A stretch of DNA of 64,000 nucleotides from Victivallis vadensis (GTDB taxonomy: Bacteria; Verrucomicrobiota; Lentisphaeria; Victivallales; GWF2-50-93). The stretch covers positions 9,260 to 73,259 of the forward strand of contig CAMCYE010000007.1 in assembly GCA_945883805.1 (NCBI GenBank). Reading direction: 5' to 3'. Both the position numbers and the translations under genes were made by a program. Below the pieces are notes generated by a model. It was not told where the DNA came from. It was given only the letters and a program-made list of their open reading frames with translations, and did not search any database. Within the stretch, counting starts at the first letter, position 1; every line of letters begins with the position of its first letter. Below are positions 1 to 64,000 of this stretch, piece by piece.

Positions 1-1614
1 CCCCTTGTCCGTGAATTTTACGGCATTTCCCACAAGATTTATAAGTACCTGTCTTATCCTGACGGCGTCTCCGATCAGATAACGCGGGGTTCCCGGTTCA
101 AAGTACAGGATCAGGCGCAGTCCTTTTTCCGAGGCCGCCATTGAATTGAGATGGGCGATGTCCTCAATGGTTTCAAGAATGTCCACGGCCTCGTTGTGCA
201 GTTCAATTTTTCCGGCTTCGATTTTCGACATGTCCAGGATGTCGTTTATAAGGGAAAGGAGCATTTTCGATGAATTGCATATTGCCGTAGCATATTCCTG
301 GTGATCCGGAGAGAGGGTGGACGCCTGCAGGATTTCGGCCATTCCGAGAATGCTGTTCATCGGGGTTCTGATTTCATGGGACATGTTGGCAAGGAATTCG
401 CTTTTCGCCCTGTTGGCGGATTCGGCCGTTTCCTTCGCCTCCCTCAGATGCTTTTCGTATTCCCTCCGTTCGGTTATGTCCTCCTTGATTCCTATGAAAT
501 GGGTTATCTGCCCCTTAGTCATTATCGGGGAGATGGATTCGTATTCCCAATAGAGTTCCCCGTTTTTCTTCCTGTTGTGGAATTCCCCGTTCCATTCCTT
601 GCCCGAAAGAATGGTGTTCCACATTTCCATGTAGTATTTGGTGCTGTGTGTTCCCGATTTCAGAATACTTGCATTCTTCCCGATCACTTCTTTCAGCGCA
701 TATCCTGTCAGGAGTGTGAATTTCGGGTTCGCATATTGGATGTTGCCGTTCACGTCAGTTATGACGATGCTTGCCGGACTGTGTTCTACGGCGAGGACAA
801 GCATGTTGAATTCGGCTTCCATCTGCTGCCGTTCAATTGCCGCACCTATGATGTCCGCGGCATTTTTAAGGATTTTGATTTCCGGATCCTTCCATTCCTT
901 TTCGAATCTGTTCTCGGCGAATCCTATGAATCCCCACCATTTATCCGCGCATCTTATCGGCACGGCGAGCACCGATTTCATATTCAACTTTAAAAAATAA
1001 ATTCTCTCGTTTTCCGGAAGACTGTTTATTTTTTCATGGACGCTGTCGCTCTTCCTGAGGAGCTCCACCCATCTGGACAGGCCGCATTTTTCGTATGAAA
1101 TATCCTGGCATTCCGGATTGGAGAGATGCAAGGGAATGCCGTTGGCGCACCATTCATAGCGGATTGAGGCCAGCATGTCCCCGGTATCTTCCGCTGAATT
1201 TTCGCATATGTAGATGAGGCTTAAGTCCGCAGCTTTTCCGAGTTGTTTCAGCGCCTCGACGATGGCAGGTTCAAAATCGGGGAGTTTGAGGAGTATTTCA
1301 GAACAGAATCCTATTGCTTCCAGAATGGTGTTCTGCTTTTGCAGTGCCATTTCAATTTCTTTTTTATCATTTATCTCCTTAGTAAGGCTGATATTCAGCA
1401 AATTCAGTTTCTCAATCCTGTCGTATACCGTTTGCTCAAATTGCAGTTTATGCTTGCGGAGTTCGTCCTCGTTACGTTCTTCACCCTGTTCCAGGCGCAA
1501 TTTATTGTTTTTACGGACCTTTAGATCCAAAAAGTATAGCCCGCAAATTATGAAGAACAATAATATCAGTCCGATTATTATGTCAAAAGGTATACCATAG
1601 ATTGTGCTGGGCAT
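1..1614 (-). CDS. Sensor histidine kinase (TM, GAF-like, PAS, HisKA, start of HATPase_c); 3' end cut by window edge
   Basis: Own minus-strand translation from ATG at 1614..1612. It is absent from the ORF track because there is no stop inside the window. MPSTIYGIPFDIIIGLILLFFIICGLYF is a TM segment. PAS-like 'NGNIQYANPKFTLLTGYALKEVIGKNASILKSG'. H-box 'AKSEFLANMSHEIRTPMNSILGM'. N-box 'IRQVLINLVGNAVKFTDKG' at position 1. Plus-strand ORFs 301..1600 are antisense artefacts. Confidence 0.85.
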   Translation of the reverse strand, partial: MPSTIYGIPFDIIIGLILLFFIICGLYFLDLKVRKNNKLRLEQGEERNEDELRKHKLQFEQTVYDRIEKLNLLNISLTKEINDKKEIEMALQKQNTILEAIGFCSEILLKLPDFEPAIVEALKQLGKAADLSLIYICENSAEDTGDMLASIRYEWCANGIPLHLSNPECQDISYEKCGLSRWVELLRKSDSVHEKINSLPENERIYFLKLNMKSVLAVPIRCADKWWGFIGFAENRFEKEWKDPEIKILKNAADIIGAAIERQQMEAEFNMLVLAVEHSPASIVITDVNGNIQYANPKFTLLTGYALKEVIGKNASILKSGTHSTKYYMEMWNTILSGKEWNGEFHNRKKNGELYWEYESISPIMTKGQITHFIGIKEDITERREYEKHLREAKETAESANRAKSEFLANMSHEIRTPMNSILGMAEILQASTLSPDHQEYATAICNSSKMLLSLINDILDMSKIEAGKIELHNEAVDILETIEDIAHLNSMAASEKGLRLILYFEPGTPRYLIGDAVRIRQVLINLVGNAVKFTDKG

Positions 1615-1766
1615 TTGAGTTTTTTCCTGCTGAATTTAAATTAGGTGGCCAAAGCGCCATAATTTTAAGTAACACAGGCTTCAGCCTGTTGTTAAATTAA
1701 TCTGGAAACACAAGGGAGATTGCAGGCTGAAGCCCGCATTACTCATATTGAAATTCCTTTACGTTA
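1615..1766 (-). repeat. Mosaic intergenic element, minus orientation: B box, 13-bp hairpin, A module
   Basis: Read on the minus strand. ACGTAAAGGAATTTCAAT lies at 1764..1747. Stem GGGCTTCAGCCTG/CAGGCTGAAGCCT uses 1735..1723 and 1688..1676. ATGGCGCTTTGGCCACCTAATTTAAA lies at about 1662..1636. The histidine kinase ATG follows at 1614. Confidence 0.75.
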
Positions 1767-2667
1767 AATTCGGATGACATAGAGCCCCGTAAATGACAAT
1801 TCCCGCATAACTTACTGTGTGGGAATAATCACCGGTAAGTTCGCCGCTGGTGGTGTATTCCACAAGTTCAGGAGTGAACGCCGAACCTGAACAGGCGGAT
1901 GTTTTTTCAATGGTTTTCAGAAGAACCTTTATCGGATTGGCACCGCATATTGTCGCACCTGTTTCCTCTACGTAATCGGAAAATCCGGTGTAGTCGAGCC
2001 TGATGATTTTTTTCACGGCTCCGGTGTCCAGATCCCTTAGTTTTGCAGGTATGTTTTCCGTGAATGGCCTGTATCCGAACTGACGTCCGAAATGTGTGAA
2101 GTCAGAGCTTATAACCCATAGGGTTTTACTGTCCATGAAAGGATACAGCACTTCCGAAACGTCTCCGGCAATTTCATGATCGACATGACCGCATACGATA
2201 GGCACAATCGGCAGTTCCGGGAAGAGAACCTGCAGAAAAGGCAGTTCCACTTCCAGGGAATGTTCCGGAATATGCACCTCGTCCATTTCATTGATCCAGC
2301 GGCATTTCTTCGAGAGGATTTCATTTAGCGGCTTCTTGTCAATCGGAATGCAGCCTAGCGGAGTTCTGTATGCGTCGTGGGAACTTAGGGCCAATCCTTT
2401 GAAGTGGAAACTGTGCGAGGGTGAAATGACAACGGCTCTTTTGTATTCAAAGTTTCCGGCAAGCTTCAGGGTTTTGGCGGCGGTCTTTCCGGAGTAGGCA
2501 TACCCTGCATGCGGCACTATCACCGCCTGGACATATCTTCCGCAGGACGGAGAGGCGGATTTCCCGTCAGCAAGCATTTGTTCAATTTGGAGTCTCAACC
2601 TTTCAGGGTCGGACTCGTAAAACTGTCCTGCCACCGCCGGTTCCCTGACAGAATTTTCCGCTTTCAT
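1759..2667 (-). CDS. MEMO1-family protein (AmmeMemoRadiSam system protein B-like)
   Basis: 302 aa. N-terminal 'REPAVAGQFYESDPERL', 'VIVPHAGYAYSGKTAA' and 'EHSLEVELPFLQ' are typical Memo/AmrB motifs. No AMMECR1 or AmrS radical SAM partner is adjacent. Confidence 0.75.
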   Translation of the reverse strand: MKAENSVREPAVAGQFYESDPERLRLQIEQMLADGKSASPSCGRYVQAVIVPHAGYAYSGKTAAKTLKLAGNFEYKRAVVISPSHSFHFKGLALSSHDAYRTPLGCIPIDKKPLNEILSKKCRWINEMDEVHIPEHSLEVELPFLQVLFPELPIVPIVCGHVDHEIAGDVSEVLYPFMDSKTLWVISSDFTHFGRQFGYRPFTENIPAKLRDLDTGAVKKIIRLDYTGFSDYVEETGATICGANPIKVLLKTIEKTSACSGSAFTPELVEYTTSGELTGDYSHTVSYAGIVIYGALCHPNLT

Positions 2668-2860
2668 ATTTGCAACCCCTCATTTATTATGGCTTACTCT
2701 ACCACAAAGACACAAAGACACAAAGGAAAAAAATCAGTAATTGGCACAGGCGATTTCAAAATTGCCTCTATGGATTAAAAACATTTAACTCGGAAAATAC
2801 TTGCACACGGCGTCATAGCTATATATGTTTAAAGAGCCATCCCACAGGATGACGGATTTC

Positions 2861-3018
2861 TGGATTATTGGATGATTGGGTTGAGTTCAAAGAAAATCTG
2901 AAAGGTATATCCTGTATGCGGAAAACGGAAAAGTCATTTTGCAAACTTATCACAGGATTATTTTATGCTTATGCCTTTGATACGCAACCATCCCCACATC
3001 CATTAATCCAATCATCCA
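2861..3018. repeat. Inverted 'GGATTATT/GGATGATT' word arrays enclosing about 100 nt
   Basis: Left array TGGATTATTGGATGATTGGGTTG (2861..2883). Right array CAACCATCCCCACATCCATTAATCCAATCATCCA (2985..3018), an imperfect reverse complement. CACAAAG x3 stutter at 2702..2726. Confidence 0.6.
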
Positions 3019-3028
3019 TGGGACTGTT

Positions 3029-5032
3029 GTGAATATGATTGATAACCAAATAAAAATCTTTAAGCTTTACAGGTGGTGGCTGATAGGGTTGCTTCTCATT
3101 GTCGCACTTGCGGCAATATTAAGGTATCCGGCATATGATTTCGGATATCCGTACATTGATCATCCCGATGAACCCCACTATGCCCTTGCGGCTCATTCCA
3201 TCATCAACACTGGAACTGCAAAAGGATGGCAGATGGACGGCTATCCGCCCGGGATTATCTATACTGACATTCTTTTTCTCAAAGCCTTTCCGAACAGGGA
3301 CCTCCCTCCGACCTGCGTAATACCCAAAATCCGAATCCTTTCAATAACCGTTTCCATTGCCTCAATAATGACAATTGCATTCATGGGAATGGTCATGGGA
3401 TTTCCGGTCGTCGGACTTGTGGCTGCGTTATGTTATGCCGTATCTCCAATCTGTGTCGAGTACGACAGATATGCCGCCGCTGAACCCTTTCTGACGTTCT
3501 TCATGTCTTTAACTTTCCTTCTTATTTTCACCGCCTATAAACGTTCCTCCCATAAGATAATGTTATTCGCCTATCTCTCCGCCCTCATCTCTATTGTCTT
3601 CAAATATCCTGCCGGCTTGCTCTTCATTCCAGTTGTCGCTACGGACTTGATGATATATTTCAAGTTGAGGAGGGAGAACAGGGTTGCCCAGGCGGATTTT
3701 TATTTTGGGGCTTTATTGAGAATATCCCTTTGTCTGGCGTTTTTCTTATGGCTGTTCTTTGACTACGGGGTTATCGGTGATGGGAGTCATTCAGATCGCT
3801 CCTGGAGAAGGCATCTGAAATATGACTTCCCGGACACTTCTAAAATCTTCGAGAATATCGTCTATATAACTGGAAGTTTTTCCTCGCCTGCCAATCTGAT
3901 GGAAATGGGGATAACGGGCAATTCTCCCAGACCGGGCAGTAATGCCCTCCCGTATTTTATCGCTTTGTCCGCACTTGCGGGTTTTATTGTTTCCCTGATG
4001 AAAAACAAACGGCTTTTCACATTCCCGTTTATTATCCTTCAAGGATTCGTTGTAACATGGTTTTTGGCTTTGAATATATTTAATCCGGCTTACAGGCATT
4101 TTATTTCAGTTCTCCCTGTTTTGTATCTGCTGGCGGTTGCAGGATTTGCCGAATCATTGACATTGGTAATGGATAAAATTCTTCCTAAGACAGCAAAGCT
4201 GCTCAAGTCGGGCGTTGTCTTCATTGTCCTTGTTTCCATTTTATCCGGTTTATTTTCATCATCATGGACAAACATGACGGAGAGGTCGAAATTTGATATC
4301 AGGAATGAAATAACGAAATGGGCGGATTGCTCATTAAAGGGAGGGTCTTTCATGGGAGATCCAAAGTGTCTGGCAATTTTCATGCCATACGCGGACTATC
4401 AGGGGAAAAAAGGATTCAAGTGGTGCGGAAAAATAGAAGAGCGTGATTTTGAAAACGATTCCACGCTCAAAGCAAAGGTGGACGGCGTAGACTATCTGAT
4501 AATTGAAGAGAGGCAATATGACGGGGCAATGCTCCGCAATAATCATTTAAACGGTCTGCCACTATTGAAAAGATTTCGTTCGGGGCATACCTACTACGGA
4601 GGCGATTATGTTGTCCTGAATGCAAGACCGATGACAGATAAGTTCCAGGAAAAGCTTGGAAATGTGCTTGTTTTGGGATACAGAAGCACGGTAGAAAAAA
4701 TAGACGGAGGACATCTGTTAAAATTGAATATTTTCTGGAAAGCCGAGACGCCTTTTCAGCGGCCAATGTCGGCTTTCGTCTATGTCAAGAAGGAGAATAG
4801 CGTTTTAAACTTCATTGCGTTCCCGCCAATCAATGACAGATATGAAAGAAGGACTACTGTGGACTGGAACGATCCTGAGGAAATAATAATGAGCGATGAT
4901 GCAATAATCGCCTTCTCCAATGAGGCAAAGGGGAAATTTGCAGTTTACACCGGATTCTGCCCAAGAGAGGATGAGAATCCCGACGTTTCAAAACTGGAGG
5001 CGGTCAAGCTTCTGGATTATGAATCAGATTAG
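3029..5032 (+). CDS. Polytopic membrane glycosyltransferase, ArnT/PMT (GT39/GT83)-like
   Basis: 667 aa with many hydrophobic segments. N-terminal loop 'YPYIDHPDEPHYALAAH' resembles the DE-containing first loop of PMT_2/ArnT enzymes. Large soluble C-terminal domain. The start may be ATG at 3035 rather than GTG at 3029. Confidence 0.5.
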   Translation: MNMIDNQIKIFKLYRWWLIGLLLIVALAAILRYPAYDFGYPYIDHPDEPHYALAAHSIINTGTAKGWQMDGYPPGIIYTDILFLKAFPNRDLPPTCVIPKIRILSITVSIASIMTIAFMGMVMGFPVVGLVAALCYAVSPICVEYDRYAAAEPFLTFFMSLTFLLIFTAYKRSSHKIMLFAYLSALISIVFKYPAGLLFIPVVATDLMIYFKLRRENRVAQADFYFGALLRISLCLAFFLWLFFDYGVIGDGSHSDRSWRRHLKYDFPDTSKIFENIVYITGSFSSPANLMEMGITGNSPRPGSNALPYFIALSALAGFIVSLMKNKRLFTFPFIILQGFVVTWFLALNIFNPAYRHFISVLPVLYLLAVAGFAESLTLVMDKILPKTAKLLKSGVVFIVLVSILSGLFSSSWTNMTERSKFDIRNEITKWADCSLKGGSFMGDPKCLAIFMPYADYQGKKGFKWCGKIEERDFENDSTLKAKVDGVDYLIIEERQYDGAMLRNNHLNGLPLLKRFRSGHTYYGGDYVVLNARPMTDKFQEKLGNVLVLGYRSTVEKIDGGHLLKLNIFWKAETPFQRPMSAFVYVKKENSVLNFIAFPPINDRYERRTTVDWNDPEEIIMSDDAIIAFSNEAKGKFAVYTGFCPREDENPDVSKLEAVKLLDYESD

Positions 5033-5055
5033 GCATATCGGGCTCTGCCTGATTG

Positions 5056-7623
5056 TCAGTTGGTGCTGTTGTTGCTTCCGCCCATGGACTGTCTGGCGGT
5101 AATTTTTGCCGAGGGCGCGGCTGTAAGGGTGAACATGATTCCGGCAGTCTGTTTGTTGACTTTATCGCCTTTGTCGTCGTTATTCTGCCTGAGTCCGTAT
5201 TCAAGCGCCAGTTCCCAGCAGTGGAAGGTTCTTATCACCCGGATCATGCTGTTTCCGAGCATGTGGTTGTCGACATCGTAGGCGATCTGGAATTCACCCC
5301 TGAGTTTATCCATGATGGGGAATTGGAGTCTGAATGCGACATCCTGGAATTTGCTGTAATTGCTGACGAATGCTGATCCTGACATGATGTCGGTAAGGGA
5401 GCTGCCCATCGAATAGGTGCTCCTCTCGGTGAAATTCTTCTGATAGTTGTAGATAAATGACACTTTCCACTCCTCGGTAATGTCGTACGTCAGCCCAACG
5501 ATAAATTTGTTTATGTTGAAGGAACCGGTGTCTATGAGAAGCTCGGACATAAGATGCAGGTCTGTGAAGGGGCTGACTTCAAGTTTTGTCCCGAAATCGC
5601 CCAGGTTTTTGAAATCCTTGCCGTCCATGTCCTTCTCTTTTGAAAAATGGTAGTCAAAATAATTTTCAATGGAGGCCCACGTGTAAATTTCCTCCTTGTT
5701 GTAATCGCCCCTACGGGTCTGCAGGCGGTTTTTCAATCCAAGCCTCACGAAATTTTGTTCATTGATCCGGTCGATATCGTCAAAATAATAGATCTTGTCG
5801 CGGTTCAGGGTGGGGTCAGGAATGAAATTATAATTGACATACGGAACCATCACATGCCGGATTCCGTCCATATCCCAGAACGCGCTTTTGACATTATTCC
5901 ACGTCCTGTATATCTTCGTGTTCATTTCAAGTCCGGTTTCGGCTGCGAAACGCAGTTTTCCGTCGCCTCTGCTGTCGTAGTTCACCACATCTCCGCCCAC
6001 CTGGGTTCCCTGCGGATTGTCGACGGTGAACATTTCATTCAGGTCGTTCTCGCTGATTTTTGTCTTTGAAGTGTTGGAATAATAAGTCAGCCTGACCCCG
6101 GCGCGTGGAATTATGTTTAGCCAGTCAAGTTTGAACGGGTAATAAAACATGTGCAAGCTGTCAAACCTGACGCTGTGATAATCCTTCGGGTCAACTCCGT
6201 TGCCCATATCCCTGTCCTGGTCATAATCGCGCCATTTCATCCTGAAATTGCCGAGGCTTGTTTCACTCTGGTAGTTGATGTTGCTGAAAAGTTCCTGCCT
6301 CTGCACATCCAACCTGACTTCGGGCAGTCGCTCGACTTCCGTGTTGAAGCTGTTTATGCGCTGGCGGTAGTCGACTGATGCCGTGAAACGGTTGAACTGG
6401 TAATCGAGGTTCGCAAAAGTCGGTGGCTGCGGATCGTCATTGTAACGGTCCCTGAAGAAGTCGTAAAGGAAATTGAAATCGCTCAGTTTTTCAATCTGAC
6501 CCCTGAAGTCCATCCTGGGCGTGATATGGGTAATGTTATTGAGTTTCAGGTCATAGCGGCCATGGTCAATGTCAAAGCGCTCGCCGCTGGCTGCGGTTTT
6601 GTAGGGTTGCTGGTCGTAAAGGCCGTATGCAAACCCGTATGTCTGCGATTTTTCGGTTGCCGCCTTGACCTCGATACCGCCTCCTGGACCGCGGCTGGAA
6701 TAGTAATCGGCGAGGATGCTTGCTTCAACATTTGGATAATCCCACACCCTGAAAGTCTTTTTCGTCTGGACGAAGAAACCCCAGTCATGGTCGCTTCCGA
6801 ATTTCACATGCCACCCGAGTCCGGAGGAATCGCTGGGCTTGTGCAGGACAGGCAACCAGAGGATTGGCACATCGCCGATGTACATGTAACAGCCGTAGGC
6901 CCATATGTCGAACCTGCCAATGTCTCTGCTTCCCGGATTTGTCAGATCGGCAAATCCCTGGCTGGGGATGAGCCGGACTTTGTTTGCCGCGATTGAATAA
7001 TGCTCATGACCTTCTTGCATATATTCACAGGAAGTCAGCTGGGCGTTCATGACCGTTATCGTACCGTCGGTTTCTCTTTCGGCACTTTCTCCCTTGATGT
7101 AGAACAGTCCGGCCATTCCCTCGTATTTTCCGAGATCAAATATCCCGGTGGTCAGATTCCCAGTGGCCTTCTCACCTTTCCAGTCTACGGTCCTCGTGAC
7201 AGTGCTCACAAGAACCTTCTGTCTTCCGGAAGGTTTTGTGACATATCCGTCGACGGTGACTTTGACCTTCGGATCCTCCTGCAATTTTTTCAATTCGGTT
7301 GAGTCAAGTTCGGCGTGTGAATTGATATATCTGTGGAGTTTGACGTTCCCAATCGCTTCAACATCCCTGGAGGACATATTGACTATGATTTTGTCGGCGG
7401 TCATGAAGATGTCTTTGTAGCGGAGGTAGACATTGCCGGTTCCGACAACATTGTTTCCTATGAATTCAAGTTTGTCGGCGTTTGTCTGTATATCGTTTTT
7501 CGTGATGCCGGTGCCGGAAAAAAGGTCGCCCCCTGCGGCATACGCTTGCCGGGACGAGAAATGAAGTGCCAGTGCAAAAAGCACAGCGAAGCAAATGGTT
7601 GTTATTTTAGCATGTTTCAGCAA
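5056..7623 (-). CDS. lptD: LPS-assembly outer membrane protein LptD-like (OstA N-domain plus large beta-barrel)
   Basis: 855 aa. Signal peptide 'CFAVLFALALHFSSRQAYA'. OstA-like 'ADKLEFIGNNVVGTGNVYLRYKDIFMTADKIIVNMSSRDVEAIGNVKL'. The remainder is long, aromatic-rich and shows an alternating pattern. Confidence 0.6.
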   Translation of the reverse strand: MLKHAKITTICFAVLFALALHFSSRQAYAAGGDLFSGTGITKNDIQTNADKLEFIGNNVVGTGNVYLRYKDIFMTADKIIVNMSSRDVEAIGNVKLHRYINSHAELDSTELKKLQEDPKVKVTVDGYVTKPSGRQKVLVSTVTRTVDWKGEKATGNLTTGIFDLGKYEGMAGLFYIKGESAERETDGTITVMNAQLTSCEYMQEGHEHYSIAANKVRLIPSQGFADLTNPGSRDIGRFDIWAYGCYMYIGDVPILWLPVLHKPSDSSGLGWHVKFGSDHDWGFFVQTKKTFRVWDYPNVEASILADYYSSRGPGGGIEVKAATEKSQTYGFAYGLYDQQPYKTAASGERFDIDHGRYDLKLNNITHITPRMDFRGQIEKLSDFNFLYDFFRDRYNDDPQPPTFANLDYQFNRFTASVDYRQRINSFNTEVERLPEVRLDVQRQELFSNINYQSETSLGNFRMKWRDYDQDRDMGNGVDPKDYHSVRFDSLHMFYYPFKLDWLNIIPRAGVRLTYYSNTSKTKISENDLNEMFTVDNPQGTQVGGDVVNYDSRGDGKLRFAAETGLEMNTKIYRTWNNVKSAFWDMDGIRHVMVPYVNYNFIPDPTLNRDKIYYFDDIDRINEQNFVRLGLKNRLQTRRGDYNKEEIYTWASIENYFDYHFSKEKDMDGKDFKNLGDFGTKLEVSPFTDLHLMSELLIDTGSFNINKFIVGLTYDITEEWKVSFIYNYQKNFTERSTYSMGSSLTDIMSGSAFVSNYSKFQDVAFRLQFPIMDKLRGEFQIAYDVDNHMLGNSMIRVIRTFHCWELALEYGLRQNNDDKGDKVNKQTAGIMFTLTAAPSAKITARQSMGGSNNSTN

Positions 7624-7670
7624 TATTTTTATTCCGGATTAATTTGAAAACCGCTAATATAAGCTGTTAT

Positions 7671-8927
7671 CTATTCAAGTCCAGTCTCGGAAAGCAGATA
7701 GACATTATCGCCTCTTCTGAGTTTGACAGAGGAGGGAAATGTCGCAACGGCTCCTTTTTTTGCGGTAGAGGATTCTTTCCCGTCAACCCGGATTCCGCCG
7801 ACCTTCATTTTTAACGCCCCGGTTGTGCGGCCTGTAACAAGAATCTCGTCTCCGACATTCATGTTTTCTGAGGTCAAGGTGACTTCCGCTATGCCCGGCT
7901 TGTGGAAATAATTGGTGATGATTCCGAGCTGGACTTTTTTCTTTTCCGCTTTGTTTCCGGAAATCCCGCTCCATTCCCCTGCCTTGTCACCGAGGTAATA
8001 TCCGCCGTGCCAGAATCCGCGGTTGAACACGGAGGCGAGTTCCTTCTCCAGTTTTTCCAGATGCCGTGCTGAAAGTTTTCCTGCCGAACACAGTTCGACG
8101 GCTTCCCTGTACGCCCCGGTGACTGCGGAAACATAGTCGGCCGAACGGCCACGCCCCTCTATCTTGAGTATCGAAACTCCTGCGTCGATAATCTTGTCAA
8201 TGATTCTTATCGTGCAGAGGTCCTTTGGAGACATTACATATTTGTTGTCGACAATCATTTCACAGCCGGTCTCTTCGTCGGTCACCCGGTATTTCCGGCG
8301 GCAAGACTGATAGCATTTCCCGCGGTTGGCCGACGTATTGTAAACCGCCAGGCTCATGTAGCATTTTCCCGATATTGAAACACAGAGCGCGCCGTGGACA
8401 AAAATCTCTATCTTCAACAAGTCTCCGGACGGTCCGGTCACCTTCTCTTTTTTTATCGCGGAAACCATTGAAGCTATCTGAGGCAGCGTCAGTTCCCTGG
8501 CAAGCACAATGGCATCTGCGAATTCCGCAAAAAATTTGACGGCTTCGATGTTGGAGACATTCGCCTGCACCGAAATGTGGACGGGAAGCCCTATTGAGCG
8601 CGCATATTTCATGACCGCAATGTCGCTTGCGATCACCGCAGAGATTCCTGCGGATTTCGCGGAATTGCATATCTTCTTCATTTCTGGGATGTCGGAATCG
8701 TAGATTACGGTATTCAACGCGAGATAGCTTTTAATCTTGGATTTTTCACAGAGTTTTGCGATTTTCGCAAGATCCTCAAGCGTGAAGTTTGCGGATGAAT
8801 GGGAACGCATGTTCAGCTTTTCAACACCGAAATAAACGGAGTCGGCCCCGGCCCTTATCGCCGCGGAAAGCGATTCAAGTGAACCAGCCGGAGCCGTAAT
8901 TTCAACTTTTTTGACTTGCTTAACCAT
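7671..8927 (-). CDS. Peptidase U32 family protein (PrtC/YhbU/TrhP-like)
   Basis: 418 aa. 'VEITAPAGSLESLSAAIRAGADSVYFG' N-terminus, 'IFVHGALCVSISGKCYMS' Cys-rich core and C-terminal beta-barrel tail are typical of U32. Confidence 0.8.
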   Translation of the reverse strand: MVKQVKKVEITAPAGSLESLSAAIRAGADSVYFGVEKLNMRSHSSANFTLEDLAKIAKLCEKSKIKSYLALNTVIYDSDIPEMKKICNSAKSAGISAVIASDIAVMKYARSIGLPVHISVQANVSNIEAVKFFAEFADAIVLARELTLPQIASMVSAIKKEKVTGPSGDLLKIEIFVHGALCVSISGKCYMSLAVYNTSANRGKCYQSCRRKYRVTDEETGCEMIVDNKYVMSPKDLCTIRIIDKIIDAGVSILKIEGRGRSADYVSAVTGAYREAVELCSAGKLSARHLEKLEKELASVFNRGFWHGGYYLGDKAGEWSGISGNKAEKKKVQLGIITNYFHKPGIAEVTLTSENMNVGDEILVTGRTTGALKMKVGGIRVDGKESSTAKKGAVATFPSSVKLRRGDNVYLLSETGLE

Positions 8928-9020
8928 AAATCGTTCAGGAAATTTTATTTTGACAGGATTACAGGATAAACTGGATTAAAAAAGAGGTTTGTCAAGTGCG
9001 GAGGGCAAATGCGGATCGGT

Positions 9021-9049
9021 CGGATATTCCGTGTTGGCTATAGGATATT
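9021..9049 (+). repeat. Module G copy: GGATATTCCGTGTTGGCTATAGGATATTC
   Basis: Near-identical to 37382..37410 and 47398..47426 (GGATATTCCGTGTTGGATATTGGATATTC). Confidence 0.8.
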
Positions 9050-9123
9050 CAGTTTTTTCAATCGAGTTACCTGCTTGATCTGAGAAAGAGCTTTTTTTAC
9101 CGGTCCAGAAATTGAGAGGCATC

Positions 9124-11148
9124 TTATTTGACGATATCCTCTTTGTCCTTGTCCGAGACAAATCCGTCGTCTCCTTCGTCTACTCTCTCCAGTGCCAGGT
9201 CGCGGAACAGCCTGATGGCGTCACGGATGCCGCCGATGGCGAGCCACACGGTGGAAAGCGTGCCCAGGAAAACGGAAAATGCGACAAGTTTCCACCACCA
9301 TATCTCGCTCCAGACCGCATCGGTTATCCAGTCAGTGGTGAGGCAGAGGATGGTGACAATAATGAACAGGAACCAAAATAGCATGGATTTCAGGAATGTT
9401 GCCCAGGCGATGCACTTGTCGAGACGTGTAAACGCCTTGGAAATGCCGATGAGTTTATGCCAGTTGAAACGCGCATTCAGGGACGCCGCCTCATCCGGGG
9501 CGACAACGTCCTGCTTAACCGCATAAACACCGCGGTGGAGCAGTTTGTCCATGTTGTAAACCCGTTTGCCGAGCAAAGAAACCACAACATAGCTGGACAG
9601 GGATGTAATCATCGCGATGAAGAAAATTATCTGACCGTTGATCGGGAATTTTGCCTTGCTGGCGACCAGCCACGCCGAATCCGGCCATATTTGCAGCAAT
9701 GCGGGCGATAGGCAGCTTGGCCACAGCTGTTGCACCAGGATTCCGCCGAATGCCAGGATTGTGCCGACAGTAAGAGCTGTATACGCCGCCGCGGTTGTGC
9801 CCCGCTTCCAATAAAGTCCTCCTATTATTACAGAACCGGCTCCGCCAAGATAAATCGCCCCTGTAAGGGCAAAATACATCACGATAAAATCTTTCAGCGG
9901 GAACAGTAGGCTGAATGTAAAACCGAAAAGCGCTACGCCGCAGATTGACAGGCGGAGAATCAGCATGTGATGTTTCGGCTCAATCGGTTTATTGTGTAAA
10001 GGCATATATACGTCCTGGATGAAAATTGTCCCCCAGGCGTGCAGATATGTGTCGTCGCAGCTGATGGCGCACGCAACGATTATGGAGGCGAAAAGCCCCA
10101 TCAGTCCAACCGGGAGAATGTGGGTGAGGAATATCGGAACCGTCATCTGGCTTTGAATCATGGGATCGGTGATTTTTGCGATATCAGCAAGTATCGGAGC
10201 GGCGATGCCGCTGAATGACGGCAGATGCAGGACTGCATAGGCTGCCAGTGGAATCATGAGCATGCACAGTCCGCTGGCAACGGTTCTCCAACTGCTGAGG
10301 ATTCCCGACATCACAGCTTCGTGTGGGGTTTTGGCCGAAGAGTTGTATCCGGAATTGCCTTGCCAGGCGCGGGTGTTTAAAATGGAGGAGAACACCCCGA
10401 TCAGGAAATACCAGATATTGAAGTCCGCCACTTTTGAAGTTTTAAAAGGATTTATCATCGACTGGCCGTCCGGCGCGATCTGCAGGCCCGCTATAATGTC
10501 GTTCCATCCGAAACAATAGAGAAGATAGAACATAAGGAAAAGGAAGAGCATCATCAGGAGAATGCCTTGGAAGAAGTCGGTCACAATGATGCTAACCTGT
10601 CCGCCGACACAGGCAATGAACAAGGCGATTGACAGGTAGGTAAGCATGACCGGCGCGAGCGTCGGCAAATTCATGCCCATCAGGGTAAACTCATTTGGAA
10701 GTCCGAAGAAATAGATGATGAATCGGGCGGTTACAGCAGGGAAAATTCCGTAATTTAAGATGCCGGAGAGCCAGCAGAGTGTTCCGGCGTAGAAACGGAA
10801 GGAGCGGCTGTAGCGTATCTCGAAGAACTGGGCTAGCGTCAGGGAGCGCGTCTGCCGGAACCGGAAAATAACGAATCCAGTAAGGGCGATGAACACTCCG
10901 ACTGGAATGGACATCATTGCCCACCATTGAGTCGGCAATCCAGCCTTGTAGATCATTTCCCATGTCGCGATCATTGATATTGCCCCGCCGAAACCGCCGG
11001 CTACAGCGATCAGATAACGGCCGGCCAAACGGTTGGCCGCCAGAAAATCCGCCACGCTACGGATCCTGTTCCTGACGTAAAGCGTGATTATAATCAGGGT
11101 CGACAGCAAGATTCCGACAATGGTCCAATCCACCCAGTGTAAATTCAT
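9124..11148 (-). CDS. Sodium:solute symporter family transporter with extra C-terminal TM region
   Basis: 674 aa and polytopic. 'DFLAANRLAGRYLIAVAGGFGGAISMIATWEMIYKAGL' is SSF-like. Last gene downstream of the glycan-like operon. Confidence 0.75.
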   Translation of the reverse strand: MNLHWVDWTIVGILLSTLIIITLYVRNRIRSVADFLAANRLAGRYLIAVAGGFGGAISMIATWEMIYKAGLPTQWWAMMSIPVGVFIALTGFVIFRFRQTRSLTLAQFFEIRYSRSFRFYAGTLCWLSGILNYGIFPAVTARFIIYFFGLPNEFTLMGMNLPTLAPVMLTYLSIALFIACVGGQVSIIVTDFFQGILLMMLFLFLMFYLLYCFGWNDIIAGLQIAPDGQSMINPFKTSKVADFNIWYFLIGVFSSILNTRAWQGNSGYNSSAKTPHEAVMSGILSSWRTVASGLCMLMIPLAAYAVLHLPSFSGIAAPILADIAKITDPMIQSQMTVPIFLTHILPVGLMGLFASIIVACAISCDDTYLHAWGTIFIQDVYMPLHNKPIEPKHHMLILRLSICGVALFGFTFSLLFPLKDFIVMYFALTGAIYLGGAGSVIIGGLYWKRGTTAAAYTALTVGTILAFGGILVQQLWPSCLSPALLQIWPDSAWLVASKAKFPINGQIIFFIAMITSLSSYVVVSLLGKRVYNMDKLLHRGVYAVKQDVVAPDEAASLNARFNWHKLIGISKAFTRLDKCIAWATFLKSMLFWFLFIIVTILCLTTDWITDAVWSEIWWWKLVAFSVFLGTLSTVWLAIGGIRDAIRLFRDLALERVDEGDDGFVSDKDKEDIVK

Positions 11149-11323
11149 TCTTCCTCCTAAGTTGACGCAGAGTCTACTTCAAAACCCGTGATTTCCTTGC
11201 CAGGTACAGACTAGAAAATCTTTAAAGTTGCAGTATTATTTTTAACAGGCGCCTGCAACTATTATCACGGGGTCGTTTAAATTCAAGGTAACGTGAGTGA
11301 TCAGGCTAGATGCCTGAACAACT

Positions 11324-12451
11324 CTAATAAGAGCCAAATTCTCGCCACGCATCAATAAGGGCAAGATTGCATTCAATATCTTTTATGCATTGTTCCTTCG
11401 TTTTACCGTTTCCCACATCGCCTCCTGTGGTTCTAAGGCTGAATCCTCCGCCAGGAGCTCCATCTTCTATTGCCCGTTTTACCAGCTCACGCACATCTCC
11501 AACCTTGAAAGAATCTAAAGGGAATGCCTGCGAAATAACATTGCCTGATAAGAGCATTCTTTTCCCCACCAGTTTCTTTGCCTTTGCGAGAATATTGTCC
11601 CCGTACGGAGGCGGCTCAAGGGGTTCCACTGCATCAATGCCCATGTCTGCAAACAACTCTAAGAACTCACCGCTGTTACCATGACAGTGCGCCCGATGAC
11701 GACCTCCGATCTTATGAACTGCGTCATTGGCAGTTTTGTCGAAAGGGAAAACCAGCTTGTTGAAATACTCCTTGCCCATCCATGGCGGAGTAAGCATTTC
11801 CAATGCAGCAGTAACAAAAACAGGGGGCTCTGAAAGTTTTTTATCCTTAATTGACAAAAGCGTATCACATATCTGTTCCGTGCATCTTTCAAGAAACTCC
11901 ATCACAATCCTCTTTTCTGTTAATAGCCACATATATACTTCATTCATATTGCTGCATCTTACCAGTCGGCCCAATGGGTGAAAGTGGCCTGTACACGGCA
12001 ATCCCCGGTTACCGACCTCGCCGCATCCTTGGTTGTACTTTTCCAAATCAAAAGGACGAATTTTCCTTTCGGCTTGGGTTATCCGCTTGAAATCTTCTAT
12101 AGTTTCAATAAATCTCTTTTCCCAAAAGAAGTCGCCCGGATCCATTTCATCATAAAGATGCTTGGTGATGGCTGTAAATTTTCCTGCAGGGGTTGAATGG
12201 ATTTTTTGCATGCGTTTAAATTCGCCGGGAATATCCTCGATGATTTCTTCAGTATAAGTTGTATCAAGCCCCATAAAGCCCCAGTCAAAACCAGGTACCC
12301 CCCTAAAATTATCCGCCTCCTTATCCTGAAATTCGCGGATTTTGTCGGCACCCGGCAAATCTTTGGCTGCTGAATAAAGATATATTTCCAGAGGCACCTT
12401 GTCCGGCTCCTCAAAATTCCAAGCTTTCAGCATTCTGCTTTTTGAATCCAT
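11324..12451 (-). CDS. Uroporphyrinogen decarboxylase (URO-D)/MtaA-like family protein
   Basis: 375 aa. N-terminal 'RMLKAWNFEEPDKVPLEI', 'HCHGNSGEFLELFADMGIDAVEPLEP' and 'LSGNVISQAFPLDSFKVGDVRELVKRAIEDGAPGGGFSL' follow the URO-D fold pattern. Confidence 0.65.
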   Translation of the reverse strand: MDSKSRMLKAWNFEEPDKVPLEIYLYSAAKDLPGADKIREFQDKEADNFRGVPGFDWGFMGLDTTYTEEIIEDIPGEFKRMQKIHSTPAGKFTAITKHLYDEMDPGDFFWEKRFIETIEDFKRITQAERKIRPFDLEKYNQGCGEVGNRGLPCTGHFHPLGRLVRCSNMNEVYMWLLTEKRIVMEFLERCTEQICDTLLSIKDKKLSEPPVFVTAALEMLTPPWMGKEYFNKLVFPFDKTANDAVHKIGGRHRAHCHGNSGEFLELFADMGIDAVEPLEPPPYGDNILAKAKKLVGKRMLLSGNVISQAFPLDSFKVGDVRELVKRAIEDGAPGGGFSLRTTGGDVGNGKTKEQCIKDIECNLALIDAWREFGSY

Positions 12452-12499
12452 TACACCCTCCTAATTATTTTATATGATTTTTAATCATTTGATGTAGAT

Positions 12500-12790
12500 A
12501 CTATTTGAGGAGCTTATTTTCGACTTTCCGGAATGCGGCAACAATATCTTCAGACTCTTTCTCACTCCAACTTTCCGAAATAAACAGTATGGAATGGTTT
12601 TCCATAGCCGCAAACACATTTGGGCATTCGAAATTTCTTAGATGGTTGCCTTGGCAACACGGATTGTTCCAAGGGTGTTTTCCGGCATGGTTCTGAACCA
12701 GTCGAAAGTGAATGGCAGCGCAGCCTTGTAGTTTGGAGCCACATTAACGCCTTCGGCGACAATCGCCTTGAAAAACTCGTCCCTTGGATT
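12500..12790 (-). pseudogene. Decayed C-terminal gene fragment (one in-frame stop and two frame changes), family uncertain (DegT-like aminotransferase tail?)
   Basis: Own translation gives three pieces. First: 12790..12641 'NPRDEFFKAIVAEGVNVAPNYKAALPFTFDWFRTMPENTLGTIRVAKATI' then TAA. Second: 12635 onward 'NFECPNVFAAME' in another frame. Third: after an A5 run, 'NHSILFISESWSEKESEDIVAAFRKVENKLLK' then TAG at 12502..12500. No N-terminal part exists, because the upstream gene ends at 12791. Confidence 0.45.
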
Positions 12791-15127
12791 TCATTGTTCA
12801 TACAGGTCCATCACTTCTATGGCACTGAGTGCCCGGGTGTAAACGCGCATATCGTCAATGATGCCGGGAAAATTTCCCGGTGTCGAGTAGGAAAGCTTTC
12901 CGATTCGAAATGGATAGCTGGAGGCAAAACCACTGGTGAAACCATGAGATTTGGAGGCTTTCAGTTCGCCATTGATGTAGATGTACACGTTGTTGTCATC
13001 TCTGACACCAACGACATGCACCCACGTCTCAGGCGTTATCCGAGGGGCCGTTACGCTAACTTCGCTACCTGAACTGGGTTTGAGCCGGAATACGGGGTAG
13101 TTGTACTGGAGTCCCAGGTACATGCTGTTGGCATAAGTGAGAACACCCTTGTTGACTAAGGGTTTGTATGTGGTGGCTGTTGTTCCGTCCCAGAAGAACC
13201 ATGCTGAGAAGGTGAAGTTCTGACCGGAGGCGAAATCAAAGTCGTTGTCGTCGCCCATGTCCACGTAGTCGCCGCTGCCGTCGAAAAGCATGCCACGCCA
13301 GTCGTGGCCTAGGCTGGTCCGGGCGGCGTTGCCGTACAACGTACCGGTCTTGCCATGGCCGGAGCAGTCGTAAACCGAAGAGGAATCGAGCAATTCATCG
13401 AACTTCCAATGCGCCAGAAGTGTGGTGTCTGTGCTTGGCATGGTGGCGTACGTATTCCAAGTTGCACCGGTTACGCTCGAGCTGGTGGCAACCCATTCAA
13501 ATGTTTGTCCAGCACCCGGCAGCGGATCCAAGCGATAATGATCGCCTTGGAAGGCGGGGGTGTTCGTGCCCGGCGCACACGTGCCGATGATCTTGCGCCC
13601 TCCATTGTACGTGTTATTGTTGATGGTCGAGTAACTTTTAGCGAGCGTGTTGGCATTGCGGTCAATCACCATGTTGAGGTGGGTAAAGACGTTTGCGGGT
13701 TCTTGCGCTGCAATCCACTCGGATGTCGTCACATTGTCTCCAAAGATAACATTGTCGAGTGTCGCGTTCAGGGGAAAAGCGCTGTAACCGAGCAGACGCA
13801 CCGCTATGTCGGCATCAATGAAAATGTCTACAAGTTCGACAATTCCACCCGCGTTTATGAAAACACCGTAGTCGAATCCGTCCGCTATGGTGCAGTTCTC
13901 CATGCGCAGGAGATTGTTGTCGTTGGGATGGCTAGTATTTTGATAGATTCCATAGGTGGTGTCCGTCTCCAAGATACCCTCGCCCAACAGGAAGTTGCAT
14001 CCCTTGAAGAGAAGCGTCTGATCTGTAACCACGTCACCGGAGTAGATCCAGAAGTCCACAATGAATGTTTTGAAGATGCTTGCCCCGCTCCTGTGGGTGG
14101 CATAGAACGTGCAATTGTCGAAAATCATGTCGTTCGGATAGTAACAAAACATCTGATCTGTCACTGAAAAGCTGCAGTTTGTGAACCTGCTCGTGGAGTC
14201 CTTAGTGTTGGTTTGGAACGGGCCGTTTACGGTAAGGTTTTGAACATCTATTGTGCTACCTTCTATGACCTTTAAATCGTACGAACAAATCGTCGCGTTT
14301 GTGATGGTAATGTGAACAGCCTTGTCTCCGCCGTATCCACCAGCTCCATCGGTTTCGACCTGAAGACCGCCACCGTCTACTCCGGCGGTGTCAGTCCAGT
14401 CATCAATGTCCAAGGTAGTGTGTCCATTACCAAAGGTAATGGCGCCGCGGAAAAAGCTGTGCGTAGTAAAATCGTGAAGTTTCACATCAGTATTCATTAA
14501 GATGTTAATTCCATCGCCGGCACCGTCATGAAAGTAGCAGTTATCCACTTCAAGCCGGATGCGTCCGGCCATTTTGGTTGAGGCTTGTACACCAATCGCC
14601 GCTTGGTGCTGAACCTCGTAATTATGGTATGCCCCCTGTCCGCCAGCATTGCAGTCGAATTCCAAGTTGGTGAACTTCAGTAATCCTGAGTCGTTTGCAC
14701 TTTTGTATTCCCATATGTAGTGGTTGATGCAGGTAGTGAACATTTTGTTGTTATCACCAGCCATGTCCTTCATCTTGACCACGGCGCGGTTGTCACCGGG
14801 CAGCGTCTGCAGATTGATCGGGTAGGCATTAACGCGGACTTCCACCATCGAGATGATGTACGTGCCTGCTGGGAAATTGACCGTGCCGTCCGCGCCTGCT
14901 ACAATCACTGCAGTCACTGCAGCCTGGATGGCAGCGGTATCATTGGTGCTTCCGTCGCCTTGAGCATTGTATGGCGAATCCTTGACATTCACAGTCAATG
15001 CCATGCAAACGCCAGAACATATAAGAATTAGAGATGCCGTCAGAATGGCGGTAGGCATCAGTCTTCTGCGCATGTGGAGCCGTGACACTTCAGTACTTGA
15101 TAATTTGCTTTTTAAAAAAGATATCAT
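12791..15127 (-). CDS. Secreted right-handed beta-helix (pectate-lyase superfamily) protein with C-terminal LamG domain
   Basis: 778 aa with a signal/TM segment. 'YNAQGDGSTNDTAAIQAAV' is the Pectate_lyase_3-type start. C-terminus 'LLAHWKFDE...FDGSGDYVDMG...FTFSAWF...VHVVGVRDDNNVYIYINGEL...IDDMRVYTRALSAIEV' matches Laminin_G_3. The likely true start is the internal Met at 15073. Confidence 0.7.
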   Translation of the reverse strand: MISFLKSKLSSTEVSRLHMRRRLMPTAILTASLILICSGVCMALTVNVKDSPYNAQGDGSTNDTAAIQAAVTAVIVAGADGTVNFPAGTYIISMVEVRVNAYPINLQTLPGDNRAVVKMKDMAGDNNKMFTTCINHYIWEYKSANDSGLLKFTNLEFDCNAGGQGAYHNYEVQHQAAIGVQASTKMAGRIRLEVDNCYFHDGAGDGINILMNTDVKLHDFTTHSFFRGAITFGNGHTTLDIDDWTDTAGVDGGGLQVETDGAGGYGGDKAVHITITNATICSYDLKVIEGSTIDVQNLTVNGPFQTNTKDSTSRFTNCSFSVTDQMFCYYPNDMIFDNCTFYATHRSGASIFKTFIVDFWIYSGDVVTDQTLLFKGCNFLLGEGILETDTTYGIYQNTSHPNDNNLLRMENCTIADGFDYGVFINAGGIVELVDIFIDADIAVRLLGYSAFPLNATLDNVIFGDNVTTSEWIAAQEPANVFTHLNMVIDRNANTLAKSYSTINNNTYNGGRKIIGTCAPGTNTPAFQGDHYRLDPLPGAGQTFEWVATSSSVTGATWNTYATMPSTDTTLLAHWKFDELLDSSSVYDCSGHGKTGTLYGNAARTSLGHDWRGMLFDGSGDYVDMGDDNDFDFASGQNFTFSAWFFWDGTTATTYKPLVNKGVLTYANSMYLGLQYNYPVFRLKPSSGSEVSVTAPRITPETWVHVVGVRDDNNVYIYINGELKASKSHGFTSGFASSYPFRIGKLSYSTPGNFPGIIDDMRVYTRALSAIEVMDLYEQ

Positions 15128-15187
15128 TTTAAAGCCTCATTTTTTTTACTCAAAGATTATATTGTTTTTTGTCAGTCCTATTCCTAA

Positions 15188-16474
15188 TTAATTCCCCCTT
15201 TGGTTTTGAAGTGTTTCTTGCCAATATTTCTCCGCCCAGGCCGGACATTGGAACTCTTTGATTGCAGGCCAATAATCCAATGCCTTTGCAATCTTTCCTT
15301 CTTCAATTAAACGCAGATAGGAAGTAATTAAATCATTATGGGATTCACACGTAAAACAGTTTCTTACAACCAGTAAATCATGTACTGATTTACGTCTGTC
15401 AAGAGCAATAGGCCATGCAGCTAAACGGTCACGAAACCAGGAAAGGTAATAAGCACCGCGATGAGCCACCCAAGCATGAAAATAATGTTCTACTTCCTCT
15501 GGATCGCTGATAATTCGGTTTAGATCGGACATGTACTCGAAAAAATATTTTTCATCCTCATAAGTTAACTTATAGAGCCGTTCATTGTCAAAACGGTATG
15601 GCATAATCTCGAGCGCGTAAACCCCTGCACAGTCACAGTAGAATTTCGGCAGATAGCCGAACCACCACATTGCACTCAAGTGATCTGCAGTCAAATCAGT
15701 CCAAGGGAAGAAAAAATTACCTGGTGAATATACGATGGGAATTCCATTCCATAACTCAATGCCTTCCGGACAATGGGTGTGAATGTTCATTACCATGGAT
15801 GCACCGGCTTCCGCAAAGGCGCGGTAAGTACTGATCATCCGTGGAGAAGGTGCTGGATTGCACTCATGTCCGCCATGGACTACAACAAACACCAAATCGG
15901 AAGTTTTTGCGGCCAATTTAATCGATTTGATATTGTCAATCAGGTTAAGCGAGGCACAGCCGGCACTGTTCTTTTTGGCAGTTCCAAACTCGTTCTCGGC
16001 AAAATTTAGAATCGCGACTCTAACCCCATTGCAAATCATTTTCGCCGGAGAGTTCGCAGCAGCAAGGTTTTTCCCTGCGCCTACGGTTTTTATTCCGGCG
16101 TTGTTTAAATGACTTATCGTTTCCATGGCAACCTCGCAACCATGGTCTCCAATATGGTTGTTGGCGAGCAACGCCATGTCAAAGCCTGCTTCCCGAAGTA
16201 AATTAAGGCATTCAGGCGGACATTTTAAATTTGGACCGCTTTTATCGATTGGAGTGTCTCTATTGGTCAGAGGAGCCTCGAATTGGATTATCTTATAGTC
16301 GGCTGAGTCCAGAAATGGTTTCACGGCGTCTATAATGTCTGCCGCCCTGCCAGCGCGAATTGTTTCTATCGCACTTTCCCATGGACAGCAATCACCGGCG
16401 ATAATCGTGATAAAAGTGTTATCGCCAATCGGTTTCCTGATAAGTTCTTTGCCGTTTTTAAATTCAAAAAACAT
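15188..16474 (-). CDS. CapA-family metallophosphatase-like protein (PGA_cap domain)
   Basis: 428 aa. 'FITIIAGDCCP', 'QFEAPLT', 'LANNHIGDHG', 'VVVHGGHE' and 'NIHTH' are the metallophosphoesterase/CapA motifs. Confidence 0.7.
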   Translation of the reverse strand: MFFEFKNGKELIRKPIGDNTFITIIAGDCCPWESAIETIRAGRAADIIDAVKPFLDSADYKIIQFEAPLTNRDTPIDKSGPNLKCPPECLNLLREAGFDMALLANNHIGDHGCEVAMETISHLNNAGIKTVGAGKNLAAANSPAKMICNGVRVAILNFAENEFGTAKKNSAGCASLNLIDNIKSIKLAAKTSDLVFVVVHGGHECNPAPSPRMISTYRAFAEAGASMVMNIHTHCPEGIELWNGIPIVYSPGNFFFPWTDLTADHLSAMWWFGYLPKFYCDCAGVYALEIMPYRFDNERLYKLTYEDEKYFFEYMSDLNRIISDPEEVEHYFHAWVAHRGAYYLSWFRDRLAAWPIALDRRKSVHDLLVVRNCFTCESHNDLITSYLRLIEEGKIAKALDYWPAIKEFQCPAWAEKYWQETLQNQRGN

Positions 16475-16480
16475 TTTCTA

Positions 16481-19420
16481 TCACCTTTCTTTTTTTACTG
16501 TATCTCCTACCAGCCAATTCCCTTCCGAATGGAAAAACTGCGTAAACATTTTTATACCTTTTTCCGTCCCTGCATCTTCCGGACCCGCTATTATGAAGAC
16601 ATTTTTACCGGAGTCCTTCAATTCACGGATGTAATAACTGTTTGAACCGGGATAATTCCTATCAGCGTCACGAGCGTTATTTTTTTCAAGGATATTTTTG
16701 CTCAACCTGTTCTGAGACATGTTGCCAATTATGAGCGCTGTCTTGTATTTGCCGTTCAGTTCGGATGACGCTTGAAATGTCGGCAAATCGATTCCCGAAA
16801 GTTTTTTTGCTTCTTTAAGCAGACTGTCGGGCCTTATTTTGTCGTAATAGACTGCTGCAACAGGATTCCCGTCCTTTATGAGCTCAATATTGTTCCAGTA
16901 AAGGGATGGCCGGATATATTTTTGGGCATCATCTTTCAATGAAACAAGCAGTTCCATAATTTCTCTTTTTGCTATCCTGTAATCTGCGGATGTGGCATTA
17001 ATTTCCTTTACCGGATATTTATCATAGTGGATCACCTCTTTCCATTTTATTATGGCATTGTCGGATGAGCTGACTATACGTCCTAGTTTCTCCTTGGCTG
17101 TTTTTACCTTTAATGCAGAATCTCCTCCCTCTTTTTCCATGTGTTCGAGATACCAGGACAGAATAGCGCAGAGATTGCCTTCTTCCATTCCTTCACGTAC
17201 GCCTTCCCAGAACGGGCAATCGGCCAGAGGAATGGAAAGATTGTCCTTTTCTATATAGGAAACAAACCTTTCACCACCAACGCCCCCGGCTTCACCTCGG
17301 TCTCCATAATCACAATAATATATATATCCTTTGAAATAAGGATTTACCGAACAGTCTTGTACCTTATTTAACCATGAGCTCCATCCAAGATAGCGGCTTA
17401 CGCTTAGCGGTTTTCTGAATTCAGTACCCCGCCCCTCTCCGGCACCGTAAGTTCCTATCACGGCATCCTGTCTGATCTTGATTTCCCCTTGCCGGACTTT
17501 CTCGATAAAAGCGGGAGCATATGCCTGATTGAAACACCAAACATTGACTAAAGGGGCTATTTGATTGAAGTAGTCAACTGGTATCCCCTGACAACTGAAC
17601 GCAGAGCTGCAACCATCCCAACCATAACCGACAAGTTTACGTGCCATTGGCTCCCATTTTGTCTTCAGTCCTTCCATCTTCATCTCGTCACCGAATTTTG
17701 CAACCAGCGTTTTGATGCCTTTCTCCTTCATATAGCGTGAAATCTGACCTGTCAGCCACTCATTTATTTTATCGTTTTGCTCCGTAGTAAATCCGTCCTT
17801 CTCCAATTCATACAACGGAGGTGTTGCCAAAAAATTAGTCAGGCCGTGCCCTATTGCCTGTTCCATCCAGGGATCCAGGGCTGTCATATCCAGTTCCGGA
17901 TATTTTCCCTCTTCAAATTCTTTTTTGTGTGATTTAAGAATATATTCTGTTGTAAGCAAGTCCCCTGTTCCCTGTATCTTGAATGTATTCAACCTGAAAA
18001 TATTTATAAGAGACCATTCTATACCGTGTGCTTCTAGGTCTTCTGCAAAACGCAACGCAGGCCCTGCGTTGTTCGCATCACCATAGATCTGTCCGCCTGC
18101 AGCAAGCTTGATTAGGCGTTTTCTCGGAAGGACTACAGGGTAAACCTTCACATTTACAGGTATCTGGATGGATTTATCATTAGGGATTTTGAAATTGAGA
18201 AAAACATTGTAATTTCCGGGCTTTAACCCATGGGAATTCACTCGTAGCCATGTTATTTTAGTTTCACCGGTTTTGGGGAGGGCAAAAGAATCCTTTGATT
18301 TACCGTCTAGATGCTCGGGCGCAATCATCCAGTATGGGAATTCCTTGGCTATTTCCGGCTGTTTGGGCCACGGTATCGGATAAGGTTTATCCTGTACCAT
18401 GAATTCCAGATTTTGCAGAGGGATATCCTTGCTTTCGATCTTGAATGAAATAGTTTGAATATCTTTCAAGGGAGTTATATTTAATTGAAGTGTCTCGTAT
18501 TCATCCAAGGCCATGTCAGCTGACAGATTTTTTATAAGTTCGTTCCTTTCTGGGAGAGGCGGTGTAAATCTGGGGCCATATTGTTCGCCGCGGCTCCATT
18601 CCCTGTCCCAGAATAAGATTTTAGCATCGCCAAAATCAGCCTTTTCAATCATCGTTTCCCTCATCCTCTTTTGCTCCAGAGGCTTTGACGTTCTGATTGC
18701 ATTTCGCATTACTTCCAGATATTTGTCTACAGCAGGTGATTTCGCATTACGCATTCTGAAAAGTTCATCTCCAAAATAGAAAACAGATCCTTTCCCTATT
18801 TTGGCGATTCCGATGAAGCATGATGAATTGTTACCGATGACAGTATCCATTGGAAGACTGACAGTAGCGATATTGCTTACATTCTCGGGCCAGACTTTTT
18901 TGCCGTTACTGTTTTTTTCCATCTTCACATTTTTCAACAGAACACTTTCTGGTTGTATGATTTCACATGGAGCGCCTCCCCTGATATTGCTAATGCACTG
19001 AATTCCTGTCCATGATAGGAGTTTCTTTTTCTGAAGTCCATCCGCTCCCCCGCATAATGCAATCGGAGCATACTGTATAAGCATAAGGTTCCCGCCTTTC
19101 ATCACCCACTCTTTCAGTTTCTCCATCTCTTCATCAGTCAATGACTTGCTCACGGATGTAGCGACAATCAGCAGGCTGTAATTATCCAGTTCTGAAATTG
19201 GAACCTCTGTTCCGCGGTTCTGATACACATATGTTTCCTCTTCGGAAATAACAATTGCATTGTTTATGAGCATCTTCAGTTCATGAACACCATAGGAATT
19301 GCCCACTAGCGCAATAGGTTTGCCTAATTCGTCGGCAAACATAGTCATCATAAATGTGGCAGACACCGCAAGTAAAAACAATATTATTTTTCTGTTAATC
19401 ATACCAGGTTCCTTTTTCAA
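16481..19420 (-). CDS. Large secreted hypothetical protein (possible carbohydrate-active enzyme)
   Basis: 979 aa with an N-terminal signal peptide. No motif I can name with confidence. Tightly packed in the operon (6-nt and 17-nt gaps to its neighbours). Confidence 0.6.
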   Translation of the reverse strand: MKKEPGMINRKIILFLLAVSATFMMTMFADELGKPIALVGNSYGVHELKMLINNAIVISEEETYVYQNRGTEVPISELDNYSLLIVATSVSKSLTDEEMEKLKEWVMKGGNLMLIQYAPIALCGGADGLQKKKLLSWTGIQCISNIRGGAPCEIIQPESVLLKNVKMEKNSNGKKVWPENVSNIATVSLPMDTVIGNNSSCFIGIAKIGKGSVFYFGDELFRMRNAKSPAVDKYLEVMRNAIRTSKPLEQKRMRETMIEKADFGDAKILFWDREWSRGEQYGPRFTPPLPERNELIKNLSADMALDEYETLQLNITPLKDIQTISFKIESKDIPLQNLEFMVQDKPYPIPWPKQPEIAKEFPYWMIAPEHLDGKSKDSFALPKTGETKITWLRVNSHGLKPGNYNVFLNFKIPNDKSIQIPVNVKVYPVVLPRKRLIKLAAGGQIYGDANNAGPALRFAEDLEAHGIEWSLINIFRLNTFKIQGTGDLLTTEYILKSHKKEFEEGKYPELDMTALDPWMEQAIGHGLTNFLATPPLYELEKDGFTTEQNDKINEWLTGQISRYMKEKGIKTLVAKFGDEMKMEGLKTKWEPMARKLVGYGWDGCSSAFSCQGIPVDYFNQIAPLVNVWCFNQAYAPAFIEKVRQGEIKIRQDAVIGTYGAGEGRGTEFRKPLSVSRYLGWSSWLNKVQDCSVNPYFKGYIYYCDYGDRGEAGGVGGERFVSYIEKDNLSIPLADCPFWEGVREGMEEGNLCAILSWYLEHMEKEGGDSALKVKTAKEKLGRIVSSSDNAIIKWKEVIHYDKYPVKEINATSADYRIAKREIMELLVSLKDDAQKYIRPSLYWNNIELIKDGNPVAAVYYDKIRPDSLLKEAKKLSGIDLPTFQASSELNGKYKTALIIGNMSQNRLSKNILEKNNARDADRNYPGSNSYYIRELKDSGKNVFIIAGPEDAGTEKGIKMFTQFFHSEGNWLVGDTVKKER

Positions 19421-19437
19421 GACATTGTCATTATTAT

Positions 19438-21519
19438 TTATTCAGCTTTTATACCTTCCTTTTCCATTTCCTCCTTAATTGTCTGGTGCCAGGCATAAAT
19501 GCCCTTGCCAACATAATGATAATACATCCCATAGATATTCGCCGGCCAAGCTGCAGATTCATTGATTATTCTCTCTCGATCATTTCCGAGCCGCCACGCT
19601 TGTTTGAGTAGTTCAATTTTTTCTCCCTTCTCTATGGGCTGATCCGGATGTTCGTCAATGAAGGAAACCCACTCGACAGGCATCTTGTTCAACACAAAGG
19701 ACTTTCCTGGTTTTTGCCAGTACTCAAACTCAGCGATAATTCCTGCGCGACCAAAACACCACAACGGCACACCGGCCCGGCCCAGTTTACGGTAAATTGC
19801 AATTGCCTCCAATGTGGTTTTGGCATATTGATAGCCAAAGTCAATAACCTGGACACGTTCTGCATAAATCGGACTGTCTTTGACGGCATCTTTGGCTTTT
19901 TGCAGGGCGGCACCGGCTTTTACAATTGTTTTCTCAGGAAATATTTCAGGCCATTTATTAATTAATTCATTGTATTTAAAAGCTTTAATTTTATCCTGAT
20001 TTTCAATAATTGAGTTTTCAAAGATATCAAAATATTCCCTGATATAATTGGACGCTGGGCCAAATGCTTGATAATAACGTTTCATAACTTTGTCCGCGTC
20101 AATGTTCGGGTTCCACATCTGGTGCGCAACAAGATAGTAAACCGGCCCCTGAGTCGCATAATTCCTTTGGGATTCACCATGCATTGCCATAAGGCCGCAT
20201 TTATAAAGTTGCGGCATATCCTCCTTCAATTGCCTGGTGAAGACATAGGGCAGCCCAAGCCAATAATGCATGCCCCAATATTCATAAGATTTGATTTTGC
20301 AACCTACTTGCTGCCATCCTTCATACAATTTGTATAATTCTTTTTTACTTTCAGGTTTTGTGGAATAGGCCACACTGGAACAAAGTTCCACGTAAAGATT
20401 ATCTTCAAATTTATCTATGTTTGTCGGAGGATCCACGTAGCAGGAATACGCAATCATACCTACCCCTAAGCCAGGACGACTTTTTTTGACCTCTCGGGCG
20501 ACATAATTGGCATAATCCCAATACCGATTGGATAAATTCTGTTGAGCTGTTGCTGTTGTATAATCAGTATCCTTGGGGTCAAGCGCGCGACAATTTTCGC
20601 ATTGGCAAAAGCCAGCGCCATCGGCGGGGGAGATTGAAACAATAGAATAACCTTTATTATAAGGATTATTCAGACACTGACCCACAATATAATCCCGGAA
20701 CTCTTTGTTGGAGGTACAATACTGGATACTTGCCCCCTCCATACGTTCCCCATTGACCAAGGCTCTCCATTCAGGGTGCTGCTGTCCGATTCCTGCCATG
20801 TAACGATTCCAGCTATGCCCGAACCATGTTTTGGAGATACAGCTCAACTTTAGTCGTTTTACAAAAGCGCCGGACTGCAAGTTTGTCTCTTCTTTGGGAG
20901 CCGGTTGATTAAACGTGCCTTTTAGTTGGCGAACGCTCAATTTTGGGGAGTCAGTCCTGGAAAAAGGTTTAAGTCGTAATTCATTGTGTATTGGTACGTC
21001 TTCTCCGCTCTTGCCTGGCCATATCCATGCAATACCAAGCTCGTTTTCCAGAAAATCATATACTCCAAACAGAGTTCCGGTTCTGATAGCTTGTGATAAT
21101 GGATCGCCTTTCTCATCGTCACCACGAATGAACAATTTGCCATTCTTCACTAAAATCTGGAAACCCTCCGGATTGAATTCTTTAAGGCAATCTTCTTCTT
21201 TAGTTGCATAGGAGCAATTCCCGACATACGCATCAGCGGAGTCATCTTTGTTCAACTTGGATTCAGGCAGGATTATCGTTTTAATGCCGATCGATTGTCC
21301 AATATACTTTGCGAGTTCTTCAGCTGCGGTTTTTTCCACAGGCAACGGAACATCCGGATACGTGATTACAAAGTTCTTGTCAGGCTTAACTGTTAAATCC
21401 GAATCAGCAAAACTTCCTGGTATCATTGCCGAAGTCCATAATGTTAATATTACCGCAGCACTCAAAATAGCTTTTTTCATCTCATCCCTATTTTTGATAA
21501 ATTTATTGTTTGTTATCAT
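19438..21519 (-). CDS. DUF4838-like putative glycoside hydrolase, secreted
   Basis: 693-aa ORF. A signal peptide starts at the internal Met ('[25 protein letters not shown]', ATG at 21480), which is the more likely start. '[17 protein letters not shown]' Cys motif as in DUF4838 proteins. Confidence 0.55.
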
Positions 21520-22289
21520 ATTCCCCTCCAGAAAATTTTCACTTCATCACTTGCAGCAGGAATTCCATTACCGTCCCTTGGGAAATTAAATGCAGGCATA
21601 GAACCTGCATGTCCGTCCAGATAGAGGGAATTTATCGCTCTGTTATGGCGTGCATGGTACAATGTCTTTATAACAGAGTCGGGAGCTGTTCCATAGGTCA
21701 AAATATCGTTTGCACCTATAACGCCTTCGTGTCCAATCATATAATAATGGTTTGTGCCGTCGCTGAGATACATTGTTTCTGATGGATATTTGAAAACTGA
21801 CATTTTCTTGAAATAGATACGATAATTATTCAACTCATTATTACACAGGTATGATAGTCCGCCAGGTAAGCCAGTGGGTATTCTTGAGGGTAATGCACCC
21901 GCTACTCCAACGGATGTCATTTTAGCATATGGCTTTTGATCTGAGGGACAATTTAATAGCATTGCGTTTCCGTTCATTTCCCAAAGCAGGCAATACCAGT
22001 ACGGCGCAGTATTATACGAAGTGGGTGAACAATTATCGTAATCATTAGCATAAAGGTAAACCGATATGCCAAGTTGTCTTTGGTTTCCTATGCATGTAAT
22101 ACTCTGGGCTTTGTTTTTAGCCTTTGAAATGGCGGGCAAAAGCATTGCAGCCAGTATTGCGATAATAGCAATTACAACCAAAAGTTCTATTAATGTGAAT
22201 CTGTTGACAGATAGTGTGCTGCAACTTTCGTTGTCGCCTTTTTCCCGTTGATGTTTAAGATTCTTTGTTTTCATTTCAACCTCCTCCAT
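21516..22289 (-). CDS. Prepilin-type N-terminal cleavage/methylation domain protein, DUF1559 with H-X9-DG motif
   Basis: '[23 protein letters not shown]' is a class-III signal. C-terminal '[13 protein letters not shown]' is H-X9-DG. First gene of the operon. Confidence 0.8.
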
Positions 22290-22556
22290 TTGTTATAGGT
22301 TAATTAAAAATAACGGTTCAATCTATTTGGATAGCCATGTTTTCATATGACTTTTCCCGTTTCCCTTACAGCGTCGACAACCTGCCTTTGCATGCAGCGT
22401 CAGGCAAGACGCGGAAATACAACAGGAGAATTTCACCTCTTTCCTCAAAACATTGTGATCAGGCTTATGCATGGTACGCATTCCTTGTAATGTTCAGGCA
22501 TGTTTAATTATCATGACGACGATTATATCGCTTTTGAGGCTGAATGTCAATGTCTT

Positions 22557-22592
22557 ATTGATGCAAATATTTGTACTATTGACGCATATTTG
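22557..22592. promoter_or_regulatory. Tandem direct repeat ATTGAYGCAWATATTTG, possible AraC-type operator upstream of the operon
   Basis: ATTGATGCAAATATTTG (22557..22573) and ATTGACGCATATTTG (22578..22592). The two repeat starts are 21 bp apart. Located between the AraC gene stop and the DUF1559 gene start (22289). Confidence 0.3.
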
Positions 22593-22598
22593 AAATAC

Positions 22599-23450
22599 TC
22601 AAACGGTGAATCCTAGTTCTCTGGAGGCCTTTTTCCGGTATTCCAACGGGGGCATTTTGGCAGTCTTTTTAAACCATTTTGAAAAATAGGCCTGATCGGA
22701 AAACGCGAAGGCGTCGGCTATTTCGGCGAGGGATCTGTCATTTTTCCTCAGGACACGGCAGACGCTGTTGAACCTGTTTTTCTCCCAGAATTTCTGCGGA
22801 GGGATATTGAAATAATGTTTGAACCTGCGGTTCATCTGGCTGACACTTAAAAAGCAGGACTTCGCCACTTTGCCAGCGTCATATTCCAGACAGTCCGGTG
22901 ACTGGAGAAGTTTGAAAATCTTGTTAATACTTACGTCATTTGAATGTTGACGGGGCGGGAGGAGTTTGTTAGAGATAAAATGCTTAATTGCAAGTTTATG
23001 TGCCAGCATTTCAATTTCCAATTTTTCCGGAAGTGGCAGGGCATCTATTTTTTCCATCCGGTTAAGGATTTTTTCACAGCAGTTGAAATAAGAGGGTTCA
23101 AATGAAAGAGGGAGTTCAAATAAATCTTCCAGAGGGTCGCCGTTCCCTGTCCACATCCGGTAATGTATGTTCATCATGCTTAATCCGGATTCGATTTCAA
23201 AATTGAATTCTGAAAATGGAGGTATGTTCAATACAATGCCTCTCTTCAGATTATGCATTTCGGAGTTGATGAATACTTTACCGTGTCCGGCTGTTATGTG
23301 GAGGATATGCGAGTCGGTATTGACTTGGACATTGCTCCTGCTTAAAAATTTTTCATGATGCACATTGCAGAAACGTATGAACTGGAATTTATGTTTTTTC
23401 AGCATTTCGTGACACATCATGCCTTCTTTCTTTACGCTACAGCCTGACAA
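22599..23450 (-). CDS. AraC-family transcriptional regulator
   Basis: 283 aa. Cupin-like N-terminal half. C-terminal double HTH 'VAKSCFLSVSQMNRRFKHYF...LAEIADAFAFSDQAYFSKWFKKTAKMPPLEYR'. Confidence 0.8.
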   Translation of the reverse strand: MSGCSVKKEGMMCHEMLKKHKFQFIRFCNVHHEKFLSRSNVQVNTDSHILHITAGHGKVFINSEMHNLKRGIVLNIPPFSEFNFEIESGLSMMNIHYRMWTGNGDPLEDLFELPLSFEPSYFNCCEKILNRMEKIDALPLPEKLEIEMLAHKLAIKHFISNKLLPPRQHSNDVSINKIFKLLQSPDCLEYDAGKVAKSCFLSVSQMNRRFKHYFNIPPQKFWEKNRFNSVCRVLRKNDRSLAEIADAFAFSDQAYFSKWFKKTAKMPPLEYRKKASRELGFTV

Positions 23451-23517
23451 CTGATGGGAATTTTGATTTTCATACTGGAAGGAATATACCTGAAGATGGA
23501 AAATAAATCAAGGAAAT

Positions 23518-23601
23518 CCGAGCAGTCCCTTCGGGGACGGGTTTCGCTCTGCGACGCCGAAGCTGGCAGAGCGAGGAGAGGGAAGAATCCTCCCTGGTCG
23601 A
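23518..23601. other. Cluster of GC-rich hairpins in an AT-rich gap (candidate small structured RNA, strand unknown)
   Basis: TCCC-TTCG-GGGA (23526..23537; a C(UUCG)G loop on the plus strand). CGCTCTGC-13 nt-GCAGAGCG (23545..23573). AGGGA-7 nt-TCCCT (23579..23595). A possible closing helix is CGAGCAG/CTGGTCG (23519..23525 with 23594..23600, one mismatch). Confidence 0.3.
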
Positions 23602-23856
23602 GAATCAGTTGTTTAAAGAAATAAATCATAGTTTCAATAACAGTAATTTTAAATTAAAGTGTCAAATTTAAATCAGGACTTGACATCCCAAGCCGGAATA
23701 CAGCCGTAGCCTTGATGTGGATATAGTATTATGGTTTGGATAGGCGGAATAATTGAATAAAACTGGTAATTTCTGGGATGCATTGGAGCAGCTTAATCGG
23801 GAATTTGATGTCGATGGTCTGTATATCAGCCATCTTTTCCGTTTAAAAATAGACTG

Positions 23857-24456
23857 TCATTTTATCTGCCAGCGGTCATCTTTTTCCAGCACGGAACGCG
23901 CTCCGTCGCCGTCAAGCCAGGATTTTGCGGAGAAATCATTGCGCAACAACATATCCCGGAACGCCGTGCTCAGGGCGAGAATCGCCCGATGGTGATTCGG
24001 ATTCCTCTGTTCGGTATCGCCTGGCAGTTCGCGGTCCGAAAAAGCGGAATGCTCGGCCCGGTAGAGAACCAGTTCGTATTTACCGCCCGCCGGCAGCGCA
24101 GGAAATACTGCCAGACGGGATTTCACATCAGCATCGCCGATGACGGAGACGTCCTTTGTCCCGGTCATCAGCATCCACGGTATTTTTACATTGCCAAACG
24201 CTTGCTGTGGGTTTGCACCTTGACGCGGAATGCTGGGACTGAATGCGATTGCCGCCTTGATTCTCAGGTCAGTGAACGGCATTTTTCTCCATCTGGTCCT
24301 TTGTCCGCTGACGGCCTGGGTTGTTACTGCGCCGAAGGAATGGCCCGACATGCCAATTTGCGTGGGATTCAGACGCCCGGACAGCACATGTCCATCAAGT
24401 TTATTCCAGAGTTCAAGCTGATCGATAACGGCAGGAACGTCTTTCACCCGCAACAT
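23857..24456 (-). CDS. Alpha/beta hydrolase, C-terminal ~200 aa only (COG4188/PAF-acetylhydrolase-like); N-terminally truncated, possible pseudogene
   Basis: Nucleophile elbow '[12 protein letters not shown]' lies about 35 aa from the first plausible Met (ATG at 24456). The longer ORF to 24582 overlaps the upstream lipoprotein gene and translates to low-quality sequence. Confidence 0.5.
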
Positions 24457-24466
24457 AAGTGAAACT

Positions 24467-25198
24467 CTAAAAATTCGTATGCGGTGGTGTAGGAGCAGTC
24501 TGAAACCGGATCCCCGCGAATTTCTTCTTGAAATCGATAAGCAGTTTTCGAAGAGTGTCAACCTTGACGGCATTGACGGCATTTTCAGTATTTGCGGAAT
24601 TGGTCCTTATGAAAAGTGTCGTATTCACATCCCTCTTGACACTGTCTGATTTTATACTGATGAGGGATTTCCGGCTCTTCATGTCCCAAAGTTCGAGGCG
24701 GACAAGTATCGTTACGTCCATGTTCGAACCCGGAAGCACCAGCGCCCCTATGATTGTCGGATCAAGGATTCCAAGCGGGTTGATGTATTTGCTGACGTTT
24801 ATAACACCTCTGACAGTCAGCAGGGCGTCAGCCCCGGTTTCAGAGGCCGTTTTCATCGCCTCTCCCAGATCCTGGAGAGGCCTATCCTGTTCCGGAATAA
24901 AAAAGTATTTTGAAACACCGCCTTCCTTTACAAGACTGTCGGCATACGATGAGACCATTTTTTCCTCAGTGTCGTCCCAGTTCCAGACTCTTTTATACTC
25001 TCCTGACGAGTCTGCGGTTTCAAGATCAAGCAGGATCCCCAGCTTGAATGGTTTTGCAAGGGAAGTGTCTGTGGGCCGGACTATCTCAGGATTTGCCGAG
25101 GCAAGTCTTTTCTCGGCGGCAACCCTGTCAAACGATGCACAGCCGGAGAAGGCAAGAGTCAATAAAATAAGTCCCTGAATGCAGATGAGTTTTTTCAT
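24467..25198 (-). CDS. Hypothetical lipoprotein
   Basis: Internal start '[20 protein letters not shown]' (ATG at 25198) gives a signal peptide plus lipobox-like FSGC. No recognised domain. Confidence 0.6.
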
Positions 25199-25450
25199 GG
25201 TGTCAAACCTTTTTTTTAAGTTAAGGCAATTCGTACTGTCATCCTCAAGTATGGCGGTTTCGGACTTCGGTGAGCTCAGTCGAACCGCGAAACTGGCATA
25301 CAAAACAACAACTTAGACCGAGAAACATTACGCGTAAATGTATTTTTATACTGTTTCGCTCTCATTTGGATAAAAGTATGTCGGGTTTTAACCCGACGAT
25401 TAATTGGCGGTTTTAAAACCACCTTACTTTTTGAATGCAACTTGGTATTA

Positions 25451-27808
25451 TCAGTTACGGGGCGGGTTTATTCTTCTCGCATATTTCTTCCTGAATGATT
25501 CTGAGGCGTTTTTAAAGCGGGTTTCCAGTTTTTCCCGTTCTTCCGAGGGGATGGAGCCGGTTTTATCCCATTTTTTCAGTATTTTATCGAATCGGTCCAT
25601 AGTTTCGCCTATGTTTTCCTTTTTCAACTGGTCCGACATGCCGAAATTGCTCTCTATCGCAAGCCTGAGTTCATTTATCAGGTCGCTGGAAACTCCTTTT
25701 TCGGGTTCAATCCCGTCGGTTACCGGTGCGCCTGCAAGCTGTTCCATCTCAACACAGAGCTTCTTTTTGACCTTCAGATTATCCTTCTGTTTCAGTGCGA
25801 TGGCGGTGAAGAATCCAGTATCCCTGTTTTTCAAGGCGTTCAAGGCTTCGAGGAATCTTGCATTGAGTTCATCGTTTCTCTCTTTCGGAACAGGCCCGAC
25901 GGAATTCCATCTGTCCTCAAATCCGGCCACGGCTTCTTCGATGTTGCCGTCCAAGGCATTTTCCTGAGACGCAAATCCGGCAATATCCACCAGTATTTTC
26001 TCCTTGGAGACGGTATTCCTTTCGAAAGCCGATTGCAGATCGCGGCGGGATTCGTGGTATTTGGCTTCTGATAGTTCCAGAAGGGATTGGAATTTGTCCT
26101 CCATGTCCTTATCCATGTCCCTTGGAAGCGGCCAGATATTTTTCCATTCGTCTATCAGGGTTCTGATGGTCTCAGCCACTTTTTCGCAGTCGGTTCTCAA
26201 TTCCTCGGAATTCGATAGCTTTTCGATTTCAGCCAGTATATTTTGTTTTTTCAGCAGATTTTCATTTCTTGTCAGATCGACTTTTTCGTAGAATTTGTTC
26301 AGTGCGGAATTAAACCTCTCCCAGAGATTCTGGTCTTCCCTTCTTCCGACATGTGCCGCATTTTTCCATCTGTTGCGCAAGTCTGAAGCCATGCGGAGGG
26401 ACTGTCTCAAGTCCGTGCTGTCAAGGAGGGATTCCGCCTCCTCGGAGAGTGAAATTTTGACCTTTCTGTTTTCAGCCTGAATTCTGTGGACTTCCTTGTA
26501 GTGGGCCTTGCGCCGTTCAAAGAAAATGTTGCAGGGTTTTCTGAAACGCTGGAAGATTTCCTCTTCTTTTCCCCTTGGTACAGGACCGATTCCGTTCCAT
26601 TCCGACTGCAGGCTTTTCAATTTATCGGCGGTCTCCTCCCAGTTTTCCGAGTTCTGAACCTCTTCCGCCTGTTCACACAGCGATGTTTTTTTCAGCAGAT
26701 GTTCGACACGTTTTTTGCTTTGCTCCTCGAAGAATTCCCTGCACGTCTGGTATATCTTGTCGCAGTCCAACCGGAACCTTTCCCATATTTCGCTGGATTT
26801 CTCCTTGGGCACGGATCCGATTCGTTTCCATTCGTCCTGCAGTGTCTTCAAGGTCTGGGAGCGGATGTGAAAACTGGTTTCCTCAAAGAGTTTCTCGGCT
26901 TTTTCGCAGAGTCCGAGCTTCATCGTGTAGTTCTCCCACCTGCTCCAGTCTTCTTCCTCGAATATCTCGTTTATTTTCCTGTGGTAGGAGTGGAGGAGGG
27001 ATTTGAAATGCTTCTGGAGTTTCTCCTTTTCAAAATCCGCGATTTCGGAAAGTTTCCACCTTGATTTTATCTCTTTGACCTTGGGCAGCATCGATTTCAG
27101 GTTTTCCGCATTCAGGCACAGTTCCATCTCGCCACACAGCTCACTCAGCAGTTTTCTTTCCGCCTCGAGCGTGTTCGTGAACTCGGTTTTCCTTCTGATG
27201 AAGTTCTCCACCGCCTTGTCAAAGCGCTCCTTGAACTGATCAACTCCGCGGATTTCCGAAACGACGTGAATCCATCTCTCTTTTATTTTCTTAAGTTCCT
27301 TTTCCGCGCTCTTCCATTCCGACCCCTCGGAGAGCTCCTCGGCAATTTTGCAGAGATGTTCTATTTCGGGCAGGCGTTCGTGGAGGATTTCGACATGTTT
27401 TGAAAAAGTATGCAAGATCTTTTCAAAGCGGGTCTGCAGGATTTCAAGATATGCTTCCGGAATGTCCGGCAGATCCTTCCATTCGGATTTGATTTTTTTG
27501 ACACGGTCCGCGAATTCCGCAGGATTCTGCGAGTCTGAAAACTTTTCTATTTCCTCGCACAGGGCCTCCCTTTCGGCGATCCTTGCCTTCCGGATCCTGT
27601 CATTTTCAAGTCGTGTGTTAAATGCGGAATGTGCGTCGTCGAAACGTTTTTTTAATTCCGAATGCCTGCCTTCAGGGTCAAGACTGTTCCACTTCCGTAC
27701 GGTTTCGGTGAAAAAGGAATCAACGTCCTTCCAGTTGGATGTTTTGGCGAGTTTTTCTGATTCAAGGCAAAAGTTCTCAAGATTCTGGGCGACAGTATCC
27801 ATTGGCAA
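25451..27808 (-). CDS. DUF349 repeat protein
   Basis: 785 aa. About ten repeats of the pattern (E/R)W(K/N)xxGxVP(R/K)xxxxxLWxRF, e.g. 'EWKRIGSVPKEKSSEIWERFR', 'EWNGIGPVPRGKEEEIFQRFR', 'RWNSVGPVPKERNDELNARF'. Confidence 0.75.
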   Translation of the reverse strand: MPMDTVAQNLENFCLESEKLAKTSNWKDVDSFFTETVRKWNSLDPEGRHSELKKRFDDAHSAFNTRLENDRIRKARIAEREALCEEIEKFSDSQNPAEFADRVKKIKSEWKDLPDIPEAYLEILQTRFEKILHTFSKHVEILHERLPEIEHLCKIAEELSEGSEWKSAEKELKKIKERWIHVVSEIRGVDQFKERFDKAVENFIRRKTEFTNTLEAERKLLSELCGEMELCLNAENLKSMLPKVKEIKSRWKLSEIADFEKEKLQKHFKSLLHSYHRKINEIFEEEDWSRWENYTMKLGLCEKAEKLFEETSFHIRSQTLKTLQDEWKRIGSVPKEKSSEIWERFRLDCDKIYQTCREFFEEQSKKRVEHLLKKTSLCEQAEEVQNSENWEETADKLKSLQSEWNGIGPVPRGKEEEIFQRFRKPCNIFFERRKAHYKEVHRIQAENRKVKISLSEEAESLLDSTDLRQSLRMASDLRNRWKNAAHVGRREDQNLWERFNSALNKFYEKVDLTRNENLLKKQNILAEIEKLSNSEELRTDCEKVAETIRTLIDEWKNIWPLPRDMDKDMEDKFQSLLELSEAKYHESRRDLQSAFERNTVSKEKILVDIAGFASQENALDGNIEEAVAGFEDRWNSVGPVPKERNDELNARFLEALNALKNRDTGFFTAIALKQKDNLKVKKKLCVEMEQLAGAPVTDGIEPEKGVSSDLINELRLAIESNFGMSDQLKKENIGETMDRFDKILKKWDKTGSIPSEEREKLETRFKNASESFRKKYARRINPPRN

Positions 27809-28047
27809 TCAGTCCATTATCTGTTTTATTTTTGGTAATCCTTCTAAACATACCAAGTGAAAAAACTATGTCAACCCCATATTCACATATCTCAATCCCG
27901 TATTCACAGTTGTATTTTATTTGGAATTGAGGTAGTTTAGTGTTCGTTTGATTTTCCTAGGATCACTATAATGGATGGCATCGATTATGCTAGACACATT
28001 CGGTTGCATGTAATGATAAAAGTGCGGAGACAGGCGGGGTTTACATT

Positions 28048-29100
28048 ATGAATGCTGGCATGTTTAAAGGACGAATTCGTTCAAGGTTTACGCTTGTTGA
28101 AATCTTGATAGTGCTTGTTATTTTTGCGATTTTAGCCGCAATATTGCTTCCTGCCCTGTCCAGGGCCAAGGACAAGGCGAAATTCATCCGCTGGTTCGCT
28201 TTCAACAGGCAGTGCGCCAATGATCCCGCATGCATAGTGAATTTTAATTTTCAGGAGGGGGAAGGGAACACCCTCAGCAACATCTGCGCAGGCGCAGATG
28301 TGGAGAACTTCAAGGCATACGAATACGACGGGCACCTGATGAAGAACAACAGCAGCAGCACCACCGTCAATAATTTCCAATGGCTTAAATCGGGCGGAAG
28401 ATGGGGCAAGTACGGATATAAGAAGGCATTGCAGTTTAACGGAGCGGACACGTACATCCTGATACCCGGCACACAGGGGTTGGATTTCACCCCAATGGAT
28501 GAGTTTACTATCCTGTGCTGGCTGAAATTTGACAAAATGGGGTTTGGCGACTGTCCTCTCTCCAAGTCCCTTTGGGGAACCAGAACCGATGCCGCCGCCC
28601 AATATGATTTATATGCCAATCCATATGCGGGCTCATTCGGACAGGGCTCATTTGACGTGGATGTGTTTGAGACGTGCGCGTCATGGATTAACACAGACGT
28701 GGATTTTGAAAAGACGGGCTGGCTGCACTTGGCGCTGCGCTATTCCTATACCGGCCTTGACGCTTCAGGAAATCCGAAAGGACAGATCACGGTATTTGTC
28801 AACGGACAGCCTCTCGGACCTTTCTTTGACGGTACAAATGAAAATCCGAATACCGCCACTGCGACGGGATGGAAGGCCTGTTCGGGCAAAGGGATGAATG
28901 TGCCTCTTGTTCTTGGAGCCGCAGGCTGTTACAGGAAATATTGGAGTCCGGAAACGTATGATCCTAAAAACCCTGGAAATCTTGCCAACGAACTCTTACT
29001 GAATTTCTTCTTCAAGGGGAGAATGGATGAATTCCTCCTTTTTAAGCGGGCGCTTCCGGACAAGGAAATATACGGCCAGTATTATATGGGAAGCGAGTAA
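28048..29100 (+). CDS. Prepilin-type N-terminal domain protein fused to LamG domain
   Basis: 'RFTLVEILIVLVIFAILAAILLPALSRAKDKAK'. Then 'LQFNGADTYILIPG...FTILCWLKF...WLHLALRY...ITVFVNGQPLG...GRMDEFLLFKRALPDKEI' (Laminin_G_3 pattern). Confidence 0.75.
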   Translation: MNAGMFKGRIRSRFTLVEILIVLVIFAILAAILLPALSRAKDKAKFIRWFAFNRQCANDPACIVNFNFQEGEGNTLSNICAGADVENFKAYEYDGHLMKNNSSSTTVNNFQWLKSGGRWGKYGYKKALQFNGADTYILIPGTQGLDFTPMDEFTILCWLKFDKMGFGDCPLSKSLWGTRTDAAAQYDLYANPYAGSFGQGSFDVDVFETCASWINTDVDFEKTGWLHLALRYSYTGLDASGNPKGQITVFVNGQPLGPFFDGTNENPNTATATGWKACSGKGMNVPLVLGAAGCYRKYWSPETYDPKNPGNLANELLLNFFFKGRMDEFLLFKRALPDKEIYGQYYMGSE

Positions 29101-29118
29101 AGGAAAGAGAGGAAAACA

Positions 29119-29544
29119 ATGGAAACGCTTTTGCAGATGATGAAAAATAAAAATGCGGTGAAATTCGTCATTCTTTCGGTATTGACAATTGTTTTGGCAT
29201 CAATTGTTTATGTCGATTATTTTTCCCGTACTCCTCCTCCGGAAGGTGCGCTTCGTGTCGTGAAGTGTTCAGGTTGCGGGGATCAGGGCGTAAAGATGAT
29301 AAAGGATATAAATGACAGGCGCGATCCCAAATGCATTTGTGAAAAATGTAAAAAGCCGCTGGGTTACGCATTCAAGTGTGACAATTGCGATTTTGAATAT
29401 CCGGTAATTCCGGTTGAAAAGCCTCCCGCCGGTGAAATGGCGAAAATGAAGACCATGGCAAAGTTCACCTATGTGTTACAAGAGCGGAAATGCCCAAACT
29501 GCGGCTCCGTGAGCACCACTCCGATTTCCGTGGAAAAGAAATAA
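29119..29544 (+). CDS. Membrane-anchored double zinc-ribbon protein (hypothetical)
   Basis: 141 aa with one N-terminal TM segment. Four CxxC pairs: CSGC, CEKC, CDNC, CPNC. Begins 18 nt after the LamG gene. Confidence 0.55.
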   Translation: METLLQMMKNKNAVKFVILSVLTIVLASIVYVDYFSRTPPPEGALRVVKCSGCGDQGVKMIKDINDRRDPKCICEKCKKPLGYAFKCDNCDFEYPVIPVEKPPAGEMAKMKTMAKFTYVLQERKCPNCGSVSTTPISVEKK

Positions 29545-29596
29545 AGGGAATCTCCGGGATATTTTCTTTATTGAAGCCTGTTACCTGACGCCATTT

Positions 29597-30970
29597 TCAC
29601 CTTGGCACTGGCATGTCCGGCGTTTCCGTCGAAATCCTGAATACTAAATCTTCCTCTTTGGAAATCCCGTTGTTTCTTCCGGGATTCCCTCCATTGTCGA
29701 CACCGTCGGCGCCGACACTGTAAACAAGAATATATTTTTCTGTTTTCCTGTAACGCAGGGGTTTGGCATCCATGGGATCCACAGGGAGGGAATCAATGTA
29801 TTCAGGGACAAGTTCGGCGGTGTTTTCAGGCATTCTTCCGTTTTTAAGCCGGTACGAAACAAGGGCAAGGGAGGTTCTGGCGACTCTGGTTTCAGCGATT
29901 GTCAGGGCCTTTTTGTCAATTGTCGGGAAGAGAAGCGGAAGATAAAGTTTTGCCGCAAAAAGACGGGAGGGAAGATTCCGGATCCTGTCCTGTATGGCTC
30001 CGGTTTTAAACAGCGCCGATTCCGGGGATCCCTTGCAGATGTCGACCAGTTCCGAAACAAAGTTTATGCCGGCAAGATCATTCATCATCCAGAGCAATAG
30101 GATATCGGACATGAACTCAACCGACTTTTTCAAGGCCGCATTTTTTCTGACATGGGGAAAATTGTAATCGACATATTCCATATATTCGTCAAGATAGTGT
30201 CCGGAAAGGATATATGTTCTTTCTCCGGCGAATGCGCGTTCGACGGATTTCATTTCATCAAAACTCGCCAATTTTACGGATAGCTGTTTGAGCTGGTCGG
30301 CATTGAAGTCGCACCTGTTCAATACCCTTTCAATGTTGTCGAGAATGATATGTTCGGTGGCAATCATCACAATGAGTGAATCAATGGTCGGCTCCTTCTC
30401 AAGCGATGAAGACAAAGCCACGCCTGCAAGAATCGCCTTTAATGTTTTTTCAGAATCTCCCTTTTCAGCTTCTAAAACCGCCTCCATCGACAGGAGTCTG
30501 GCGCCTTGGCGAAGATTTGAAAGATAGGCGAGGCGGCGTTCGGGATCTTTTACTTCGACAGGATATCTGCAGGATTTAAATCCTGCCGCCGCATGAAGAA
30601 ACTCAAGGGATGTATGGTTTGCCTGGAGATAGGATTCCGTATTTTTAATTATTTCCTCTGAGAACGGGACTTCCGGAGGTGGAATTTCAACACATCCACC
30701 CCGGATAAACAGATGACGCTCATCAACATTATCGGGATTCCTTTTATAGTTATCAGCGGCTTTCAGATAAAAATCGGAGGCATTCTCTCCAAGTGGCGGA
30801 TCAGGATACCATTTTTCAAGTTCTTCGGGAGTTGCAGGATATCCGGCTTTGCGGATATTGCTGGTTTTAGAGGAAAATTCCATTTTGAGGAAGGAATAGT
30901 ATCCCAGATATGAAATGCCGACGGCGAGGGAAACTATCAGCGCCAGAAATGTTTTCCTTCTGATAATCAT
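29597..30970 (-). CDS. Hypothetical membrane-anchored protein with pseudopilin-G-like C-terminal motif
   Basis: 457 aa with an N-terminal TM segment. C-terminus 'YILVYSVGADGVDNGGNPG' resembles T2SS GspG tails. Its start overlaps the miaA stop by 4 nt. Confidence 0.55.
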   Translation of the reverse strand: MIIRRKTFLALIVSLAVGISYLGYYSFLKMEFSSKTSNIRKAGYPATPEELEKWYPDPPLGENASDFYLKAADNYKRNPDNVDERHLFIRGGCVEIPPPEVPFSEEIIKNTESYLQANHTSLEFLHAAAGFKSCRYPVEVKDPERRLAYLSNLRQGARLLSMEAVLEAEKGDSEKTLKAILAGVALSSSLEKEPTIDSLIVMIATEHIILDNIERVLNRCDFNADQLKQLSVKLASFDEMKSVERAFAGERTYILSGHYLDEYMEYVDYNFPHVRKNAALKKSVEFMSDILLLWMMNDLAGINFVSELVDICKGSPESALFKTGAIQDRIRNLPSRLFAAKLYLPLLFPTIDKKALTIAETRVARTSLALVSYRLKNGRMPENTAELVPEYIDSLPVDPMDAKPLRYRKTEKYILVYSVGADGVDNGGNPGRNNGISKEEDLVFRISTETPDMPVPR

Positions 30971-31881
30971 GTGACAGTGGCCCGTATTTCGCCGACCAGG
31001 TTTTCCAGATTTGCCGGCATATTGAGAGGTTTTGATTCAGGATGCTGGTTTTTGAACCAGGTGATTTGACGGCGGGCGTACTGCCAGGTCGAGGTTATGA
31101 TTCTGGCACGCATGGTTTCATGGTCAATCCCCCCTCCCAGATATTCCGCGATGATTTTATAACCGAGCGCCTGGTGTGCCGTCGGGGAATTTAAAAGCCC
31201 CTGTTTTATCATTTCCTCCGCCTCTTTAATCCATCCGGACTGGAGCATTTTGTCGGTGCGGATTTCAATCCTCTGTTTCAGGGTTTCCCTGTTCCATGTC
31301 AGCGTTCTTGCAACCACATCATATCTGAGGGTGGGGTTTTCTTTCCATGTTTTCTGAAGTTCAGTTATGGACTTGCCTGTGATTTCGAAGACCTCCAGAG
31401 CCCTTATGAGTTTTCGTCTGTGCTGGTTCCACCGTTGAAAATCCTTGGGATCTTTGACGGCCATTAGCTCCTTTAGTCTTTCGAATCCGGATTCACTGTC
31501 GAATTCGGCATCCAGTTTTGTGCGGAGTTCCGGATTTGAGGGGAGGGGATCGAGCCCGTAGAGCAGGGCGCGGATATACATGCCCGTGCCTCCGGTGATC
31601 ACAGGGACATGTCCCCTTTTGCGGATTTCGCAGATCGCCCTGTCTGCGAGTTCGACATAGCTGAATACGTCGAGACGTTCGGAAATTTCAAAAAGGTCTA
31701 TGAGATGATGCGGGATGCTTTTTCTTTCCTGTTCGCTCGGTTTGGCGGCGCCTATGTCGAGGCCTTTGTAGAGTTGCATTGAGTCGGCGGAGATGATTTC
31801 ACCTGAGAAACGGCGGGCTATTTCCATGGAAATATCGCTTTTCCCGCTTGCAGTCGGCCCAGTTATGACGATTAGCTTCAT
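30967..31881 (-). CDS. miaA: tRNA dimethylallyltransferase
   Basis: 'MKLIVITGPTASGKSDISMEIARRFSGEIISADSMQLYKGLDIGAAKP'. Start placed at ATG 31881. The ORF-track extension to 31914 runs into the GGATATT repeat. Confidence 0.9.
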   Translation of the reverse strand: MKLIVITGPTASGKSDISMEIARRFSGEIISADSMQLYKGLDIGAAKPSEQERKSIPHHLIDLFEISERLDVFSYVELADRAICEIRKRGHVPVITGGTGMYIRALLYGLDPLPSNPELRTKLDAEFDSESGFERLKELMAVKDPKDFQRWNQHRRKLIRALEVFEITGKSITELQKTWKENPTLRYDVVARTLTWNRETLKQRIEIRTDKMLQSGWIKEAEEMIKQGLLNSPTAHQALGYKIIAEYLGGGIDHETMRARIITSTWQYARRQITWFKNQHPESKPLNMPANLENLVGEIRATVT

Positions 31882-32021
31882 GATAATCCAAATTGAATAT
31901 CCAATATCCAACACTCAATTTCCAATTTCCATCGGACACTTAACTTGGATATTGGATATTTCCGCCGTGGCGGATTGTATATTGGACATTCTGAGTTGCC
32001 GCTTTTTGCCACCAAGTTGGA
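31882..32021. repeat. Word-stutter hairpin, TCCGCCGTGGCGGA palindrome and degenerate A module (miaA-lspA gap)
   Basis: GAATATCCAATATCCAACA (31895..31913) pairs with TTGGATATTGGATATT (31945..31960). Palindrome at 31961..31974. GAGTTGCCGCTTTTTGCCACCAA at about 31992..32015. Confidence 0.75.
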
Positions 32022-32537
32022 CTATTGTCTGGATCTTGGAGTTTCCGTCCCGGGCTGCGGCCGGATCCAGGAGGAGATTATGAAAATGAAAACACCGACG
32101 CAGATTGCGCTGTCGGCGACATTGAATGCGGGCCAGTGATGGAGACCGTAATGGAAATCAAGGAAGTCAACAACCGAACCGCGCCATATTCTGTCAATGG
32201 AGTTTCCGGCAATTCCTCCTGCAATGAGCGCCATGGAGTAATATCTTTCGGGCCAGCCTTCAGTGATGCGCCGGATAAAAGTCACTATGAGGATAAACAC
32301 AATTATGGAAATAAGGAGCAGTAGCCAACCTTTGCCGGCGAGGATTCCCCAGGCGGCACCGGTATTTTTCACAAAAACCAGGTTGAATAGCCCGGGTATA
32401 ACCTTGATTGAGGAGGAAATGTTATTTTCCACGATTACCTTTGTAATCTGGTCAATAATGAGAATCAGCCCGGAGAGCATCGCACATCTCGTCACAAGAT
32501 GTCTTAGTGCTTTTTCGCTTTGCATGACCTGGCTCAA
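32022..32537 (-). CDS. lspA: Lipoprotein signal peptidase II
   Basis: 171 aa. 'VKNTGAAWGIL', 'GNSIDR' and 'FNVADSAI' are conserved LspA boxes. Confidence 0.85.
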   Translation of the reverse strand: MSQVMQSEKALRHLVTRCAMLSGLILIIDQITKVIVENNISSSIKVIPGLFNLVFVKNTGAAWGILAGKGWLLLLISIIVFILIVTFIRRITEGWPERYYSMALIAGGIAGNSIDRIWRGSVVDFLDFHYGLHHWPAFNVADSAICVGVFIFIISSWIRPQPGTETPRSRQ

Positions 32538-33256
32538 CGGTTGAATTCTGGACGGAGTCCGTTATTCTCTTCCCTTAGAGATTTACATTTTATGCAGAAA
32601 CGGGCATATGGTTTGGCGTCGAGACGTCCACTGGAAATAGAGCATCCGCAGTCAAGGCATTTGCCGAATTCCCCGCTTGCAAGCCTTTCTATGGCTTCAT
32701 CGATCATCTCTATCACTTCAATTTCACTTGACATCATTTCGAGTTCCATCTCATGGAGGAAATTATCGCTTCCGAAGTCGGCCATGTGGTTGGACATGCT
32801 GTTTGAAAGATCTCCGGAGGCTCCTGCGGACAACGCTTCACCGGAATGGAAGTTGATTTGACCATGCATCTGTCTCCGAGCTTCCAGAAGCATGTCATAG
32901 TATTTCTTTTTTATGCCTTTGAATGCGGGAAGTTTCGGGACTGGAGTCGCCCGGATAAGATTTTTTTCAGAGGGAATTTTCTTGAGGTTTTTTGGCCCGA
33001 ACTTATGTGTCTTTGGATTGTAGGGTTTCGAGTCGGTTTTCCTGGGCGCAAGCGCAGTTTTAGTGACGTTTTTTTTGACAACTTTCCGTATGACCGCATT
33101 GACGGAGGTTTTGACGGTTTTCTTTACGGTGCGGGCTGTTTTTTTCACTGGGGCCGCTTTTTTTATCCTGGCTTTGTTCTTGAATGTAACTGGAGCTTTT
33201 TTCGCAGGTTTGGCTTTTGCAGCAGTTTTTTTCTTAGCTTTAGATTTTATGGCCAT
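32534..33256 (-). CDS. DksA/TraR-family C4 zinc-finger protein with Lys/Ala-rich histone-H1-like N-terminal extension
   Basis: C-terminus 'CLDCGCSISSGRLDAKPYARFCIKC' (CxxC-X17-CxxC) preceded by a coiled-coil-like region. N-terminus 'AIKSKAKKKTAAKAKPAKKAPVTFKNKARIKKAAPVKKTARTVKKTVKT'. Overlaps lspA by 4 nt. Confidence 0.75.
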   Translation of the reverse strand: MAIKSKAKKKTAAKAKPAKKAPVTFKNKARIKKAAPVKKTARTVKKTVKTSVNAVIRKVVKKNVTKTALAPRKTDSKPYNPKTHKFGPKNLKKIPSEKNLIRATPVPKLPAFKGIKKKYYDMLLEARRQMHGQINFHSGEALSAGASGDLSNSMSNHMADFGSDNFLHEMELEMMSSEIEVIEMIDEAIERLASGEFGKCLDCGCSISSGRLDAKPYARFCIKCKSLREENNGLRPEFNR

Positions 33257-33506
33257 TGGATCACCTTCTGTTTAGGTAAAAAAACAATAAGTTTTAAATT
33301 TAGGACCCTAATAAATTACTAATAAATTAGGCGCAGAAACTAACATGGATTTGAGATTAGTCAAGAAAAACAAACTAATTTTATATGGAAAACATTGAGA
33401 AGTCAGATTTTAATTTCCCGTTTTTGATTTATCTGTACTTTCTTTTAAATGCAGTGCATGCATCTTGTCTGTGGACATTAAGGACAATCGATTAAAAAAA
33501 ATAAGG

Positions 33507-34139
33507 ATGAAAATGCTGAAAATAAAAAACGGACAGAAAATTCTATTCATAGGAGACAGTATAACCGACTGCGGAAGAAGCAGGGAAAATCCCGGAGTGC
33601 TCGGAAATGGCTATGCGATGATGACGGCTGCGCGACTTATGGTCAAATATCCGGAACAGAACTTCAGTTTCCTAAACTTTGGACTCTCAGGCAACAGGGT
33701 CAAGGATCTTAAGGCGAGATGGACCGAGGACTGTATCAGGCAAAAACCGGACATCCTCTCCATATTGATAGGGATAAATGATACGTGGAGACACTATGAC
33801 AGCAATGAGCCTACGGAGGCATCGGTTTTTGCAGATGGGCTACGCCATATTCTCAAGCGGACAAAAGAGGAACTTGGCTGTCAGATAATCATACTCGAGC
33901 CATTTGTCCTTCCGGTTCCGGCTGACAGGAAGAAATGGCGTGAAGACTTGGATCCGAAAATCAATGCATCCAGGGAGCTGGCCCTTGAATACGCGGATAC
34001 ATATTTGCCGCTTGACGGGATTTTTGCAGCGGCATCATGCAGGCAGAAACCTGCATACTGGGCGGCAGACGGAGTACATCCTACAATAGCCGGACACATG
34101 CTCATTACAGAGAAGTGGATGGAATGCGCGGGTCTGTAG
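33507..34139 (+). CDS. SGNH/GDSL-family hydrolase
   Basis: 'ILFIGDSITDCGR' (block I), 'GLSGNR' (block II), 'DGVHPT' (block V). ATG at 33507 has an AAGGA RBS; the ORF-track TTG at 33465 is less likely. Confidence 0.7.
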   Translation: MKMLKIKNGQKILFIGDSITDCGRSRENPGVLGNGYAMMTAARLMVKYPEQNFSFLNFGLSGNRVKDLKARWTEDCIRQKPDILSILIGINDTWRHYDSNEPTEASVFADGLRHILKRTKEELGCQIIILEPFVLPVPADRKKWREDLDPKINASRELALEYADTYLPLDGIFAAASCRQKPAYWAADGVHPTIAGHMLITEKWMECAGL

Positions 34140-34231
34140 AAGGTCGAATAATCGAACAGCTGAAGGACGAACATTCGAACAGCCGAAGTCAAGAAGAATC
34201 GAAGTAATTTTATAAAAGGGAAAATATAAAA
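34140..34231. repeat. Left 'CGAA-word' array flanking the four-helix-bundle gene
   Basis: GTCGAATAATCGAACAGCTGAAGGACGAACATTCGAACAGCCGAAGTCAAGAAGAATCGAAG (34143..34205). Confidence 0.6.
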
Positions 34232-34591
34232 ATGAATGTCAATATTTATAACCTTGAAGAACGTCTTATCGAGTTTGCTTGTGCAATCGTCGAAATTGTT
34301 GGAATGATTCCAAAAAATCTTATTGGAAACCATTTCTCAGGACAACTGATACGTTCAGGCTCTTCGCCGGCCTTGAATTATGCAGAAGCTCAGGATGCTG
34401 AGTCAAAGAATGATTTTATCCATAAAATGAAAATAGTATTGAAGGAGCTGAGTGAGACATATGTCTGTCTTAAGATTATTGACAGAAAAGTGCTTCCAAA
34501 TTCACCAGAAGTCAAAAAAATACTCGTTGAAAACAATGAACTCATCTCCATCTTTGTTAAAAGTGTAGCAACTGCAAGAAAGAAAGATTAG
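34232..34591 (+). CDS. Four-helix-bundle protein (23S rRNA intervening-sequence protein / Avd family, TIGR02436-like)
   Basis: 119 aa. 'LIEFACAIVEIV...GNHFSGQLIRSGSSPALNYAEAQDAESKNDFIHKMKIVLKELSETYVCLKII' is the family signature. Confidence 0.8.
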   Translation: MNVNIYNLEERLIEFACAIVEIVGMIPKNLIGNHFSGQLIRSGSSPALNYAEAQDAESKNDFIHKMKIVLKELSETYVCLKIIDRKVLPNSPEVKKILVENNELISIFVKSVATARKKD

Positions 34592-34655
34592 TTGTCTATT
34601 CGATATTCGTAGTTCGATTGTTCATCATTCGTAATTCGATGGTTCAGGATTTCCA
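34592..34655. repeat. Right 'TTCG-word' array flanking the four-helix-bundle gene (imperfect inverse of the left array)
   Basis: CTATTCGATATTCGTAGTTCGATTGTTCATCATTCGTAATTCGATGGTTC (34596..34645). For example AGTTCGATTGTTC is complementary to GAATAATCGAACA-type words on the left. Confidence 0.6.
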
Positions 34656-35519
34656 ATGCTCATAGATCTTCACATTCACAGTACGGCTTCGGACGGGACA
34701 AGGAGTCCGTCCGAGATCCTTTCGCTTGCCAGCGAAAGAAAACTTGGCGCGGTCGCCCTGACCGACCATGACACTGTTGCGGGAATTCCAGAATTTCTGG
34801 CTGAATCGGCAAAATATCCCGACATAAAAGTGGTGCCTGGCGTTGAAATCTCACTCAAGCACTATGACTATTCAATCCATGTCGTCGGGCTTTTCATTGA
34901 CCATAAATCAGAGCTTCTAAATGATTTTCTCTGCGGAATCCGCAAAAACAGGGACATGAGAAATGAGATGATTATAATGAAACTCAAAAAGCACGGATTC
35001 GACATAAGTCTTGAAGAAGTCAATGCTGAAGCCGGAGGCGAGTCTGCGGGTCGTCCCCATTTTGCAAGTATTCTCATAAGGAAGGGTTATTTCTCGGAGC
35101 CGCAGGAGGCGTTTGACAAGTGTCTGAAGCGTGGCAGGCCAGGTTACTGCGACCGCATACTGCCATTGCCCGCAGATGCTATCGATGTCATCCACAAGGC
35201 CGGAGGAATTGTAATATGGGCGCATCCGATGAGCTACGTTGACGCCGACAGGCGTGCCCTTTTGAAGATACTGAAATTTCTTATCGGCAAGGGCATTGAC
35301 GGCATTGAAGCGTATTATCCGTCTTTTACGCCCGAACAGAATGCATATCTGCTTTCGATTGCTGAAAAGCACGGCCTTGCCGTTTCCGGCGGCAGTGATT
35401 TCCATGGCGACAACATGAAAGGGATAGACATGGGAACCGGATCGGGAACCCTTGCCGTCCCATACTCGGTTTATGAGAAGCTTGAAGAATTTTCCAAAGG
35501 GAAAAGAAATTCCGCTTGA
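34656..35519 (+). CDS. PHP-domain phosphoesterase (TrpH/YciV-like)
   Basis: 'LIDLHIHSTASDGTRSP', 'ALTDHDT', 'WAHP' and 'GGSDFHG' are PHP motifs. Confidence 0.8.
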   Translation: MLIDLHIHSTASDGTRSPSEILSLASERKLGAVALTDHDTVAGIPEFLAESAKYPDIKVVPGVEISLKHYDYSIHVVGLFIDHKSELLNDFLCGIRKNRDMRNEMIIMKLKKHGFDISLEEVNAEAGGESAGRPHFASILIRKGYFSEPQEAFDKCLKRGRPGYCDRILPLPADAIDVIHKAGGIVIWAHPMSYVDADRRALLKILKFLIGKGIDGIEAYYPSFTPEQNAYLLSIAEKHGLAVSGGSDFHGDNMKGIDMGTGSGTLAVPYSVYEKLEEFSKGKRNSA

Positions 35520-35623
35520 TATATGGGTTGACAATCTTGAAAAATCTCTGTGAAAAACTACTTCAGATATAAATTTCTAAAAAAATACATGATGGCATCG
35601 GGATTCACTGCGATGTTCTTTTA

Positions 35624-35675
35624 GTACGAATTCAGTAAACGAATATAGTTTACTGAATTCGTACCCTTGTTTTTA
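35624..35675 (+). terminator. 17-bp perfect hairpin plus T-rich tail between the PHP gene and pyrR (terminator or attenuator)
   Basis: GTACGAATTCAGTAAAC-GAATATA-GTTTACTGAATTCGTAC followed by CCTTGTTTTTA. Confidence 0.5.
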
Positions 35676-35726
35676 TATCTGGAAATGGAATATTATAGAA
35701 ATTAAAATTTGGTAATAATTTTCCAA

Positions 35727-36296
35727 ATGCAGAAAAACACAAAAACATTGATCTTTGACGATAAGAAAATTGCCGGCGACATAGTAAAGGTTGCAGAGGC
35801 GATACTCTCCGATTTCAGCAAGAAAGATTTGCATGACATTGCCTTCCTCGGGATGCAGCTCAAGGGTGTCCCCTTTGCCAGACGCATAGTCTCATCCATC
35901 AAAGCCATTTCGGGTATCGACATTCCGCTTGGCACCCTTGACATAAGCATGTACCGCGACGACATCGGGATGAGAAAGACGCTTCCTGCAATACATGCGA
36001 CGGATATTCCATTTGACCTGAGCGGCAGGGCGATAATTCTGGTGGATGACGTTCTCCATACTGGACGGACAATAAGGGCGGCGTTGGATGCGATCACGGA
36101 TTATGGCAGGCCGGCAATGATCAAGCTGGCGGTGCTTGTCGACCGCGGACTGAGGGAATTCCCCATACAGGCCGACTATATGGGCGAGATGTGCCATGTT
36201 CCTGAAAATGAACATGTCTCGGTTTCGTGGAAAGAACTTGAAGGGGTGGATGCGGTTTATATGATGCCTGAAAAAAATAAAGGTATGAAAATATGA
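35727..36296 (+). CDS. pyrR: Bifunctional pyr operon regulator / uracil phosphoribosyltransferase
   Basis: '[22 protein letters not shown]' is the PRPP-binding loop. Size is right for PyrR (about 189 aa from ATG 35727). Directly upstream of pyrB with an ATGA overlap. Confidence 0.85.
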
Positions 36297-37222
36297 TGAA
36301 ATGGACCAGGAAGGATTTGCTTTCACTTTACGATCTGTCTGCGGACGAGATAAGGGTGATTCTGGACACGGCCGAGGAGTTCAAGAAAGTTTCCGAACGC
36401 AGAGTCAAGAAGGTCCCAGCACTGCGCGGAAAGACGGTGGTTAATTTCTTTGTCGAACCCAGTACTAGGACGAGGGCTTCTTTTGAACTTGCGGAACAAC
36501 GGCTGAGTGCGGACATAGTGAACATGTCGGCATCGACAAGCAGTCTTTCAAAAGGGGAGACGCTTCTCGATACTGTCAAAAACATCGAAGCGCTACAGGT
36601 TGATCTTATTGTGATGCGTCATTCAGCCGCAGGTTCACATAATTTTCTCGCGAAAAGGCTCAAATGCGGCATAATCAACGCCGGAGACGGGGCGCACGAG
36701 CATCCCACCCAAGCTCTTCTGGACATGTTTACAATCATTCAGAAAAAGGGGCGGATCGAAGGACTGAAAGTTGCGATTGTAGGAGACATTCTTCACAGCC
36801 GCGTTGCGAGAAGCAATATATGGGGGCTCCTTAAGCTGGGTGCAAAGGTCACAATCGGCGGTCCTGCAACCCTAGTCCCTAAGGAATTTGCAAAAATAGG
36901 CGTGCGGGTCTGCGATAATTTAAAAGACACCATCGAGGACGCTGACGTTGTTAATCTCCTGCGAATACAGCATGAACGGCAACGTGAATCATATTTTCCG
37001 AGCATCAGCGAATACTCAAATATTTTCGGACTCAACAGGGAAACAATAAAATATCTCAAGCCGGACGCCCTTGTGATGCATCCTGGGCCGATCAACAGGG
37101 GTGTGGAGGTGGAAGCCTCTATTGCGGACGGACCGCAGTCAGTAATTCTCGAGCAGGTCACCAACGGGCTAGCCGTCAGGATGGCGGTTTTGTATCTTGT
37201 GGCAGGCTGCTTAGAGAAGTGA
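36293..37222 (+). CDS. pyrB: Aspartate carbamoyltransferase catalytic subunit
   Basis: '[16 protein letters not shown]', 'HPTQALLD' and '[10 protein letters not shown]' motifs. Confidence 0.9.
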
Positions 37223-37595
37223 TGGAAGAAGTGCGAAAGTGCGGGGGTTGGGGAGAATTTGAACATCGAACATTCGCCATGGCGGAAACATCCAACATCG
37301 AATTTAGATGACGGGGAGACGTGGCAGGTGATCTGAGGTCAGAAAGAGAATTTAATTCAGGAAAATCCTAACTTGGACATTGGATATTCCGTGTTGGATA
37401 TTGGATATTCAGAGTTGCGGCCCCTGGTTGCCTAATTAAACGCTAAGGAATTTCAAAGTTATTATTAAAAAACTAAAAATAACGCGGCAACAGAGTGCCG
37501 CGGCTACAGCAGTGGATTTATTGTAGCCACGTCACTCTGTTGACGTGCTCTGTTTATTAGAGTTGCGACTTACAGTCGCCTAATTTAAAACATCG
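37223..37595 (+). repeat. Mosaic repeat block between pyrB and pyrC (stutter words, F palindrome, G, A-B junction, C hairpin, A)
   Basis: GAACATCGAACAT-TCGCCATGGCGGA-AACATCCAACATCGAAT (37261..37305). G at 37382..37410. A at 37411..37440 fused to B at 37441..37460. C hairpin at 37484..37547. A at 37559..37590. ATG at 37596. Confidence 0.85.
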
Positions 37596-38903
37596 ATGGG
37601 GCTTCATACCATGAAAACAGATTATATTTTGAAAAACGGACGAGTGATTGATCCCTCCCGCTCCATTGACCGGAAGATGGACATAGGCGTAAGCGACGGG
37701 AAAATAGTCAGCCCTTCAAAAATAAGGGGGGCCAAGGTGATTGACCTTGGCGGACTGGTTGTCGCACCCGGATTTATTGACATGCATGTTCATCTGCGTC
37801 AGCCGGGACGTTCCGACAAGGAATCCATAAAGACTGGTACGATGGCCGCCGCCGCCGGAGGATTCACTTCAATTCTCGCCATGCCAAATACGAGTCCGCT
37901 TTCGGATAATCCCGGGACAATTGAGCTTGTCAAGCGCGCCGCCCAGGAAGACGGAGTGGTCAAGGTTCTGCCTTGCGGGTGCATATCTAAAAATCAGGAA
38001 GGCAAGGAGATGACCGGAATCGGCGGTCTGAAAAAAGCCGGAGTTGTCGCCCTGTCGGATGACGGAAAATGTGTCCAGAACCATGAGCTCATGCGGCATG
38101 TCCTTGAATATTCAAAGTCGTTCGGACTTCCGATTCTCGATCACTGCGAGGATGAAAAGCTTGGCGCAGGCGGAGTCATGCATGAAGGCTATTGGTCGGT
38201 TGTTCTCGGATTGAGGGGAATTCCCGCCGCAACAGAGGAACTGATGGTTGCCCGCGACATAATCCTGGCTGAAATGATCGGATGGAAAATCCATATTCAG
38301 CATGTCAGCACATCTGGAAGTGTCCGTATGATAAAGGATGCCAGAAAAAGAAAGATCCCCGTTTCTGCCGAGGTCACCCCTCACCACATTGCGCTCACGG
38401 ATGAGGAGATAAAACATTTTGACACCAATTATAAGATGAATCCGCCCCTGCGTTCGGAAGATCACCGCAAAGCCCTGATAAGCGGACTCAGGGATGGGAC
38501 GATCACCGTCATCGCCACGGATCATGCGCCACATACGGAAACGGAGAAGCTTGTGGAGTTCGATTACGCGCCTTTCGGGATAATCGGGCTTGAAACTGCA
38601 TTGCCTGTCTGTCTTACAGAACTGTATCACAAAAAATTTCTGACCCTCTCTGAACTTGTTTCAAAGTTCACGGCAGGTCCTGCGGAAGTGCTCGGGCTTC
38701 AGACAGGATTGGCCGAAGGTTCCGTTGCGGATATCACCGTATTGGATCCCGATTTGAAACATAGGATTGATGCTTCCTCATTCTTCTCCAAATCCAGGAA
38801 CACGCCCTTCGACGGATGTGAAGTCCACGGAAAAGCGATGGCAACGATCGTCGACGGAAAATTCGTTTACAGCCTGCTGGACGGGGTAAAAGGGATGATT
38901 TAA
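37596..38903 (+). CDS. pyrC: Dihydroorotase
   Basis: 'PGFIDMHVHLRQPG' and 'ATDHAPH' motifs; 435 aa. The start could be the second ATG at 37611. Confidence 0.85.
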   Translation: MGLHTMKTDYILKNGRVIDPSRSIDRKMDIGVSDGKIVSPSKIRGAKVIDLGGLVVAPGFIDMHVHLRQPGRSDKESIKTGTMAAAAGGFTSILAMPNTSPLSDNPGTIELVKRAAQEDGVVKVLPCGCISKNQEGKEMTGIGGLKKAGVVALSDDGKCVQNHELMRHVLEYSKSFGLPILDHCEDEKLGAGGVMHEGYWSVVLGLRGIPAATEELMVARDIILAEMIGWKIHIQHVSTSGSVRMIKDARKRKIPVSAEVTPHHIALTDEEIKHFDTNYKMNPPLRSEDHRKALISGLRDGTITVIATDHAPHTETEKLVEFDYAPFGIIGLETALPVCLTELYHKKFLTLSELVSKFTAGPAEVLGLQTGLAEGSVADITVLDPDLKHRIDASSFFSKSRNTPFDGCEVHGKAMATIVDGKFVYSLLDGVKGMI

Positions 38904-39100
38904 TCGTATAGGAATTTCAAAGTTGGAACACCGGCATCTTTGTCAGTATTCTTAATTAAAAGAGTATGGTACAGGCGTCTCGCCTGTTTCTATTCTTTCT
39001 TGAAGAACAGGCGAGACGCCTGTACCACATTATGACAGATGCCACTAAGATGGTGGCGTTCCAAAAGAGTTGCGGCCCTTGGCCGCTTAATTTAAATCCG
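38904..39100 (+). repeat. Mosaic element after pyrC: B box, GGAACACC...GGCGTTCC closing stem, 21-bp D hairpin, A module
   Basis: B at 38905..38924. E stem 38925..38932 with 39055..39062. D hairpin TGGTACAGGCGTCTCGCCTGT/ACAGGCGAGACGCCTGTACCA within 38966..39030. A at 39066..39096. Confidence 0.85.
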
Positions 39101-39167
39101 CAACCGACGTGCAGAAGATATCCGAGAATCGAACTTTGAGAAATATAACCGATAAAACAGCATACAA

Positions 39168-39818
39168 ATGAAGGAGAGGATATTGCTTAATTTTGATGCT
39201 CCATGGCTTGAGAAGGGTGATAAACTGGTCTGTTTCGGCGATAGCCTTACATCTGCGAAGGATGATGGTTATGTGAAAATTCTGGAAGATAATCTCAGGA
39301 AACTGAAGATAAAAGTAGTTAATGCCGGGCTTGGCGGTGATAAGACTCCGACTGCGCTTGCTAGGCTGCGATCGGACGTGATTGCGCTGAAACCGGATGC
39401 AGTATCGATTTTTCTTGGAGTTAATGACGCGGCAGTCGGACGTAGCGTATGGGCAGACGAACCGCGTGTAGAACCTGCGGCATATAAAAACAATCTCATC
39501 TGGATCGTTCATATATGTCGACTGGCTGGAATCAAAAAGTTCAGCATCACTACTCCAGCTTGGCAGTTTGAAGGCACATCTATGGCAAGTTACGGCAATG
39601 TACTGTCACAATACTGTTTGGCGGCACGTGAAGCCGCCGATGAATCCGGATCAAGGCTGGTGGCACTGGATGCGGCATTTGCGCAGGAATGGCTGTTACA
39701 CGGGGGCCGAGCCAAGTCCGGTCTTCTGCTGACTCGTGACGGTGTACACATGACATTAGCGGGAAATGAACTTATCGCTTCTACCATGCTGGACACCTGG
39801 AAAATAGTCTTACCATAA
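39168..39818 (+). CDS. SGNH/GDSL-family hydrolase
   Basis: 'LVCFGDSLTSAKDDGY', 'AGLGGDKT' and 'DGVHMT' blocks. Confidence 0.65.
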   Translation: MKERILLNFDAPWLEKGDKLVCFGDSLTSAKDDGYVKILEDNLRKLKIKVVNAGLGGDKTPTALARLRSDVIALKPDAVSIFLGVNDAAVGRSVWADEPRVEPAAYKNNLIWIVHICRLAGIKKFSITTPAWQFEGTSMASYGNVLSQYCLAAREAADESGSRLVALDAAFAQEWLLHGGRAKSGLLLTRDGVHMTLAGNELIASTMLDTWKIVLP

Positions 39819-39859
39819 TCACCATGATACCGGTCTGAAAAAAATAAAGTAGCATTTTT

Positions 39860-40969
39860 ATGAAAAACAGAGTGTGGCTTGAGATAAATTTAAAGACGCT
39901 TTGCGAGAACTTCGGGAATATAAAATCCCATGTCTCACCGTGTGGAGTGATTGCGGTTCTGAAGGCGAACGCCTACGGATTGGGAGTACGGGAGATTGCC
40001 AGGACGCTTGCCGATGCCGGAGCTGCCGGATTTGGTGTTGCGGAATTGAATGAGGCGCTCATGCTGAAAGATGCCGGTATTCCGGTTCAGATTCTGGGAG
40101 GCGTCCTTCCGGAAGAAATTCCGGATGCCGTCAGAGAGGGGATAATCCTCGCCGTAACGGATGCGGAAATCGCAAAGCGCATCAGTGATGAGGCCGTGAA
40201 CCAGAAAAAAACGGCCGAATGTCAGTTTCTTGTGGACACCGGAATGGGCAGGCTTGGGATACTCGCCTTGGAAGCCGTTGACATGATTAAAAATGCGGTC
40301 GCGCTTCCAAATCTGAATTTTTCCGGAATTTATTCCCATTTTCCGATGGCTTATATGACTGGAAGCGAATATACGTTGAACCAGGTTTCACAGTTCCTGA
40401 AACTTCTCGAGCAGCTCAAATCTTCTGGGATTGTCTTCAAGAAAATCCATATTGCGAACAGCGATGCCATCAATAATTTCCCGGTCACATACAAGCCGCC
40501 GTTCAATTTTGTCAGGACGGGAATCAATCTGCACGGCTCGTTTGACAGCCAGGGGCAGCATGTCTTGAAATTGAAATCGATCCTGACTTTGAAGACCCGG
40601 CTTGTATCCATACGGGATCTTCCTGCCGGAACAAGCATCAGCTACGGATGCACATACAAACTTCCGAAGGATATGAAGGTCGGTATTGTTTCAGCAGGAT
40701 ATGCCGACGGGCTTCCTCTTGCGCTTTCAAACCGCGGATATGTTCTCATCAAGGGCAAGCCATGCCATGTCCTTGGTCGCGTGACCATGGATTATACTAT
40801 TGTTTCTCTCGAACAGCTTCCCGAAGCCGAATGCGGAGATGAAGTCATTTGCCTGGGTGGCGAAGGACCACTGGCGATAACAGTGGAAAACTGGGCCCAG
40901 CTCAAGGGAACCCATCCCTACGAGATAATCTGTTCGTTTGGCTCGCGCGTCAACCGCATCTGCGTATGA
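39860..40969 (+). CDS. alr: Alanine racemase
   Basis: 'AVLKANAYGLG' PLP-lysine motif; 369 aa; C-terminal 'TIPYEIICSFGSRV'-type tail ('THPYEIICSFGSRVNR'). Confidence 0.85.
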   Translation: MKNRVWLEINLKTLCENFGNIKSHVSPCGVIAVLKANAYGLGVREIARTLADAGAAGFGVAELNEALMLKDAGIPVQILGGVLPEEIPDAVREGIILAVTDAEIAKRISDEAVNQKKTAECQFLVDTGMGRLGILALEAVDMIKNAVALPNLNFSGIYSHFPMAYMTGSEYTLNQVSQFLKLLEQLKSSGIVFKKIHIANSDAINNFPVTYKPPFNFVRTGINLHGSFDSQGQHVLKLKSILTLKTRLVSIRDLPAGTSISYGCTYKLPKDMKVGIVSAGYADGLPLALSNRGYVLIKGKPCHVLGRVTMDYTIVSLEQLPEAECGDEVICLGGEGPLAITVENWAQLKGTHPYEIICSFGSRVNRICV

Positions 40970-41072
40970 TTTTTCCTGTGGAAAAACCATGTCCTCTTTA
41001 AAATTCCAATATATAGATTAAATTCCCGTCCATTGAATTTTTAATTTCTCACTCATAATTCACAATATTCTT

Positions 41073-42578
41073 ATGCAGCGGTTTCATACAGATGGACGGA
41101 TAATGGACGCGCCCGAGGTTTACAGGGCGCTTAAAATAAGCACGATTTCAGGCTCACTTGGAATGGCGTGGTTTGCGATCTGCTTTGGTGTTCCGATAAC
41201 CATGCTTATGGAATCCCTCAACGGAACCGGAGTCGCCATCGGGCTGATTGTCACAATCCAGCAGCTTGCCATGCTCATACAGATACCTTCCGCCCTGTTT
41301 TTTGAGGGTATGCCGAGCAGGAAGAAGCTCTGGGGCGCTCTTGCCGTAATACACAGGCTGTTTTGGTTTGTGCCCGCCTTTGTCCCGTTTCTTTTCGCGG
41401 ATACACCGTCAGTCGCGGCGACAGCCATCCTTGTCGCCATTGCCGCAAGTGCAGTTATCGGGCAGATGTGTGGTCCGATGTGGCAGGGATGGATGGCCGA
41501 TTTGATCCCTGAAAAAATCAGTGGACGGTTCTGGGGAATCAGGCAGAGCATAGTGACTGTCTCTTTTCTTGTCGCAACCGGATTTTCAGGTTGGATTCTG
41601 GATCTTTTTCCTGACCCGCGGAAGCCTGGAGGATCATATACAGGGTTCACAATTGTCTTTACGATAGCCACAATTCTCGGAATACTTGATATAGCAGTTC
41701 ATATGCTTGTGCCTGAACCCAGGCACGGCTCATACAGGAAACACGTGAACTTCTCGGATTTGATGGATCGCATTGTAGCTCCCATGAAAAATCCGAATTT
41801 CAGATGGATGACTCTTTCTTTTTCACTCTGGTATCTCGCGTTCGGGATAATCGGAGCGTTCGGGATGGTTTATCTGCGACGGGAATTCAATTTTACGTAC
41901 ACGGAACTTTCCATGCTTGCCGTTAGCGCTTCCCTCGGACCCGTTCTCTGCGGAATTCTCAACGGATATATTATTGATAAGATAGGAGCAAGGACTTTTT
42001 GCGCGATTTTAATGTCTGTAGTCCCTTTGTTGTCGTCAGCTTGGTTTTTCCTGAGCCGAGAAAGTTTCATATTCAGTCTGCCGTTTTTTAACACATTCAC
42101 AATTTCTGAGCCCCTTCTGCTTCTTCTTTCCGTCAATCTTGTCGCCGGCGCCCTTTGCGGTGGGGTTGGAATTTGTCAGCTTCATCTTATTAATGTCCTT
42201 TCCCCTAAGGAGGGCAGGGGGATGGCGATTGCCGTACACTGGACAATAATAGGGTTAATGTCGGCGGCTGGTCCGATAATAGGGGGTATGGTAATGGATT
42301 ATTTCACCAAGTTTCCATTTTCGTGGAAACTATTTACGGGAATTCCTTTCTCATTTTTCCATATACTCCTGATATTCCATTTCCTGATAATATTCTTTGT
42401 CGCCGCGCCGTTGATGCTCAAGGTAAAAGTGAGGGCCGGAGAACTGCCCATCTGGGAAGCTTTGGGAAGTCTCAGGGTTGGAAATCCACTGAGGGCCGTA
42501 AGCATAGTTTATAATATCTACCAGACAGGTTTTGACTTCGCCAGGGATGAGGGGGATAAGAAAAACAGTAGACAGTGA
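41073..42578 (+). CDS. MFS-type transporter
   Basis: 501 aa with about 12 hydrophobic segments in two halves. Family-level call only. Confidence 0.65.
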   Translation: MQRFHTDGRIMDAPEVYRALKISTISGSLGMAWFAICFGVPITMLMESLNGTGVAIGLIVTIQQLAMLIQIPSALFFEGMPSRKKLWGALAVIHRLFWFVPAFVPFLFADTPSVAATAILVAIAASAVIGQMCGPMWQGWMADLIPEKISGRFWGIRQSIVTVSFLVATGFSGWILDLFPDPRKPGGSYTGFTIVFTIATILGILDIAVHMLVPEPRHGSYRKHVNFSDLMDRIVAPMKNPNFRWMTLSFSLWYLAFGIIGAFGMVYLRREFNFTYTELSMLAVSASLGPVLCGILNGYIIDKIGARTFCAILMSVVPLLSSAWFFLSRESFIFSLPFFNTFTISEPLLLLLSVNLVAGALCGGVGICQLHLINVLSPKEGRGMAIAVHWTIIGLMSAAGPIIGGMVMDYFTKFPFSWKLFTGIPFSFFHILLIFHFLIIFFVAAPLMLKVKVRAGELPIWEALGSLRVGNPLRAVSIVYNIYQTGFDFARDEGDKKNSRQ

Positions 42579-42735
42579 CCAAGTGAGGAAAGAAACGGAG
42601 AATCGGTGAGGTTTCCAGGCAACTGAAAAACTGTTCACTAATCACTGGATTTGCGGTTCTTGTCCACTTGGTCTGAGTAATTTTTTCCTGCATCAGGAAA
42701 AAATTGAATCATATAAAACGTCGGAGATAACAGGA

Positions 42736-43220
42736 ATGTCCATAATCAAGTTCGACGAGGAATATTTCATGAGGAAAGCCATCGCGCAGGCGGAAATCGC
42801 CGCCGAGGAGGGAGAGGTGCCTGTCGGAGCCGTGGCTGTAAAAGACAACCATGTGATAGCCAGTTCATATAATCAGGTGGAAAAACTGAAGGACGCCACT
42901 GCGCACGCCGAGATGATTGTAATCACACAGGCTGCAAATGCAATTGGAGGCTGGCGGCTTGACGGTGTCGATATTTATGTCACAAAGGAGCCCTGCGCGA
43001 TGTGTGCCGGAGCCATGGTCAACTCGAGGGTTCACAGGGTGTTTTTCGGAATGCATGATCCGCGCTGCGGAGCCGTATGCTCGGCTCTGCAGATAACCTC
43101 TTTCCCGGGCATGCTCCACAAAGTCAGGGTCAGTGGTGGCCTTTTGGAAGCGGAGTGCTCGGAAATAATGAGGGAATTCTTCCGGAAAGTTCGCAAGGCG
43201 AAACAGAAACAACCGAATAA

Positions 43221-43224
<4 letters not shown>
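42736..43224 (+). CDS. tadA: tRNA adenosine(34) deaminase
   Basis: 'HAEMIVI' and 'PCAMCAGA' CDA zinc motifs; 162 aa. Confidence 0.85.
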
Positions 43225-45901
<2,677 letters not shown>

Positions 45902-45918
45902 CTTTTGATACTGAGAAT

Positions 45919-45944
45919 GAAAAAGCCCAGATTGACTGGGCTTT
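45919..45944 (-). terminator. Rho-independent terminator after rpmA
   Basis: Minus strand reads AAAGCCCAGTCAATCTGGGCTTTTT. A 7-8 bp GC-containing stem is followed by a T5 run. It sits 27 nt after the rpmA stop and just before the EptA-like start. Confidence 0.6.
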
Positions 45945-45970
45945 GAAAATCTGCGGATTTCGCCGCCTGA

Positions 45971-46219
45971 TTATGCAACAGGTACGATGTTGACCGTTTT
46001 TTTGTTCTTCGAGAACTGTACAGCGCCGTCAACGAGGGCGAAAAGAGTGAAGTCGCGGCCGCAGCCGACGTTTTTGCCAGGCTCGAATTTTGATCCGCGT
46101 TGACGGACTATGATACTCCCTGCGCTTACATATTCCCCGCCCGACGCCTTCATCCCAAGCATCTTGGGATTGCTGTCGCGGTTATTTTTACTGCTGGATT
46201 GTCCTTTTTTATGCGCCAT
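45971..46219 (-). CDS. rpmA: 50S ribosomal protein L27
   Basis: '[52 protein letters not shown]'. Confidence 0.95.
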
Positions 46220-46473
46220 AAAATTTCTCCGAAATTTTTAAAATTAATTTTGATTCAACGACGGATATGCCTGGGATCGCCCTTGGGGGATTATCCGCAA
46301 ACAGGTGCATACTATAAAATGACTTGTCCAAAAAACAAGCCGATTGATGAAAATTGATGTCAAAACGTGCTCTTCCACGCTTTTAATTTGATAAAAACAG
46401 GGTCTATTGTAAGGCTTTATGCTTAATCCGATAGTCATACTTGATAAAAAATTATAAATATAAGGAAAAGGAA

Positions 46474-47286
46474 ATGCCAAAAATTCATCCAAGTGCTGTT
46501 GTTGACCCAAAAGCCCAAATTGCCGATGATGTCGAGATCGGAGCCCATTGCGTTGTCGGACCGGATGTTACGCTCGGCGCAGGCTGCAAGCTTATATCCC
46601 AGTGCTTTGTAGGGGGATATACCACCATGGGAAAAGGGAATATTGTGTTTCCTTTCGTCTCAATCGGAACCGCCCCGCAGGATTACGGGTACAAAGGCGG
46701 AATTTCATACACTAAAATAGGCGACAATAATTATTTCAGGGAGGGTGTGACTGTTCAGCCCGGCACACAGCCGGAGACCGAAACCGTCATCGGGAACAGA
46801 TGTCTCCTGATGGCAAATTCGCATGTCGCCCATAACTGTGTTCTCGGAGACGGCGTGATACTTGTGAACTGCGCCACTCTCGGCGGATATGTGAATATCG
46901 GGAACAACTGCCTGATTTCAGCCATTACCGCCATTCATCAGTTCTGCAGAATCGGACGTTTCGCGGTGCTGAGCGGCTGTTCTGCAATATCCAAGGACCT
47001 TCCGCCTTTTATGATCTGCAGCGGCAGGAATGGTGCCATTCTCGGAATCAACATCGTCGGATTGAGAAGAGGCGGTTTCTCCAAGGAATGCATTGAAGCG
47101 CTCAGGGATGTCTACCAGATTTTCTTCAGAAGCAAGCTGAGCATCCCCAACGCCCTTGAAAGAATCAGCGCCGAAGTCCCGCAACTTCCGGAAATCAAGG
47201 ATTTCGTCGAATTCGTCACATCCAGTAAACGCGGTGTCCTCCGTTTCGGTGACGAGGCGGATCTCGACCCTGAAAAGAACGGGTGA
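46474..47286 (+). CDS. lpxA: Acyl-ACP--UDP-N-acetylglucosamine O-acyltransferase
   Basis: 'MPKIHPSAVVDPKAQIADDVEIGAHCVVGPDVTLG' hexapeptide repeats, and 'NIVGLRRGGFSKECIEALRDVYQIFF' LpxA C-domain. ATG 46474 has an AAGGAAAAGGAA RBS. Confidence 0.85.
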   Translation: MPKIHPSAVVDPKAQIADDVEIGAHCVVGPDVTLGAGCKLISQCFVGGYTTMGKGNIVFPFVSIGTAPQDYGYKGGISYTKIGDNNYFREGVTVQPGTQPETETVIGNRCLLMANSHVAHNCVLGDGVILVNCATLGGYVNIGNNCLISAITAIHQFCRIGRFAVLSGCSAISKDLPPFMICSGRNGAILGINIVGLRRGGFSKECIEALRDVYQIFFRSKLSIPNALERISAEVPQLPEIKDFVEFVTSSKRGVLRFGDEADLDPEKNG

Positions 47287-47478
47287 CGGAAAACGAGGCA
47301 CAAAGGCGCAAAGGTGCAGAGGCACAAAGTGAAGAGGGATGGGTAAAGTAACTCGGGCATTCCTGCCCGAGACAGAATCAGCAAGTCCTTAATCATTGGA
47401 TATTCCGTGTTGGATATTGGATATTCGTTTTGCGACTTAGCACTTAAAACTTAACACTTAAAACTGTGAAATAAAACC
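47287..47478 (+). repeat. Mosaic repeat block between lpxA and the aconitase-family gene
   Basis: CACAAAG-type stutter at 47295..47338. Hairpin CTCGGGCA-TTCC-TGCCCGAG at 47352..47371. G at 47398..47426. Degenerate A (GTTTTGCGACTTAGCACTTAAAAC) at about 47427..47450. CACTTAAAAC stutter to about 47470. Confidence 0.75.
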
Positions 47479-49431
47479 ATGGCCAAGGGAACGGTAATAC
47501 AGAAAATACTTGACACCCACCATCTGTCTGGGGGAAAAAATCCAGGACAGCCGGTTTCGATAAGAATTGATCAGACGCTCACCCAGGATGCAACAGGCAC
47601 GATGGCATATCTTGAACTTGAGGCGATGGGTGTTGACAGGGTCAGGGCTGAGCTCTCAGTATCTTATGTTGACCACAATATGATGCAGAACGGTCCCGAG
47701 AACCAGAACGACCATTTATATCTTCAGTCGGTTGCTGCGGCAAAGGGAGTCTATTTTTCCAGGCCGGGCAATGGAATCTGCCATCAGGTTCACCTGGAGA
47801 GGTTCGGGGTTCCCGGCAAGACTCTCTTGGGTTCGGATTCACACACGCCCACAGGGGGCGGAGTCGGCATGATGGCAATCGGGGCGGGTGGACTTGACGT
47901 GGCGCTCGCCATGGCGGGCAAGCCTTTTCGCATGTCTTATCCGAAAATTATCGGAGTGAACCTTTCCGGTCATCTTAGACCGTGGCTGTCCGCAAAAGAC
48001 CTCATATTGAAAATGCTGAGCATCTTGACGACAAAAGGGAATGTCGGATGCATGGTTGAATATTTTGGTTCCGGCGTCGAATCCCTTTCCGTTCCGGAAC
48101 GCGCGACAATTACAAACATGGGCGCAGAACTCGGAGTCACAACCTCTGTTTTTCCATCTGACGGACGCACGAAAAGTTTTCTTGAAGCCCAGGGCAGGGG
48201 TGCGTCGTGGATGGAACTCAGGGCCGATGCAGATGCCGAATATGACAGGGTGATCGAGATTGACCTGAAGAAACTTGTTCCGATGGCGGCCGCCCCCTCA
48301 AGCCCGGACAATATTAAAACACTCGCCGAAATCGGCGAAATACCAGTTCATCAGGTGATTATAGGTTCATGTACGAACAGCTCCTATCAGGATCTCATGC
48401 TCGTCGCAAAACTGCTCAAGAACAGGAAGATAGCAAAGCATGTCTCCCTTTCAATCTCCCCGGGAAGCCGACAGGTTTTGCAGATGATTTCCGAAAACGG
48501 CGCTCTTGCGGACATGATTTCGGCAGGGGCCAGAATCCTCGAAACATCTTGCGGCGCCTGTATTGGACAGGGTATGAGCCCCGCGAACGATGCCGTTACT
48601 CTCCGCACCTTTAACCGCAATTTTCCGGGGCGCACGGGAACAAAAGGGGACAAGTCATATCTTGTGAGTCCGGCGGTCGCCACCGCTGCCGCGCTTACCG
48701 GTAAGTTCACAGATCCCAGACTGCTGGGAATAAAATTTCCAAGAATAAATGAGGCGAAGAGTTTTCTTGTCGACAATGATATGATTATTCCGCCTATGCC
48801 TGCGGAAGACGCTTTAAAAGTTGAAATCATCAGGAAGCCGACAATTGGTAAACCCCCAGTGAACTCTCCGCTTCCTGAAAATATAAACGGCGAAATCATT
48901 TTAAAAGTCGGCGACAAAATAACAACTGATCATATTATGCCCGCAGGCATCCATCTGAAACACCGCAGCAATATCCCCGAATATTCGAAAGTTGTTTTTG
49001 AATGCTTCAGCGAACCGGGCAAACCGACATTCGCCCAGCATGCCACCGCCCTCAGGGATTCCGGTAAACACGGGATAATTGTAGCCCGCGAGAGTTATGG
49101 ACAAGGATCTTCCCGCGAACATGCCGCAATCTGCCCCATGTATCTCGGAGTTAAAGCTGTTGTCGCCATCAGCATTGAAAGAATCCATGCCGCAAACCTT
49201 GTGAACTTCGGAATAGTTCCGCTTCTTTTTGCGAATCCCGCGGATTATGATCGGATTGCGCAGGGAGATTTGCTGAATATATGCGAAATTCGCAGACAGC
49301 TTGAAGTCGGAAAACTTGTGAAAGCGGAAATTGTCAGGGTGAATGGAGAGAAGATGGAAATAGAGCTTAGTCACGGCCTGTCAGAGGAAGATATTTCCAT
49401 CATACTTCCCGGAGGCTGCTTGAACTGCTGA
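47479..49431 (+). CDS. Aconitase-family hydratase, fused large plus small domains (putative aconitate hydratase, ~650-aa type)
   Basis: 'IDQTLTQDATGTMAYLE', 'GSDSHTPTGG' and 'GSCTNSSYQDL' ... 'CGACIGQG' Fe-S ligand motifs. Swivel domain 'YGQGSSREHAA'. Confidence 0.75.
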   Translation: MAKGTVIQKILDTHHLSGGKNPGQPVSIRIDQTLTQDATGTMAYLELEAMGVDRVRAELSVSYVDHNMMQNGPENQNDHLYLQSVAAAKGVYFSRPGNGICHQVHLERFGVPGKTLLGSDSHTPTGGGVGMMAIGAGGLDVALAMAGKPFRMSYPKIIGVNLSGHLRPWLSAKDLILKMLSILTTKGNVGCMVEYFGSGVESLSVPERATITNMGAELGVTTSVFPSDGRTKSFLEAQGRGASWMELRADADAEYDRVIEIDLKKLVPMAAAPSSPDNIKTLAEIGEIPVHQVIIGSCTNSSYQDLMLVAKLLKNRKIAKHVSLSISPGSRQVLQMISENGALADMISAGARILETSCGACIGQGMSPANDAVTLRTFNRNFPGRTGTKGDKSYLVSPAVATAAALTGKFTDPRLLGIKFPRINEAKSFLVDNDMIIPPMPAEDALKVEIIRKPTIGKPPVNSPLPENINGEIILKVGDKITTDHIMPAGIHLKHRSNIPEYSKVVFECFSEPGKPTFAQHATALRDSGKHGIIVARESYGQGSSREHAAICPMYLGVKAVVAISIERIHAANLVNFGIVPLLFANPADYDRIAQGDLLNICEIRRQLEVGKLVKAEIVRVNGEKMEIELSHGLSEEDISIILPGGCLNC

Positions 49432-49951
49432 AGATAGGGCGATTTCTCCGAAAGCACCGCCGGACGGACGGCTATCCCTACCTTGACGTTAAGGAATTTA
49501 AAAGAGATGAACATCCAACATCCAACGTTGAACATCGAACATTGAATTAAAACTCAATTCATTCTAAGTTGGATGTTTCCGCCGTGGCGGATTGAATGTT
49601 CGAAGTTCAGATTATTTAAAAGTTGCGGCCCTTGGCCGCCTAATTCAAGCGTATAGGAAATTGTATTTTAAGGAACGCCGGTCTCCAGACCGGCTTTAAT
49701 GGTAAATGACAAAAGAGCCGAACTGGAGTTCGGCGTTCCATAAAGAGTCCCGGCGGAGCCGGTTAAGTTCACGTTAAGGAATTTCAAAGTTTATGAATAT
49801 TAAGACAGCCTAAAGGCTGGACTCCAAATTTTGGAGTTCACACTTTAGTGTGTCTTTATTTTAAACAAGTTGCGGCCTTTGACCATCTAATTCAATCAGA
49901 ACTCCAGACAGGAATGTCTGGGTTGCTTAAACATATGGGGATTTTTTATTT
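49432..49951 (+). repeat. Array of A-B junction repeats alternating with hairpin inserts (acn-metG gap)
   Basis: Junction units at 49452..49506 (diverged), 49619..49673 and 49744..49791, plus a terminal A at 49866..49897. Insert 1 carries stutter words and TCCGCCGTGGCGGA (49578..49591). Insert 2 is GGAACGCC...GGCGTTCC (49672..49739). Insert 3 has three small hairpins (49806..49852). Confidence 0.85.
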
Positions 49952-51877
49952 ATGGGACAGGACACTTTCTACGTTACGACCCCGATTTACTATGTGAACG
50001 ACAAACCGCACATAGGCCATGCATATACGACAATCCTTGCGGATGTCCTATCCCGTTATCACCGCCTCCTTGGCGATCCGACTTTTTTCCTCACGGGTAC
50101 CGATGAGCACGGACAGAAAGTCCAGAAGGCCGCTGTTGCAAACAAGATGACTCCACAGGAACAGTGCGACACCACTGTGACAAGATTCCAGGAGCTTTGG
50201 AAAAAGCTTGAAATAACGCATGATGATTTCATACGGACCACTGAAGACCGCCATAAGAATGTAGTCAGGACAATCCTTCAGGATCTTTATGACAGGGGCG
50301 AGGTTTACAAGGCTGAATATTCAGGCCATTACTGCACCCCCTGCGAAAGATTTTTCTCGAAAAAGGATCTTGTGGATGAAAAGCTCTGTCCTGATTGCAA
50401 ACGACCAACCGACGAGATAATTGAGTCAAACTATTTCTTTAAAATGGGAAAATACCAGTCATGGCTTATTGATCACATCCAGTCGCATCCTGAGTTCATA
50501 CAGCCAGACTTCCGCCGCAATGAGACACTCGGGTTCCTTCGCAAACCTCTGGAGGATCTCTGCATTTCACGCCCGAAAAAACGCCTTGCATGGGGAATAG
50601 AACTTCCGTTCGACAAGGAATATGTGTGCTATGTCTGGTTTGACGCCCTGATCAATTATATAACAGGAATAGGATATGGGCAGGACGCTGCGAAATTCGC
50701 AAAATGGTGGCCAGCCTCCTACCACCTCATCGGAAAGGATATTCTCACCACGCATACCGTCTACTGGCCGACAATGCTGAAGGCGATGGGAATAGAACAG
50801 CCGAAGACGATATATGCGCACGGCTGGTGGCTGATTGGTTCGGATAAGATGAGCAAGTCCACCGGCAATGCCGTCAATCCGATCGATGTGGCTGAAAAAT
50901 ACGGGGTTGACGCGTTCCGCTATTTCCTCATGTCGGAAATGTCGCTGGGGAACGACGCTTCATTCAGCGAGGAGATTTTCATCACTCGGTATAACAGCAA
51001 TCTCGCGAACGATCTTGGAAATCTTCTGAGCCGCGTCGTAAAGATGATCGCCAAGGAAGCGGGCGGAATAATTCCCGCTCCAGTTGAATCGGCGCAGACT
51101 GAATATGAAAAGGAACTCCGGGAAACTGTTCTATCCGCAGTTTTTGAAATGGAACCGGCCATAACCGGAATGAAGCTTGACCGCGGGCTCGAACAGATTA
51201 TGAACGCCATACGTGCGGCAAACCGCTATATGGAACAGACAGCCCCGTGGAAACTCGCAAAGGAGAAGAATACCGACCGTCTCAGTACGGTCCTATATAC
51301 CGCCGCGGAGTCACTGAGGATAATTTCCGGTCTTCTCTATCCTGTAATGCCGGGCAAAATGTGCGAAATCCGCAAAGCCATAGGGCTTCCTGAGACAGGG
51401 ATGGAAATATTCGAGTTGAAGACTTGGGGAAAACTAAGTCCCGGTCTCAAGGTTTCCGATATCGGCTCTCTTTTTCCGCGGATAGAAGTAAGCAAGGATG
51501 ATGCGTCAAAATCTGCGAAATCCGCAGAGACTGTTGCCGTTGCAGCCGAAGACATAATTGTCATTGATGACTTCAGCAGGATCAAGCTCAAAACGGCAAA
51601 GGTTTTGGAAGCTGAAAAAGTCGAAGGCGCGGACAAGCTTCTCCGCCTCCAGATTGATGTCGGCGGACAGAAGCGTCAGCTGGTCGCCGGGATCGCGCTG
51701 TTCTACAAGCCGGAAGAAGTTGTCGGAAGGACAATCATCATTGTTGCCAACCTGAAACCTGCGAAAATACGTGGAATCGAATCCTGCGGAATGCTTCTCG
51801 CCGCCAAGGACGGGAAGACTCTCAAGCTCATCACAGTCGACGGCGGTGAATTTCCGTCCGGCGCATCCGTGGGATGA
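49952..51877 (+). CDS. metG: Methionine--tRNA ligase with C-terminal tRNA-binding (EMAP-like) domain
   Basis: 'PIYYVNDKPHIGHAYT' (HIGH), 'KMSKSTGN' (KMSKS), zinc knuckle 'CTPCERF...CPDC'. C-terminal 'KTAKVLEAEKVEGADKLLRLQIDVG'. Confidence 0.9.
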   Translation: MGQDTFYVTTPIYYVNDKPHIGHAYTTILADVLSRYHRLLGDPTFFLTGTDEHGQKVQKAAVANKMTPQEQCDTTVTRFQELWKKLEITHDDFIRTTEDRHKNVVRTILQDLYDRGEVYKAEYSGHYCTPCERFFSKKDLVDEKLCPDCKRPTDEIIESNYFFKMGKYQSWLIDHIQSHPEFIQPDFRRNETLGFLRKPLEDLCISRPKKRLAWGIELPFDKEYVCYVWFDALINYITGIGYGQDAAKFAKWWPASYHLIGKDILTTHTVYWPTMLKAMGIEQPKTIYAHGWWLIGSDKMSKSTGNAVNPIDVAEKYGVDAFRYFLMSEMSLGNDASFSEEIFITRYNSNLANDLGNLLSRVVKMIAKEAGGIIPAPVESAQTEYEKELRETVLSAVFEMEPAITGMKLDRGLEQIMNAIRAANRYMEQTAPWKLAKEKNTDRLSTVLYTAAESLRIISGLLYPVMPGKMCEIRKAIGLPETGMEIFELKTWGKLSPGLKVSDIGSLFPRIEVSKDDASKSAKSAETVAVAAEDIIVIDDFSRIKLKTAKVLEAEKVEGADKLLRLQIDVGGQKRQLVAGIALFYKPEEVVGRTIIIVANLKPAKIRGIESCGMLLAAKDGKTLKLITVDGGEFPSGASVG

Positions 51878-51915
51878 AAATGCATGGAAGATTTTTTGTA
51901 CAATTTATTTGCGGT

Positions 51916-53010
51916 TCATCTCGGGACAAGCTTTTTGTTTCCGACAAAAGCCACCTTTGTGAGTTCGGGCATTCTTGAGTAAGCGTCCAGATCGGTGTTG
52001 TCGAATTGTTTGGCTTTGAAGTCATACCAAGCTAATCCTGCGATCATCGCCGCATTGTCCGTGCAATATTTCGGATGCGCTATTACCAGGTGCCTTCTTC
52101 CGGGAAGGGATTTCTTCATTCTTTCCCTGAGCGCGCCGTTGCATGCCACGCCCCCGCAGAGGACTACGGTTGAGGCCGAGAAATATTCAGCCGCTTCGAC
52201 TGTTTTTCTCACAAGGACATCCACGATCGCCTCCTGATATGAGGCGACGGAATCGCACAGGATTTCGCCTGTCATGTTTTCGCCACCGCCGAGTTTTATG
52301 CAGTGATAATAAAGGGAGGTTTTAACCCCGCTGAAGCTGAAGTTGAAGCGGTCTTTTTCGTTCAAAGCCTTTCCTGAAGTTCCGGTCAGAGAACGCGGAA
52401 ATGCGAATTTCGCAGGGTTCCCGTTTTTGGCGGTTTTTTCGATTACCGGTCCGCCCGGATAACCGAGATGCAAAAGTTTTGCGGCCTTGTCAAAAGCCTC
52501 GCCTGCTGCGTCGTCAAGAGTCGTCCCGACGATTCGGGCATTGCCATCGTCGGTGATCAGCACTAGGGCGGTATGTCCGCCGGAGACCACCAAGGCAAGT
52601 ATTGGAAAGGTTTCGGGCATTGCGAGTTTCTCTATTCCGTTTTCGAGGAAGCATCCATAGATATGGGCGATGAAATGATTTATCCCGACGAGCGGGATAT
52701 TGTGTCCGGCTGAAAGTCCTTTCGCAAAGTTGACTCCGATGAGGAGGGAAGGGATAAGTCCGGGTCCGTTTGTAACTCCTATGGCGGCTACATCCATTAT
52801 TGAGATGTCCGCAGTTTTCAAAGCGGTTTTAACTACGTATTCGATCGCGGTCAGATGTTCGCGTGCCGCGATTTCCGGCACGACTCCGCCATAGAGCGCG
52901 TGTTTTGCGATCTGAGAGGAAACAACGCTGCTGCGAACTTCGCAACCGTCAATCACGACGGATGCCGCAGTTTCATCGCAACTGGTTTCTATTCCTAAGA
53001 TTATGTCCAT
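51916..53010 (-). CDS. tsaD: tRNA N6-adenosine threonylcarbamoyltransferase
   Basis: 'MDIILGIETSCDETAASVV', 'HFIAHIY' and 'VVSGGHTAL'. Start placed at ATG 53010; the ORF-track start at 53037 adds nine unlikely residues. Confidence 0.9.
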   Translation of the reverse strand: MDIILGIETSCDETAASVVIDGCEVRSSVVSSQIAKHALYGGVVPEIAAREHLTAIEYVVKTALKTADISIMDVAAIGVTNGPGLIPSLLIGVNFAKGLSAGHNIPLVGINHFIAHIYGCFLENGIEKLAMPETFPILALVVSGGHTALVLITDDGNARIVGTTLDDAAGEAFDKAAKLLHLGYPGGPVIEKTAKNGNPAKFAFPRSLTGTSGKALNEKDRFNFSFSGVKTSLYYHCIKLGGGENMTGEILCDSVASYQEAIVDVLVRKTVEAAEYFSASTVVLCGGVACNGALRERMKKSLPGRRHLVIAHPKYCTDNAAMIAGLAWYDFKAKQFDNTDLDAYSRMPELTKVAFVGNKKLVPR

Positions 53011-53020
53011 TGTATATTTC

Positions 53021-53058
53021 TCAAAAAAATGCGGCAATAAAACGCCGCCTTTTTTTTA
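53021..53058 (-). terminator. Hairpin flanked by A and T runs after the EF-hand gene (bidirectional-type terminator)
   Basis: Plus strand reads AAAAAAATGCGGCAATAAAACGCCGCCTTTTTTTTT. The minus strand therefore has the hairpin GGCGGCGTTTTATTGCCGC followed by ATTTTTTT. Confidence 0.5.
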
Positions 53059-53071
53059 TAGATATTTCACT

Positions 53072-53094
53072 CGATAACTGATAACCGATAACTG
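53072..53094. repeat. Word stutter CGATAACTGATAACCGATAACTG
   Basis: Three GATAAC(T/C)G words in tandem between the EF-hand gene stop and the tsaD start. Confidence 0.6.
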
Positions 53095-53110
53095 TTTACT
53101 GGTCACTGAT

Positions 53111-53740
53111 TTATTTGGCTTTTGCAGGTTCGGCTTTTTTGTCGGTCGCCTTTGGCGTCCCGGCCCAGTAAATAATCCATTCTTCTTTTGTGACGATACC
53201 GTCCTTGTCCATGTCGGCGGAATGGAAAGCTTCGAAAAGCATGTTTTTTGCTTCAACTCCGTCTATTTTTCCGTCCTTGCTCTTGTCCACCTTGTCAAAC
53301 CTGTCGTTCATTATGAAGTAATATTCCTCGGCGGTTATGGATCCGTCGGCATTTGTATCAGCCTGTGCGAAGCGTGATGTCCCTGTGCCTGCTTTTTCAG
53401 GGATTTCCCCTTCAGGTTTTGGAATAGTAAGATACTCATCCTTTGTAAGGCCGCCGTCCTTGTTCTTGTCAATTTCAGCGACACGTTTTTCAGCTCTGGC
53501 CTTTATTTCGTTTTCGGTGATTTTCCCATCCTTGTTTGTGTCAATAACTCCGAAAATGTCAAGCCAGTAGGTCTGGTATTCGTCCTTATCTATTTTTCCG
53601 TCTCCGTTTTTGTCTATTTTCTTAAAGGTATTAGGGCTGCGCGCAGGAGGGGCGGTTGTTTTGGAACTGTCTTGCGCCATGGTGCAGAAAGCGCCTGCGA
53701 ACAATGCTGAAACTGTGAGTCCGGCAAGAAACTTTTTCAT
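53111..53740 (-). CDS. Secreted EF-hand repeat calcium-binding protein
   Basis: Signal peptide 'MKKFLAGLTVSALFAGAFCTMA'. Six loops: DKNGDGKIDKDE, DTNKDGKITENE, DKNKDGGLTKDE, DTNADGSITAEE, DKSKDGKIDGVE, DMDKDGIVTKEE. Confidence 0.8.
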   Translation of the reverse strand: MKKFLAGLTVSALFAGAFCTMAQDSSKTTAPPARSPNTFKKIDKNGDGKIDKDEYQTYWLDIFGVIDTNKDGKITENEIKARAEKRVAEIDKNKDGGLTKDEYLTIPKPEGEIPEKAGTGTSRFAQADTNADGSITAEEYYFIMNDRFDKVDKSKDGKIDGVEAKNMLFEAFHSADMDKDGIVTKEEWIIYWAGTPKATDKKAEPAKAK

Positions 53741-53987
53741 TTTTTTAACCCCAACTTTTTTCTTTGACCTGTCTGAATTACGGGCATCTAATCTACATTT
53801 TTCATATCAAGTTTCAAGTTTTTCAGTTTTTCAGGAAAATAACAATTATTCCTGAGTGTTTTTCATTTCAATAAATTCCTTCTGAATTTATTGAAATGAA
53901 AAACTATAGTATGCTTTGCAGGAAGTAGGGTTAAAGATTTGTGCTATATTAGAGGTTTAAACCAAAAAAATCATGGATTGACAACAT

Positions 53988-54614
53988 ATGGATTCCGACA
54001 TTACTGGTCTCATACTCATAGGAATTGCGAGTTATCTCTTCGGTTCGGTACCGTGGGCGTTCATTATTGGCAGGATCAAAGGCATAGACATACGGGAACA
54101 CGGGAGCGGAAATATCGGCGCGACAAATGTGATGAGAGTGCTCGGCAGGAAATGGGGAATCCTGTGTTTCATCCTGGATTTCCTTAAAGGGCTTCTTCCG
54201 GTGCTTGCCGTGAAAATTTTTACGGAAGCTCCCGATTCCCTTGTCATAGTCGCCGGACTTGCGGTTGTGGCGGGTCACATCTGGTCGGTGTTTCTTAAGT
54301 TCAAAGGTGGCAAGGGCATGGCTACCGGAGGAGGTGTCCTGGTGGGGATAGCCCCTTATTCTTTTATTTTTACGGGACTGGTATGGATAGTTCTTTTTTA
54401 TTCGACCCGCTATGTTTCGGCGGCAAGCGTCATTGCGGCGGCGGCGCTTCCGGTGAGTTCTTTTGTTTTTTCAGAAACGGGATTATGGGTTTTGTCTGCG
54501 CCATTCCAGATGTTCCTTCTGGTTCTGGCAATTGTCACAATAGCGAAACACCACGGCAATATTGGAAGATTAATTAACGGCACTGAACATAAGTTCGAAA
54601 AGAAAAAGGTCTGA
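53988..54614 (+). CDS. plsY: Glycerol-3-phosphate acyltransferase PlsY
   Basis: 'GSGNIGATNVMR' and 'HIWSVFLKFKGGKG' motifs; 208 aa membrane protein. Confidence 0.9.
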   Translation: MDSDITGLILIGIASYLFGSVPWAFIIGRIKGIDIREHGSGNIGATNVMRVLGRKWGILCFILDFLKGLLPVLAVKIFTEAPDSLVIVAGLAVVAGHIWSVFLKFKGGKGMATGGGVLVGIAPYSFIFTGLVWIVLFYSTRYVSAASVIAAAALPVSSFVFSETGLWVLSAPFQMFLLVLAIVTIAKHHGNIGRLINGTEHKFEKKKV

Positions 54615-54616
54615 AG

Positions 54617-55618
54617 ATGAATATTACGGTTTTAAGTGACGGGGGATGGGGGACTGCGTTGGCGTTGCTTCTGGTCCGGAACGGGCACAATGTCCGGCAA
54701 TGGGGGCCTTTTCCGGAGTATATCCGCGAAATCCGCAAATCACGTGAGAATTCCCGTTTCCTTCCCGGTTCCGTCCTGCCTGCCGAACTCGGTTTGTGCG
54801 AGGATATGAAAGACGCCCTCGGCGATTCTGAAATAATAGTTCTCGCGTCTCCATCGCAATATCTGAGGGGAACTCTCGCGAAATTCGCAGAATACCATAA
54901 TCCTGACAGGCATCTTCTTGTCAATGTCGCAAAGGGGATAGAAATCGGATCCTTAAAACGCATGAGTGAGCTCTGCGGGGAGATGCTTGGCGAAAACAGG
55001 TATTGTGTCCTTTCCGGACCGAGTCACGCTGAAGAGGTCGCCTTGAAATGTCCGACTGCCGTAGTCGCCGCTTCTTCGGATGTCAAAACTGCGGAAACCG
55101 TGCAGAAGGCTTTCATGAACGAGTTTTTCAGGGTGTACACGGTCACGGACGTGGTTGGAGTCGAACTTGGCGGCTCTTTGAAGAATGTTTTTGCAATAGC
55201 GTCCGGTATTCTTGACGGGATGGGGCTGGGTGATAATTCGAAGGCGGCCCTGATGACCAGGGGAATGGCTGAAATGGCGAGGCTCGGCATTGCGCTGGGA
55301 GGAAAGGGTGAAACTTTTTCAGGTCTCAGCGGGATAGGCGATCTGATTGTCACATGCATAAGCAGGCACAGCCGGAACAGGCACGTCGGCGAAGACCTGG
55401 GCAAGGGCAGGAAAATAGAAGATGTGCTGAAAGAAATGGGTCTCGTAGTCGCCGAGGGCGTGAAGACGGCGGAAAGCGCCTACAATCTTGCCTTGAAACA
55501 TAATGTGGAGACGCCCATAATCAATGAAGTTTACGCCGGGCTCTACCTCGGAAAAGATCCGAGGCAAGGAGTGCGGGATTTGATGACCCGGAAAGCACGG
55601 AAAGAGTTTGACGCATGA
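54617..55618 (+). CDS. gpsA: NAD(P)H-dependent glycerol-3-phosphate dehydrogenase
   Basis: 'ITVLSDGGWGTALALLL' Rossmann motif, 'GPSHAEEV' and 'GGSLKNVFAIASGI'. Begins 3 nt after plsY. Confidence 0.9.
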   Translation: MNITVLSDGGWGTALALLLVRNGHNVRQWGPFPEYIREIRKSRENSRFLPGSVLPAELGLCEDMKDALGDSEIIVLASPSQYLRGTLAKFAEYHNPDRHLLVNVAKGIEIGSLKRMSELCGEMLGENRYCVLSGPSHAEEVALKCPTAVVAASSDVKTAETVQKAFMNEFFRVYTVTDVVGVELGGSLKNVFAIASGILDGMGLGDNSKAALMTRGMAEMARLGIALGGKGETFSGLSGIGDLIVTCISRHSRNRHVGEDLGKGRKIEDVLKEMGLVVAEGVKTAESAYNLALKHNVETPIINEVYAGLYLGKDPRQGVRDLMTRKARKEFDA

Positions 55619-55636
55619 TGTTTTTCTGCGAAAAAT

Positions 55637-56377
55637 ATGAACTTTAGAAATCTAATTCTGCCGTTTTTTTTCGTTTCCGCCATGATGGTCGGTTCTTCCT
55701 GTAACAATGCTTTCAGAGATTTATCAGCTCATGGGGATACTGCCGATGAAAGCGCAAGGGCACTGTCTCCACTTTCTGAAGCTGAGAAAAGGATTCTCGC
55801 CAAATTTGGAGGTGAGCTACTTCCAGATCAGAATGTTAAAATTGGGGTCATCACAATTCACAGGAGGGAACTGGAGGTTTCATTTCCCGGCAGGATCAAT
55901 ATGACCGCGGGGGATCTTGAAGTCCTTATTGCCATGCCGCACGGACGGGTTCATGAGAGTCTTCTTGTGAGCGATGCGGATCCTCTGGGACTGCAACTAG
56001 CACTTCTCCTCATCGGGGCTGAGAACGGAAGTCGCTGTGGAGGCGGGAAAATTTCCCGTGGCACTATTTTGAACATTGATGTCCAACCTGAAAACGGCGG
56101 GAGAATGCCGGTTGAAGCATGGATTTCAAATAAAAGGACTGCAGGGGGCATCGACAGGTTCGGATGGGTTTTTGTAGGTTCAAGCTTTACTCACGACATG
56201 CGCTGCCTGGCGAAAGAAGAGGGAAATTTAGTCAATATCTGGAGTTTCGGGAACACGATCCTCGACAATCCGTCATCCACGGGAGATGAAGATGATTTCA
56301 TCGTCGTGAATCCGGAAACTGTGGGGAAAAATGGAACTCCGGTCTCTATTTACATGTCGTTTGGGAAAATCGAATAA
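55637..56377 (+). CDS. Hypothetical secreted protein or lipoprotein
   Basis: 246 aa. N-terminus 'LILPFFFVSAMMVGSSC' is signal plus lipobox-like. No domain I can name confidently. Confidence 0.55.
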   Translation: MNFRNLILPFFFVSAMMVGSSCNNAFRDLSAHGDTADESARALSPLSEAEKRILAKFGGELLPDQNVKIGVITIHRRELEVSFPGRINMTAGDLEVLIAMPHGRVHESLLVSDADPLGLQLALLLIGAENGSRCGGGKISRGTILNIDVQPENGGRMPVEAWISNKRTAGGIDRFGWVFVGSSFTHDMRCLAKEEGNLVNIWSFGNTILDNPSSTGDEDDFIVVNPETVGKNGTPVSIYMSFGKIE

Positions 56378-56412
56378 TGAATTAAAAGAAATCCATTATT
56401 TCAAGTTTATGC

Positions 56413-56438
56413 TTGCAAGAAATGACTTTCCGTATACT
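56413..56438 (+). promoter_or_regulatory. Putative promoter of tRNA(CAT): TTGCAA ... TATACT
   Basis: TTGCAA at 56413..56418 and TATACT at 56433..56438, with the tRNA starting 14 nt downstream. The spacer is only 14 nt, so the -35 assignment is weak. Confidence 0.3.
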
Positions 56439-56451
56439 TTACTGACCGATT

Positions 56452-56528
56452 GGCGGCTTAGCTCAGTTGGTTAGAGCGTCGGAATCATAATCCGCAGGTC
56501 CTCGGTTCAAATCCGAGAGCCGCCACCA
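56452..56528 (+). tRNA. tRNA with CAT anticodon (elongator Met or lysidine-modified Ile2), CCA encoded
   Basis: Manual cloverleaf. Acceptor GGCGGCT/AGCCGCC. D arm GCTC-AGTTGGTTA-GAGC. Anticodon arm TCGGA-ATCATAA-TCCGC. Variable loop AGGTC. T arm CTCGG-TTCAAAT-CCGAG. Ends ACCA. The 1:72 pair is G-C, so it is not an initiator. Confidence 0.85.
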
Positions 56529-56588
56529 GATTTCTTCCCCCGTTTTCCGAACCCGGATGAAAATTAATTATTTCTTTCATATTGGTTC

Positions 56589-56616
56589 TTGCAAATTTCC
56601 GGCGTTGGAGTATTTT
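56589..56616 (+). promoter_or_regulatory. Putative sigma70-like promoter of tRNA-Asp: TTGCAA-16 nt-TATTTT
   Basis: TTGCAA at 56589..56594 and TATTTT at 56611..56616. The tRNA starts at 56635. The same CTTGCAA word precedes the first tRNA. Confidence 0.35.
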
Positions 56617-56634
56617 TCAAGCCTCCCAATAATT

Positions 56635-56712
56635 GGGGGCGTAGCTCAATTGGTTTAGAGCGCTGCCCTGTCACGGCAGAGGTTGCGGGTTCGAGCCCCG
56701 TCGCTCCCGCCA
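56635..56712 (+). tRNA. tRNA-Asp (GTC), CCA encoded
   Basis: Manual cloverleaf. Acceptor GGGGGCG/CGCTCCC (one G.T pair). D arm GCTC-AATTGGTTTA-GAGC. Anticodon arm CTGCC-CTGTCAC-GGCAG. T arm GCGGG-TTCGAGC-CCCGT. Discriminator G plus CCA. Confidence 0.9.
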
Positions 56713-56731
56713 TACTTCGCTGAAGCTTCGT

Positions 56732-57010
56732 ATGGCAGGCCATAGGAGCAATAATGTGTGGTATGTATATGTACTTCGTAGTCAAAAAGATGTTAGAACA
56801 TACATCGGCTCAACAAATGACCTGAAGCGCAGATTCAAAGAACATAATTGTGGTCTTGTCATGGCTACGACCCACAGAACTCCTCTCATTCTCGAAGCTT
56901 ATGTTGGCTTCACTGCGTGTTCGATAAGGTTGCGGGGCATGCCTGTTTTCGGGGTTTTGAAGTCAAACCAGAAGTTTACAGGCTTGTCGTGCCCGATCCC
57001 ATGCATGTAA
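56732..57010 (+). CDS. GIY-YIG domain protein, apparently 3'-truncated or diverged
   Basis: 'WYVYVLRSQKDVRTYIGSTNDLKRRFKEHNCG...HRTPLILEAYVGF' matches the first ~60 aa of small GIY-YIG proteins. The usual C-terminal helix is missing. The last 112 nt overlap the convergent radical SAM gene. Confidence 0.5.
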   Translation: MAGHRSNNVWYVYVLRSQKDVRTYIGSTNDLKRRFKEHNCGLVMATTHRTPLILEAYVGFTACSIRLRGMPVFGVLKSNQKFTGLSCPIPCM

Positions 57011-58749
57011 TTGTAAATCGCCTTATTCAAACCCATCGTGAATTTTTCGTGCCTGCAGCCTTCCTCATCGCTGAAAAACAAATCATTTAAGGCGAATGTG
57101 TGTTTCGACGGACCAGTGATTTTCACCTTGTATTTTCCAGTGTCTTGCGCAATCGCGCTGTGTGCCGTGAGCGCAAATCGGTGGAAGTAGGCCGACTGTA
57201 TTAATCCCTGTTCGAAAAATTGCCTTATTATTTCCAGGGAATCAATTGTCTCCTGTCCGGTCTGTGAGGGAAAACCGTACATCAGATAGGCGTGAACCAT
57301 GATGCCATTGCGGGTAAGGCAGTCGGCCGTTATCGCAGCCTGTCCTATTGTCACACCTTTGTTTATGAGTTTGAGTATCCTGTCGGAAGCCACTTCAATG
57401 CCTCCTGAAACGGCAATGCATCCCGAACGTGACAGCAGGCTGCACAGCTCATCGTTAAAAGTTTTTTCAAACCGGATATTGGTCCACCATGTTATTTGAA
57501 TCTTGCGTTTGATAAGCGCACCGGCGACTTCCTTGAGTAGTTTTGGAGGAGCTGCCTCGTCGGTGAAATGAAATCCGGTTTTGCCGGTCTGAAGAATAAT
57601 CCGCTCTATTTTATCCACAATGTTCTTGGCTGTATCCGGTTCGTAGCGTGAAATATAATCGAGGGAGGTATCGCAAAAGGTGCACTTCCTCCAATAACAG
57701 CCGTGCGCCATTGTAAGCTTGTTCCAAAACCCGTCGTTCCATATTTTATGCATGGGATTGGTCAGTTCAATGACTGACATGTATTCACCAATTTCCAATC
57801 CGGCATAGTCGGGACAGACGGTGTTGGAAAACCGTATGTTTTCCGAATTGTCAATGTAGTTTATTTTCCCATGATCCATGACATATGTCCGGACCAATGA
57901 ATCGACATTCTTTTTACCGTCAACATACTGGATGATTCTCTCCAGGGGCAATTCTCCATCGTCCAGGCAGATAAAGTCGGCGAATTTAAAAATTCGAGGT
58001 TCTTTCAACTGCCTTAAATCCGTGTTTACATAGCCTCCTCCAAACACTGTTTTTATCCCGGGATGGTTCTCCTTCAGGTGCCGGGCGCATTTTAAAGCGG
58101 CATAAAGATTGCCTGCAAAAGGGATGGTGAACCCGATTATTTGCGGCGATTGCTCAAATATGATTTCGTGTAACTGCTCGCACATGAAGGTGTCGAGAAG
58201 GTTGTTTTTCATAGACAGTCTGTCATGGATTTCGTCAAACTGGCTGGCTGAATGACAGATGCTTTCGGCATAGCGGTTAAAGCCATATTCACCTGAAATG
58301 GTTTCACGTATGTAACTGCCTATGGCGTTGATATATTGCGTGCCGAGATAGCGGGCTTTCTCCGTAAAACCCATGGTTCCAAAAGCCCATTCGAGGTTGT
58401 TCTCATCAATGTCTGCGGTGCCGGGAGGCAAAAAATCATGACTGCAAATCCGCATGGCCGATGTCTGGTCGCCTGTCTGCAGGAACCCGCGCACAAAATC
58501 AACCGTGTCAATATACTCCCGCCTGTATTTCCTGATCTTGCCGGCTAATTCAGTGTCAATCGCCTTTGTGCCTTCAAATATCCTGTCTAACCCTTCTTTG
58601 GAAAAAATATAATTGGTGAGCCGTATGCTCAGGTCGGCTTGCGCCACATCATAATGCCTGCTTTTCAAATAGCCGGTCAGCACGGTTGTCGCAGGATACG
58701 GACAGTTCCATTGCACAAAAGGAGGGGTTATGAGCAGAATTTTTGACAT
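56899..58749 (-). CDS. B12-binding-domain radical SAM protein (class B-like), function unknown
   Basis: 616 aa. N-terminal Rossmann-like 'KILLITPPF...' and 'GIKTVFGGGYVN'. Cluster 'HGCYWRKCTFCD' (Cys351/356/359, nt 57673..57699). 'GFHFTDEA' and 'VSGGIEVASDRILKLINKG' are radical SAM core motifs. Confidence 0.8.
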   Translation of the reverse strand: MSKILLITPPFVQWNCPYPATTVLTGYLKSRHYDVAQADLSIRLTNYIFSKEGLDRIFEGTKAIDTELAGKIRKYRREYIDTVDFVRGFLQTGDQTSAMRICSHDFLPPGTADIDENNLEWAFGTMGFTEKARYLGTQYINAIGSYIRETISGEYGFNRYAESICHSASQFDEIHDRLSMKNNLLDTFMCEQLHEIIFEQSPQIIGFTIPFAGNLYAALKCARHLKENHPGIKTVFGGGYVNTDLRQLKEPRIFKFADFICLDDGELPLERIIQYVDGKKNVDSLVRTYVMDHGKINYIDNSENIRFSNTVCPDYAGLEIGEYMSVIELTNPMHKIWNDGFWNKLTMAHGCYWRKCTFCDTSLDYISRYEPDTAKNIVDKIERIILQTGKTGFHFTDEAAPPKLLKEVAGALIKRKIQITWWTNIRFEKTFNDELCSLLSRSGCIAVSGGIEVASDRILKLINKGVTIGQAAITADCLTRNGIMVHAYLMYGFPSQTGQETIDSLEIIRQFFEQGLIQSAYFHRFALTAHSAIAQDTGKYKVKITGPSKHTFALNDLFFSDEEGCRHEKFTMGLNKAIYNYMHGIGHDKPVNFWFDFKTPKTGMPRNLIEHAVKPT

Positions 58750-58773
58750 TTATAATAAATTTTGTTCCCAAAT

Positions 58774-59811
58774 TTATATTTCAATCATCGCCTTCACGAC
58801 ACCGTCCTTGTAATCGGCAACAAGGTCAAACGCTTTTTTTGTATCTTTGAACTTGAAACGGTGTGTCACCATACTGCCGGCATCGAACAGGTTTTTGTCT
58901 ATCATGTCAAGGGCCGGACGGACGCAATGGTTCTGGCGTCTTACGTTCTGTATGCAGATTTCCTTCCTGCGTGAAAGGTCGACGTTCAGGGACCAGTGTT
59001 TCATTGATGGGGGGATTCCGATGAGCATGATTTTTCCGCCGGGTTTTACAAGTCCGACGGCCTGGTCCAGGGCATCCTGCTGTCCGCAGCATTCAAAAAC
59101 GGCATCGAAGAGCAGGGGTTCCCCGCCGGTAAATTTTTGAACGATGTCTTCCTTGTCCGGATTGCCGGTCAGGTCGGCGCCCATTTTTTCCGCAAGTTTT
59201 AGACGGAGGTCGATCTTGTCAGTCACATAGATTTTTTCCGCGCCCTGCGCCTTTGCCGGAAGAAGGACGCTTAATCCTATCGGGCCGGCGCCGAGAATTG
59301 CGATCTTCGCGCCTTTCATCGGAATGGATTGTTTTACGGCGTAAACGCCAATCGCAAGAGGTTCGGATATTGCGGCCTCCTCGAATGACATCGAATCCTT
59401 TATTTTGAGACAGCATTCTTCTGGCATGACGATATATTCCGAGAGACAGCCGTCCGCCTGTTTCGGACATCCAAGGAAACGGAGTTTTCTGCATGTGTGT
59501 GGGCGATCCGCCTTGCACTGGTCGCATTTCCAGCATGGCATTGCGGGTTCGACCGCAATCCTGTCGCCGGGTTTCACATTTTTCACGGCAGGTCCGATTT
59601 TTTCGACTGTTCCGGCGCCCTCATGTCCGACCGTGAACGGGTATTCTACGACCTGGCTCCCGATTTTCCCTTGTGTGTAATAGTGGACGTCGGAGCCGCA
59701 GACTCCGACAATTTTCATCCTGATGAGAACGTCGTCCGGATTTTTTATTTCCGGTGCAGGAACATCCCGCATCTCCATTTGGCGTATTCCTGTCAACATC
59801 ATTGATTTCAT
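58774..59811 (-). CDS. Zinc-dependent medium-chain dehydrogenase (sorbitol / L-threonine dehydrogenase-like)
   Basis: 'VGVCGSDVHYY', 'GHEGAGTV', structural zinc 'CWKCDQCKADRPHTC' and 'ILGAGPIGL' Rossmann motif. Lies 24 nt upstream of the radical SAM gene. Confidence 0.85.
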   Translation of the reverse strand: MKSMMLTGIRQMEMRDVPAPEIKNPDDVLIRMKIVGVCGSDVHYYTQGKIGSQVVEYPFTVGHEGAGTVEKIGPAVKNVKPGDRIAVEPAMPCWKCDQCKADRPHTCRKLRFLGCPKQADGCLSEYIVMPEECCLKIKDSMSFEEAAISEPLAIGVYAVKQSIPMKGAKIAILGAGPIGLSVLLPAKAQGAEKIYVTDKIDLRLKLAEKMGADLTGNPDKEDIVQKFTGGEPLLFDAVFECCGQQDALDQAVGLVKPGGKIMLIGIPPSMKHWSLNVDLSRRKEICIQNVRRQNHCVRPALDMIDKNLFDAGSMVTHRFKFKDTKKAFDLVADYKDGVVKAMIEI

Positions 59812-59989
59812 GAGGATTCCCTTATAAAAGTCCTGGTCGATTCATATTCCGAAGATTTGAGGAAGTCTGCCGACTGTTGACGGTTAACTTCATAGCTGTC
59901 GGTATATCCTACCACTTTAGGCTTGCATTTCAAGTGGGAAAACGGCATCTTCCCTCTTGGTTTACTTGATTTGTTTTCCATTTTCGACT

Positions 59990-60230
59990 GGATGGTCTGG
60001 AGCCGGTGGCGCATTATGTCGTCACAGATATGGACCGGCCCGACAAACCTGTACGACAGACCGGCAAGGAACTGATGGAGTCCGGCTTGCAACTCGAGAT
60101 GAAACAGGCTCCGCAGGCGGCAGTAATCGTCTATAGTCTGGCCAGATACTCTCGGCGGAAGTAAAAGCCACAGGAGCCGACCAGACGGTCAGCGTTCCCG
60201 GGAACGCCAAGCGTCTGCTTGGCTTAAAAA
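59990..60230. other. GC-rich, palindrome-dense non-coding region upstream of the dehydrogenase-radical SAM pair (candidate leader, riboswitch or sRNA)
   Basis: GCGTTCCCGGGAACGC (60192..60207). GCCAAGC-GTCT-GCTTGGC (60206..60223). TCTGGCCAGA (60137..60146). GGCTCC...GGAGCC (60107..60112 with 60173..60178). Only weak ORFs cover the region. Confidence 0.3.
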
Positions 60231-60402
60231 ATGTGTGGAAATACTTCCGCCAAACAAATCTAGTGCTCTGTGTCGCTGGAGAGATAATCTTTTCTGAAGT
60301 TTGATGTTTTGCTTGGTACTCGTGACTTTAACATGTGTTTTTTCTTAAACTCGGTCACTCGCTCTCTTGGCCACTCGGAATCTATTAAAAAGGAGACACC
60401 TC

Positions 60403-61131
60403 ATGAATATTGTGGCGCACCGGGGATATTCGGGAAAATATCCCGAAAACACATTGGCCGCTTTTGAAGCTGTGCTAAGGCATCCGGAATGCGGGAAGAA
60501 AATAACAGGGATGGAAATTGACATACAGCTGAGCTCCGACAATAAGATTGTGGTTTTCCATGATGCTGGAATAGAGCTGGAAGGGCGGAGAAGGGTGGTG
60601 TCGTCTTTCACCCATGAGGAAATTGTCAGACTTGCCAAACCTAAGCTTCAAGGCGAAAAAGTCTGTCTTTTCGAGGATGTCCTGCGTCTTGTTGATCACC
60701 GGATTGAGCTTCTGGTGGAAATAAAATCCGGAGAATATAACCATGCGATTCTGCTGGAATCTGTAGCCGGGCAAATAAAACATTACCGCCCTTCAGGCAG
60801 AGAGATAATCATCCATTCTTTTTCAGTGGAAATAATGAGGGCCGCATTGATTCGCCTTGCCGGAGAAAATGTGAAATACGGGATTCTCTGTGACACATCG
60901 CTGATGCTTGAAAAATTCGAAGACATTTTGGATAAGATAGATTACGTTCATCCAAGTTGGAAGGTGCTCCTTGAAGATCCCGAGGCTTTTGCACAGACGC
61001 AACGCCCATTCCACGTATGGACAGTAAACAGGAAGGAAGACTTGGATAAACTTATGCAGCTTCCATGCAAGGACAAAATCCGCGCAGTCATGACGGATGA
61101 GTTGGAACTGATGTGCGGGCAAAATAGTTAA
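60403..61131 (+). CDS. Glycerophosphodiester phosphodiesterase family protein
   Basis: 'MNIVAHRGYSGKYPENT' and 'MEIDIQLSSDNKIVVFHD' GDPD motifs. ATG 60403 is preceded by AAAGGAG. Confidence 0.8.
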   Translation: MNIVAHRGYSGKYPENTLAAFEAVLRHPECGKKITGMEIDIQLSSDNKIVVFHDAGIELEGRRRVVSSFTHEEIVRLAKPKLQGEKVCLFEDVLRLVDHRIELLVEIKSGEYNHAILLESVAGQIKHYRPSGREIIIHSFSVEIMRAALIRLAGENVKYGILCDTSLMLEKFEDILDKIDYVHPSWKVLLEDPEAFAQTQRPFHVWTVNRKEDLDKLMQLPCKDKIRAVMTDELELMCGQNS

Positions 61132-61258
61132 AGCTTACGCTACTGTTAACCAGCGGTCTATTGCGGGTCGCTCTCCAACTATTACTGAGGGCTTTCAAAA
61201 TTAACCCGGGCTATTCTTTGTCTTGAAATCTATCAAATGCATGTTATTTTTTAACATT

Positions 61259-62008
61259 ATGAATTCAAGACAGCAATATTTACTGGAGAAGCTTTCCAAG
61301 GCCGAAAGGCTTGAGACGGCAGAGGAGACGGTTATCCTGAAGGTTTCCTCCATGACGCTCTGGCGGGATTTCAAGATGTTCGAGGAGCAGGGGCTTGCAG
61401 TGAGGACACACGGAGGCGTCATTTCGGCCGTGAACAGGCAGCTCGGTTTTCCAAACATTTCCAAGTCCTCCGAATCACAGAAGAAAATTGCGAAAACCGC
61501 AGTTTCCATGGTTCATCGGAATTCCACAATCATGCTTAGTACCGGCACGACAACCCTCGAGGTCGCAAGACAGCTCGTATATTCGGGCAAGACACATGTG
61601 ACCATTATAACAAACTCCCTTCCGATAGCCGCGATATTCTACCAGACAGATTTCAACCTCATCCTGCTCGGAGGCTCCCTCAGAAGGAATTCCATGGATC
61701 TCACCGGCCCGCTTGCCGAGAAGAATCTTGACAAACTCCATGTCGACATGCTTTTCACAGGCTGTGACGGCGCAATTTCCGGAGAGGGGTTTTTCACATC
61801 CGATCTGTCCCTGGCCGAGCTCGAACGCAAATCGGTGCAAAGAACCAAGACTGTCGTCATCGTGACTGAAAGCGTGAAATTCGGGAGAAAGTCGCTTGCG
61901 AAGTTCGCATCGGCGGAGGATGTCCAGAGTGTCATCACTGACAGGAATCTGTCCGATTCGGACAGATTCACGCTGGAGAAAAACAATATCAAGGTCTTTT
62001 TATCCTGA
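61259..62008 (+). CDS. DeoR-family transcriptional regulator
   Basis: 'RQQYLLEKLSKAERLETAEETVILKVSSMTLWRDFKMFEEQGLAVRTHGG' HTH, plus a DeoR C-terminal sugar-binding domain 'MLFTGCDGA'. Confidence 0.8.
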   Translation: MNSRQQYLLEKLSKAERLETAEETVILKVSSMTLWRDFKMFEEQGLAVRTHGGVISAVNRQLGFPNISKSSESQKKIAKTAVSMVHRNSTIMLSTGTTTLEVARQLVYSGKTHVTIITNSLPIAAIFYQTDFNLILLGGSLRRNSMDLTGPLAEKNLDKLHVDMLFTGCDGAISGEGFFTSDLSLAELERKSVQRTKTVVIVTESVKFGRKSLAKFASAEDVQSVITDRNLSDSDRFTLEKNNIKVFLS

Positions 62009-62152
62009 AGCGCGGCAACGGAGTGCCACGGCTACAGTCCGGATTTTTTGTAGCCACGGCACTCTGTTGCCGTGATCTTTGATATTTGACTGTGGGAATG
62101 CCTCCGTACTCCCGAACTTCCTTATCTTTAAATTAGGCGGCCAAAGACTTGC
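62009..62152. repeat. C-hairpin copy 2 (plus orientation) and A module (minus orientation) in the deoR/isomerase convergent gap
   Basis: C2 at 62012..62074, GCGGCAACGGAGTGCCACGGCTACAG...TGTAGCCACGGCACTCTGTTGCCGTG, compared with C1 at 37484..37547. On the minus strand 62152..62128 reads GCAAGTCTTTGGCCGCCTAATTTAA. Confidence 0.8.
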
Positions 62153-63519
62153 TCCGCATCTACGGATATTCCAAGAATTGAGCAGAGCGCTTCCAGCTTT
62201 GCCCGGTTGTCGCCGTAGGAAATAATGTAGTGCTGGCTCATCACCTTCTGGATGAAGTCCTCCACGGGATTGTCAAAAATTATTTCCAGGCTTGGCAGTT
62301 GCGGGGCAGGTGGTGCCCAGCCGGCCTCCTCCCATTTGACCGGAGTTCGTGCGGTTCCGGTCATGATGTGCATGGCATATACTCCTTTTGAATATCCCAG
62401 CCGGCAGATTGTGACTTTTCCCGTTTTCAGTTTCGACACGTTCAGGAGGCCCTCGCCGAAATCGCCGAACGCGTTCGGCATTACTGTTACCTTGCCGTCG
62501 ACAATTTCCGCAGGAACATAGTCGGGCACCCCCATCAGCGCACCGTCTTTCATGAATTCGTAAAATTCCAGATATGCCGCAACTTGTCCGGTGAGATATT
62601 TTACGATGAGCTGCGTCACCGCGCCAAGGCTGTCGTTTTCCGGAATTGAGCAGATGTCCATTTCATCATGCAAGAGCGTCAGACTTCCCGCAGGAGCGAA
62701 TTTCATCAGTTTCTTGACACCGTCAACATCGCAGAAGGAGAATCCCTGATATTTTCGGTCATGGATTTTAGCTTTCAACGCGAGGAAAAGACGAACGGAA
62801 TTTTCCACGGTCCCCGGTCGCGGTTCTTTTACAAAATGCCATCTTTTTTTCAGGGCCGAGGAGATTGTCGCGATTTCCTTCGCTTTGACTTTCTCCATCA
62901 GTTGGGCAATCTCAAGCAGGTCGAAATGCTCTATTTCAGGACCTATTTGGGCTTTCAGGGAAACGCCGTCGTAGAGAGTGCCGTACAGTCGCATGTCACG
63001 ATAGCCTGCCATACCGATTTTGGCCGTTTTGAGTAGAGAAGCGGCCCGTGCGGCTTCCGCATAATTTATTATCTCTGCGATTCTCGGTTTTTCCCCGCGG
63101 TAATTGACAACGTATTTGAAATCATATCCCATGTCCTCCATCGGCTTGCGCAGGGCTGTGGTTCCCGCCTGATCGGCGGTGGTGACAAAACGGTCACCTT
63201 CCTGCCAGCCGCTGAGCCCCCACAGGATCATCGGCTTGTGTTTGAACGGTTCAATAACGCTGAAGACGGCCCAGGACGGTATCCACCCGGCGACACAGAT
63301 AATCAGCAGGTCAAAATCATTCCTGGCAAGCTCCGTCCTTGCCCGTGCCGCCTCTTTCCCGTCAGGATCGTCGCAGACAACTGCGGTTGTGAACAGTTTC
63401 AATCCCCTCTTTTCAAGCAATTTTGCGGATTCCGCACAACGCCCGACAATAAATTCCTTCGGTGTATTGACTTCCCCGAACCCGACAAATCCGGCTCTGA
63501 TTTCCCTTAACCTGTTCAT
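62128..63519 (-). CDS. L-fucose/L-arabinose isomerase-family sugar isomerase (tentative)
   Basis: 463 aa. N-terminus 'IRAGFVGFGEVNTPKEF' and overall size and pattern resemble FucI/AraA-like isomerases. The last five codons plus the stop lie in repeat module A. Confidence 0.5.
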   Translation of the reverse strand: MNRLREIRAGFVGFGEVNTPKEFIVGRCAESAKLLEKRGLKLFTTAVVCDDPDGKEAARARTELARNDFDLLIICVAGWIPSWAVFSVIEPFKHKPMILWGLSGWQEGDRFVTTADQAGTTALRKPMEDMGYDFKYVVNYRGEKPRIAEIINYAEAARAASLLKTAKIGMAGYRDMRLYGTLYDGVSLKAQIGPEIEHFDLLEIAQLMEKVKAKEIATISSALKKRWHFVKEPRPGTVENSVRLFLALKAKIHDRKYQGFSFCDVDGVKKLMKFAPAGSLTLLHDEMDICSIPENDSLGAVTQLIVKYLTGQVAAYLEFYEFMKDGALMGVPDYVPAEIVDGKVTVMPNAFGDFGEGLLNVSKLKTGKVTICRLGYSKGVYAMHIMTGTARTPVKWEEAGWAPPAPQLPSLEIIFDNPVEDFIQKVMSQHYIISYGDNRAKLEALCSILGISVDAEQVFGRLI

Positions 63520-63659
63520 AGTATATTCTCCATTTTTACTTTAAGACACGCTGAAGCTGTGAACTCCAACGAAGAATGTAATACGTGCGTCTCTCCTGAG
63601 TAATTAAATCTGCAAGTACGCTGAAATCCAAAAAAGAGATTAACCGACTTCTCAAAATC

Positions 63660-63860
63660 TTATCGGAACGCCAGCACCTTGCTGGCATATGCTTTAATGT
63701 GATACAGGCATCTCGCCTGTTCTTATTCTTCCTTAAAAAACACAGGCGAGACGCCTGTACCACATTCTTTTATCAACCAAGCGGATAAAGATCGCCACAC
63801 AGGATATCCGACAATCCATTAATTCGCCTTCAGTGAATTAATCCAATAATCCACCATCAA
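63660..63860. repeat. E-D composite copy 2 plus AATCCA-word tract
   Basis: GGAACGCC-AGCACCTTGCTGGC from 63666. D2 hairpin at 63699..63765 (compare D1 at 38966..39030; the right arm ACAGGCGAGACGCCTGTACCACAT is identical). GGATATCCGACAATCCATTAATTC...GAATTAATCCAATAATCCACC at 63801..63858. Confidence 0.8.
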
Positions 63861-64000
63861 GTACCATGGCGACTAAATAAATAACTCCGTTGCGTATCGC
63901 TTCATCTTTAAAGTCGAATTTCGGATTATGGTAGGCCGGGCTGTCAACACCCATTCCAATGAAGCAGAAGGCCCCGGGATAATCCCTAAGATAGAATGCA
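63838..64000 (-). CDS. M20-family amidohydrolase, C-terminal 53 aa only (5' part outside window)
   Basis: Own translation 'AFYLRDYPGAFCFIGMGVDSPAYHNPKFDFKDEAIRNGVIYLVAMVLDGGLLD*'. 'PGAF.F.G...H.P.FDF.DEA' is typical of M20D amidohydrolases. Confidence 0.6.
   Translation of the reverse strand, partial: AFYLRDYPGAFCFIGMGVDSPAYHNPKFDFKDEAIRNGVIYLVAMVLDGGLLD

Follow-up and report, generated by a model that had tools for sequence, protein, structure and literature searches.

Insertion sequences of the IS91 family are known chiefly as carriers of resistance and virulence genes in Proteobacteria, and to our knowledge natural non-autonomous forms of these elements are barely documented. IS91-family elements make no target-site duplication and have one GC-rich subterminal palindrome at terIS (PMC13181058). 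The IS91 target tetranucleotide adjoins oriIS and resembles the terIS cleavage site; the targets are CTTG, GTTC and GTCC, with T invariant at position 2 (PMC13181058). With tnpA provided in trans, a mini-IS91 reduced to its two ends is able to transpose (PMC13181058). Natural miniatures of IS801 have been described, namely right-end fragments of 229-679 nt without the left-end hairpin (PMC3189936). In the searchable literature, which is incomplete, these one-ended IS801 miniatures and the laboratory mini-IS91 were all that we found when looking for natural IS91-derived MITEs.

Here we analysed a 64,000-nt stretch of DNA (hereinafter designated the window), which is one MEGAHIT metagenome contig and is 100% identical to ENA ERZ27280308 k141_1305141. 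The spacer between its pyrB and pyrC genes contains short repeat modules, two of which, A and B, are by sequence comparison the two ends (terIS and oriIS, respectively) of a rolling-circle insertion sequence of the IS91 family (HUH/Y2). As in IS91, IS801, IS1294 and ISCR, the oriIS end is nearly identical (...AWTTCCTATACG) and terminal inverted repeats are absent; a GC-rich subterminal terIS hairpin lies next to the cleavage tetranucleotide; the target has T at position 2 and resembles the terIS terminus; and derivatives made of the ends alone are, or here would be, mobilisable in trans. Unlike the described family members, the units analysed here are natural and two-ended, measure about 85-250 nt, occur in large numbers and line up head to tail in arrays. 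The cargo varies extremely from unit to unit; in most cases it is a hairpin, frequently with GTAG...CTAC at its borders. A/T-rich targets (TTAA, TTTA) are preferred over GTTC or CTTG. The units occur in Lentisphaerota (Victivallales) and in environmental bacteria of unassigned taxonomy, and not in Proteobacteria.

Judged by shared properties, the closest functional analogue of these mini-elements is the non-autonomous Helitron of eukaryotes, and homology of the ends is not expected. Both combine a rolling-circle HUH system with a conserved 5' end and, some 10 nt before the 3' end, a GC-rich hairpin; both lack inverted repeats and target duplication and insert at A/T-rich sites, and in both the captured cargo is variable and non-autonomous copies outnumber autonomous ones. 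Helitrons differ in having a RepHel protein with a fused helicase and 5'-TC...CTRR-3' ends, and are usually much larger. REP, REPIN and BIME sequences, which are mobilised by RAYTs, are likewise extragenic, mosaic, GTAG-headed inverted doublets of imperfect palindromes, and the cargo hairpins could act on operon mRNA as REPs do; however, the modules flanking the hairpins here belong to a Y2 (IS91) and not to a Y1 (RAYT) element. Classical bacterial MITEs (Correia, RUP and the modular BOX) are also short, non-coding, intergenic, structured, multi-copy and strain-variable, but they have terminal inverted repeats and DDE-made target duplications, whereas the ends of the units here are asymmetric. 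A literature search with the B sequence returned only unrelated primers. The pyrB-pyrC locus itself is ordinary, a spacer that has taken up mobile DNA; any novelty lies in the class of element, namely natural, abundant and two-ended IS91 mini-elements that form tandem arrays and have highly variable hairpin cargo.

The operon is organised as a first-pass annotation of the same DNA had read it from the sequence: pyrR and pyrB overlap in ATGA (36293-36296), pyrB and pyrC are separated by 373 nt (the spacer, 37223-37595), and all three genes of the pyrR-pyrB-pyrC operon are backed by Pfam matches. The nearest PyrC proteins, at 91% identity, come from Victivallis and Victivallales (Lentisphaerota) MAGs. 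The features of the operon and the spacer are as follows.

35709..36296, + strand: pyrR, PRTase-type regulator (Pfam Pribosyltran, 1e-17)
36293..37222, + strand: pyrB, aspartate carbamoyltransferase (Pfam OTCace_N, 3e-45; OTCace, 7e-29)
37226..37256, + strand: stutter with an 8-nt period, GAAGTGCG AAAGTGCG GGGGTTGG...
about 37253..37440 (left boundary uncertain), + strand: unit 1, degenerate IS91-derived mini-element, from alignment and inverted repeats
37297..37558, + strand: strain-polymorphic segment of 262 nt, swapped for an unrelated 131 nt in contigs L001-L004
37411..37440, + strand: A1, terIS-type end of unit 1; AGAGTT, hairpin GCGGCC-CCT-GGTTGC, then CTAATTAAA
37441..37589, + strand: unit 2, intact 149-nt non-autonomous IS91-family element, B - cargo - A, its ends matching the autonomous element of contig L168
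37441..37460, + strand: B, oriIS-type end of unit 2, CGCTAAGGAATTTCAAAGTT
37483..37547, no strand assigned: C hairpin, REPIN-like doublet and cargo of unit 2, from inverted repeat, DNA fold and a second copy
37559..37589, + strand: A2, terIS-type end of unit 2; AGAGTT, hairpin GCGAC-TTACA-GTCGC, then CTAATTTAAA (fold z = -3.4)
37589..37596, + strand: AACATCGA, 8-nt direct repeat of 37262-37269, running into the pyrC ATG
37596..38903, + strand: pyrC, dihydroorotase (Pfam Amidohydro_1, DHOase)

The stutter is also present in sister species at the equivalent spot 3' of the pyrB stop (L005, L007 and L010, GAAGTTCG-type). Unit 1 starts with a truncated B-like sequence, GAGAATTT, and its 5' arm (37261-37303) contains GAACATC heptamers flanking the palindrome TCGCCATGGCGGA. 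The middle of unit 1, about 37304-37345 (~42 nt), is unique sequence. The 3' half (37346-37410), which includes module G, is a homologue of the "mini-1" family, with 91-98% identity to the copies in L168, L171, L119 and L204 (94.6% over 74 nt for L171; 91% over 90 nt for L168). Module G (37378-37410) is 100% identical to 47394-47426 and 85% identical to 9018-9050. Unit 2 is composed, in order, of B, an AT-rich linker, the C hairpin and A2; it sits directly after the TAATTAAA tail of A1, a self-made target, which explains the A-B junction noted in the first-pass annotation. The last six nucleotides before the pyrC ATG (37590-37595) are ACATCG. The pair of AACATCGA repeats brackets the whole mosaic, and because sister species L005 has GGAATTTGAATATCGA directly before ATG, part of the left side of the mosaic may be native sequence.

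The modules of the first-pass annotation were all recovered where it had placed them, and each recurs elsewhere. Specifically, the A pattern has four matches in the window versus none in 100 shuffles, and a 15-mer of B occurs exactly three times. The second A module does stop 6 nt short of the pyrC ATG, at 37589, and the A tail does carry stop codons in multiple frames. The hairpins are stable as had been claimed, with -109.3 kcal/mol for the spacer as RNA (z = -2.8) and -21.3 kcal/mol for the C hairpin as DNA (z = -4.7). The description of the spacer as made entirely of repeat modules was overstated: about 70% of it is repeated in the window or the fetched loci (~77% when the internal stutter is counted), and 37300-37345 and the AT-rich 37461-37480 have no other copy.

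Comparison with IS91-family termini assigns a role to A and B. B, CGYWWAGGAATTTCAAAGTT, corresponds to the oriIS end; its reverse complement, AACTTTGAAATTCCTATACG, matches the ends of IS1294 and IS91 (...ATTTCCTATACG/TGAAC, with the slash marking the boundary of the element). The right (oriIS) end of an IS1294-like element is ...CAATTTCCTATACG/TGAAC, and that of IS91 is ...TTTAAATTCCTATCGA/TGAAC, of which AAATTCCTATCGA is the part set against the reverse complement of B. A, which consists of AGAGTT, a GC hairpin and then CTAATTTAA, corresponds to the terIS end: it has one GC-rich subterminal palindrome beside the cleavage tetranucleotide, a feature shared with autonomous copies. The units are non-coding, and a comparison of B with the reverse complement of A revealed no inverted repeat beyond TAGG.

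Metagenome contigs define the elements to which these ends belong. Several contigs agree with one another to the right of B and diverge to its left, which identifies B as the end of a mobile element. In contig L105, a 392-aa protein (Pfam Y2_Tnp, 2e-38; Zn_Tnp_IS91, 2e-22) is encoded on the strand opposite B. B is located just beyond the downstream ORF, and an A-like hairpin and tail, TAGCCTCGCGCAGCGACTAACTTGA (hairpin, then CTAACTTGA), is located ~90 nt past the transposase start. Related transposases lie next to B in eleven contigs beyond L105; B ends autonomous elements in L105, L168 and ten others. The transposases of these further copies are 36-55% identical to the L105 protein, and the other end of the copies is a hairpin plus CTAATTTAA, ~80 nt beyond the tnpA start.

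The contig L168 carries the G and A modules of the window together with a 1594-nt (1.6-kb) autonomous element. Read in the orientation of B, it consists of a gene end (...GGTAATTTAA), a 156-nt mini-element (B, a heptamer and G cargo, and A), the 1594-nt element and AGGCG.... The 1594-nt element runs CGTATAGGAATTTCAAAGTT...tnpA(reverse)...AAAAAGTTGCGGCGCTTTGGCCGCCTAATTTAA and has the same two ends as the units of the window. Because this autonomous element is bounded by B and A, B and A are the two ends of a 1.6-kb IS91-family element. No target duplication is seen at the flanks of L168, the one site at which this was read. Within the 64-kb window, tblastn returned no match to an IS91-type transposase.

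A metagenome scan with CGYWWAGGAATTTCAAAGTT found B in more than 120 contigs; viral contigs gave no match. The mini-elements have a common layout, which from the 5' end is B, 40-200 nt of cargo rich in hairpins, and A; a unit measures 85-253 nt (median 135). In the flank 5' of B, T is found at position -4 at 112 of 125 sites. The most frequent 5' flanks are TTTAA, TTCAA, TTAAA, GTCCA, GTTCA and CTTGA, which agrees with the published IS91 targets CTTG, GTTC and GTCC (PMC13181058). Directly next to oriIS stands a tetranucleotide whose second base is T and which is similar to the terIS terminus; within the window, unit 2 is flanked by TTAA-A, and unit 3, which lies 3' of pyrC, by TTAA-T. A search for a clean empty site of unit 2 or unit 3 found none. 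Of the 44 A-type sequences that abut B, 19 form a perfect stem of 5 bp or more, versus 3.9 in shuffles, and the A hairpin is maintained across 13 different stems. The family is mobile, with the same cargo found behind different flanks (for example, 8 copies with 7 flanks), and its cargo is varied, with 81 cargo clusters among 123 B sites.

The spacer is a derived state. Among ~60 pyrR-pyrB-pyrC loci of Lentisphaerota and Verrucomicrobiota, the large majority have pyrB and pyrC overlapping or adjoining, with an estimated gap of about -28 to +17 nt, which defines the ancestral arrangement. A few Verrucomicrobiota loci have gaps of 154, 493 and 1076 nt. Among Lentisphaerota, spacers are present in the closest clade only (PyrB at least 92% identical), where they measure 37, 61, 82, 96, 122, 128, 153, 193 and 240 nt, and 373 nt in the window. 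The spacers of sister species hold 8-nt stutters (GAAGTTCG...) and runs of GAACATC-type heptamers; neither A nor B was found in them.

The spacer is also polymorphic among strains. Four JGI contigs (L001-L004) have a 240-nt spacer within flanking DNA that is 99.4-99.7% identical to that of the window, and their PyrR, PyrB and PyrC are identical to those of the window wherever the contig covers the gene. A gene spacing of 240 nt is found as well in a fifth contig, whose record comes without DNA sequence. The flanks of the spacer are the same as in the window up to ...GGCGGAAACATCCAAC at left and from AGAGTTGCG... at right. Between them, the 262-nt segment is replaced by 131 nt that comprise TAATTAAA, B, a GGTACAGGCG-type REPIN hairpin and the start of A. 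The stem of the final A shows compensatory changes, with GCGAC-TTACA-GTCGC in the window and GCGGC-AAC-GCCGC in L001. The mosaic directly 3' of pyrC (unit 3) is identical in L001-L004-type strains. Among the loci looked up, the 373-nt allele was recovered from the metagenome contig of the window only.

These data make it very probable that the block is the product of rolling-circle mini-transposons that were mobilised in trans and tolerated in the spacer. In the mechanism that we envisage, the Y2 transposase of an autonomous copy elsewhere in the host would nick at B, a strand would be displaced through the cargo with termination at the A hairpin and tail, and the resulting single-stranded circle would be pasted beside an N-T-N-N tetranucleotide, here TTAA or TTGA. 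Such sites would often overlap stop codons. Each element ends in ...TTTAA and so remakes the target, which accounts for head-to-tail A-B junctions and arrays. The simplest history would begin with the overlap of pyrB and pyrC, followed by a short stutter spacer, as in L005, that was later colonised. Unit 1, which would be the older and is now degenerate, would have been acquired next; different units would then have inserted independently behind its tail in two strain lineages, and a 136-nt deletion would have occurred in the L001 lineage.

Several observations do not fit this model readily. The left boundary of unit 1 is ambiguous. Neither the lack of an intact B in this unit nor the 8-nt repeat AACATCGA around the mosaic is expected from canonical IS91 insertion. 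The alleles differ by replacement and not by simple presence or absence, and a minimum of 2-3 events, or recombination, is needed. The window gave no IS91-type transposase, and L168, which shares G and A and is the best autonomous partner, is another metagenome contig.

An alternative is that the block is a REP/BIME-type cluster made and moved by a RAYT (IS200/IS605-like, Y1), with A and B as extra-palindromic linker motifs of a mosaic element. The C and GGTACAGGCG hairpins are indeed REPIN-like, each an inverted pair of imperfect palindromes headed by GTAG or GTAC. Specifically, the C hairpin consists of two inverted, GTAG-headed REP-type palindromes, with GTAGCC-RCGKCA-CTCTGY-TGMCGY-G on both arms, and is extragenic and multi-copy. 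C-type copies also occur without A or B (L133 and L199), both singly and as tandem doublets. They therefore form a repeat family of their own, which is nested in the units or travels as their cargo. An unexpected regularity is that GTAG lies 10 nt or less from B in 27 of 98 distinct cargos, versus 2 of 98 in a control window, and 21 of these 27 GTAG-headed cargos close with CTAC before A. But the autonomous elements that end in A and B encode a Y2 (IS91-family) and not a Y1 transposase, and B matches the oriIS ends of IS1294 and IS91, so the REPINs are best taken as cargo or nested insertions and a RAYT origin of the block is improbable. The scanned ORFs of the window include no Y1 transposase. 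It is highly improbable that the 373-nt arrangement is an assembly chimera joined through short shared repeats. The allele does come from a single MEGAHIT contig and from it alone, and its interior is bounded by repeats, but most modules are 20-65 nt long, and even the ~90-nt stretch of G, A and B shared with L168 is shorter than the final k of 141. Moreover, the unique 37300-37345 is embedded between modules, both flanks join the same genes in both alleles, and the arrangement of B, cargo and A behind an A tail recurs in independent contigs.

A selected pyr regulatory region, in which RNA structure would tune the pyrC/pyrB ratio, is quite improbable, whether it acted through transcript processing or 3'-end protection, attenuation, binding of PyrR or translational control of pyrC. 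In E. coli operons, REP elements such as those between malE and malF alter relative mRNA stability, and the stability of the hairpins, the position of the A2 end so close to the pyrC ATG and the 8 nt preceding that ATG, kept in both alleles, would suit such a role. The sites 37528-37547 (terminator-like) and 37374-37402 (weakly promoter-like) on the + strand would suit it as well. However, the interior differs between 99.5%-identical strains with identical PyrR, PyrB and PyrC; this swap argues against a sequence-specific regulatory role. The spacers of sister species are very different or very short, most relatives have no spacer, and the modules are transposable-element ends that are also found in unrelated intergenic loci. 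Nor is there an Rfam match in the spacer, the PyrR element included: a scan of the whole window at gathering thresholds with the Rfam covariance models, among them the PyrR-binding attenuator and other curated RNA families, returned two tRNAs and no further match, and an E-value scan of 35000-40000 returned only spurious sub-threshold miRNA look-alikes on the REPIN 3' of pyrC. The first-pass annotation had expected the hairpin block to affect transcript processing, stability or pyrC translation, and had counted neutral filler shared by no other strain as evidence to the contrary. On that criterion, the interior swapped between near-identical strains leans towards neutral or tolerated DNA.

Mini-transposon insertion is our preferred reading, and the block is most likely tolerated selfish DNA, so that an effect on pyrC expression would be a by-product. 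Because the ancestral overlap of pyrB and pyrC has been lost, pyrC must start translation independently. By-products of the insertions may include this lost translational coupling and hairpins that act as protectors of RNA 3' ends or as weak terminators; the A2 hairpin lies at -31 to -17 from the pyrC ATG. As far as the spacer sequence goes, a REP/BIME-like side effect on the operon, such as protection of mRNA 3' ends or partial termination, is possible.

The wider reading is more tentative. A and B could be the hallmarks of a large bacterial class of non-autonomous rolling-circle elements, "Helitron-like" and undescribed as far as we found, although we hold this to be somewhat doubtful. The conserved parts of such a class, itself a speculative grouping, would be only the ~20-nt oriIS and the hairpin terIS, with a cargo of almost any hairpin, very often a GTAG...CTAC REP-like stem, stop-codon-like TTAA or TTGA targets and self-seeded tandem arrays. 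If this is true, IS91-type Y2 transposases and not RAYTs spread many of the REP-like hairpins of these lineages, as their passengers. The GTAG-hairpin cargo suggests a testable link between REP-like repeats and Y2 transposases. The 20-nt oriIS tag and the hairpin terIS provide a simple key for finding such elements in metagenomes. The reading of the locus shifts from a "regulatory block" to a hotspot of mobile-element insertion within an operon, and its spacers form a natural allelic series (0, about 60, 240 and 373 nt) for testing the effects of insertion on operon expression.

Other B - cargo - A units and a further C-type repeat are present in the window.

38905..39095, + strand: unit 3, 191 nt, B - GGTACAGGCG REPIN and second hairpin - A, directly 3' of the pyrC stop
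49487..49895, + strand: array of three B - cargo - A units in tandem, flanked by the aconitase gene and metG (49487-49648, 49650-49771 and 49772-49895)
62011..62074, no strand assigned: second C-type REPIN, with no + strand A or B flanking it, 86% identical over 65 nt

An exact-protein look-up for the acn-metG array in other strains returned the contig of the window alone. The three-hairpin cargo at ~49800 was considered as tRNA-like, and ARAGORN found nothing there. A CRISPR-like or integron-like array was also considered and rejected: what would be its repeat is a place where two transposon ends meet, and the would-be spacers are repeats in their own right. All A modules of the window are co-oriented with an adjacent gene, but only three loci are informative; at the metagenome loci the upstream ORF is on the same strand in 39 cases and on the opposite strand in 37.

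The REPIN of unit 3 folds with -29.5 kcal/mol (z = -10.7). The TAA stop of pyrC falls within the ATTTAA target of this unit. In the sister species L007, GATTTAG/TATCATG is found where the window has GATTTAA/T-B..., which is suggestive only as a candidate empty site.

Among metagenome contigs bearing B, the oriIS-type end of the IS91-family mini-elements (loci L085-L204), 27 of 98 distinct cargos, the hairpin-rich stretches between B and the terIS-type end A, have a GTAG no more than 10 nt from B, compared with 2 of 98 in a control window. A CTAC closure follows shortly before A in 21 of these 27 cargos. The shortest B-cargo-A unit in this set, in L159, measures 85 nt. The mini-elements may depend on REP-like stems as a working component. 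The last of three tandem units between acn and metG has a cargo with a cloverleaf-like hairpin arrangement, in which ARAGORN called no tRNA.

49792-49866, cargo of the third acn-metG unit: three successive small hairpins closed by AAGACA/TGTCTT

An element end also appears to reach into a gene.

62128-63519, minus strand, isomerase-like ORF: 3' end inside an A-type tail (62127-62150)

This ORF finishes with GGC CGC CTA ATT TAA inside the A-type tail GGCCGCCTAATTTAAA, and its final codons and stop appear to be provided by an element end.

Copies of A and B follow the strand of the local genes, with too few independent loci in the window to tell transcription from replication-strand bias. Across the window, GC skew reverses at ~28 kb, and most genes lie on the minus strand before ~33 kb and on the plus strand after it.

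Hairpins also flank genes of the pyr operon (pyrR-pyrB-pyrC); one REPIN copy listed here (63700-63766) lies elsewhere in the window.

35624-35674, perfect 17-bp hairpin followed by CCTTGTTTTT, 35-50 nt 5' of pyrR
38968-39029 and 63700-63766, window copies of the GGTACAGGCGTCTCGCCTGT REPIN, an inverted doublet of REP-type palindromes

The hairpin 5' of pyrR could end transcription of the PHP gene that precedes it, or act as an attenuator in a pyr leader; an Rfam scan of 35000-40000 gave no match to the PyrR element 5' of pyrR. In the more distant sister species (L008-L011 and L019), a common hairpin, GGAGCGCTGGCGTCTCGCCGGCATCAAT, lies ~20 nt 5' of pyrC, and the GGTACAGGCGTCTCGCCTGT REPIN has the same core, GGCGTCTCGCC.

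Near the pyr operon, 33451-34631 (1.18 kb) is replaced by ~205 nt in two contigs from near-identical strains (L001 and L002), and this replacement is a second strain-specific indel.

33465-34139, GDSL lipase gene, inside the 1.18-kb strain-variable segment
34232-34591, 23S-rRNA-intervening-sequence family protein gene, inside the same segment

Between alr and the MFS gene, the window (~40970-41072) has no PDDEXK_3 gene, and a contig of another strain (JGI 3300059473) carries an additional one of 126 aa at this interval.

Short tandem stutters of 7-9-nt units, such as GAAGTGCG, GGCACAAAG and CACTTAAAA, are frequent between genes in the clade of the window.

37226-37256, 47297-47335 and 47437-47466, stutters in the window; also found in the sister-species spacers L005, L007 and L010

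One stutter lies directly 3' of the pyrB stop, a position conserved across species.

Follow-up and report, generated by a model that had tools for sequence, protein, structure and literature searches.

The small hairpins of module A, seen in a 64,000-nucleotide stretch of Victivallis vadensis DNA (hereafter the window), are probably single-strand DNA stem-loops that form the terIS-type end of small, transposase-less relatives of IS91, with module B (ATGTATAGGAATTTCAAAG, ATGTATAGGAATTTCAAAGTT) as their oriIS-type end. The reader of the hairpin is most likely an HUH transposase acting on single-stranded DNA rather than the host RNA machinery. The elements in the window represent a known family in a new, miniature form that builds arrays. 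Textbook covariation combined with an orientation bias makes a hairpin look like a structured RNA, yet this one is most likely a DNA-level transposon end, and covariation alone is unable to separate selection on RNA from selection on single-stranded DNA.

Module A hairpins

Module A has the layout AAAGTY-hairpin-CTAATTTA. Seven copies occur in the window, at or near the coordinates given in an initial annotation of this DNA, all of whose stems are present where it had placed them. Five are on the plus strand: the copy under study, GCGACT-TAC-AGTCGC (37565-37579); two copies of GCGGCC-CTT-GGCCGC (39072-39086 and 49625-49639); GCGGCC-CCT-GGTTGC, which contains two G.T pairs (37417-37431); and CCGGC-GGA-GCCGG (49750-49762). 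On the minus strand lies an inverted and imperfect copy, ATGGCGC-TTT-GGCCAC (1645-1660), and the plus strand carries a decayed extra copy that the initial annotation did not include, GCGGCC-TTT-GACCAT (49872-49886). There is also a partial ter-type end on the minus strand at approximately 62128..62152, at the 3′ end of an isomerase-like gene, which consists of only the 3′ arm GGCCGC and CTAATTTA and is a weak match to the covariance model described below (17.7 bits, E 0.29). In the pyr region the copies occupy the gaps separating pyrB, pyrC and a GDSL hydrolase gene; others lie between aconitase and metG or 3′ of a Memo-like gene, and these spacers also contain several other repeat modules.

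The flanks AGAGTT...CCTAATT had been described as common to all copies of module A. They are not: the 5′ flank in the window is AGAGTT, AAAGTT, CAAGTT, AGAGTC or AAAATT, and the 3′ flank is CTAATT, TTAATT or TTAAGT. A degenerate pattern that specifies the flanks only, ARAGTY-N15-YTAAKT, matches the window four times against 0.18 expected, a count reached in 0 of 100 shuffles, and all four matches carry a 6-bp stem within the unconstrained N15.

When folded as DNA, four of the window copies give energies of -5.2 to -7.7 kcal/mol, with z-scores of -2.3 to -4.0; the hairpin at 37565-37579 reaches -5.7 kcal/mol (z -3.98) and that at 39072 reaches -7.7 kcal/mol. The minus-strand copy at 1645-1660 adopts a fold other than the simple stem, with the flanks taken in (-5.0 kcal/mol, z -2.4). 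At 37417-37431, where the stem has two G.T pairs, folding is no better than in shuffles (-1.7 kcal/mol, z 0.06), and the 49872 copy shows no fold as DNA. Two of the seven hairpins in the window are decayed.

Several familiar classes of element were considered and rejected. Integron attC sites were considered because a tyrosine-recombinase family recurs in the fetched loci; module A has no GTTRRRY or RYYYAAC cores, it is irregularly spaced, and its copies in the window are flanked by housekeeping genes. CRISPR repeats, TnpB/omega-RNA scaffolds and IS200/IS605 PATE sequences were set aside on the irregular spacing, the absence of the defining cores and the identity of the linked gene, which encodes a Y2 transposase. 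Judged from sequence alone, the spacing is also wrong both for a sigma-70 promoter (12 nt, varying with stem length) and for a Bacteroidetes-type -33/-7 promoter.

Covariation and the folded strand

A scan of a genome collection seeded on module D found that module in many phyla; module A turned up in the window genome and two Victivallales metagenome-assembled genomes (MAGs) and nowhere else, so that few copies of module A were added. We obtained relatives from a metagenome scan in which only YTAAKT-N8-AGGAATTTCAAAG, i.e. the 3′ flank and module B, was constrained and the hairpin was left free; this returned at least 120 loci. The majority of the matches have a hairpin just upstream, in the layout AAAGT[C/T], hairpin, CTAATT, YAAYGYWN, AGGAATTTCAAAG, and the stems are highly diverse, including GCGGCC/GGCCGC, GCTGCC/GGCAGC, GTCGCC/GGTGAC, ACCGCC/GGCGGT and the 10-bp GTTGGGTTTT/AAAACCCAAC. 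On viral contigs, the flank-only pattern gave only single chance matches among those listed, and patterns with a free stem were too unspecific for collection scans.

A covariance model built from 17 copies yielded 160 matches at E<0.01 in 567 kb, of which 150, from Victivallales MAGs and metagenomes, were aligned. In this alignment, 92.8% of the stem cells are paired against 65.3% in shuffles, a level reached in 0 of 500 shuffles; 134 cells show changes on both sides against 33 in shuffles, such double changes occur in all six stem pairs, and controls with the stem slid out of register are only 21-44% paired. The same result is obtained with a MAFFT-only alignment of 17 copies that was not fitted to structure, where 93.1% of cells are paired against 75.8% in shuffles (0 of 500 reach it), with 12 double-change cells against 3.4 and slid controls at 22-49%. 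Pairing statistics that used the anchors only, without curation, were set aside in favor of these two alignments, since they were noisy owing to a short 5′ anchor that was often mis-chosen.

These results bear out the proposal that the hairpin keeps its pairing while its sequence changes, and the retention of structure under such change points to more than a decaying repeat sequence. The term 'compensatory variation', which had been applied to it, holds in part: the covariation is real, but much of it reflects different element lineages rather than compensation in place. The window alone offers 3 or 4 stem types, and at one site strains with identical PyrC differ in the entire unit they carry, hairpin included.

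Pairing could in principle be kept up passively, without functional selection. Intrastrand template switching and gene conversion are known to occur in DNA quasi-palindromes, and short perfect palindromes with variable loops are common among the copies. We consider this explanation highly improbable, as it leaves unexplained the conserved asymmetric flanks and the linkage to a transposase described below, the decay of some window copies and a strand-specific excess of G.T over A.C. This excess is seen in the stems on the strand complementary to tnpA, where there are 22 G.T or T.G cells against 4 A.C or C.A cells (p=5e-4). The asymmetry implies that folding takes place on one specific strand, and it points to the transferred strand, the one that IS91 is known to transpose. 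Selection on a folded RNA or single-stranded DNA, as had been suggested, is thus upheld as far as the structure is kept and one strand is folded; between the two, single-stranded DNA in transposition is favored over a host RNA.

IS91-family transposases and the ends of the elements

Clustering of the open reading frames (ORFs) of the fetched loci revealed a recurrent protein of 400 amino acids that is an IS91-family transposase, with the Pfam domains Y2_Tnp and Zn_Tnp_IS91; the RefSeq annotation of its plasmid homologs likewise reads IS91-family transposase. It is present in 8 of the 120 listed metagenome loci, with fragments in two or three more, and the eight proteins are 38-79% identical to one another. 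The start of the transposase gene is preceded by a hairpin followed by GACTTTT. In six of these loci (L248, L254, L265, L282, L312 and L318), an A/B element lies antisense, 0-10 nt after a small ORF downstream of tnpA, and in L245 and L258 it lies at other distances. At E<=1e-60 the family numbers 996 proteins, most of them encoded on contigs of ~1.6 kb; the named ones are from Planctomycetes, Brocadiaceae, Scalindua, Patescibacteria and Endomicrobiales MAGs. Two of the 1.6-kb contigs, L248 and L282, have a terminal overlap, as expected of a circle or a tandem copy.

The ends of the elements were fixed by comparing the contexts of identical transposases, P0106 in 10 places and P0077 in 6 places. 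All 16 places have a common architecture, in which the conserved block starts at its left end with TAAATTAG-hairpin-(T)GACTTT and stops at its right end with TTGAAATTCCTATACAT, the flanks outside being unrelated. In both sets, 8 nt separate the hairpin from the left terminus. The left end (TAAATTAGGTCGCC...) bears no relation to the right end (...TTCCTATACAT), so terminal inverted repeats are lacking, and no duplication of the target site was found in the flanks of the P0106 copies. The right flank beyond ori is CAAG in four contexts and GAAC in one, and otherwise a ter-like TAAATTAG-hairpin. A related element on a Ca. Megaera plasmid, whose transposase shows 49% identity, carries TTTTGAAATTCCTATAC at the right terminus and, at the left, a GC hairpin. 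The covariance model of the solitary copies scores 61-63 bits on window copies and also matches the left ends of the insertion sequences (IS) with its ter half and their right ends with its ori half.

Read on the strand of module A, the putative boundaries would fall immediately after CTAATTTA in AAAGTC-hairpin-CTAATTTA on the ter side and immediately before ATGTATAGGAATTTC on the ori side. The multi-context comparison of identical IS copies rules out two other arrangements, namely that the whole of A plus B is one IS end flanked by an AAAGTT duplication, and that the boundary lies exactly between the hairpin and CTAATT; it places the ends after CTAATTTA and before ATGTAT.

The same comparison bears on a further explanation, in which the hairpins are host repeats of the REP/BIME type that IS91-family elements merely use as insertion targets. 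The ori end of four P0077 copies lies directly beside a solitary TAAATTAG-hairpin, and the arrays also hold REP-like GTAG hairpins and REPIN-like doublets. We nevertheless find it quite unlikely that the hairpins are targets rather than ends. They lie inside the block conserved among identical IS copies, with six unrelated left flanks that begin just outside TAAATTAG, and the hairpin type tracks the IS lineage, GTTGGGTTTT occurring with P0077 and L312 and GTCGCC with P0106. Inverted pairs were never found within the arrays, and no RAYT-type gene was seen in a non-exhaustive search. Membership of module A in a REP/RAYT system was itself rejected, given the AAAGTY and CTAATT flanks, the lack of inverted pairs and the Y2 transposase encoded by the linked gene.

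Transposase-less units in the window

Read from ori to ter, the modules of the window resolve into six units without a transposase (W2-W7), or possibly seven with a degenerate W1, of 123-192 nt. On the plus strand, each runs from an ATGTAT-type ori (module B) through cargo hairpins to ter (module A). Since the units are stacked head to tail, composites that appear as 'A then B' are ter-ori junctions between neighboring units.

The hairpin under study closes W2 (37440..37587, plus strand, 148 nt). This unit has an ori-type 5′ end, ACGCTAAGGAATTTCAAAGTT, at 37440-60, and its cargo is module E, a long branched inverted repeat at about 37481-37551. Its ter-type end (37559..37587) comprises AGAGTT at 37559-64, GCGACT-TAC-AGTCGC at 37565-79 and CTAATTTA at 37580-87, and is matched by the covariance model. 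The left end of the IS91-family elements shows the same architecture in reverse complement, TAAATTAG-hairpin-GACTTT with the terminus at its start. The W2 ori is abutted by the ter-type end with the two-G.T hairpin (37411..37439, plus strand), a ter-ori junction that scores 62.8 bits. The latter end may close the degenerate unit W1, which would start near 37297, where the letters ATCGAATTTAGATG resemble an eroded ori.

W3 (38903..39094, plus strand, 192 nt) has the ori ATCGTATAGGAATTTCAAAGTT, which shares its first base with the end of the pyrC stop codon, and the ter AGAGTT-GCGGCCCTTGGCCGC-TTAATTTA at 39066-94, a covariance-model match. Its cargo includes module D, an inverted doublet at 38967-39031. 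Module D has a REPIN-like look in the window.

Three units follow one another in the aconitase-metG spacer, all on the plus strand. W4 (49486..49647) has a diverged ori, ACGTTAAGGAATTTAAAAGAG, with CTTG, the canonical IS91-family target (cf. PMC13181058), directly 5′ of it, and the ter AAAGTT-GCGGCCCTTGGCCGC-CTAATTCA at 49619-47. W5 (49648..49770, 123 nt) begins with the ori AGCGTATAGGAAATTG... and ends with the ter AGAGTC-CCGGCGGAGCCGG-TTAAGTTC at 49744-70; its junction with W6 scores 60.8 bits. This ter belongs to a second subfamily (AGTC-CCGGC..GCCGG-TTAAGT) whose ends also occur in L229, L269, L330, L260 and L199, and the ori-to-ter reading explains it, as the hairpin and TTAAGT are both part of ter. 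W6 (49771..49894, 124 nt) has the ori ACGTTAAGGAATTTCAAAGTT and the ter CAAGTT-GCGGCCTTTGACCAT-CTAATTCA at 49866-94, which is decayed and no longer folds.

W7 (1637..1764) lies on the minus strand. Its ori is the reverse complement of 1744-1764 and has bases in common with the Memo-like gene's stop codon; the ori half scores 22.5 bits with the covariance model, and the ter of W7 is AAAATT-ATGGCGCTTTGGCCAC-CTAATTTA at 1666-1637.

Under strict rules, a recognizable ori is found upstream of 38 of 61 ter sites. The MetG protein of the window shares 84-93% identity with proteins named Victivallales, Lentisphaeria or Lentisphaerae MAG. A search of the whole 86-kb metagenome contig, window included, and of ~116 kb of sampled Victivallales MAG DNA found no IS91-family transposase; we therefore take the window copies to be non-autonomous, and a cognate enzyme in the window genome is an assumption.

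Turnover between strains and species

The units differ between close relatives. At the pyrB-pyrC site, three strain contigs (L001-L003) with identical PyrC and 99.5% identical flanks carry a different unit with different cargo, whose hairpin, GCGGC-AAC-GCCGC, stands in front of the same CTAATTTAAAACATCG as W2. Likewise, L250 and L259, two contigs that are 99.3% identical, have ori and ter in common and differ in cargo. The acn-metG spacer is 520 nt long in the window, compared with 86 and 134 nt in species whose MetG is 92-93% identical; these shorter spacers are unalignable and contain no match to the covariance model. Differences between strains could be the product of recombination between shared ends, and no clean pair of filled and empty orthologous sites was found among the strains and species compared.

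Orientation and a possible role in RNA

Hits within a region share one orientation, none of 107 regions being mixed, and the arrays are strictly head to tail. The A/B modules had been said to follow the direction of transcription of the neighboring gene. All window copies are indeed co-oriented with the gene that precedes them; in the wider set, however, 30 of the 39 regions with co-directional flanking genes are co-oriented (about 77%, p=0.001) and 9 are opposite, which makes this a bias and not a rule. The transposon model alone makes no prediction of such a bias, which leaves room for an effect at the RNA level or for selection.

Such a bias would fit a cis-acting RNA of the host, in which the hairpin would be selected in mRNA as a terminator, attenuator, 3′-end stabilizer or processing site between co-transcribed genes. 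The location of the copies in 3′ and inter-cistronic spacers and the tolerance of the sense strand for G.T pairs also agree with such a role, and a consensus scan flags 39072-39086 as terminator-like. We regard it as unlikely all the same, because the module A sequences are the physical ends of IS91-family elements, the units vary between strains with identical genes and are missing from sister species, two of the seven window hairpins have decayed, and the orientation is reversed in about a quarter of regions. What follows the stem is a conserved CTAATTTA rather than a U-tract, and an intrinsic terminator in particular was rejected, as only the TTAATTTAAA variant at 39072 passes a loose scan, and does so on both strands. 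Module A matches no Rfam family: at the gathering threshold only two tRNAs match, and E-value scans of the repeat regions gave only spurious miRNA-like hits on long inverted repeats.

A model for the mini-elements

Under the preferred reading, in which module A is the ter-type end of an IS91-type unit, the cycle can be drawn by analogy with IS91. A Y2 HUH transposase supplied in trans would nick ori, and one strand, in full-length elements the one complementary to the transposase gene, would be displaced. Transfer would stop at ter, where the folded single-strand hairpin beside the cleavage site would be recognized. New copies would then insert beside CTTG or GTTC, or beside an existing ter-like CTAATTWA, and a preference for the latter would build the arrays. 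Mobilization of the mini-units in trans, the action of the hairpin as a terminator signal and the exact nick positions are all predictions from this analogy. The G.T excess, the terminal overlap of L248 and L282 and the head-to-tail arrays are compatible with a single-stranded intermediate of one specific strand, though short of proof. Pairing would be conserved under changing sequence because the stem must pair while its sequence is free, and because different element lineages have different stems.

More tentatively, the units may represent an abundant and undescribed class of non-autonomous rolling-circle transposons in bacteria, which would make them the prokaryotic equivalent of non-autonomous Helitrons. 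Such elements would insert preferentially beside their own ter, building modular intergenic arrays. They would also move structured hairpins, REP-like ones included, as cargo between genomes of uncultured bacteria from PVC and other phyla; the shared direction of units and genes might arise from insertion into the displaced non-template strand or from recruitment as RNA-level punctuation. In the literature searched we found no account of IS91-derived miniature arrays in PVC bacteria or of the module D 20-mer.

The IS91 family has mainly been described from resistance and virulence plasmids; these observations add a large environmental group to it, and tiny ori-ter derivatives of it appear to shape the intergenic regions of uncultured bacteria. 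The turnover of ori-ter units explains the hypervariable spacers between strains, which is relevant to metagenome assembly, and the end sequences and the covariance model could be used to annotate these elements.

Comparison with known systems

IS91 produces no target duplication and has its target tetranucleotide beside oriIS; it has a single subterminal palindrome beside the terIS cleavage site, forms ori-ter junctions in circular intermediates, uses the bottom-strand circle as a substrate and undergoes one-ended transposition (PMC13181058). A left end with a GC-rich stem-loop has also been described, together with miniature fragments of the IS801 right end that are mobilized in vivo (PMC3189936). 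Like the Y2 HUH elements of this family (IS91, IS801 and IS1294), the autonomous relatives found here combine Zn_Tnp_IS91 with Y2_Tnp and lack terminal inverted repeats and target duplications. They also have CAAG or GAAC (CTTG or GTTC on the other strand) beside the ori end and a GC-rich subterminal palindrome at ter (PMC13181058, PMC3189936). They differ in their outer ter sequence, TAAATTAG (terminus TAAA), in place of the CTCG or GTTC cleavage site of characterized members; in a small Cys-rich ORF downstream of tnpA, where IS91 has orf121 upstream; in a strong preference for insertion beside existing ter-like sequences; and in their hosts, which are uncultured Planctomycetota, Patescibacteria, Endomicrobiales and Lentisphaerota.

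The units resemble the miniature fragments of IS801 (Bardaji et al. 2011, PMC3189936) in that they are short, lack a transposase, keep the ori end and would be mobilized in trans. The IS801 fragments, products of one-ended transposition, measure 229-679 nt and end at surrogate tetranucleotides without the ter stem-loop (PMC3189936), whereas the units described here have retained ter as well as ori, contain foreign hairpins as cargo, far outnumber full copies and form tandem arrays.

REP, BIME and REPIN sequences with their RAYT (Y1 HUH) enzymes share with module A the small GC-rich extragenic palindromes, the mosaic intergenic clusters and the presentation of single-stranded DNA hairpins to an HUH enzyme. 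Module A is unlike them in having neither a GTAG-type 5′ tetranucleotide nor inverted doublets, and its linked enzyme belongs to the Y2 IS91 family.

Non-autonomous Helitrons, in which a 3′ hairpin serves as the terminator (PMC4778049), are likewise rolling-circle HUH elements with short conserved termini, a subterminal hairpin whose structure matters more than its sequence, and abundant gene-less derivatives with captured sequence. Helitrons have a RepHel transposase, eukaryotic hosts and CTRR after the hairpin, whereas the elements described here have a Y2/Zn transposase, bacterial hosts and a hairpin ~8 nt from the terminus that is followed by CTAATTTA.

Placement and cargo of the mini-elements

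Two of the transposase-less, ori-to-ter mini-elements in the window, W3 and W7, begin at the end of a gene. At 38901-38924, the first base of the W3 ori is also the final base of the stop codon of pyrC, and at 1744-1764 the W7 ori overlaps the stop codon of a Memo-like gene, so that these insertions lie flush with coding ends. Two metagenome contigs that are 99.3% identical, L250 (3680-3860) and L259 (270-480), carry identical ori and ter ends around different GTAG...CTAC hairpin cargo; the cargo is thus exchanged and the ends are retained.

Distribution of module D and other repeat families

Module D, an inverted hairpin doublet, is found at 38967-39031 and 63700-63766, and one of its arms is the 20-mer ACAGGCGAGACGCCTGTACC. 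A scan of a genome collection with this 20-mer returned at least 91 stretches (L124-L214), and the exact matches listed include metagenome-assembled genomes (MAGs) labelled Lentisphaerae, Cloacimonadota, Balneolales, Cyclobacteriaceae, cyanobacteria, Deltaproteobacteria and Chthoniobacterales, as well as several labelled Planctomycetota. The hairpins adjoining module D share the loop core GCGTCTCGC and differ in their stems. A literature search found no mention of the 20-mer in the papers covered.

Further repeat families occupy 9018-9050, 37378-37410 and 47394-47426, and also 31952-31994, 49569-49611 and 37275-37296. One of these families is TTGGATATTCCGTGTTGGATATTGGATATTC, present in two identical copies. 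In a second, located at gene ends, GAACATYGAAC and TTGGATRTT quasi-repeats flank a CCGCC-NNN-GGCGG hairpin. In the sister species, the acn-metG and post-metG spacers contain REP-like hairpins of the form GTAGGGCGGGC...GCCCGCC in place of the IS91-type units (L354, 1414-1500 and 3426-3480; L356, 1366-1500).

Strain-variable and accompanying genes

The segment at 33451-34631 is missing from the strain contig L001. Two genes lie within it, one for a GDSL hydrolase (33465-34139) and one for a four-helix-bundle protein of the 23S_rRNA_IVP family (34232-34591), and its borders are formed by quasi-repeats of the GAACATTCGAAC type. Another strain has a 126-aa PDDEXK_3 gene inserted between alr and the MFS gene; the corresponding interval of the window (about 40970-41072) is a spacer of just 103 nt. 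Separately, the tRNA-Met and tRNA-Asp genes are followed immediately by a 92-aa ORF with a GIY-YIG nuclease domain (56732-57010).

Among the loci selected by module B, the ori-type end, a tyrosine-recombinase family combining Phage_int_SAM_4 and Phage_integrase is recurrent (L234, L271, L299, L305 and also L272), with three tandem copies in L299.

In one subgroup of IS91-family elements (L248, L254, L265, L282, L312, L318 and L338-L353), the transposase gene is accompanied by a conserved Cys-rich ORF of 100-126 aa, for which there was no Pfam match. The last ~25 nt of the transposase gene overlap with this ORF. The arrangement differs from that of IS91 itself, in which orf121 is located upstream of tnpA.

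Follow-up and report, generated by a model that had tools for sequence, protein, structure and literature searches.

Elements of the IS91 family have been studied mainly as rare full-length carriers of resistance and virulence genes. Their insertion generates no target site duplications (TSDs), their targets, CTTG, GTTC or GTCC, share a conserved T as second base, and a single subterminal palindrome lies beside the terIS cleavage site (PMC13181058; PMC3189936). The transposase gene, tnpA, is placed between terIS, on its 5' side, and oriIS; transposition proceeds via the bottom strand, and a transposase acting in trans can mobilise miniature derivatives (mini-IS) (PMC13181058; PMC3189936). Here, we have analysed a repeat array in the 520-nt gap between the genes of an aconitase (47479-49431) and of MetG (49952-51877), within a 64-kb stretch of DNA from an uncultured lineage of Victivallales (hereafter the window). 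From sequence comparisons, we estimate at roughly 85% the probability that this array consists of tandem non-autonomous elements of the IS91 family, each inserted at the terIS tail of another.

The gap contains no credible ORF, as the original prediction on this locus had stated, and the repeats lie where it had placed them, far beyond chance: the 28-nt pattern of module A has 2 matches in the window, where 0.00 are expected. The idea of a modular, dispersed and hairpin-bearing repeat system was also borne out. What has to be redrawn is the unit, since the prediction took a fusion of modules A and B of about 50 nt as the repeat and the hairpins as inserts, which is out of phase. We searched both modules in 657 kb, comprising the window and related loci (93 loci), and found 250 of them (135 A and 115 B); the same search on 5 shuffles of 30 loci gave 1 match. 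We counted 83 successions of B to A, 52-377 nt apart, and 39 of A to B, in which the spacing between the two search patterns is always exactly 3 nt. Given these frequencies and this fixed distance, we regard A-B as the seam of two head-to-tail elements, each organized as B-X-A. B is the 5' end, of 19 nt (CGTWWAGGAATTTCAAAGT), X is a core made of a long palindrome of variable sequence, and A is the 3' end, where a GC-rich hairpin is followed by exactly 9 nt, CTAATTNAA. The cores fall into 17 clusters (at least 17 families), the largest of which, X1, has 22 copies. Solitary B-X-A elements number 47, and we saw no class of solo A-B units surrounded by unique DNA. The opposite model, where A-B is the mobile unit or a landing pad in which hairpins insert, was rejected on the excess of B to A over A-B successions and on the single core-less B-A junction of the census (in locus L024).

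The two ends of the elements are dissimilar. In 46 cases, exactly 9 nt separate the hairpin of A from the end, and at least 6 distinct stems are found among these hairpins. In its alignment, 98.2% of the cells are paired, compensatory double changes affect 3 of the 6 pairs, and the observed covariation score was reached by none of 500 shuffles. Strand-specific selection on this hairpin was considered and set aside, the numbers of G·T and A·C pairs (10 vs 4) being small. B has no obvious subterminal palindrome, and the palindrome on its 3' side differs between core families. There are no terminal inverted repeats (TIRs), B and the reverse complement of A sharing a weak TTAA..TTA..GG resemblance, and no TSD was found when comparing 3-6 nt on each side of the 47 solitary elements, whose left and right flanks differ. 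To the right, conservation ends directly after CTAATTNAA. To the left, B is preceded by YTAAKTNNA, also where a canonical A is absent, with T at position -4 in 88% of the cases and A at -1 in 84%. The tetranucleotides at positions -5 to -2 include TTAA (11 cases), GTTC (6), TTTA (6), CTTG (5), GTCC (4) and TTCA (4); they are separated from B by one invariant A, and the motif is longer and mostly AT-rich, which leaves the exact cleavage position uncertain. Most modules (238/250) are located outside any ORF of 100 aa or more. Pairs of elements that are 97-100% identical have unrelated flanks, which points to recent mobility.

The acn-metG gap holds three B-X-A units, all on the plus strand. Element 1 (49487-49648, 162 nt) starts with a B1 end (49487-49505; CGTTAAGGAATTTAAAAGA). 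Its core X1 (49506-49617) includes GAACATC "stutter" words, the TCCGCCGTGGCGGA hairpin at 49578-49591 and inverse words, and its A1 end (49618-49648; AAAAGTT-GCGGCC-CTT-GGCCGC-CTAATTCAA) scores 49.3 bits with the covariance model of A. Element 2 (49649-49771, 123 nt) represents a second end type, with a variant B2 end (49649-49672; GCGTATAGGAAATTGTATTTTAAG), a core X2 that is a hairpin (49672-49739, inverted repeat I2), and an A2 end (49743-49771, 30.7 bits; AAGAGT-CCCGGC-GGA-GCCGG-TTAAGTTCA) with the variant stem CCGGC/GCCGG. Element 3 (49772-49895, 124 nt) has a B1 end (49772-49790), a core X3 of three nested mini-hairpins (49791-49864, inverted repeat I1) and a decayed A1 end (49865-49895, 21.9 bits; GCGGCCTTTGACCAT), the latter being common to the orthologous gap of one relative (L097). 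The rest of the gap up to metG (49896-49951, plus strand) is the native leader of the gene, outside the elements: it is conserved with positions 9946-10000 of L097, has its own hairpin (49904-49921; CCAGAC-AGGAAT-GTCTGG), and follows directly upon the point, after CTAATTNAA, where conservation of the elements stops.

The original prediction had correctly positioned the TCCGCCGTGGCGGA hairpin and described all three inserts as strongly self-complementary, which agrees with the inverted repeats detected in them (I1-I4). It had also counted a diverged copy at 49452-49506, of which the B half is real, while the A half (49452-49486, plus strand) keeps only the tail-like CTACCTTGA and has no match to the covariance model of A (R1) at E<=10. 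As we read its sequence, this imperfect GC-rich palindrome could be the relic of an older terIS-like end. The tail CTACCTTGA fits the left-flank consensus YTAAKTNNA, and the CTTG-A that abuts element 1 comes from this stretch.

The repeats are dispersed beyond the gap, at three loci with four A ends, plus one relic, and not at the four other loci announced. The A1 end of a 5'-truncated element is found at 37410-37440 on the plus strand (36.9 bits); its core of GGATATT words, from about 37371, matches the 3' half of the family found in L022, L026 and L030. It is followed on the same strand by a complete element (37441-37588), with a B1 end (37441-37459), a long hairpin GCGGCAACAGAGTGCCGCGGCTACA as core and an A1 variant (37558-37588, 39.9 bits) with the compensated stem GCGACT/AGTCGC. 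A complete solitary element occupies 38905-39095 (plus strand), between a B1 end at 38905-38923 and an A1 end at 39065-39095 (46.9 bits). Its core is a long hairpin (GGAACACC...ACAGGCGTCTCGCCTGT...GGCGTTCC; MFE -87 kcal/mol), and the stop codon of the upstream gene directly abuts it. On the minus strand, the complete element at 1636-1763 has a B1 end at 1763-1745 (CGTAAAGGAATTTCAATAT), within which falls the stop codon of the upstream gene, a core of the CAGGCTGAAGCCTG type and a variant A at 1667-1636 (16 bits). The relic, also on the minus strand, is the 3' half of an A module (62128-62148, 13.8 bits; TTTGGCCGCCTAATTTAA) that supplies the final five codons and the stop of the ORF at 62128-63519.

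To which known elements do these ends belong? The original prediction could match the repeats to no described family, and had itself named a match to the ends of an IS or MITE with TIRs and TSDs as evidence against this view. B and A turned out to be the termini of full-length elements of 1.6 kb encoding IS91-family transposases (Y2_Tnp and Zn_Tnp_IS91), and the lack of TIRs and TSDs is as expected for this family. In L081, the order is B2, Zn_Tnp_IS91 (PF14319, 3.4e-17), Y2_Tnp (PF04986, 2.8e-31) and A2, with the genes on the opposite strand. This first IS (about 1635 nt) has five further copies, in L180-L184, that are 99.6-99.7% identical, each sitting precisely 3' of the CTAATTNAA of a different A end. 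Both ends of element 2 of the gap are 88-89% identical to the termini of the autonomous copy in L184, which is also adjoined by a core of the X3 family. A second IS encodes a transposase of 400 aa, at positions 1909-3111 of L180, that is only 28% identical to that of the first. Its 5' end is B1 (L185, a contig whose last 30 nt, at the 3' end, look chimeric) and its 3' end is A1 (L180); this 3' end also occurs where L082 starts and where a contig of a Victivallis MAG ends (L025). The gene tnpA has A at its 5' side and B at its 3' side, with the A hairpin about 50-200 nt upstream of its start (L180, L081 and L184). Since tnpA reads opposite to the direction from B to A, as in IS91, we equate B with oriIS and A with terIS.

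No transposase gene was found in the window, a tblastn search against the window and the 93 loci matched L081 only, and none of the pairs of B and A 0.4-6 kb apart in the 93 loci encloses an autonomous copy. The cognate IS is known from one related MAG and from metagenome contigs, not from this very genome. L081 has been assigned to a MAG of Syntrophaceae, probably through mis-binning. The element system is restricted to a few MAGs of one lineage of uncultured Victivallales, and we found nothing relevant in the literature on repeats in this order. The cores X have nothing detectable in common with the interiors of the two IS; hence, the miniature elements are not simple deletion derivatives of them.

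The presence of B and A ends on IS91-family elements, together with the polarity of tnpA, leads us to propose that the array is most probably made of non-autonomous IS91-family elements. How could such an array be built? An IS91-type HUH (Y2) transposase, provided in trans by a full-length element with matching ends elsewhere in the genome, would nick the strand running from B to A between the target-like YTAAKTNNA and B. It would then peel or replicate this strand as far as the A end, marked by its hairpin, and the single strand would be inserted 3' of another YTAAKTNNA site, without target duplication. Because every element ends in a site of the YTAAKTNNA type, resident A tails could be preferred landing pads, allowing arrays to be extended in head-to-tail orientation and with a constant phase. 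Read-through of A, i.e., one-ended transposition, would be the likely route by which unrelated palindromes were captured between constant ends. The strict strand polarity of the elements and the identical copies at unrelated sites are indirect signs of rolling-circle, single-strand transposition with mobilisation of mini-elements in trans.

The original prediction proposed a comparison of the acn-metG gap in related genomes, and this revealed variation in the presence of the array and in the length of the gap. In this genome and its relatives, the gap measures 520, 605, 407, 134, 125, 86 and 82 nt. The gap of 605 nt, 85 nt longer than the one analysed here, is that of a relative with a 99% identical MetG (on a 9.75-kb contig of JGI sample 3300059473). 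The relatives compared at the DNA level have flanking genes that are 80-87% identical; there is no nucleotide-level pair of empty and filled sites among them, and a scan of metagenomes gave one close locus. The transposition of the array as a unit was considered and rejected, since L041 keeps the order of the end types but differs in the middle core. This turnover bears on the alternative that survives best, even if we regard it as improbable: that these are host cis-regulatory modules (terminators, mRNA-stabilising hairpins, promoters or structured RNA) selected between acn and metG, and not selfish DNA. In relatives with a MetG identity of 90-93%, the gap has only 82-134 nt, its sequence differs and the array is not conserved. 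A regulatory role would agree with the very stable fold of the 409-nt array (MFE of -73.8 kcal/mol, vs -42.0 +/- 4.1 when shuffled; z = -7.75), and with the minus strand of A, where a T-rich run comes after a GC hairpin. Five of the six terminator-like sites are on the minus strand, two of them being the A2 and A1 hairpins, and A ends often lie 6-34 nt ahead of start codons or on stop codons. Yet, the orientation of the elements relative to genes is random (26 same vs 22 opposite), and identical copies occur at unrelated loci. Rfam does not cover the family either: at the gathering threshold, Rfam 15 finds only two tRNAs in the whole window, and a permissive search of the gap gives generic miRNA-like hairpin matches, far under threshold. 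A and B were specifically discarded as promoters, given the wrong spacing of the hexamers, the random orientation, and promoter-like sites that are not above their frequency in shuffled sequences. Single copies may have been secondarily exapted, and any effect of the array on the expression of acn or metG would be conjectural.

A less probable alternative still is that of REP/BIME- or REPIN-like repeats, i.e., extragenic palindromes spread by a domesticated Y1 transposase of the IS200/IS605 type (RAYT). The elements are indeed intergenic, modular, high-copy and lineage-specific, and they bear hairpins; the absence of TSDs and TIRs and a hairpin at a fixed 9 nt from the end are also features of peel-and-paste elements. 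The likeness to BIMEs put forward in the original prediction stands as an analogy, but it does not extend to the arrangement of the modules: adjacent modules are on the same strand in 134/134 cases, so that none is on opposite strands and there are no inverted pairs, and the conserved hairpin is at the 3' end only. Most importantly, both termini occur on full-length elements encoding Y2_Tnp and Zn_Tnp_IS91, first seen in L081, and not Y1, which led us to reject the IS200/IS605 or RAYT model. No RAYT was seen in a non-exhaustive look at the genomes. A derivation from IS200/IS605 in the form of PATEs was rejected because B has no conserved hairpin and the partner enzyme is Y2. Finally, we give hardly any credit to DDE-type MITEs, or to an integron- or CRISPR-like array with an A-B repeat of about 50 nt and hairpins as cassettes or spacers, since the regular spacing of A-B junctions in the gap (with "inserts" of 70-112 nt) and the core-less junction of L024 are set against the absence of TIRs and TSDs, solitary B-X-A elements that outnumber tandem joints in the absence of a solo A-B class, "spacers" that are themselves repeated (17 clusters), a similarity of only 63-86% between copies in the window, the lack of a cas or integrase gene beside the arrays examined (their neighbours encode aconitase, MetG and TsaD), and no CRISPR family of Rfam at threshold.

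The elements have practical consequences for the analysis of these genomes. The repeats explain why the Victivallales MAGs break into contigs at recurrent 30-nt sequences, why small contigs bearing repeats are mis-binned, and why relatives with a MetG identity of 92-99% have intergenic regions that differ by hundreds of bases. They also constitute a natural data set, which comprises over 100 ends, numerous families of cores and two lineages of transposases. From it, one could work out which oriIS and terIS signals are minimally required by rolling-circle transposases, and by what rule these choose their targets. The system could thereby serve as a bacterial model of sequence capture by Helitron-like elements.

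How do these elements compare with the known systems? They share with the BIMEs, REPs and REPINs of proteobacteria an extragenic location, modularity, hairpins, high copy number and intergenic arrays, but REPs come as inverted pairs with a Y1 RAYT, whereas the modules here are co-oriented and associated with a Y2 enzyme of the IS91 type. PATEs, which derive from IS200/IS605, are also non-coding HUH derivatives with subterminal hairpins that insert 3' of a short target without duplicating it; in contrast to the present elements, they have related hairpins at both ends and depend on a Y1 TnpA. The closest relatives are IS91, IS801, IS1294/IS1294b and ISCR. As in these, there are two dissimilar ends, no inverted repeats and no target duplication. 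A candidate target of the tetranucleotide type abuts the ori end, where GTTC, CTTG and GTCC, with T at position 2, are among the sequences found. A lone GC-rich subterminal palindrome is beside the ter end, and tnpA (Y2_Tnp and Zn_Tnp_IS91) runs from ter to ori. There are also short derivatives that retain the ends only, a kind that in the IS91 family can undergo mobilisation in trans (PMC13181058; PMC3189936). Several traits set the elements apart. Their commonest tail or putative target is AT-rich (TTAA, TTTA or TTCA plus A, in YTAAKTNNA), B shows no evident palindrome, of which one or two are present in the oriIS of IS91 and IS801, elements stack head to tail on the ter tails of one another, and the same ends are common to two transposase lineages that are only 28% identical. 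Only a few miniatures of IS801 have been described, all of them contiguous pieces of the IS, whereas the present ones make up families of high copy number, whose palindromic cores are of at least 17 unrelated kinds.

The comparison with eukaryotic Helitrons is one of architecture, an analogy that implies no membership. The Helitron transposase has a fused helicase of the Pif1 type and acts on 5'-TC...CTRR-3' termini, unlike the bacterial IS91-type enzyme of about 400 aa and the termini described here. Non-autonomous Helitrons nevertheless depend on a related HUH (Y2) rolling-circle enzyme, have a short conserved 5' end, no TIR or TSD and an AT-rich target, and end with a GC-rich hairpin about 10 nt before their 3' end (9 nt here). 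One may tentatively envisage that IS91-family elements devoid of genes form, in this bacterial lineage, a community resembling that of Helitrons, a scenario that we find on balance doubtful. A short ori and a hairpin ter would suffice for mobility, palindromes captured by terIS read-through would found new families (at least 17), and the ter tail, as preferred landing site, would lead to phased arrays at the boundaries of genes. One end architecture would be served by both transposase lineages, and some copies might be exapted as stop codons or as reverse-strand insulators made of a hairpin plus a T-run. In Helitrons as in the IS91-family elements described here, gene-less copies dominate over autonomous ones, unrelated sequences, here probably acquired by capture, lie between constant ends, and insertions accumulate in tandem, here as phased arrays.

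The 520 nt between the reading frames of aconitase (acn; 47479-49431) and MetG (49952-51877) hold no credible ORF, and the repeats described in the original prediction are present where it had placed them. Sequence comparison located the A and B copies, with a 38-nt A copy (49611-49648) recurring in the window at 49858, 39058, 37403, and 37551 and a 28-nt B copy recurring at 49479, 49764, 37433, and 38897. A 28-nt A pattern matched the window 2 times, compared with 0.00 matches in shuffles. The three hairpin stretches are indeed strongly self-complementary. Folded as single-stranded DNA, the array reaches -73.8 kcal/mol, compared with -42.0 +/- 4.1 in shuffles (z = -7.75), and an Rfam search of the window and the gap returned no family for it. 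Three nonautonomous IS91-family elements (49487-49648, 49649-49771, and 49772-49895) make up the array in the gap, with a possible relic tail before them and the native metG leader after them.

The 50-nt fusion of A and B that had been taken for the repeat unit is in fact the seam of two head-to-tail elements. A tolerant pattern search of the window and 93 loci (657 kb) identified 135 A modules and 115 B modules; five rounds of shuffling 30 loci produced 1 match. In 83 cases, the next module after B is a same-strand A at a distance of 52-377 nt, against 39 cases of A followed by B, where exactly 3 nt separate the search patterns in all but one. Adjacent modules (spacing of at most 450 nt) share their strand in 134 of 134 cases, and 47 elements are solitary. 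Hence, the element is B-X-A: a 5' end B (CGTWWAGGAATTTCAAAGT), a core X that is a long imperfect palindrome, and a 3' end A formed by A[AG]AGTT, a 6-bp GC stem with an NNT loop, and CTAATTNAA. Clustering by sequence divides the 82 complete elements into 17 groups, and many cores are made of "stutter" words of 7-8 nt and their complements. In 46 B-adjacent copies, which have several different stems (GCGGCC, GCGGCT/AGCCGC, GCGACC/GGTCGC, CCGGC/GCCGG, and CGCGGGTC), the distance from the hairpin to the element end is exactly 9 nt. When 111 distinct copies were aligned to a covariance model, 98.2% of the hairpin cells were paired and 3 of the 6 stem pairs showed compensatory double changes, with scores that 0 shuffles reached. 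A second pair of ends, B2 (TCGTATAGGAAATTGTATTT) and A2 (CCGGC-GRA-GCCGG-TTAAGTYCA), forms the gap's middle element and co-occurs again in L041, a locus outside the window. There, 4180-4615 has the same order of end types as 49487-49895 (B1-GAACATC core-A1, B2-core-A2, B1-core-A1), though the locus is nonorthologous, belongs to another MAG, and has a different middle core. The 5' neighbor of the B2-type elements found, autonomous IS included, is always an A1-type tail, and that of B1 elements is often an A2 tail, which may reflect cross-targeting of the two end types. Two A hairpins (L017, 187-239; L049, 960-1013) carry a nested small repeat in the loop, a GC-rich insertion of ~22 nt (CTCTTGCCCCGTCGGATGACTGGGG).

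The B-X-A elements have no terminal inverted repeats, and the bases either side of solitary elements differ between left and right, so there is no target duplication. On the right, conservation ends directly after CTAATTNAA. On the left, B is preceded by YTAAKTNNA even in the 58 copies without a canonical A (T at -8 in 79%, A at -7 in 74%, T at -4 in 88%, and A at -1 in 84%), and the tetranucleotides at -5 to -2 include TTAA, GTTC, TTTA, CTTG, GTCC, and TTCA. The 3' tail of each element therefore recreates its own target, which explains the fixed phase of the arrays. The exact cleavage sites would be those expected from the established mechanism of the family.

The same ends bound elements that encode transposases. 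A 2-kb contig (L081) carries B2, two opposite-strand ORFs, and A2. One ORF encodes a Zn-finger protein of 74 aa (Pfam Zn_Tnp_IS91, 3.4e-17) and the other a protein of 274 aa with the motif HMHILL (Y2_Tnp, 2.8e-31), these being the transposase domains of the IS91 family. Nineteen contigs with differing gene contexts encode a 92%-identical protein. In the five of these copies with DNA sequence (L180-L184), the IS of ~1635 nt is 99.6-99.7% identical from copy to copy, starts with TCGTATAGGAAATTGTATTTATTGAGG always directly 3' of the CTAATTNAA of a different A end, and ends with AAAGTCCCGGCGGTAGCCGGTTAATTTAA, followed by a B1 element in both copies where that end was read (L181 and L184). A second IS, with a fused 400-aa transposase (28% identity to the first type), has the A1 hairpin as its terminus (L180) and B1 as its start (L185). 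The subterminal 3' sequence of this IS is also seen at the end of L025, a Victivallis MAG contig, and at the start of L082, and its 5' end is apparently reached by L030. Both IS have the beginning of the transposase gene beside A and its end beside B. Their interiors have nothing detectable in common with the cores; by the family's established mechanism, cores could be captured by read-through and the small elements mobilized in trans.

In every near-identical copy of the 1635-nt IS (L180-L184; e.g., L184, 204-1683), the ORFs for Zn_Tnp_IS91 (131 aa) and Y2_Tnp (274 aa) share 25 nt, overlapping in the -1 frame, and a Cys-rich ORF of 95 aa without Pfam match comes after them. More distant relatives encode one fused protein of ~400-430 aa. 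This arrangement points to programmed frameshifting or to a system of two proteins, with an accessory gene in addition. The accessory gene of IS91, orf121, lies upstream, whereas the extra ORF here follows the transposase.

Some pairs of elements in the same MAG are 97-100% identical to each other but have unrelated flanks, and the orthologous acn-metG gaps differ greatly in length: 520 nt in the window, 605 nt in a relative with 99% identical MetG, 407 nt in a Victivallis MAG (L097), 134 nt in L095 and L100 (MetG 92% identical), 125 nt in L098 (93%), 86 nt in P0004 (93%), and 82 nt in L099 (90%). What the L097 gap has in common with the window is limited to the last A end and the hairpin of the metG leader, and the gaps of L095 (3370-3475), L098 (9880-9985), and L100 hold only a stutter-word palindrome. 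Nearby, the sulfatase gene of the window (44264-45901) is absent from L095 and L100, and L097 has a 1141-aa PAS/dCache gene (4193-7618) inserted between the lpxA-like gene and acn.

Outside the gap, the window has about five more copies or relics: 1636-1763 (minus strand), 37410-37440, 37441-37588, 38905-39095, and an A-module relic at 62128-62148 (minus strand). Most modules (238 of 250) are outside ORFs of at least 100 aa, and their orientation relative to co-directional neighbor genes is random (26 versus 22). Frequently, the A end is found 6-34 nt upstream of a start codon or across the stop codon of a convergent gene, and several host genes terminate within a B or an A relic. The ORF at 1759-2667 (minus strand) ends with a TAA within B (1759-1763), the one at 37596-38903 with a TAA abutting B (38901-38905), and an L041 ORF has its stop within B (4180-4186); the ORF at 62128-63519 (minus strand) takes its last five codons (FGRLI) and stop from half an A module (62128-62148). 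It seems that insertions directly at the ends of genes are tolerated and supply stop codons. On its opposite strand, A has the form of a GC hairpin with a T-rich run behind it, and insertion could have a regulatory side effect.

Stutter-word palindromes (GGATATT, GAACATC, CACAAAG, and CCAGAAT; 7-8 nt) also occur without B or A ends, in the window at 2700-2730, 9018-9050, 31952-31994, 37259-37303, 47290-47330, and 47394-47426. They may form a mobile family of their own or have provided the captured cores. Two long GC-rich hairpins are each present twice in the window (37485-37551 and 62009-62078; 38967-39031 and 63700-63766; 84-89% identical), one copy within a B-X-A element and the other alone between genes; one free copy lies between convergent genes, as a bidirectional terminator might. 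Elsewhere, the stretches at 56452-56709 and 56760-56898 contain two tRNA genes (Rfam, 69.7 and 67.9 bits), after which comes a short reading frame that, judged by eye from the sequence, resembles a GIY-YIG nuclease (…YIGSTNDLKRRFKEHN…).

A scan for GTTGCGGCCNNTGGCCGCNTAATT in 185,579 species, each represented by one genome, returned 93 stretches. Among the 80 listed, 49 come from one "uncultured Victivallis sp." MAG (CAZION01), 20 from a Victivallales MAG (JBAZRS01), 9 from three other Lentisphaeria/Victivallales MAGs, and 2 are small contigs binned to unrelated MAGs. The MetG homologs place the window, which lies on an 86-kb metagenome contig (ENA ERZ27280308), in Victivallales. Many stretches lie at contig ends, as expected because a high-copy repeat breaks assemblies. 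The small element-bearing contigs in a "Saccharibacteria" MAG (L016, CAZTQI010000062) and a "Syntrophaceae" MAG (L081, CAITLA010000061) are probably mis-binned repeat-bounded contigs, but they may also reflect horizontal spread of the IS.

The IS91 family and its mechanism are already known; high-copy, multi-core, self-targeting miniature derivatives of this type are, as far as the searchable literature shows, undescribed in bacteria. In IS91, terIS lies upstream of tnpA, with one subterminal palindrome adjoining the cleavage site, and oriIS lies downstream, adjoining a target (CTTG/GTTC/GTCC) whose second position is a conserved T and which is not duplicated (PMC13181058). Read-through of terIS is frequent (one-ended transposition), a mini-IS made of two IS91 ends is mobilizable in trans, and the active strand is the bottom one (PMC13181058). 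The left end of the family has a conserved 17-nt GC-rich potential stem-loop, and IS801 derivatives of 229-679 nt transpose (PMC3189936). The bottom strand of IS91 corresponds to the B-to-A strand of our elements, and the order of ends and transposase gene in both IS described here is the one published for IS91.
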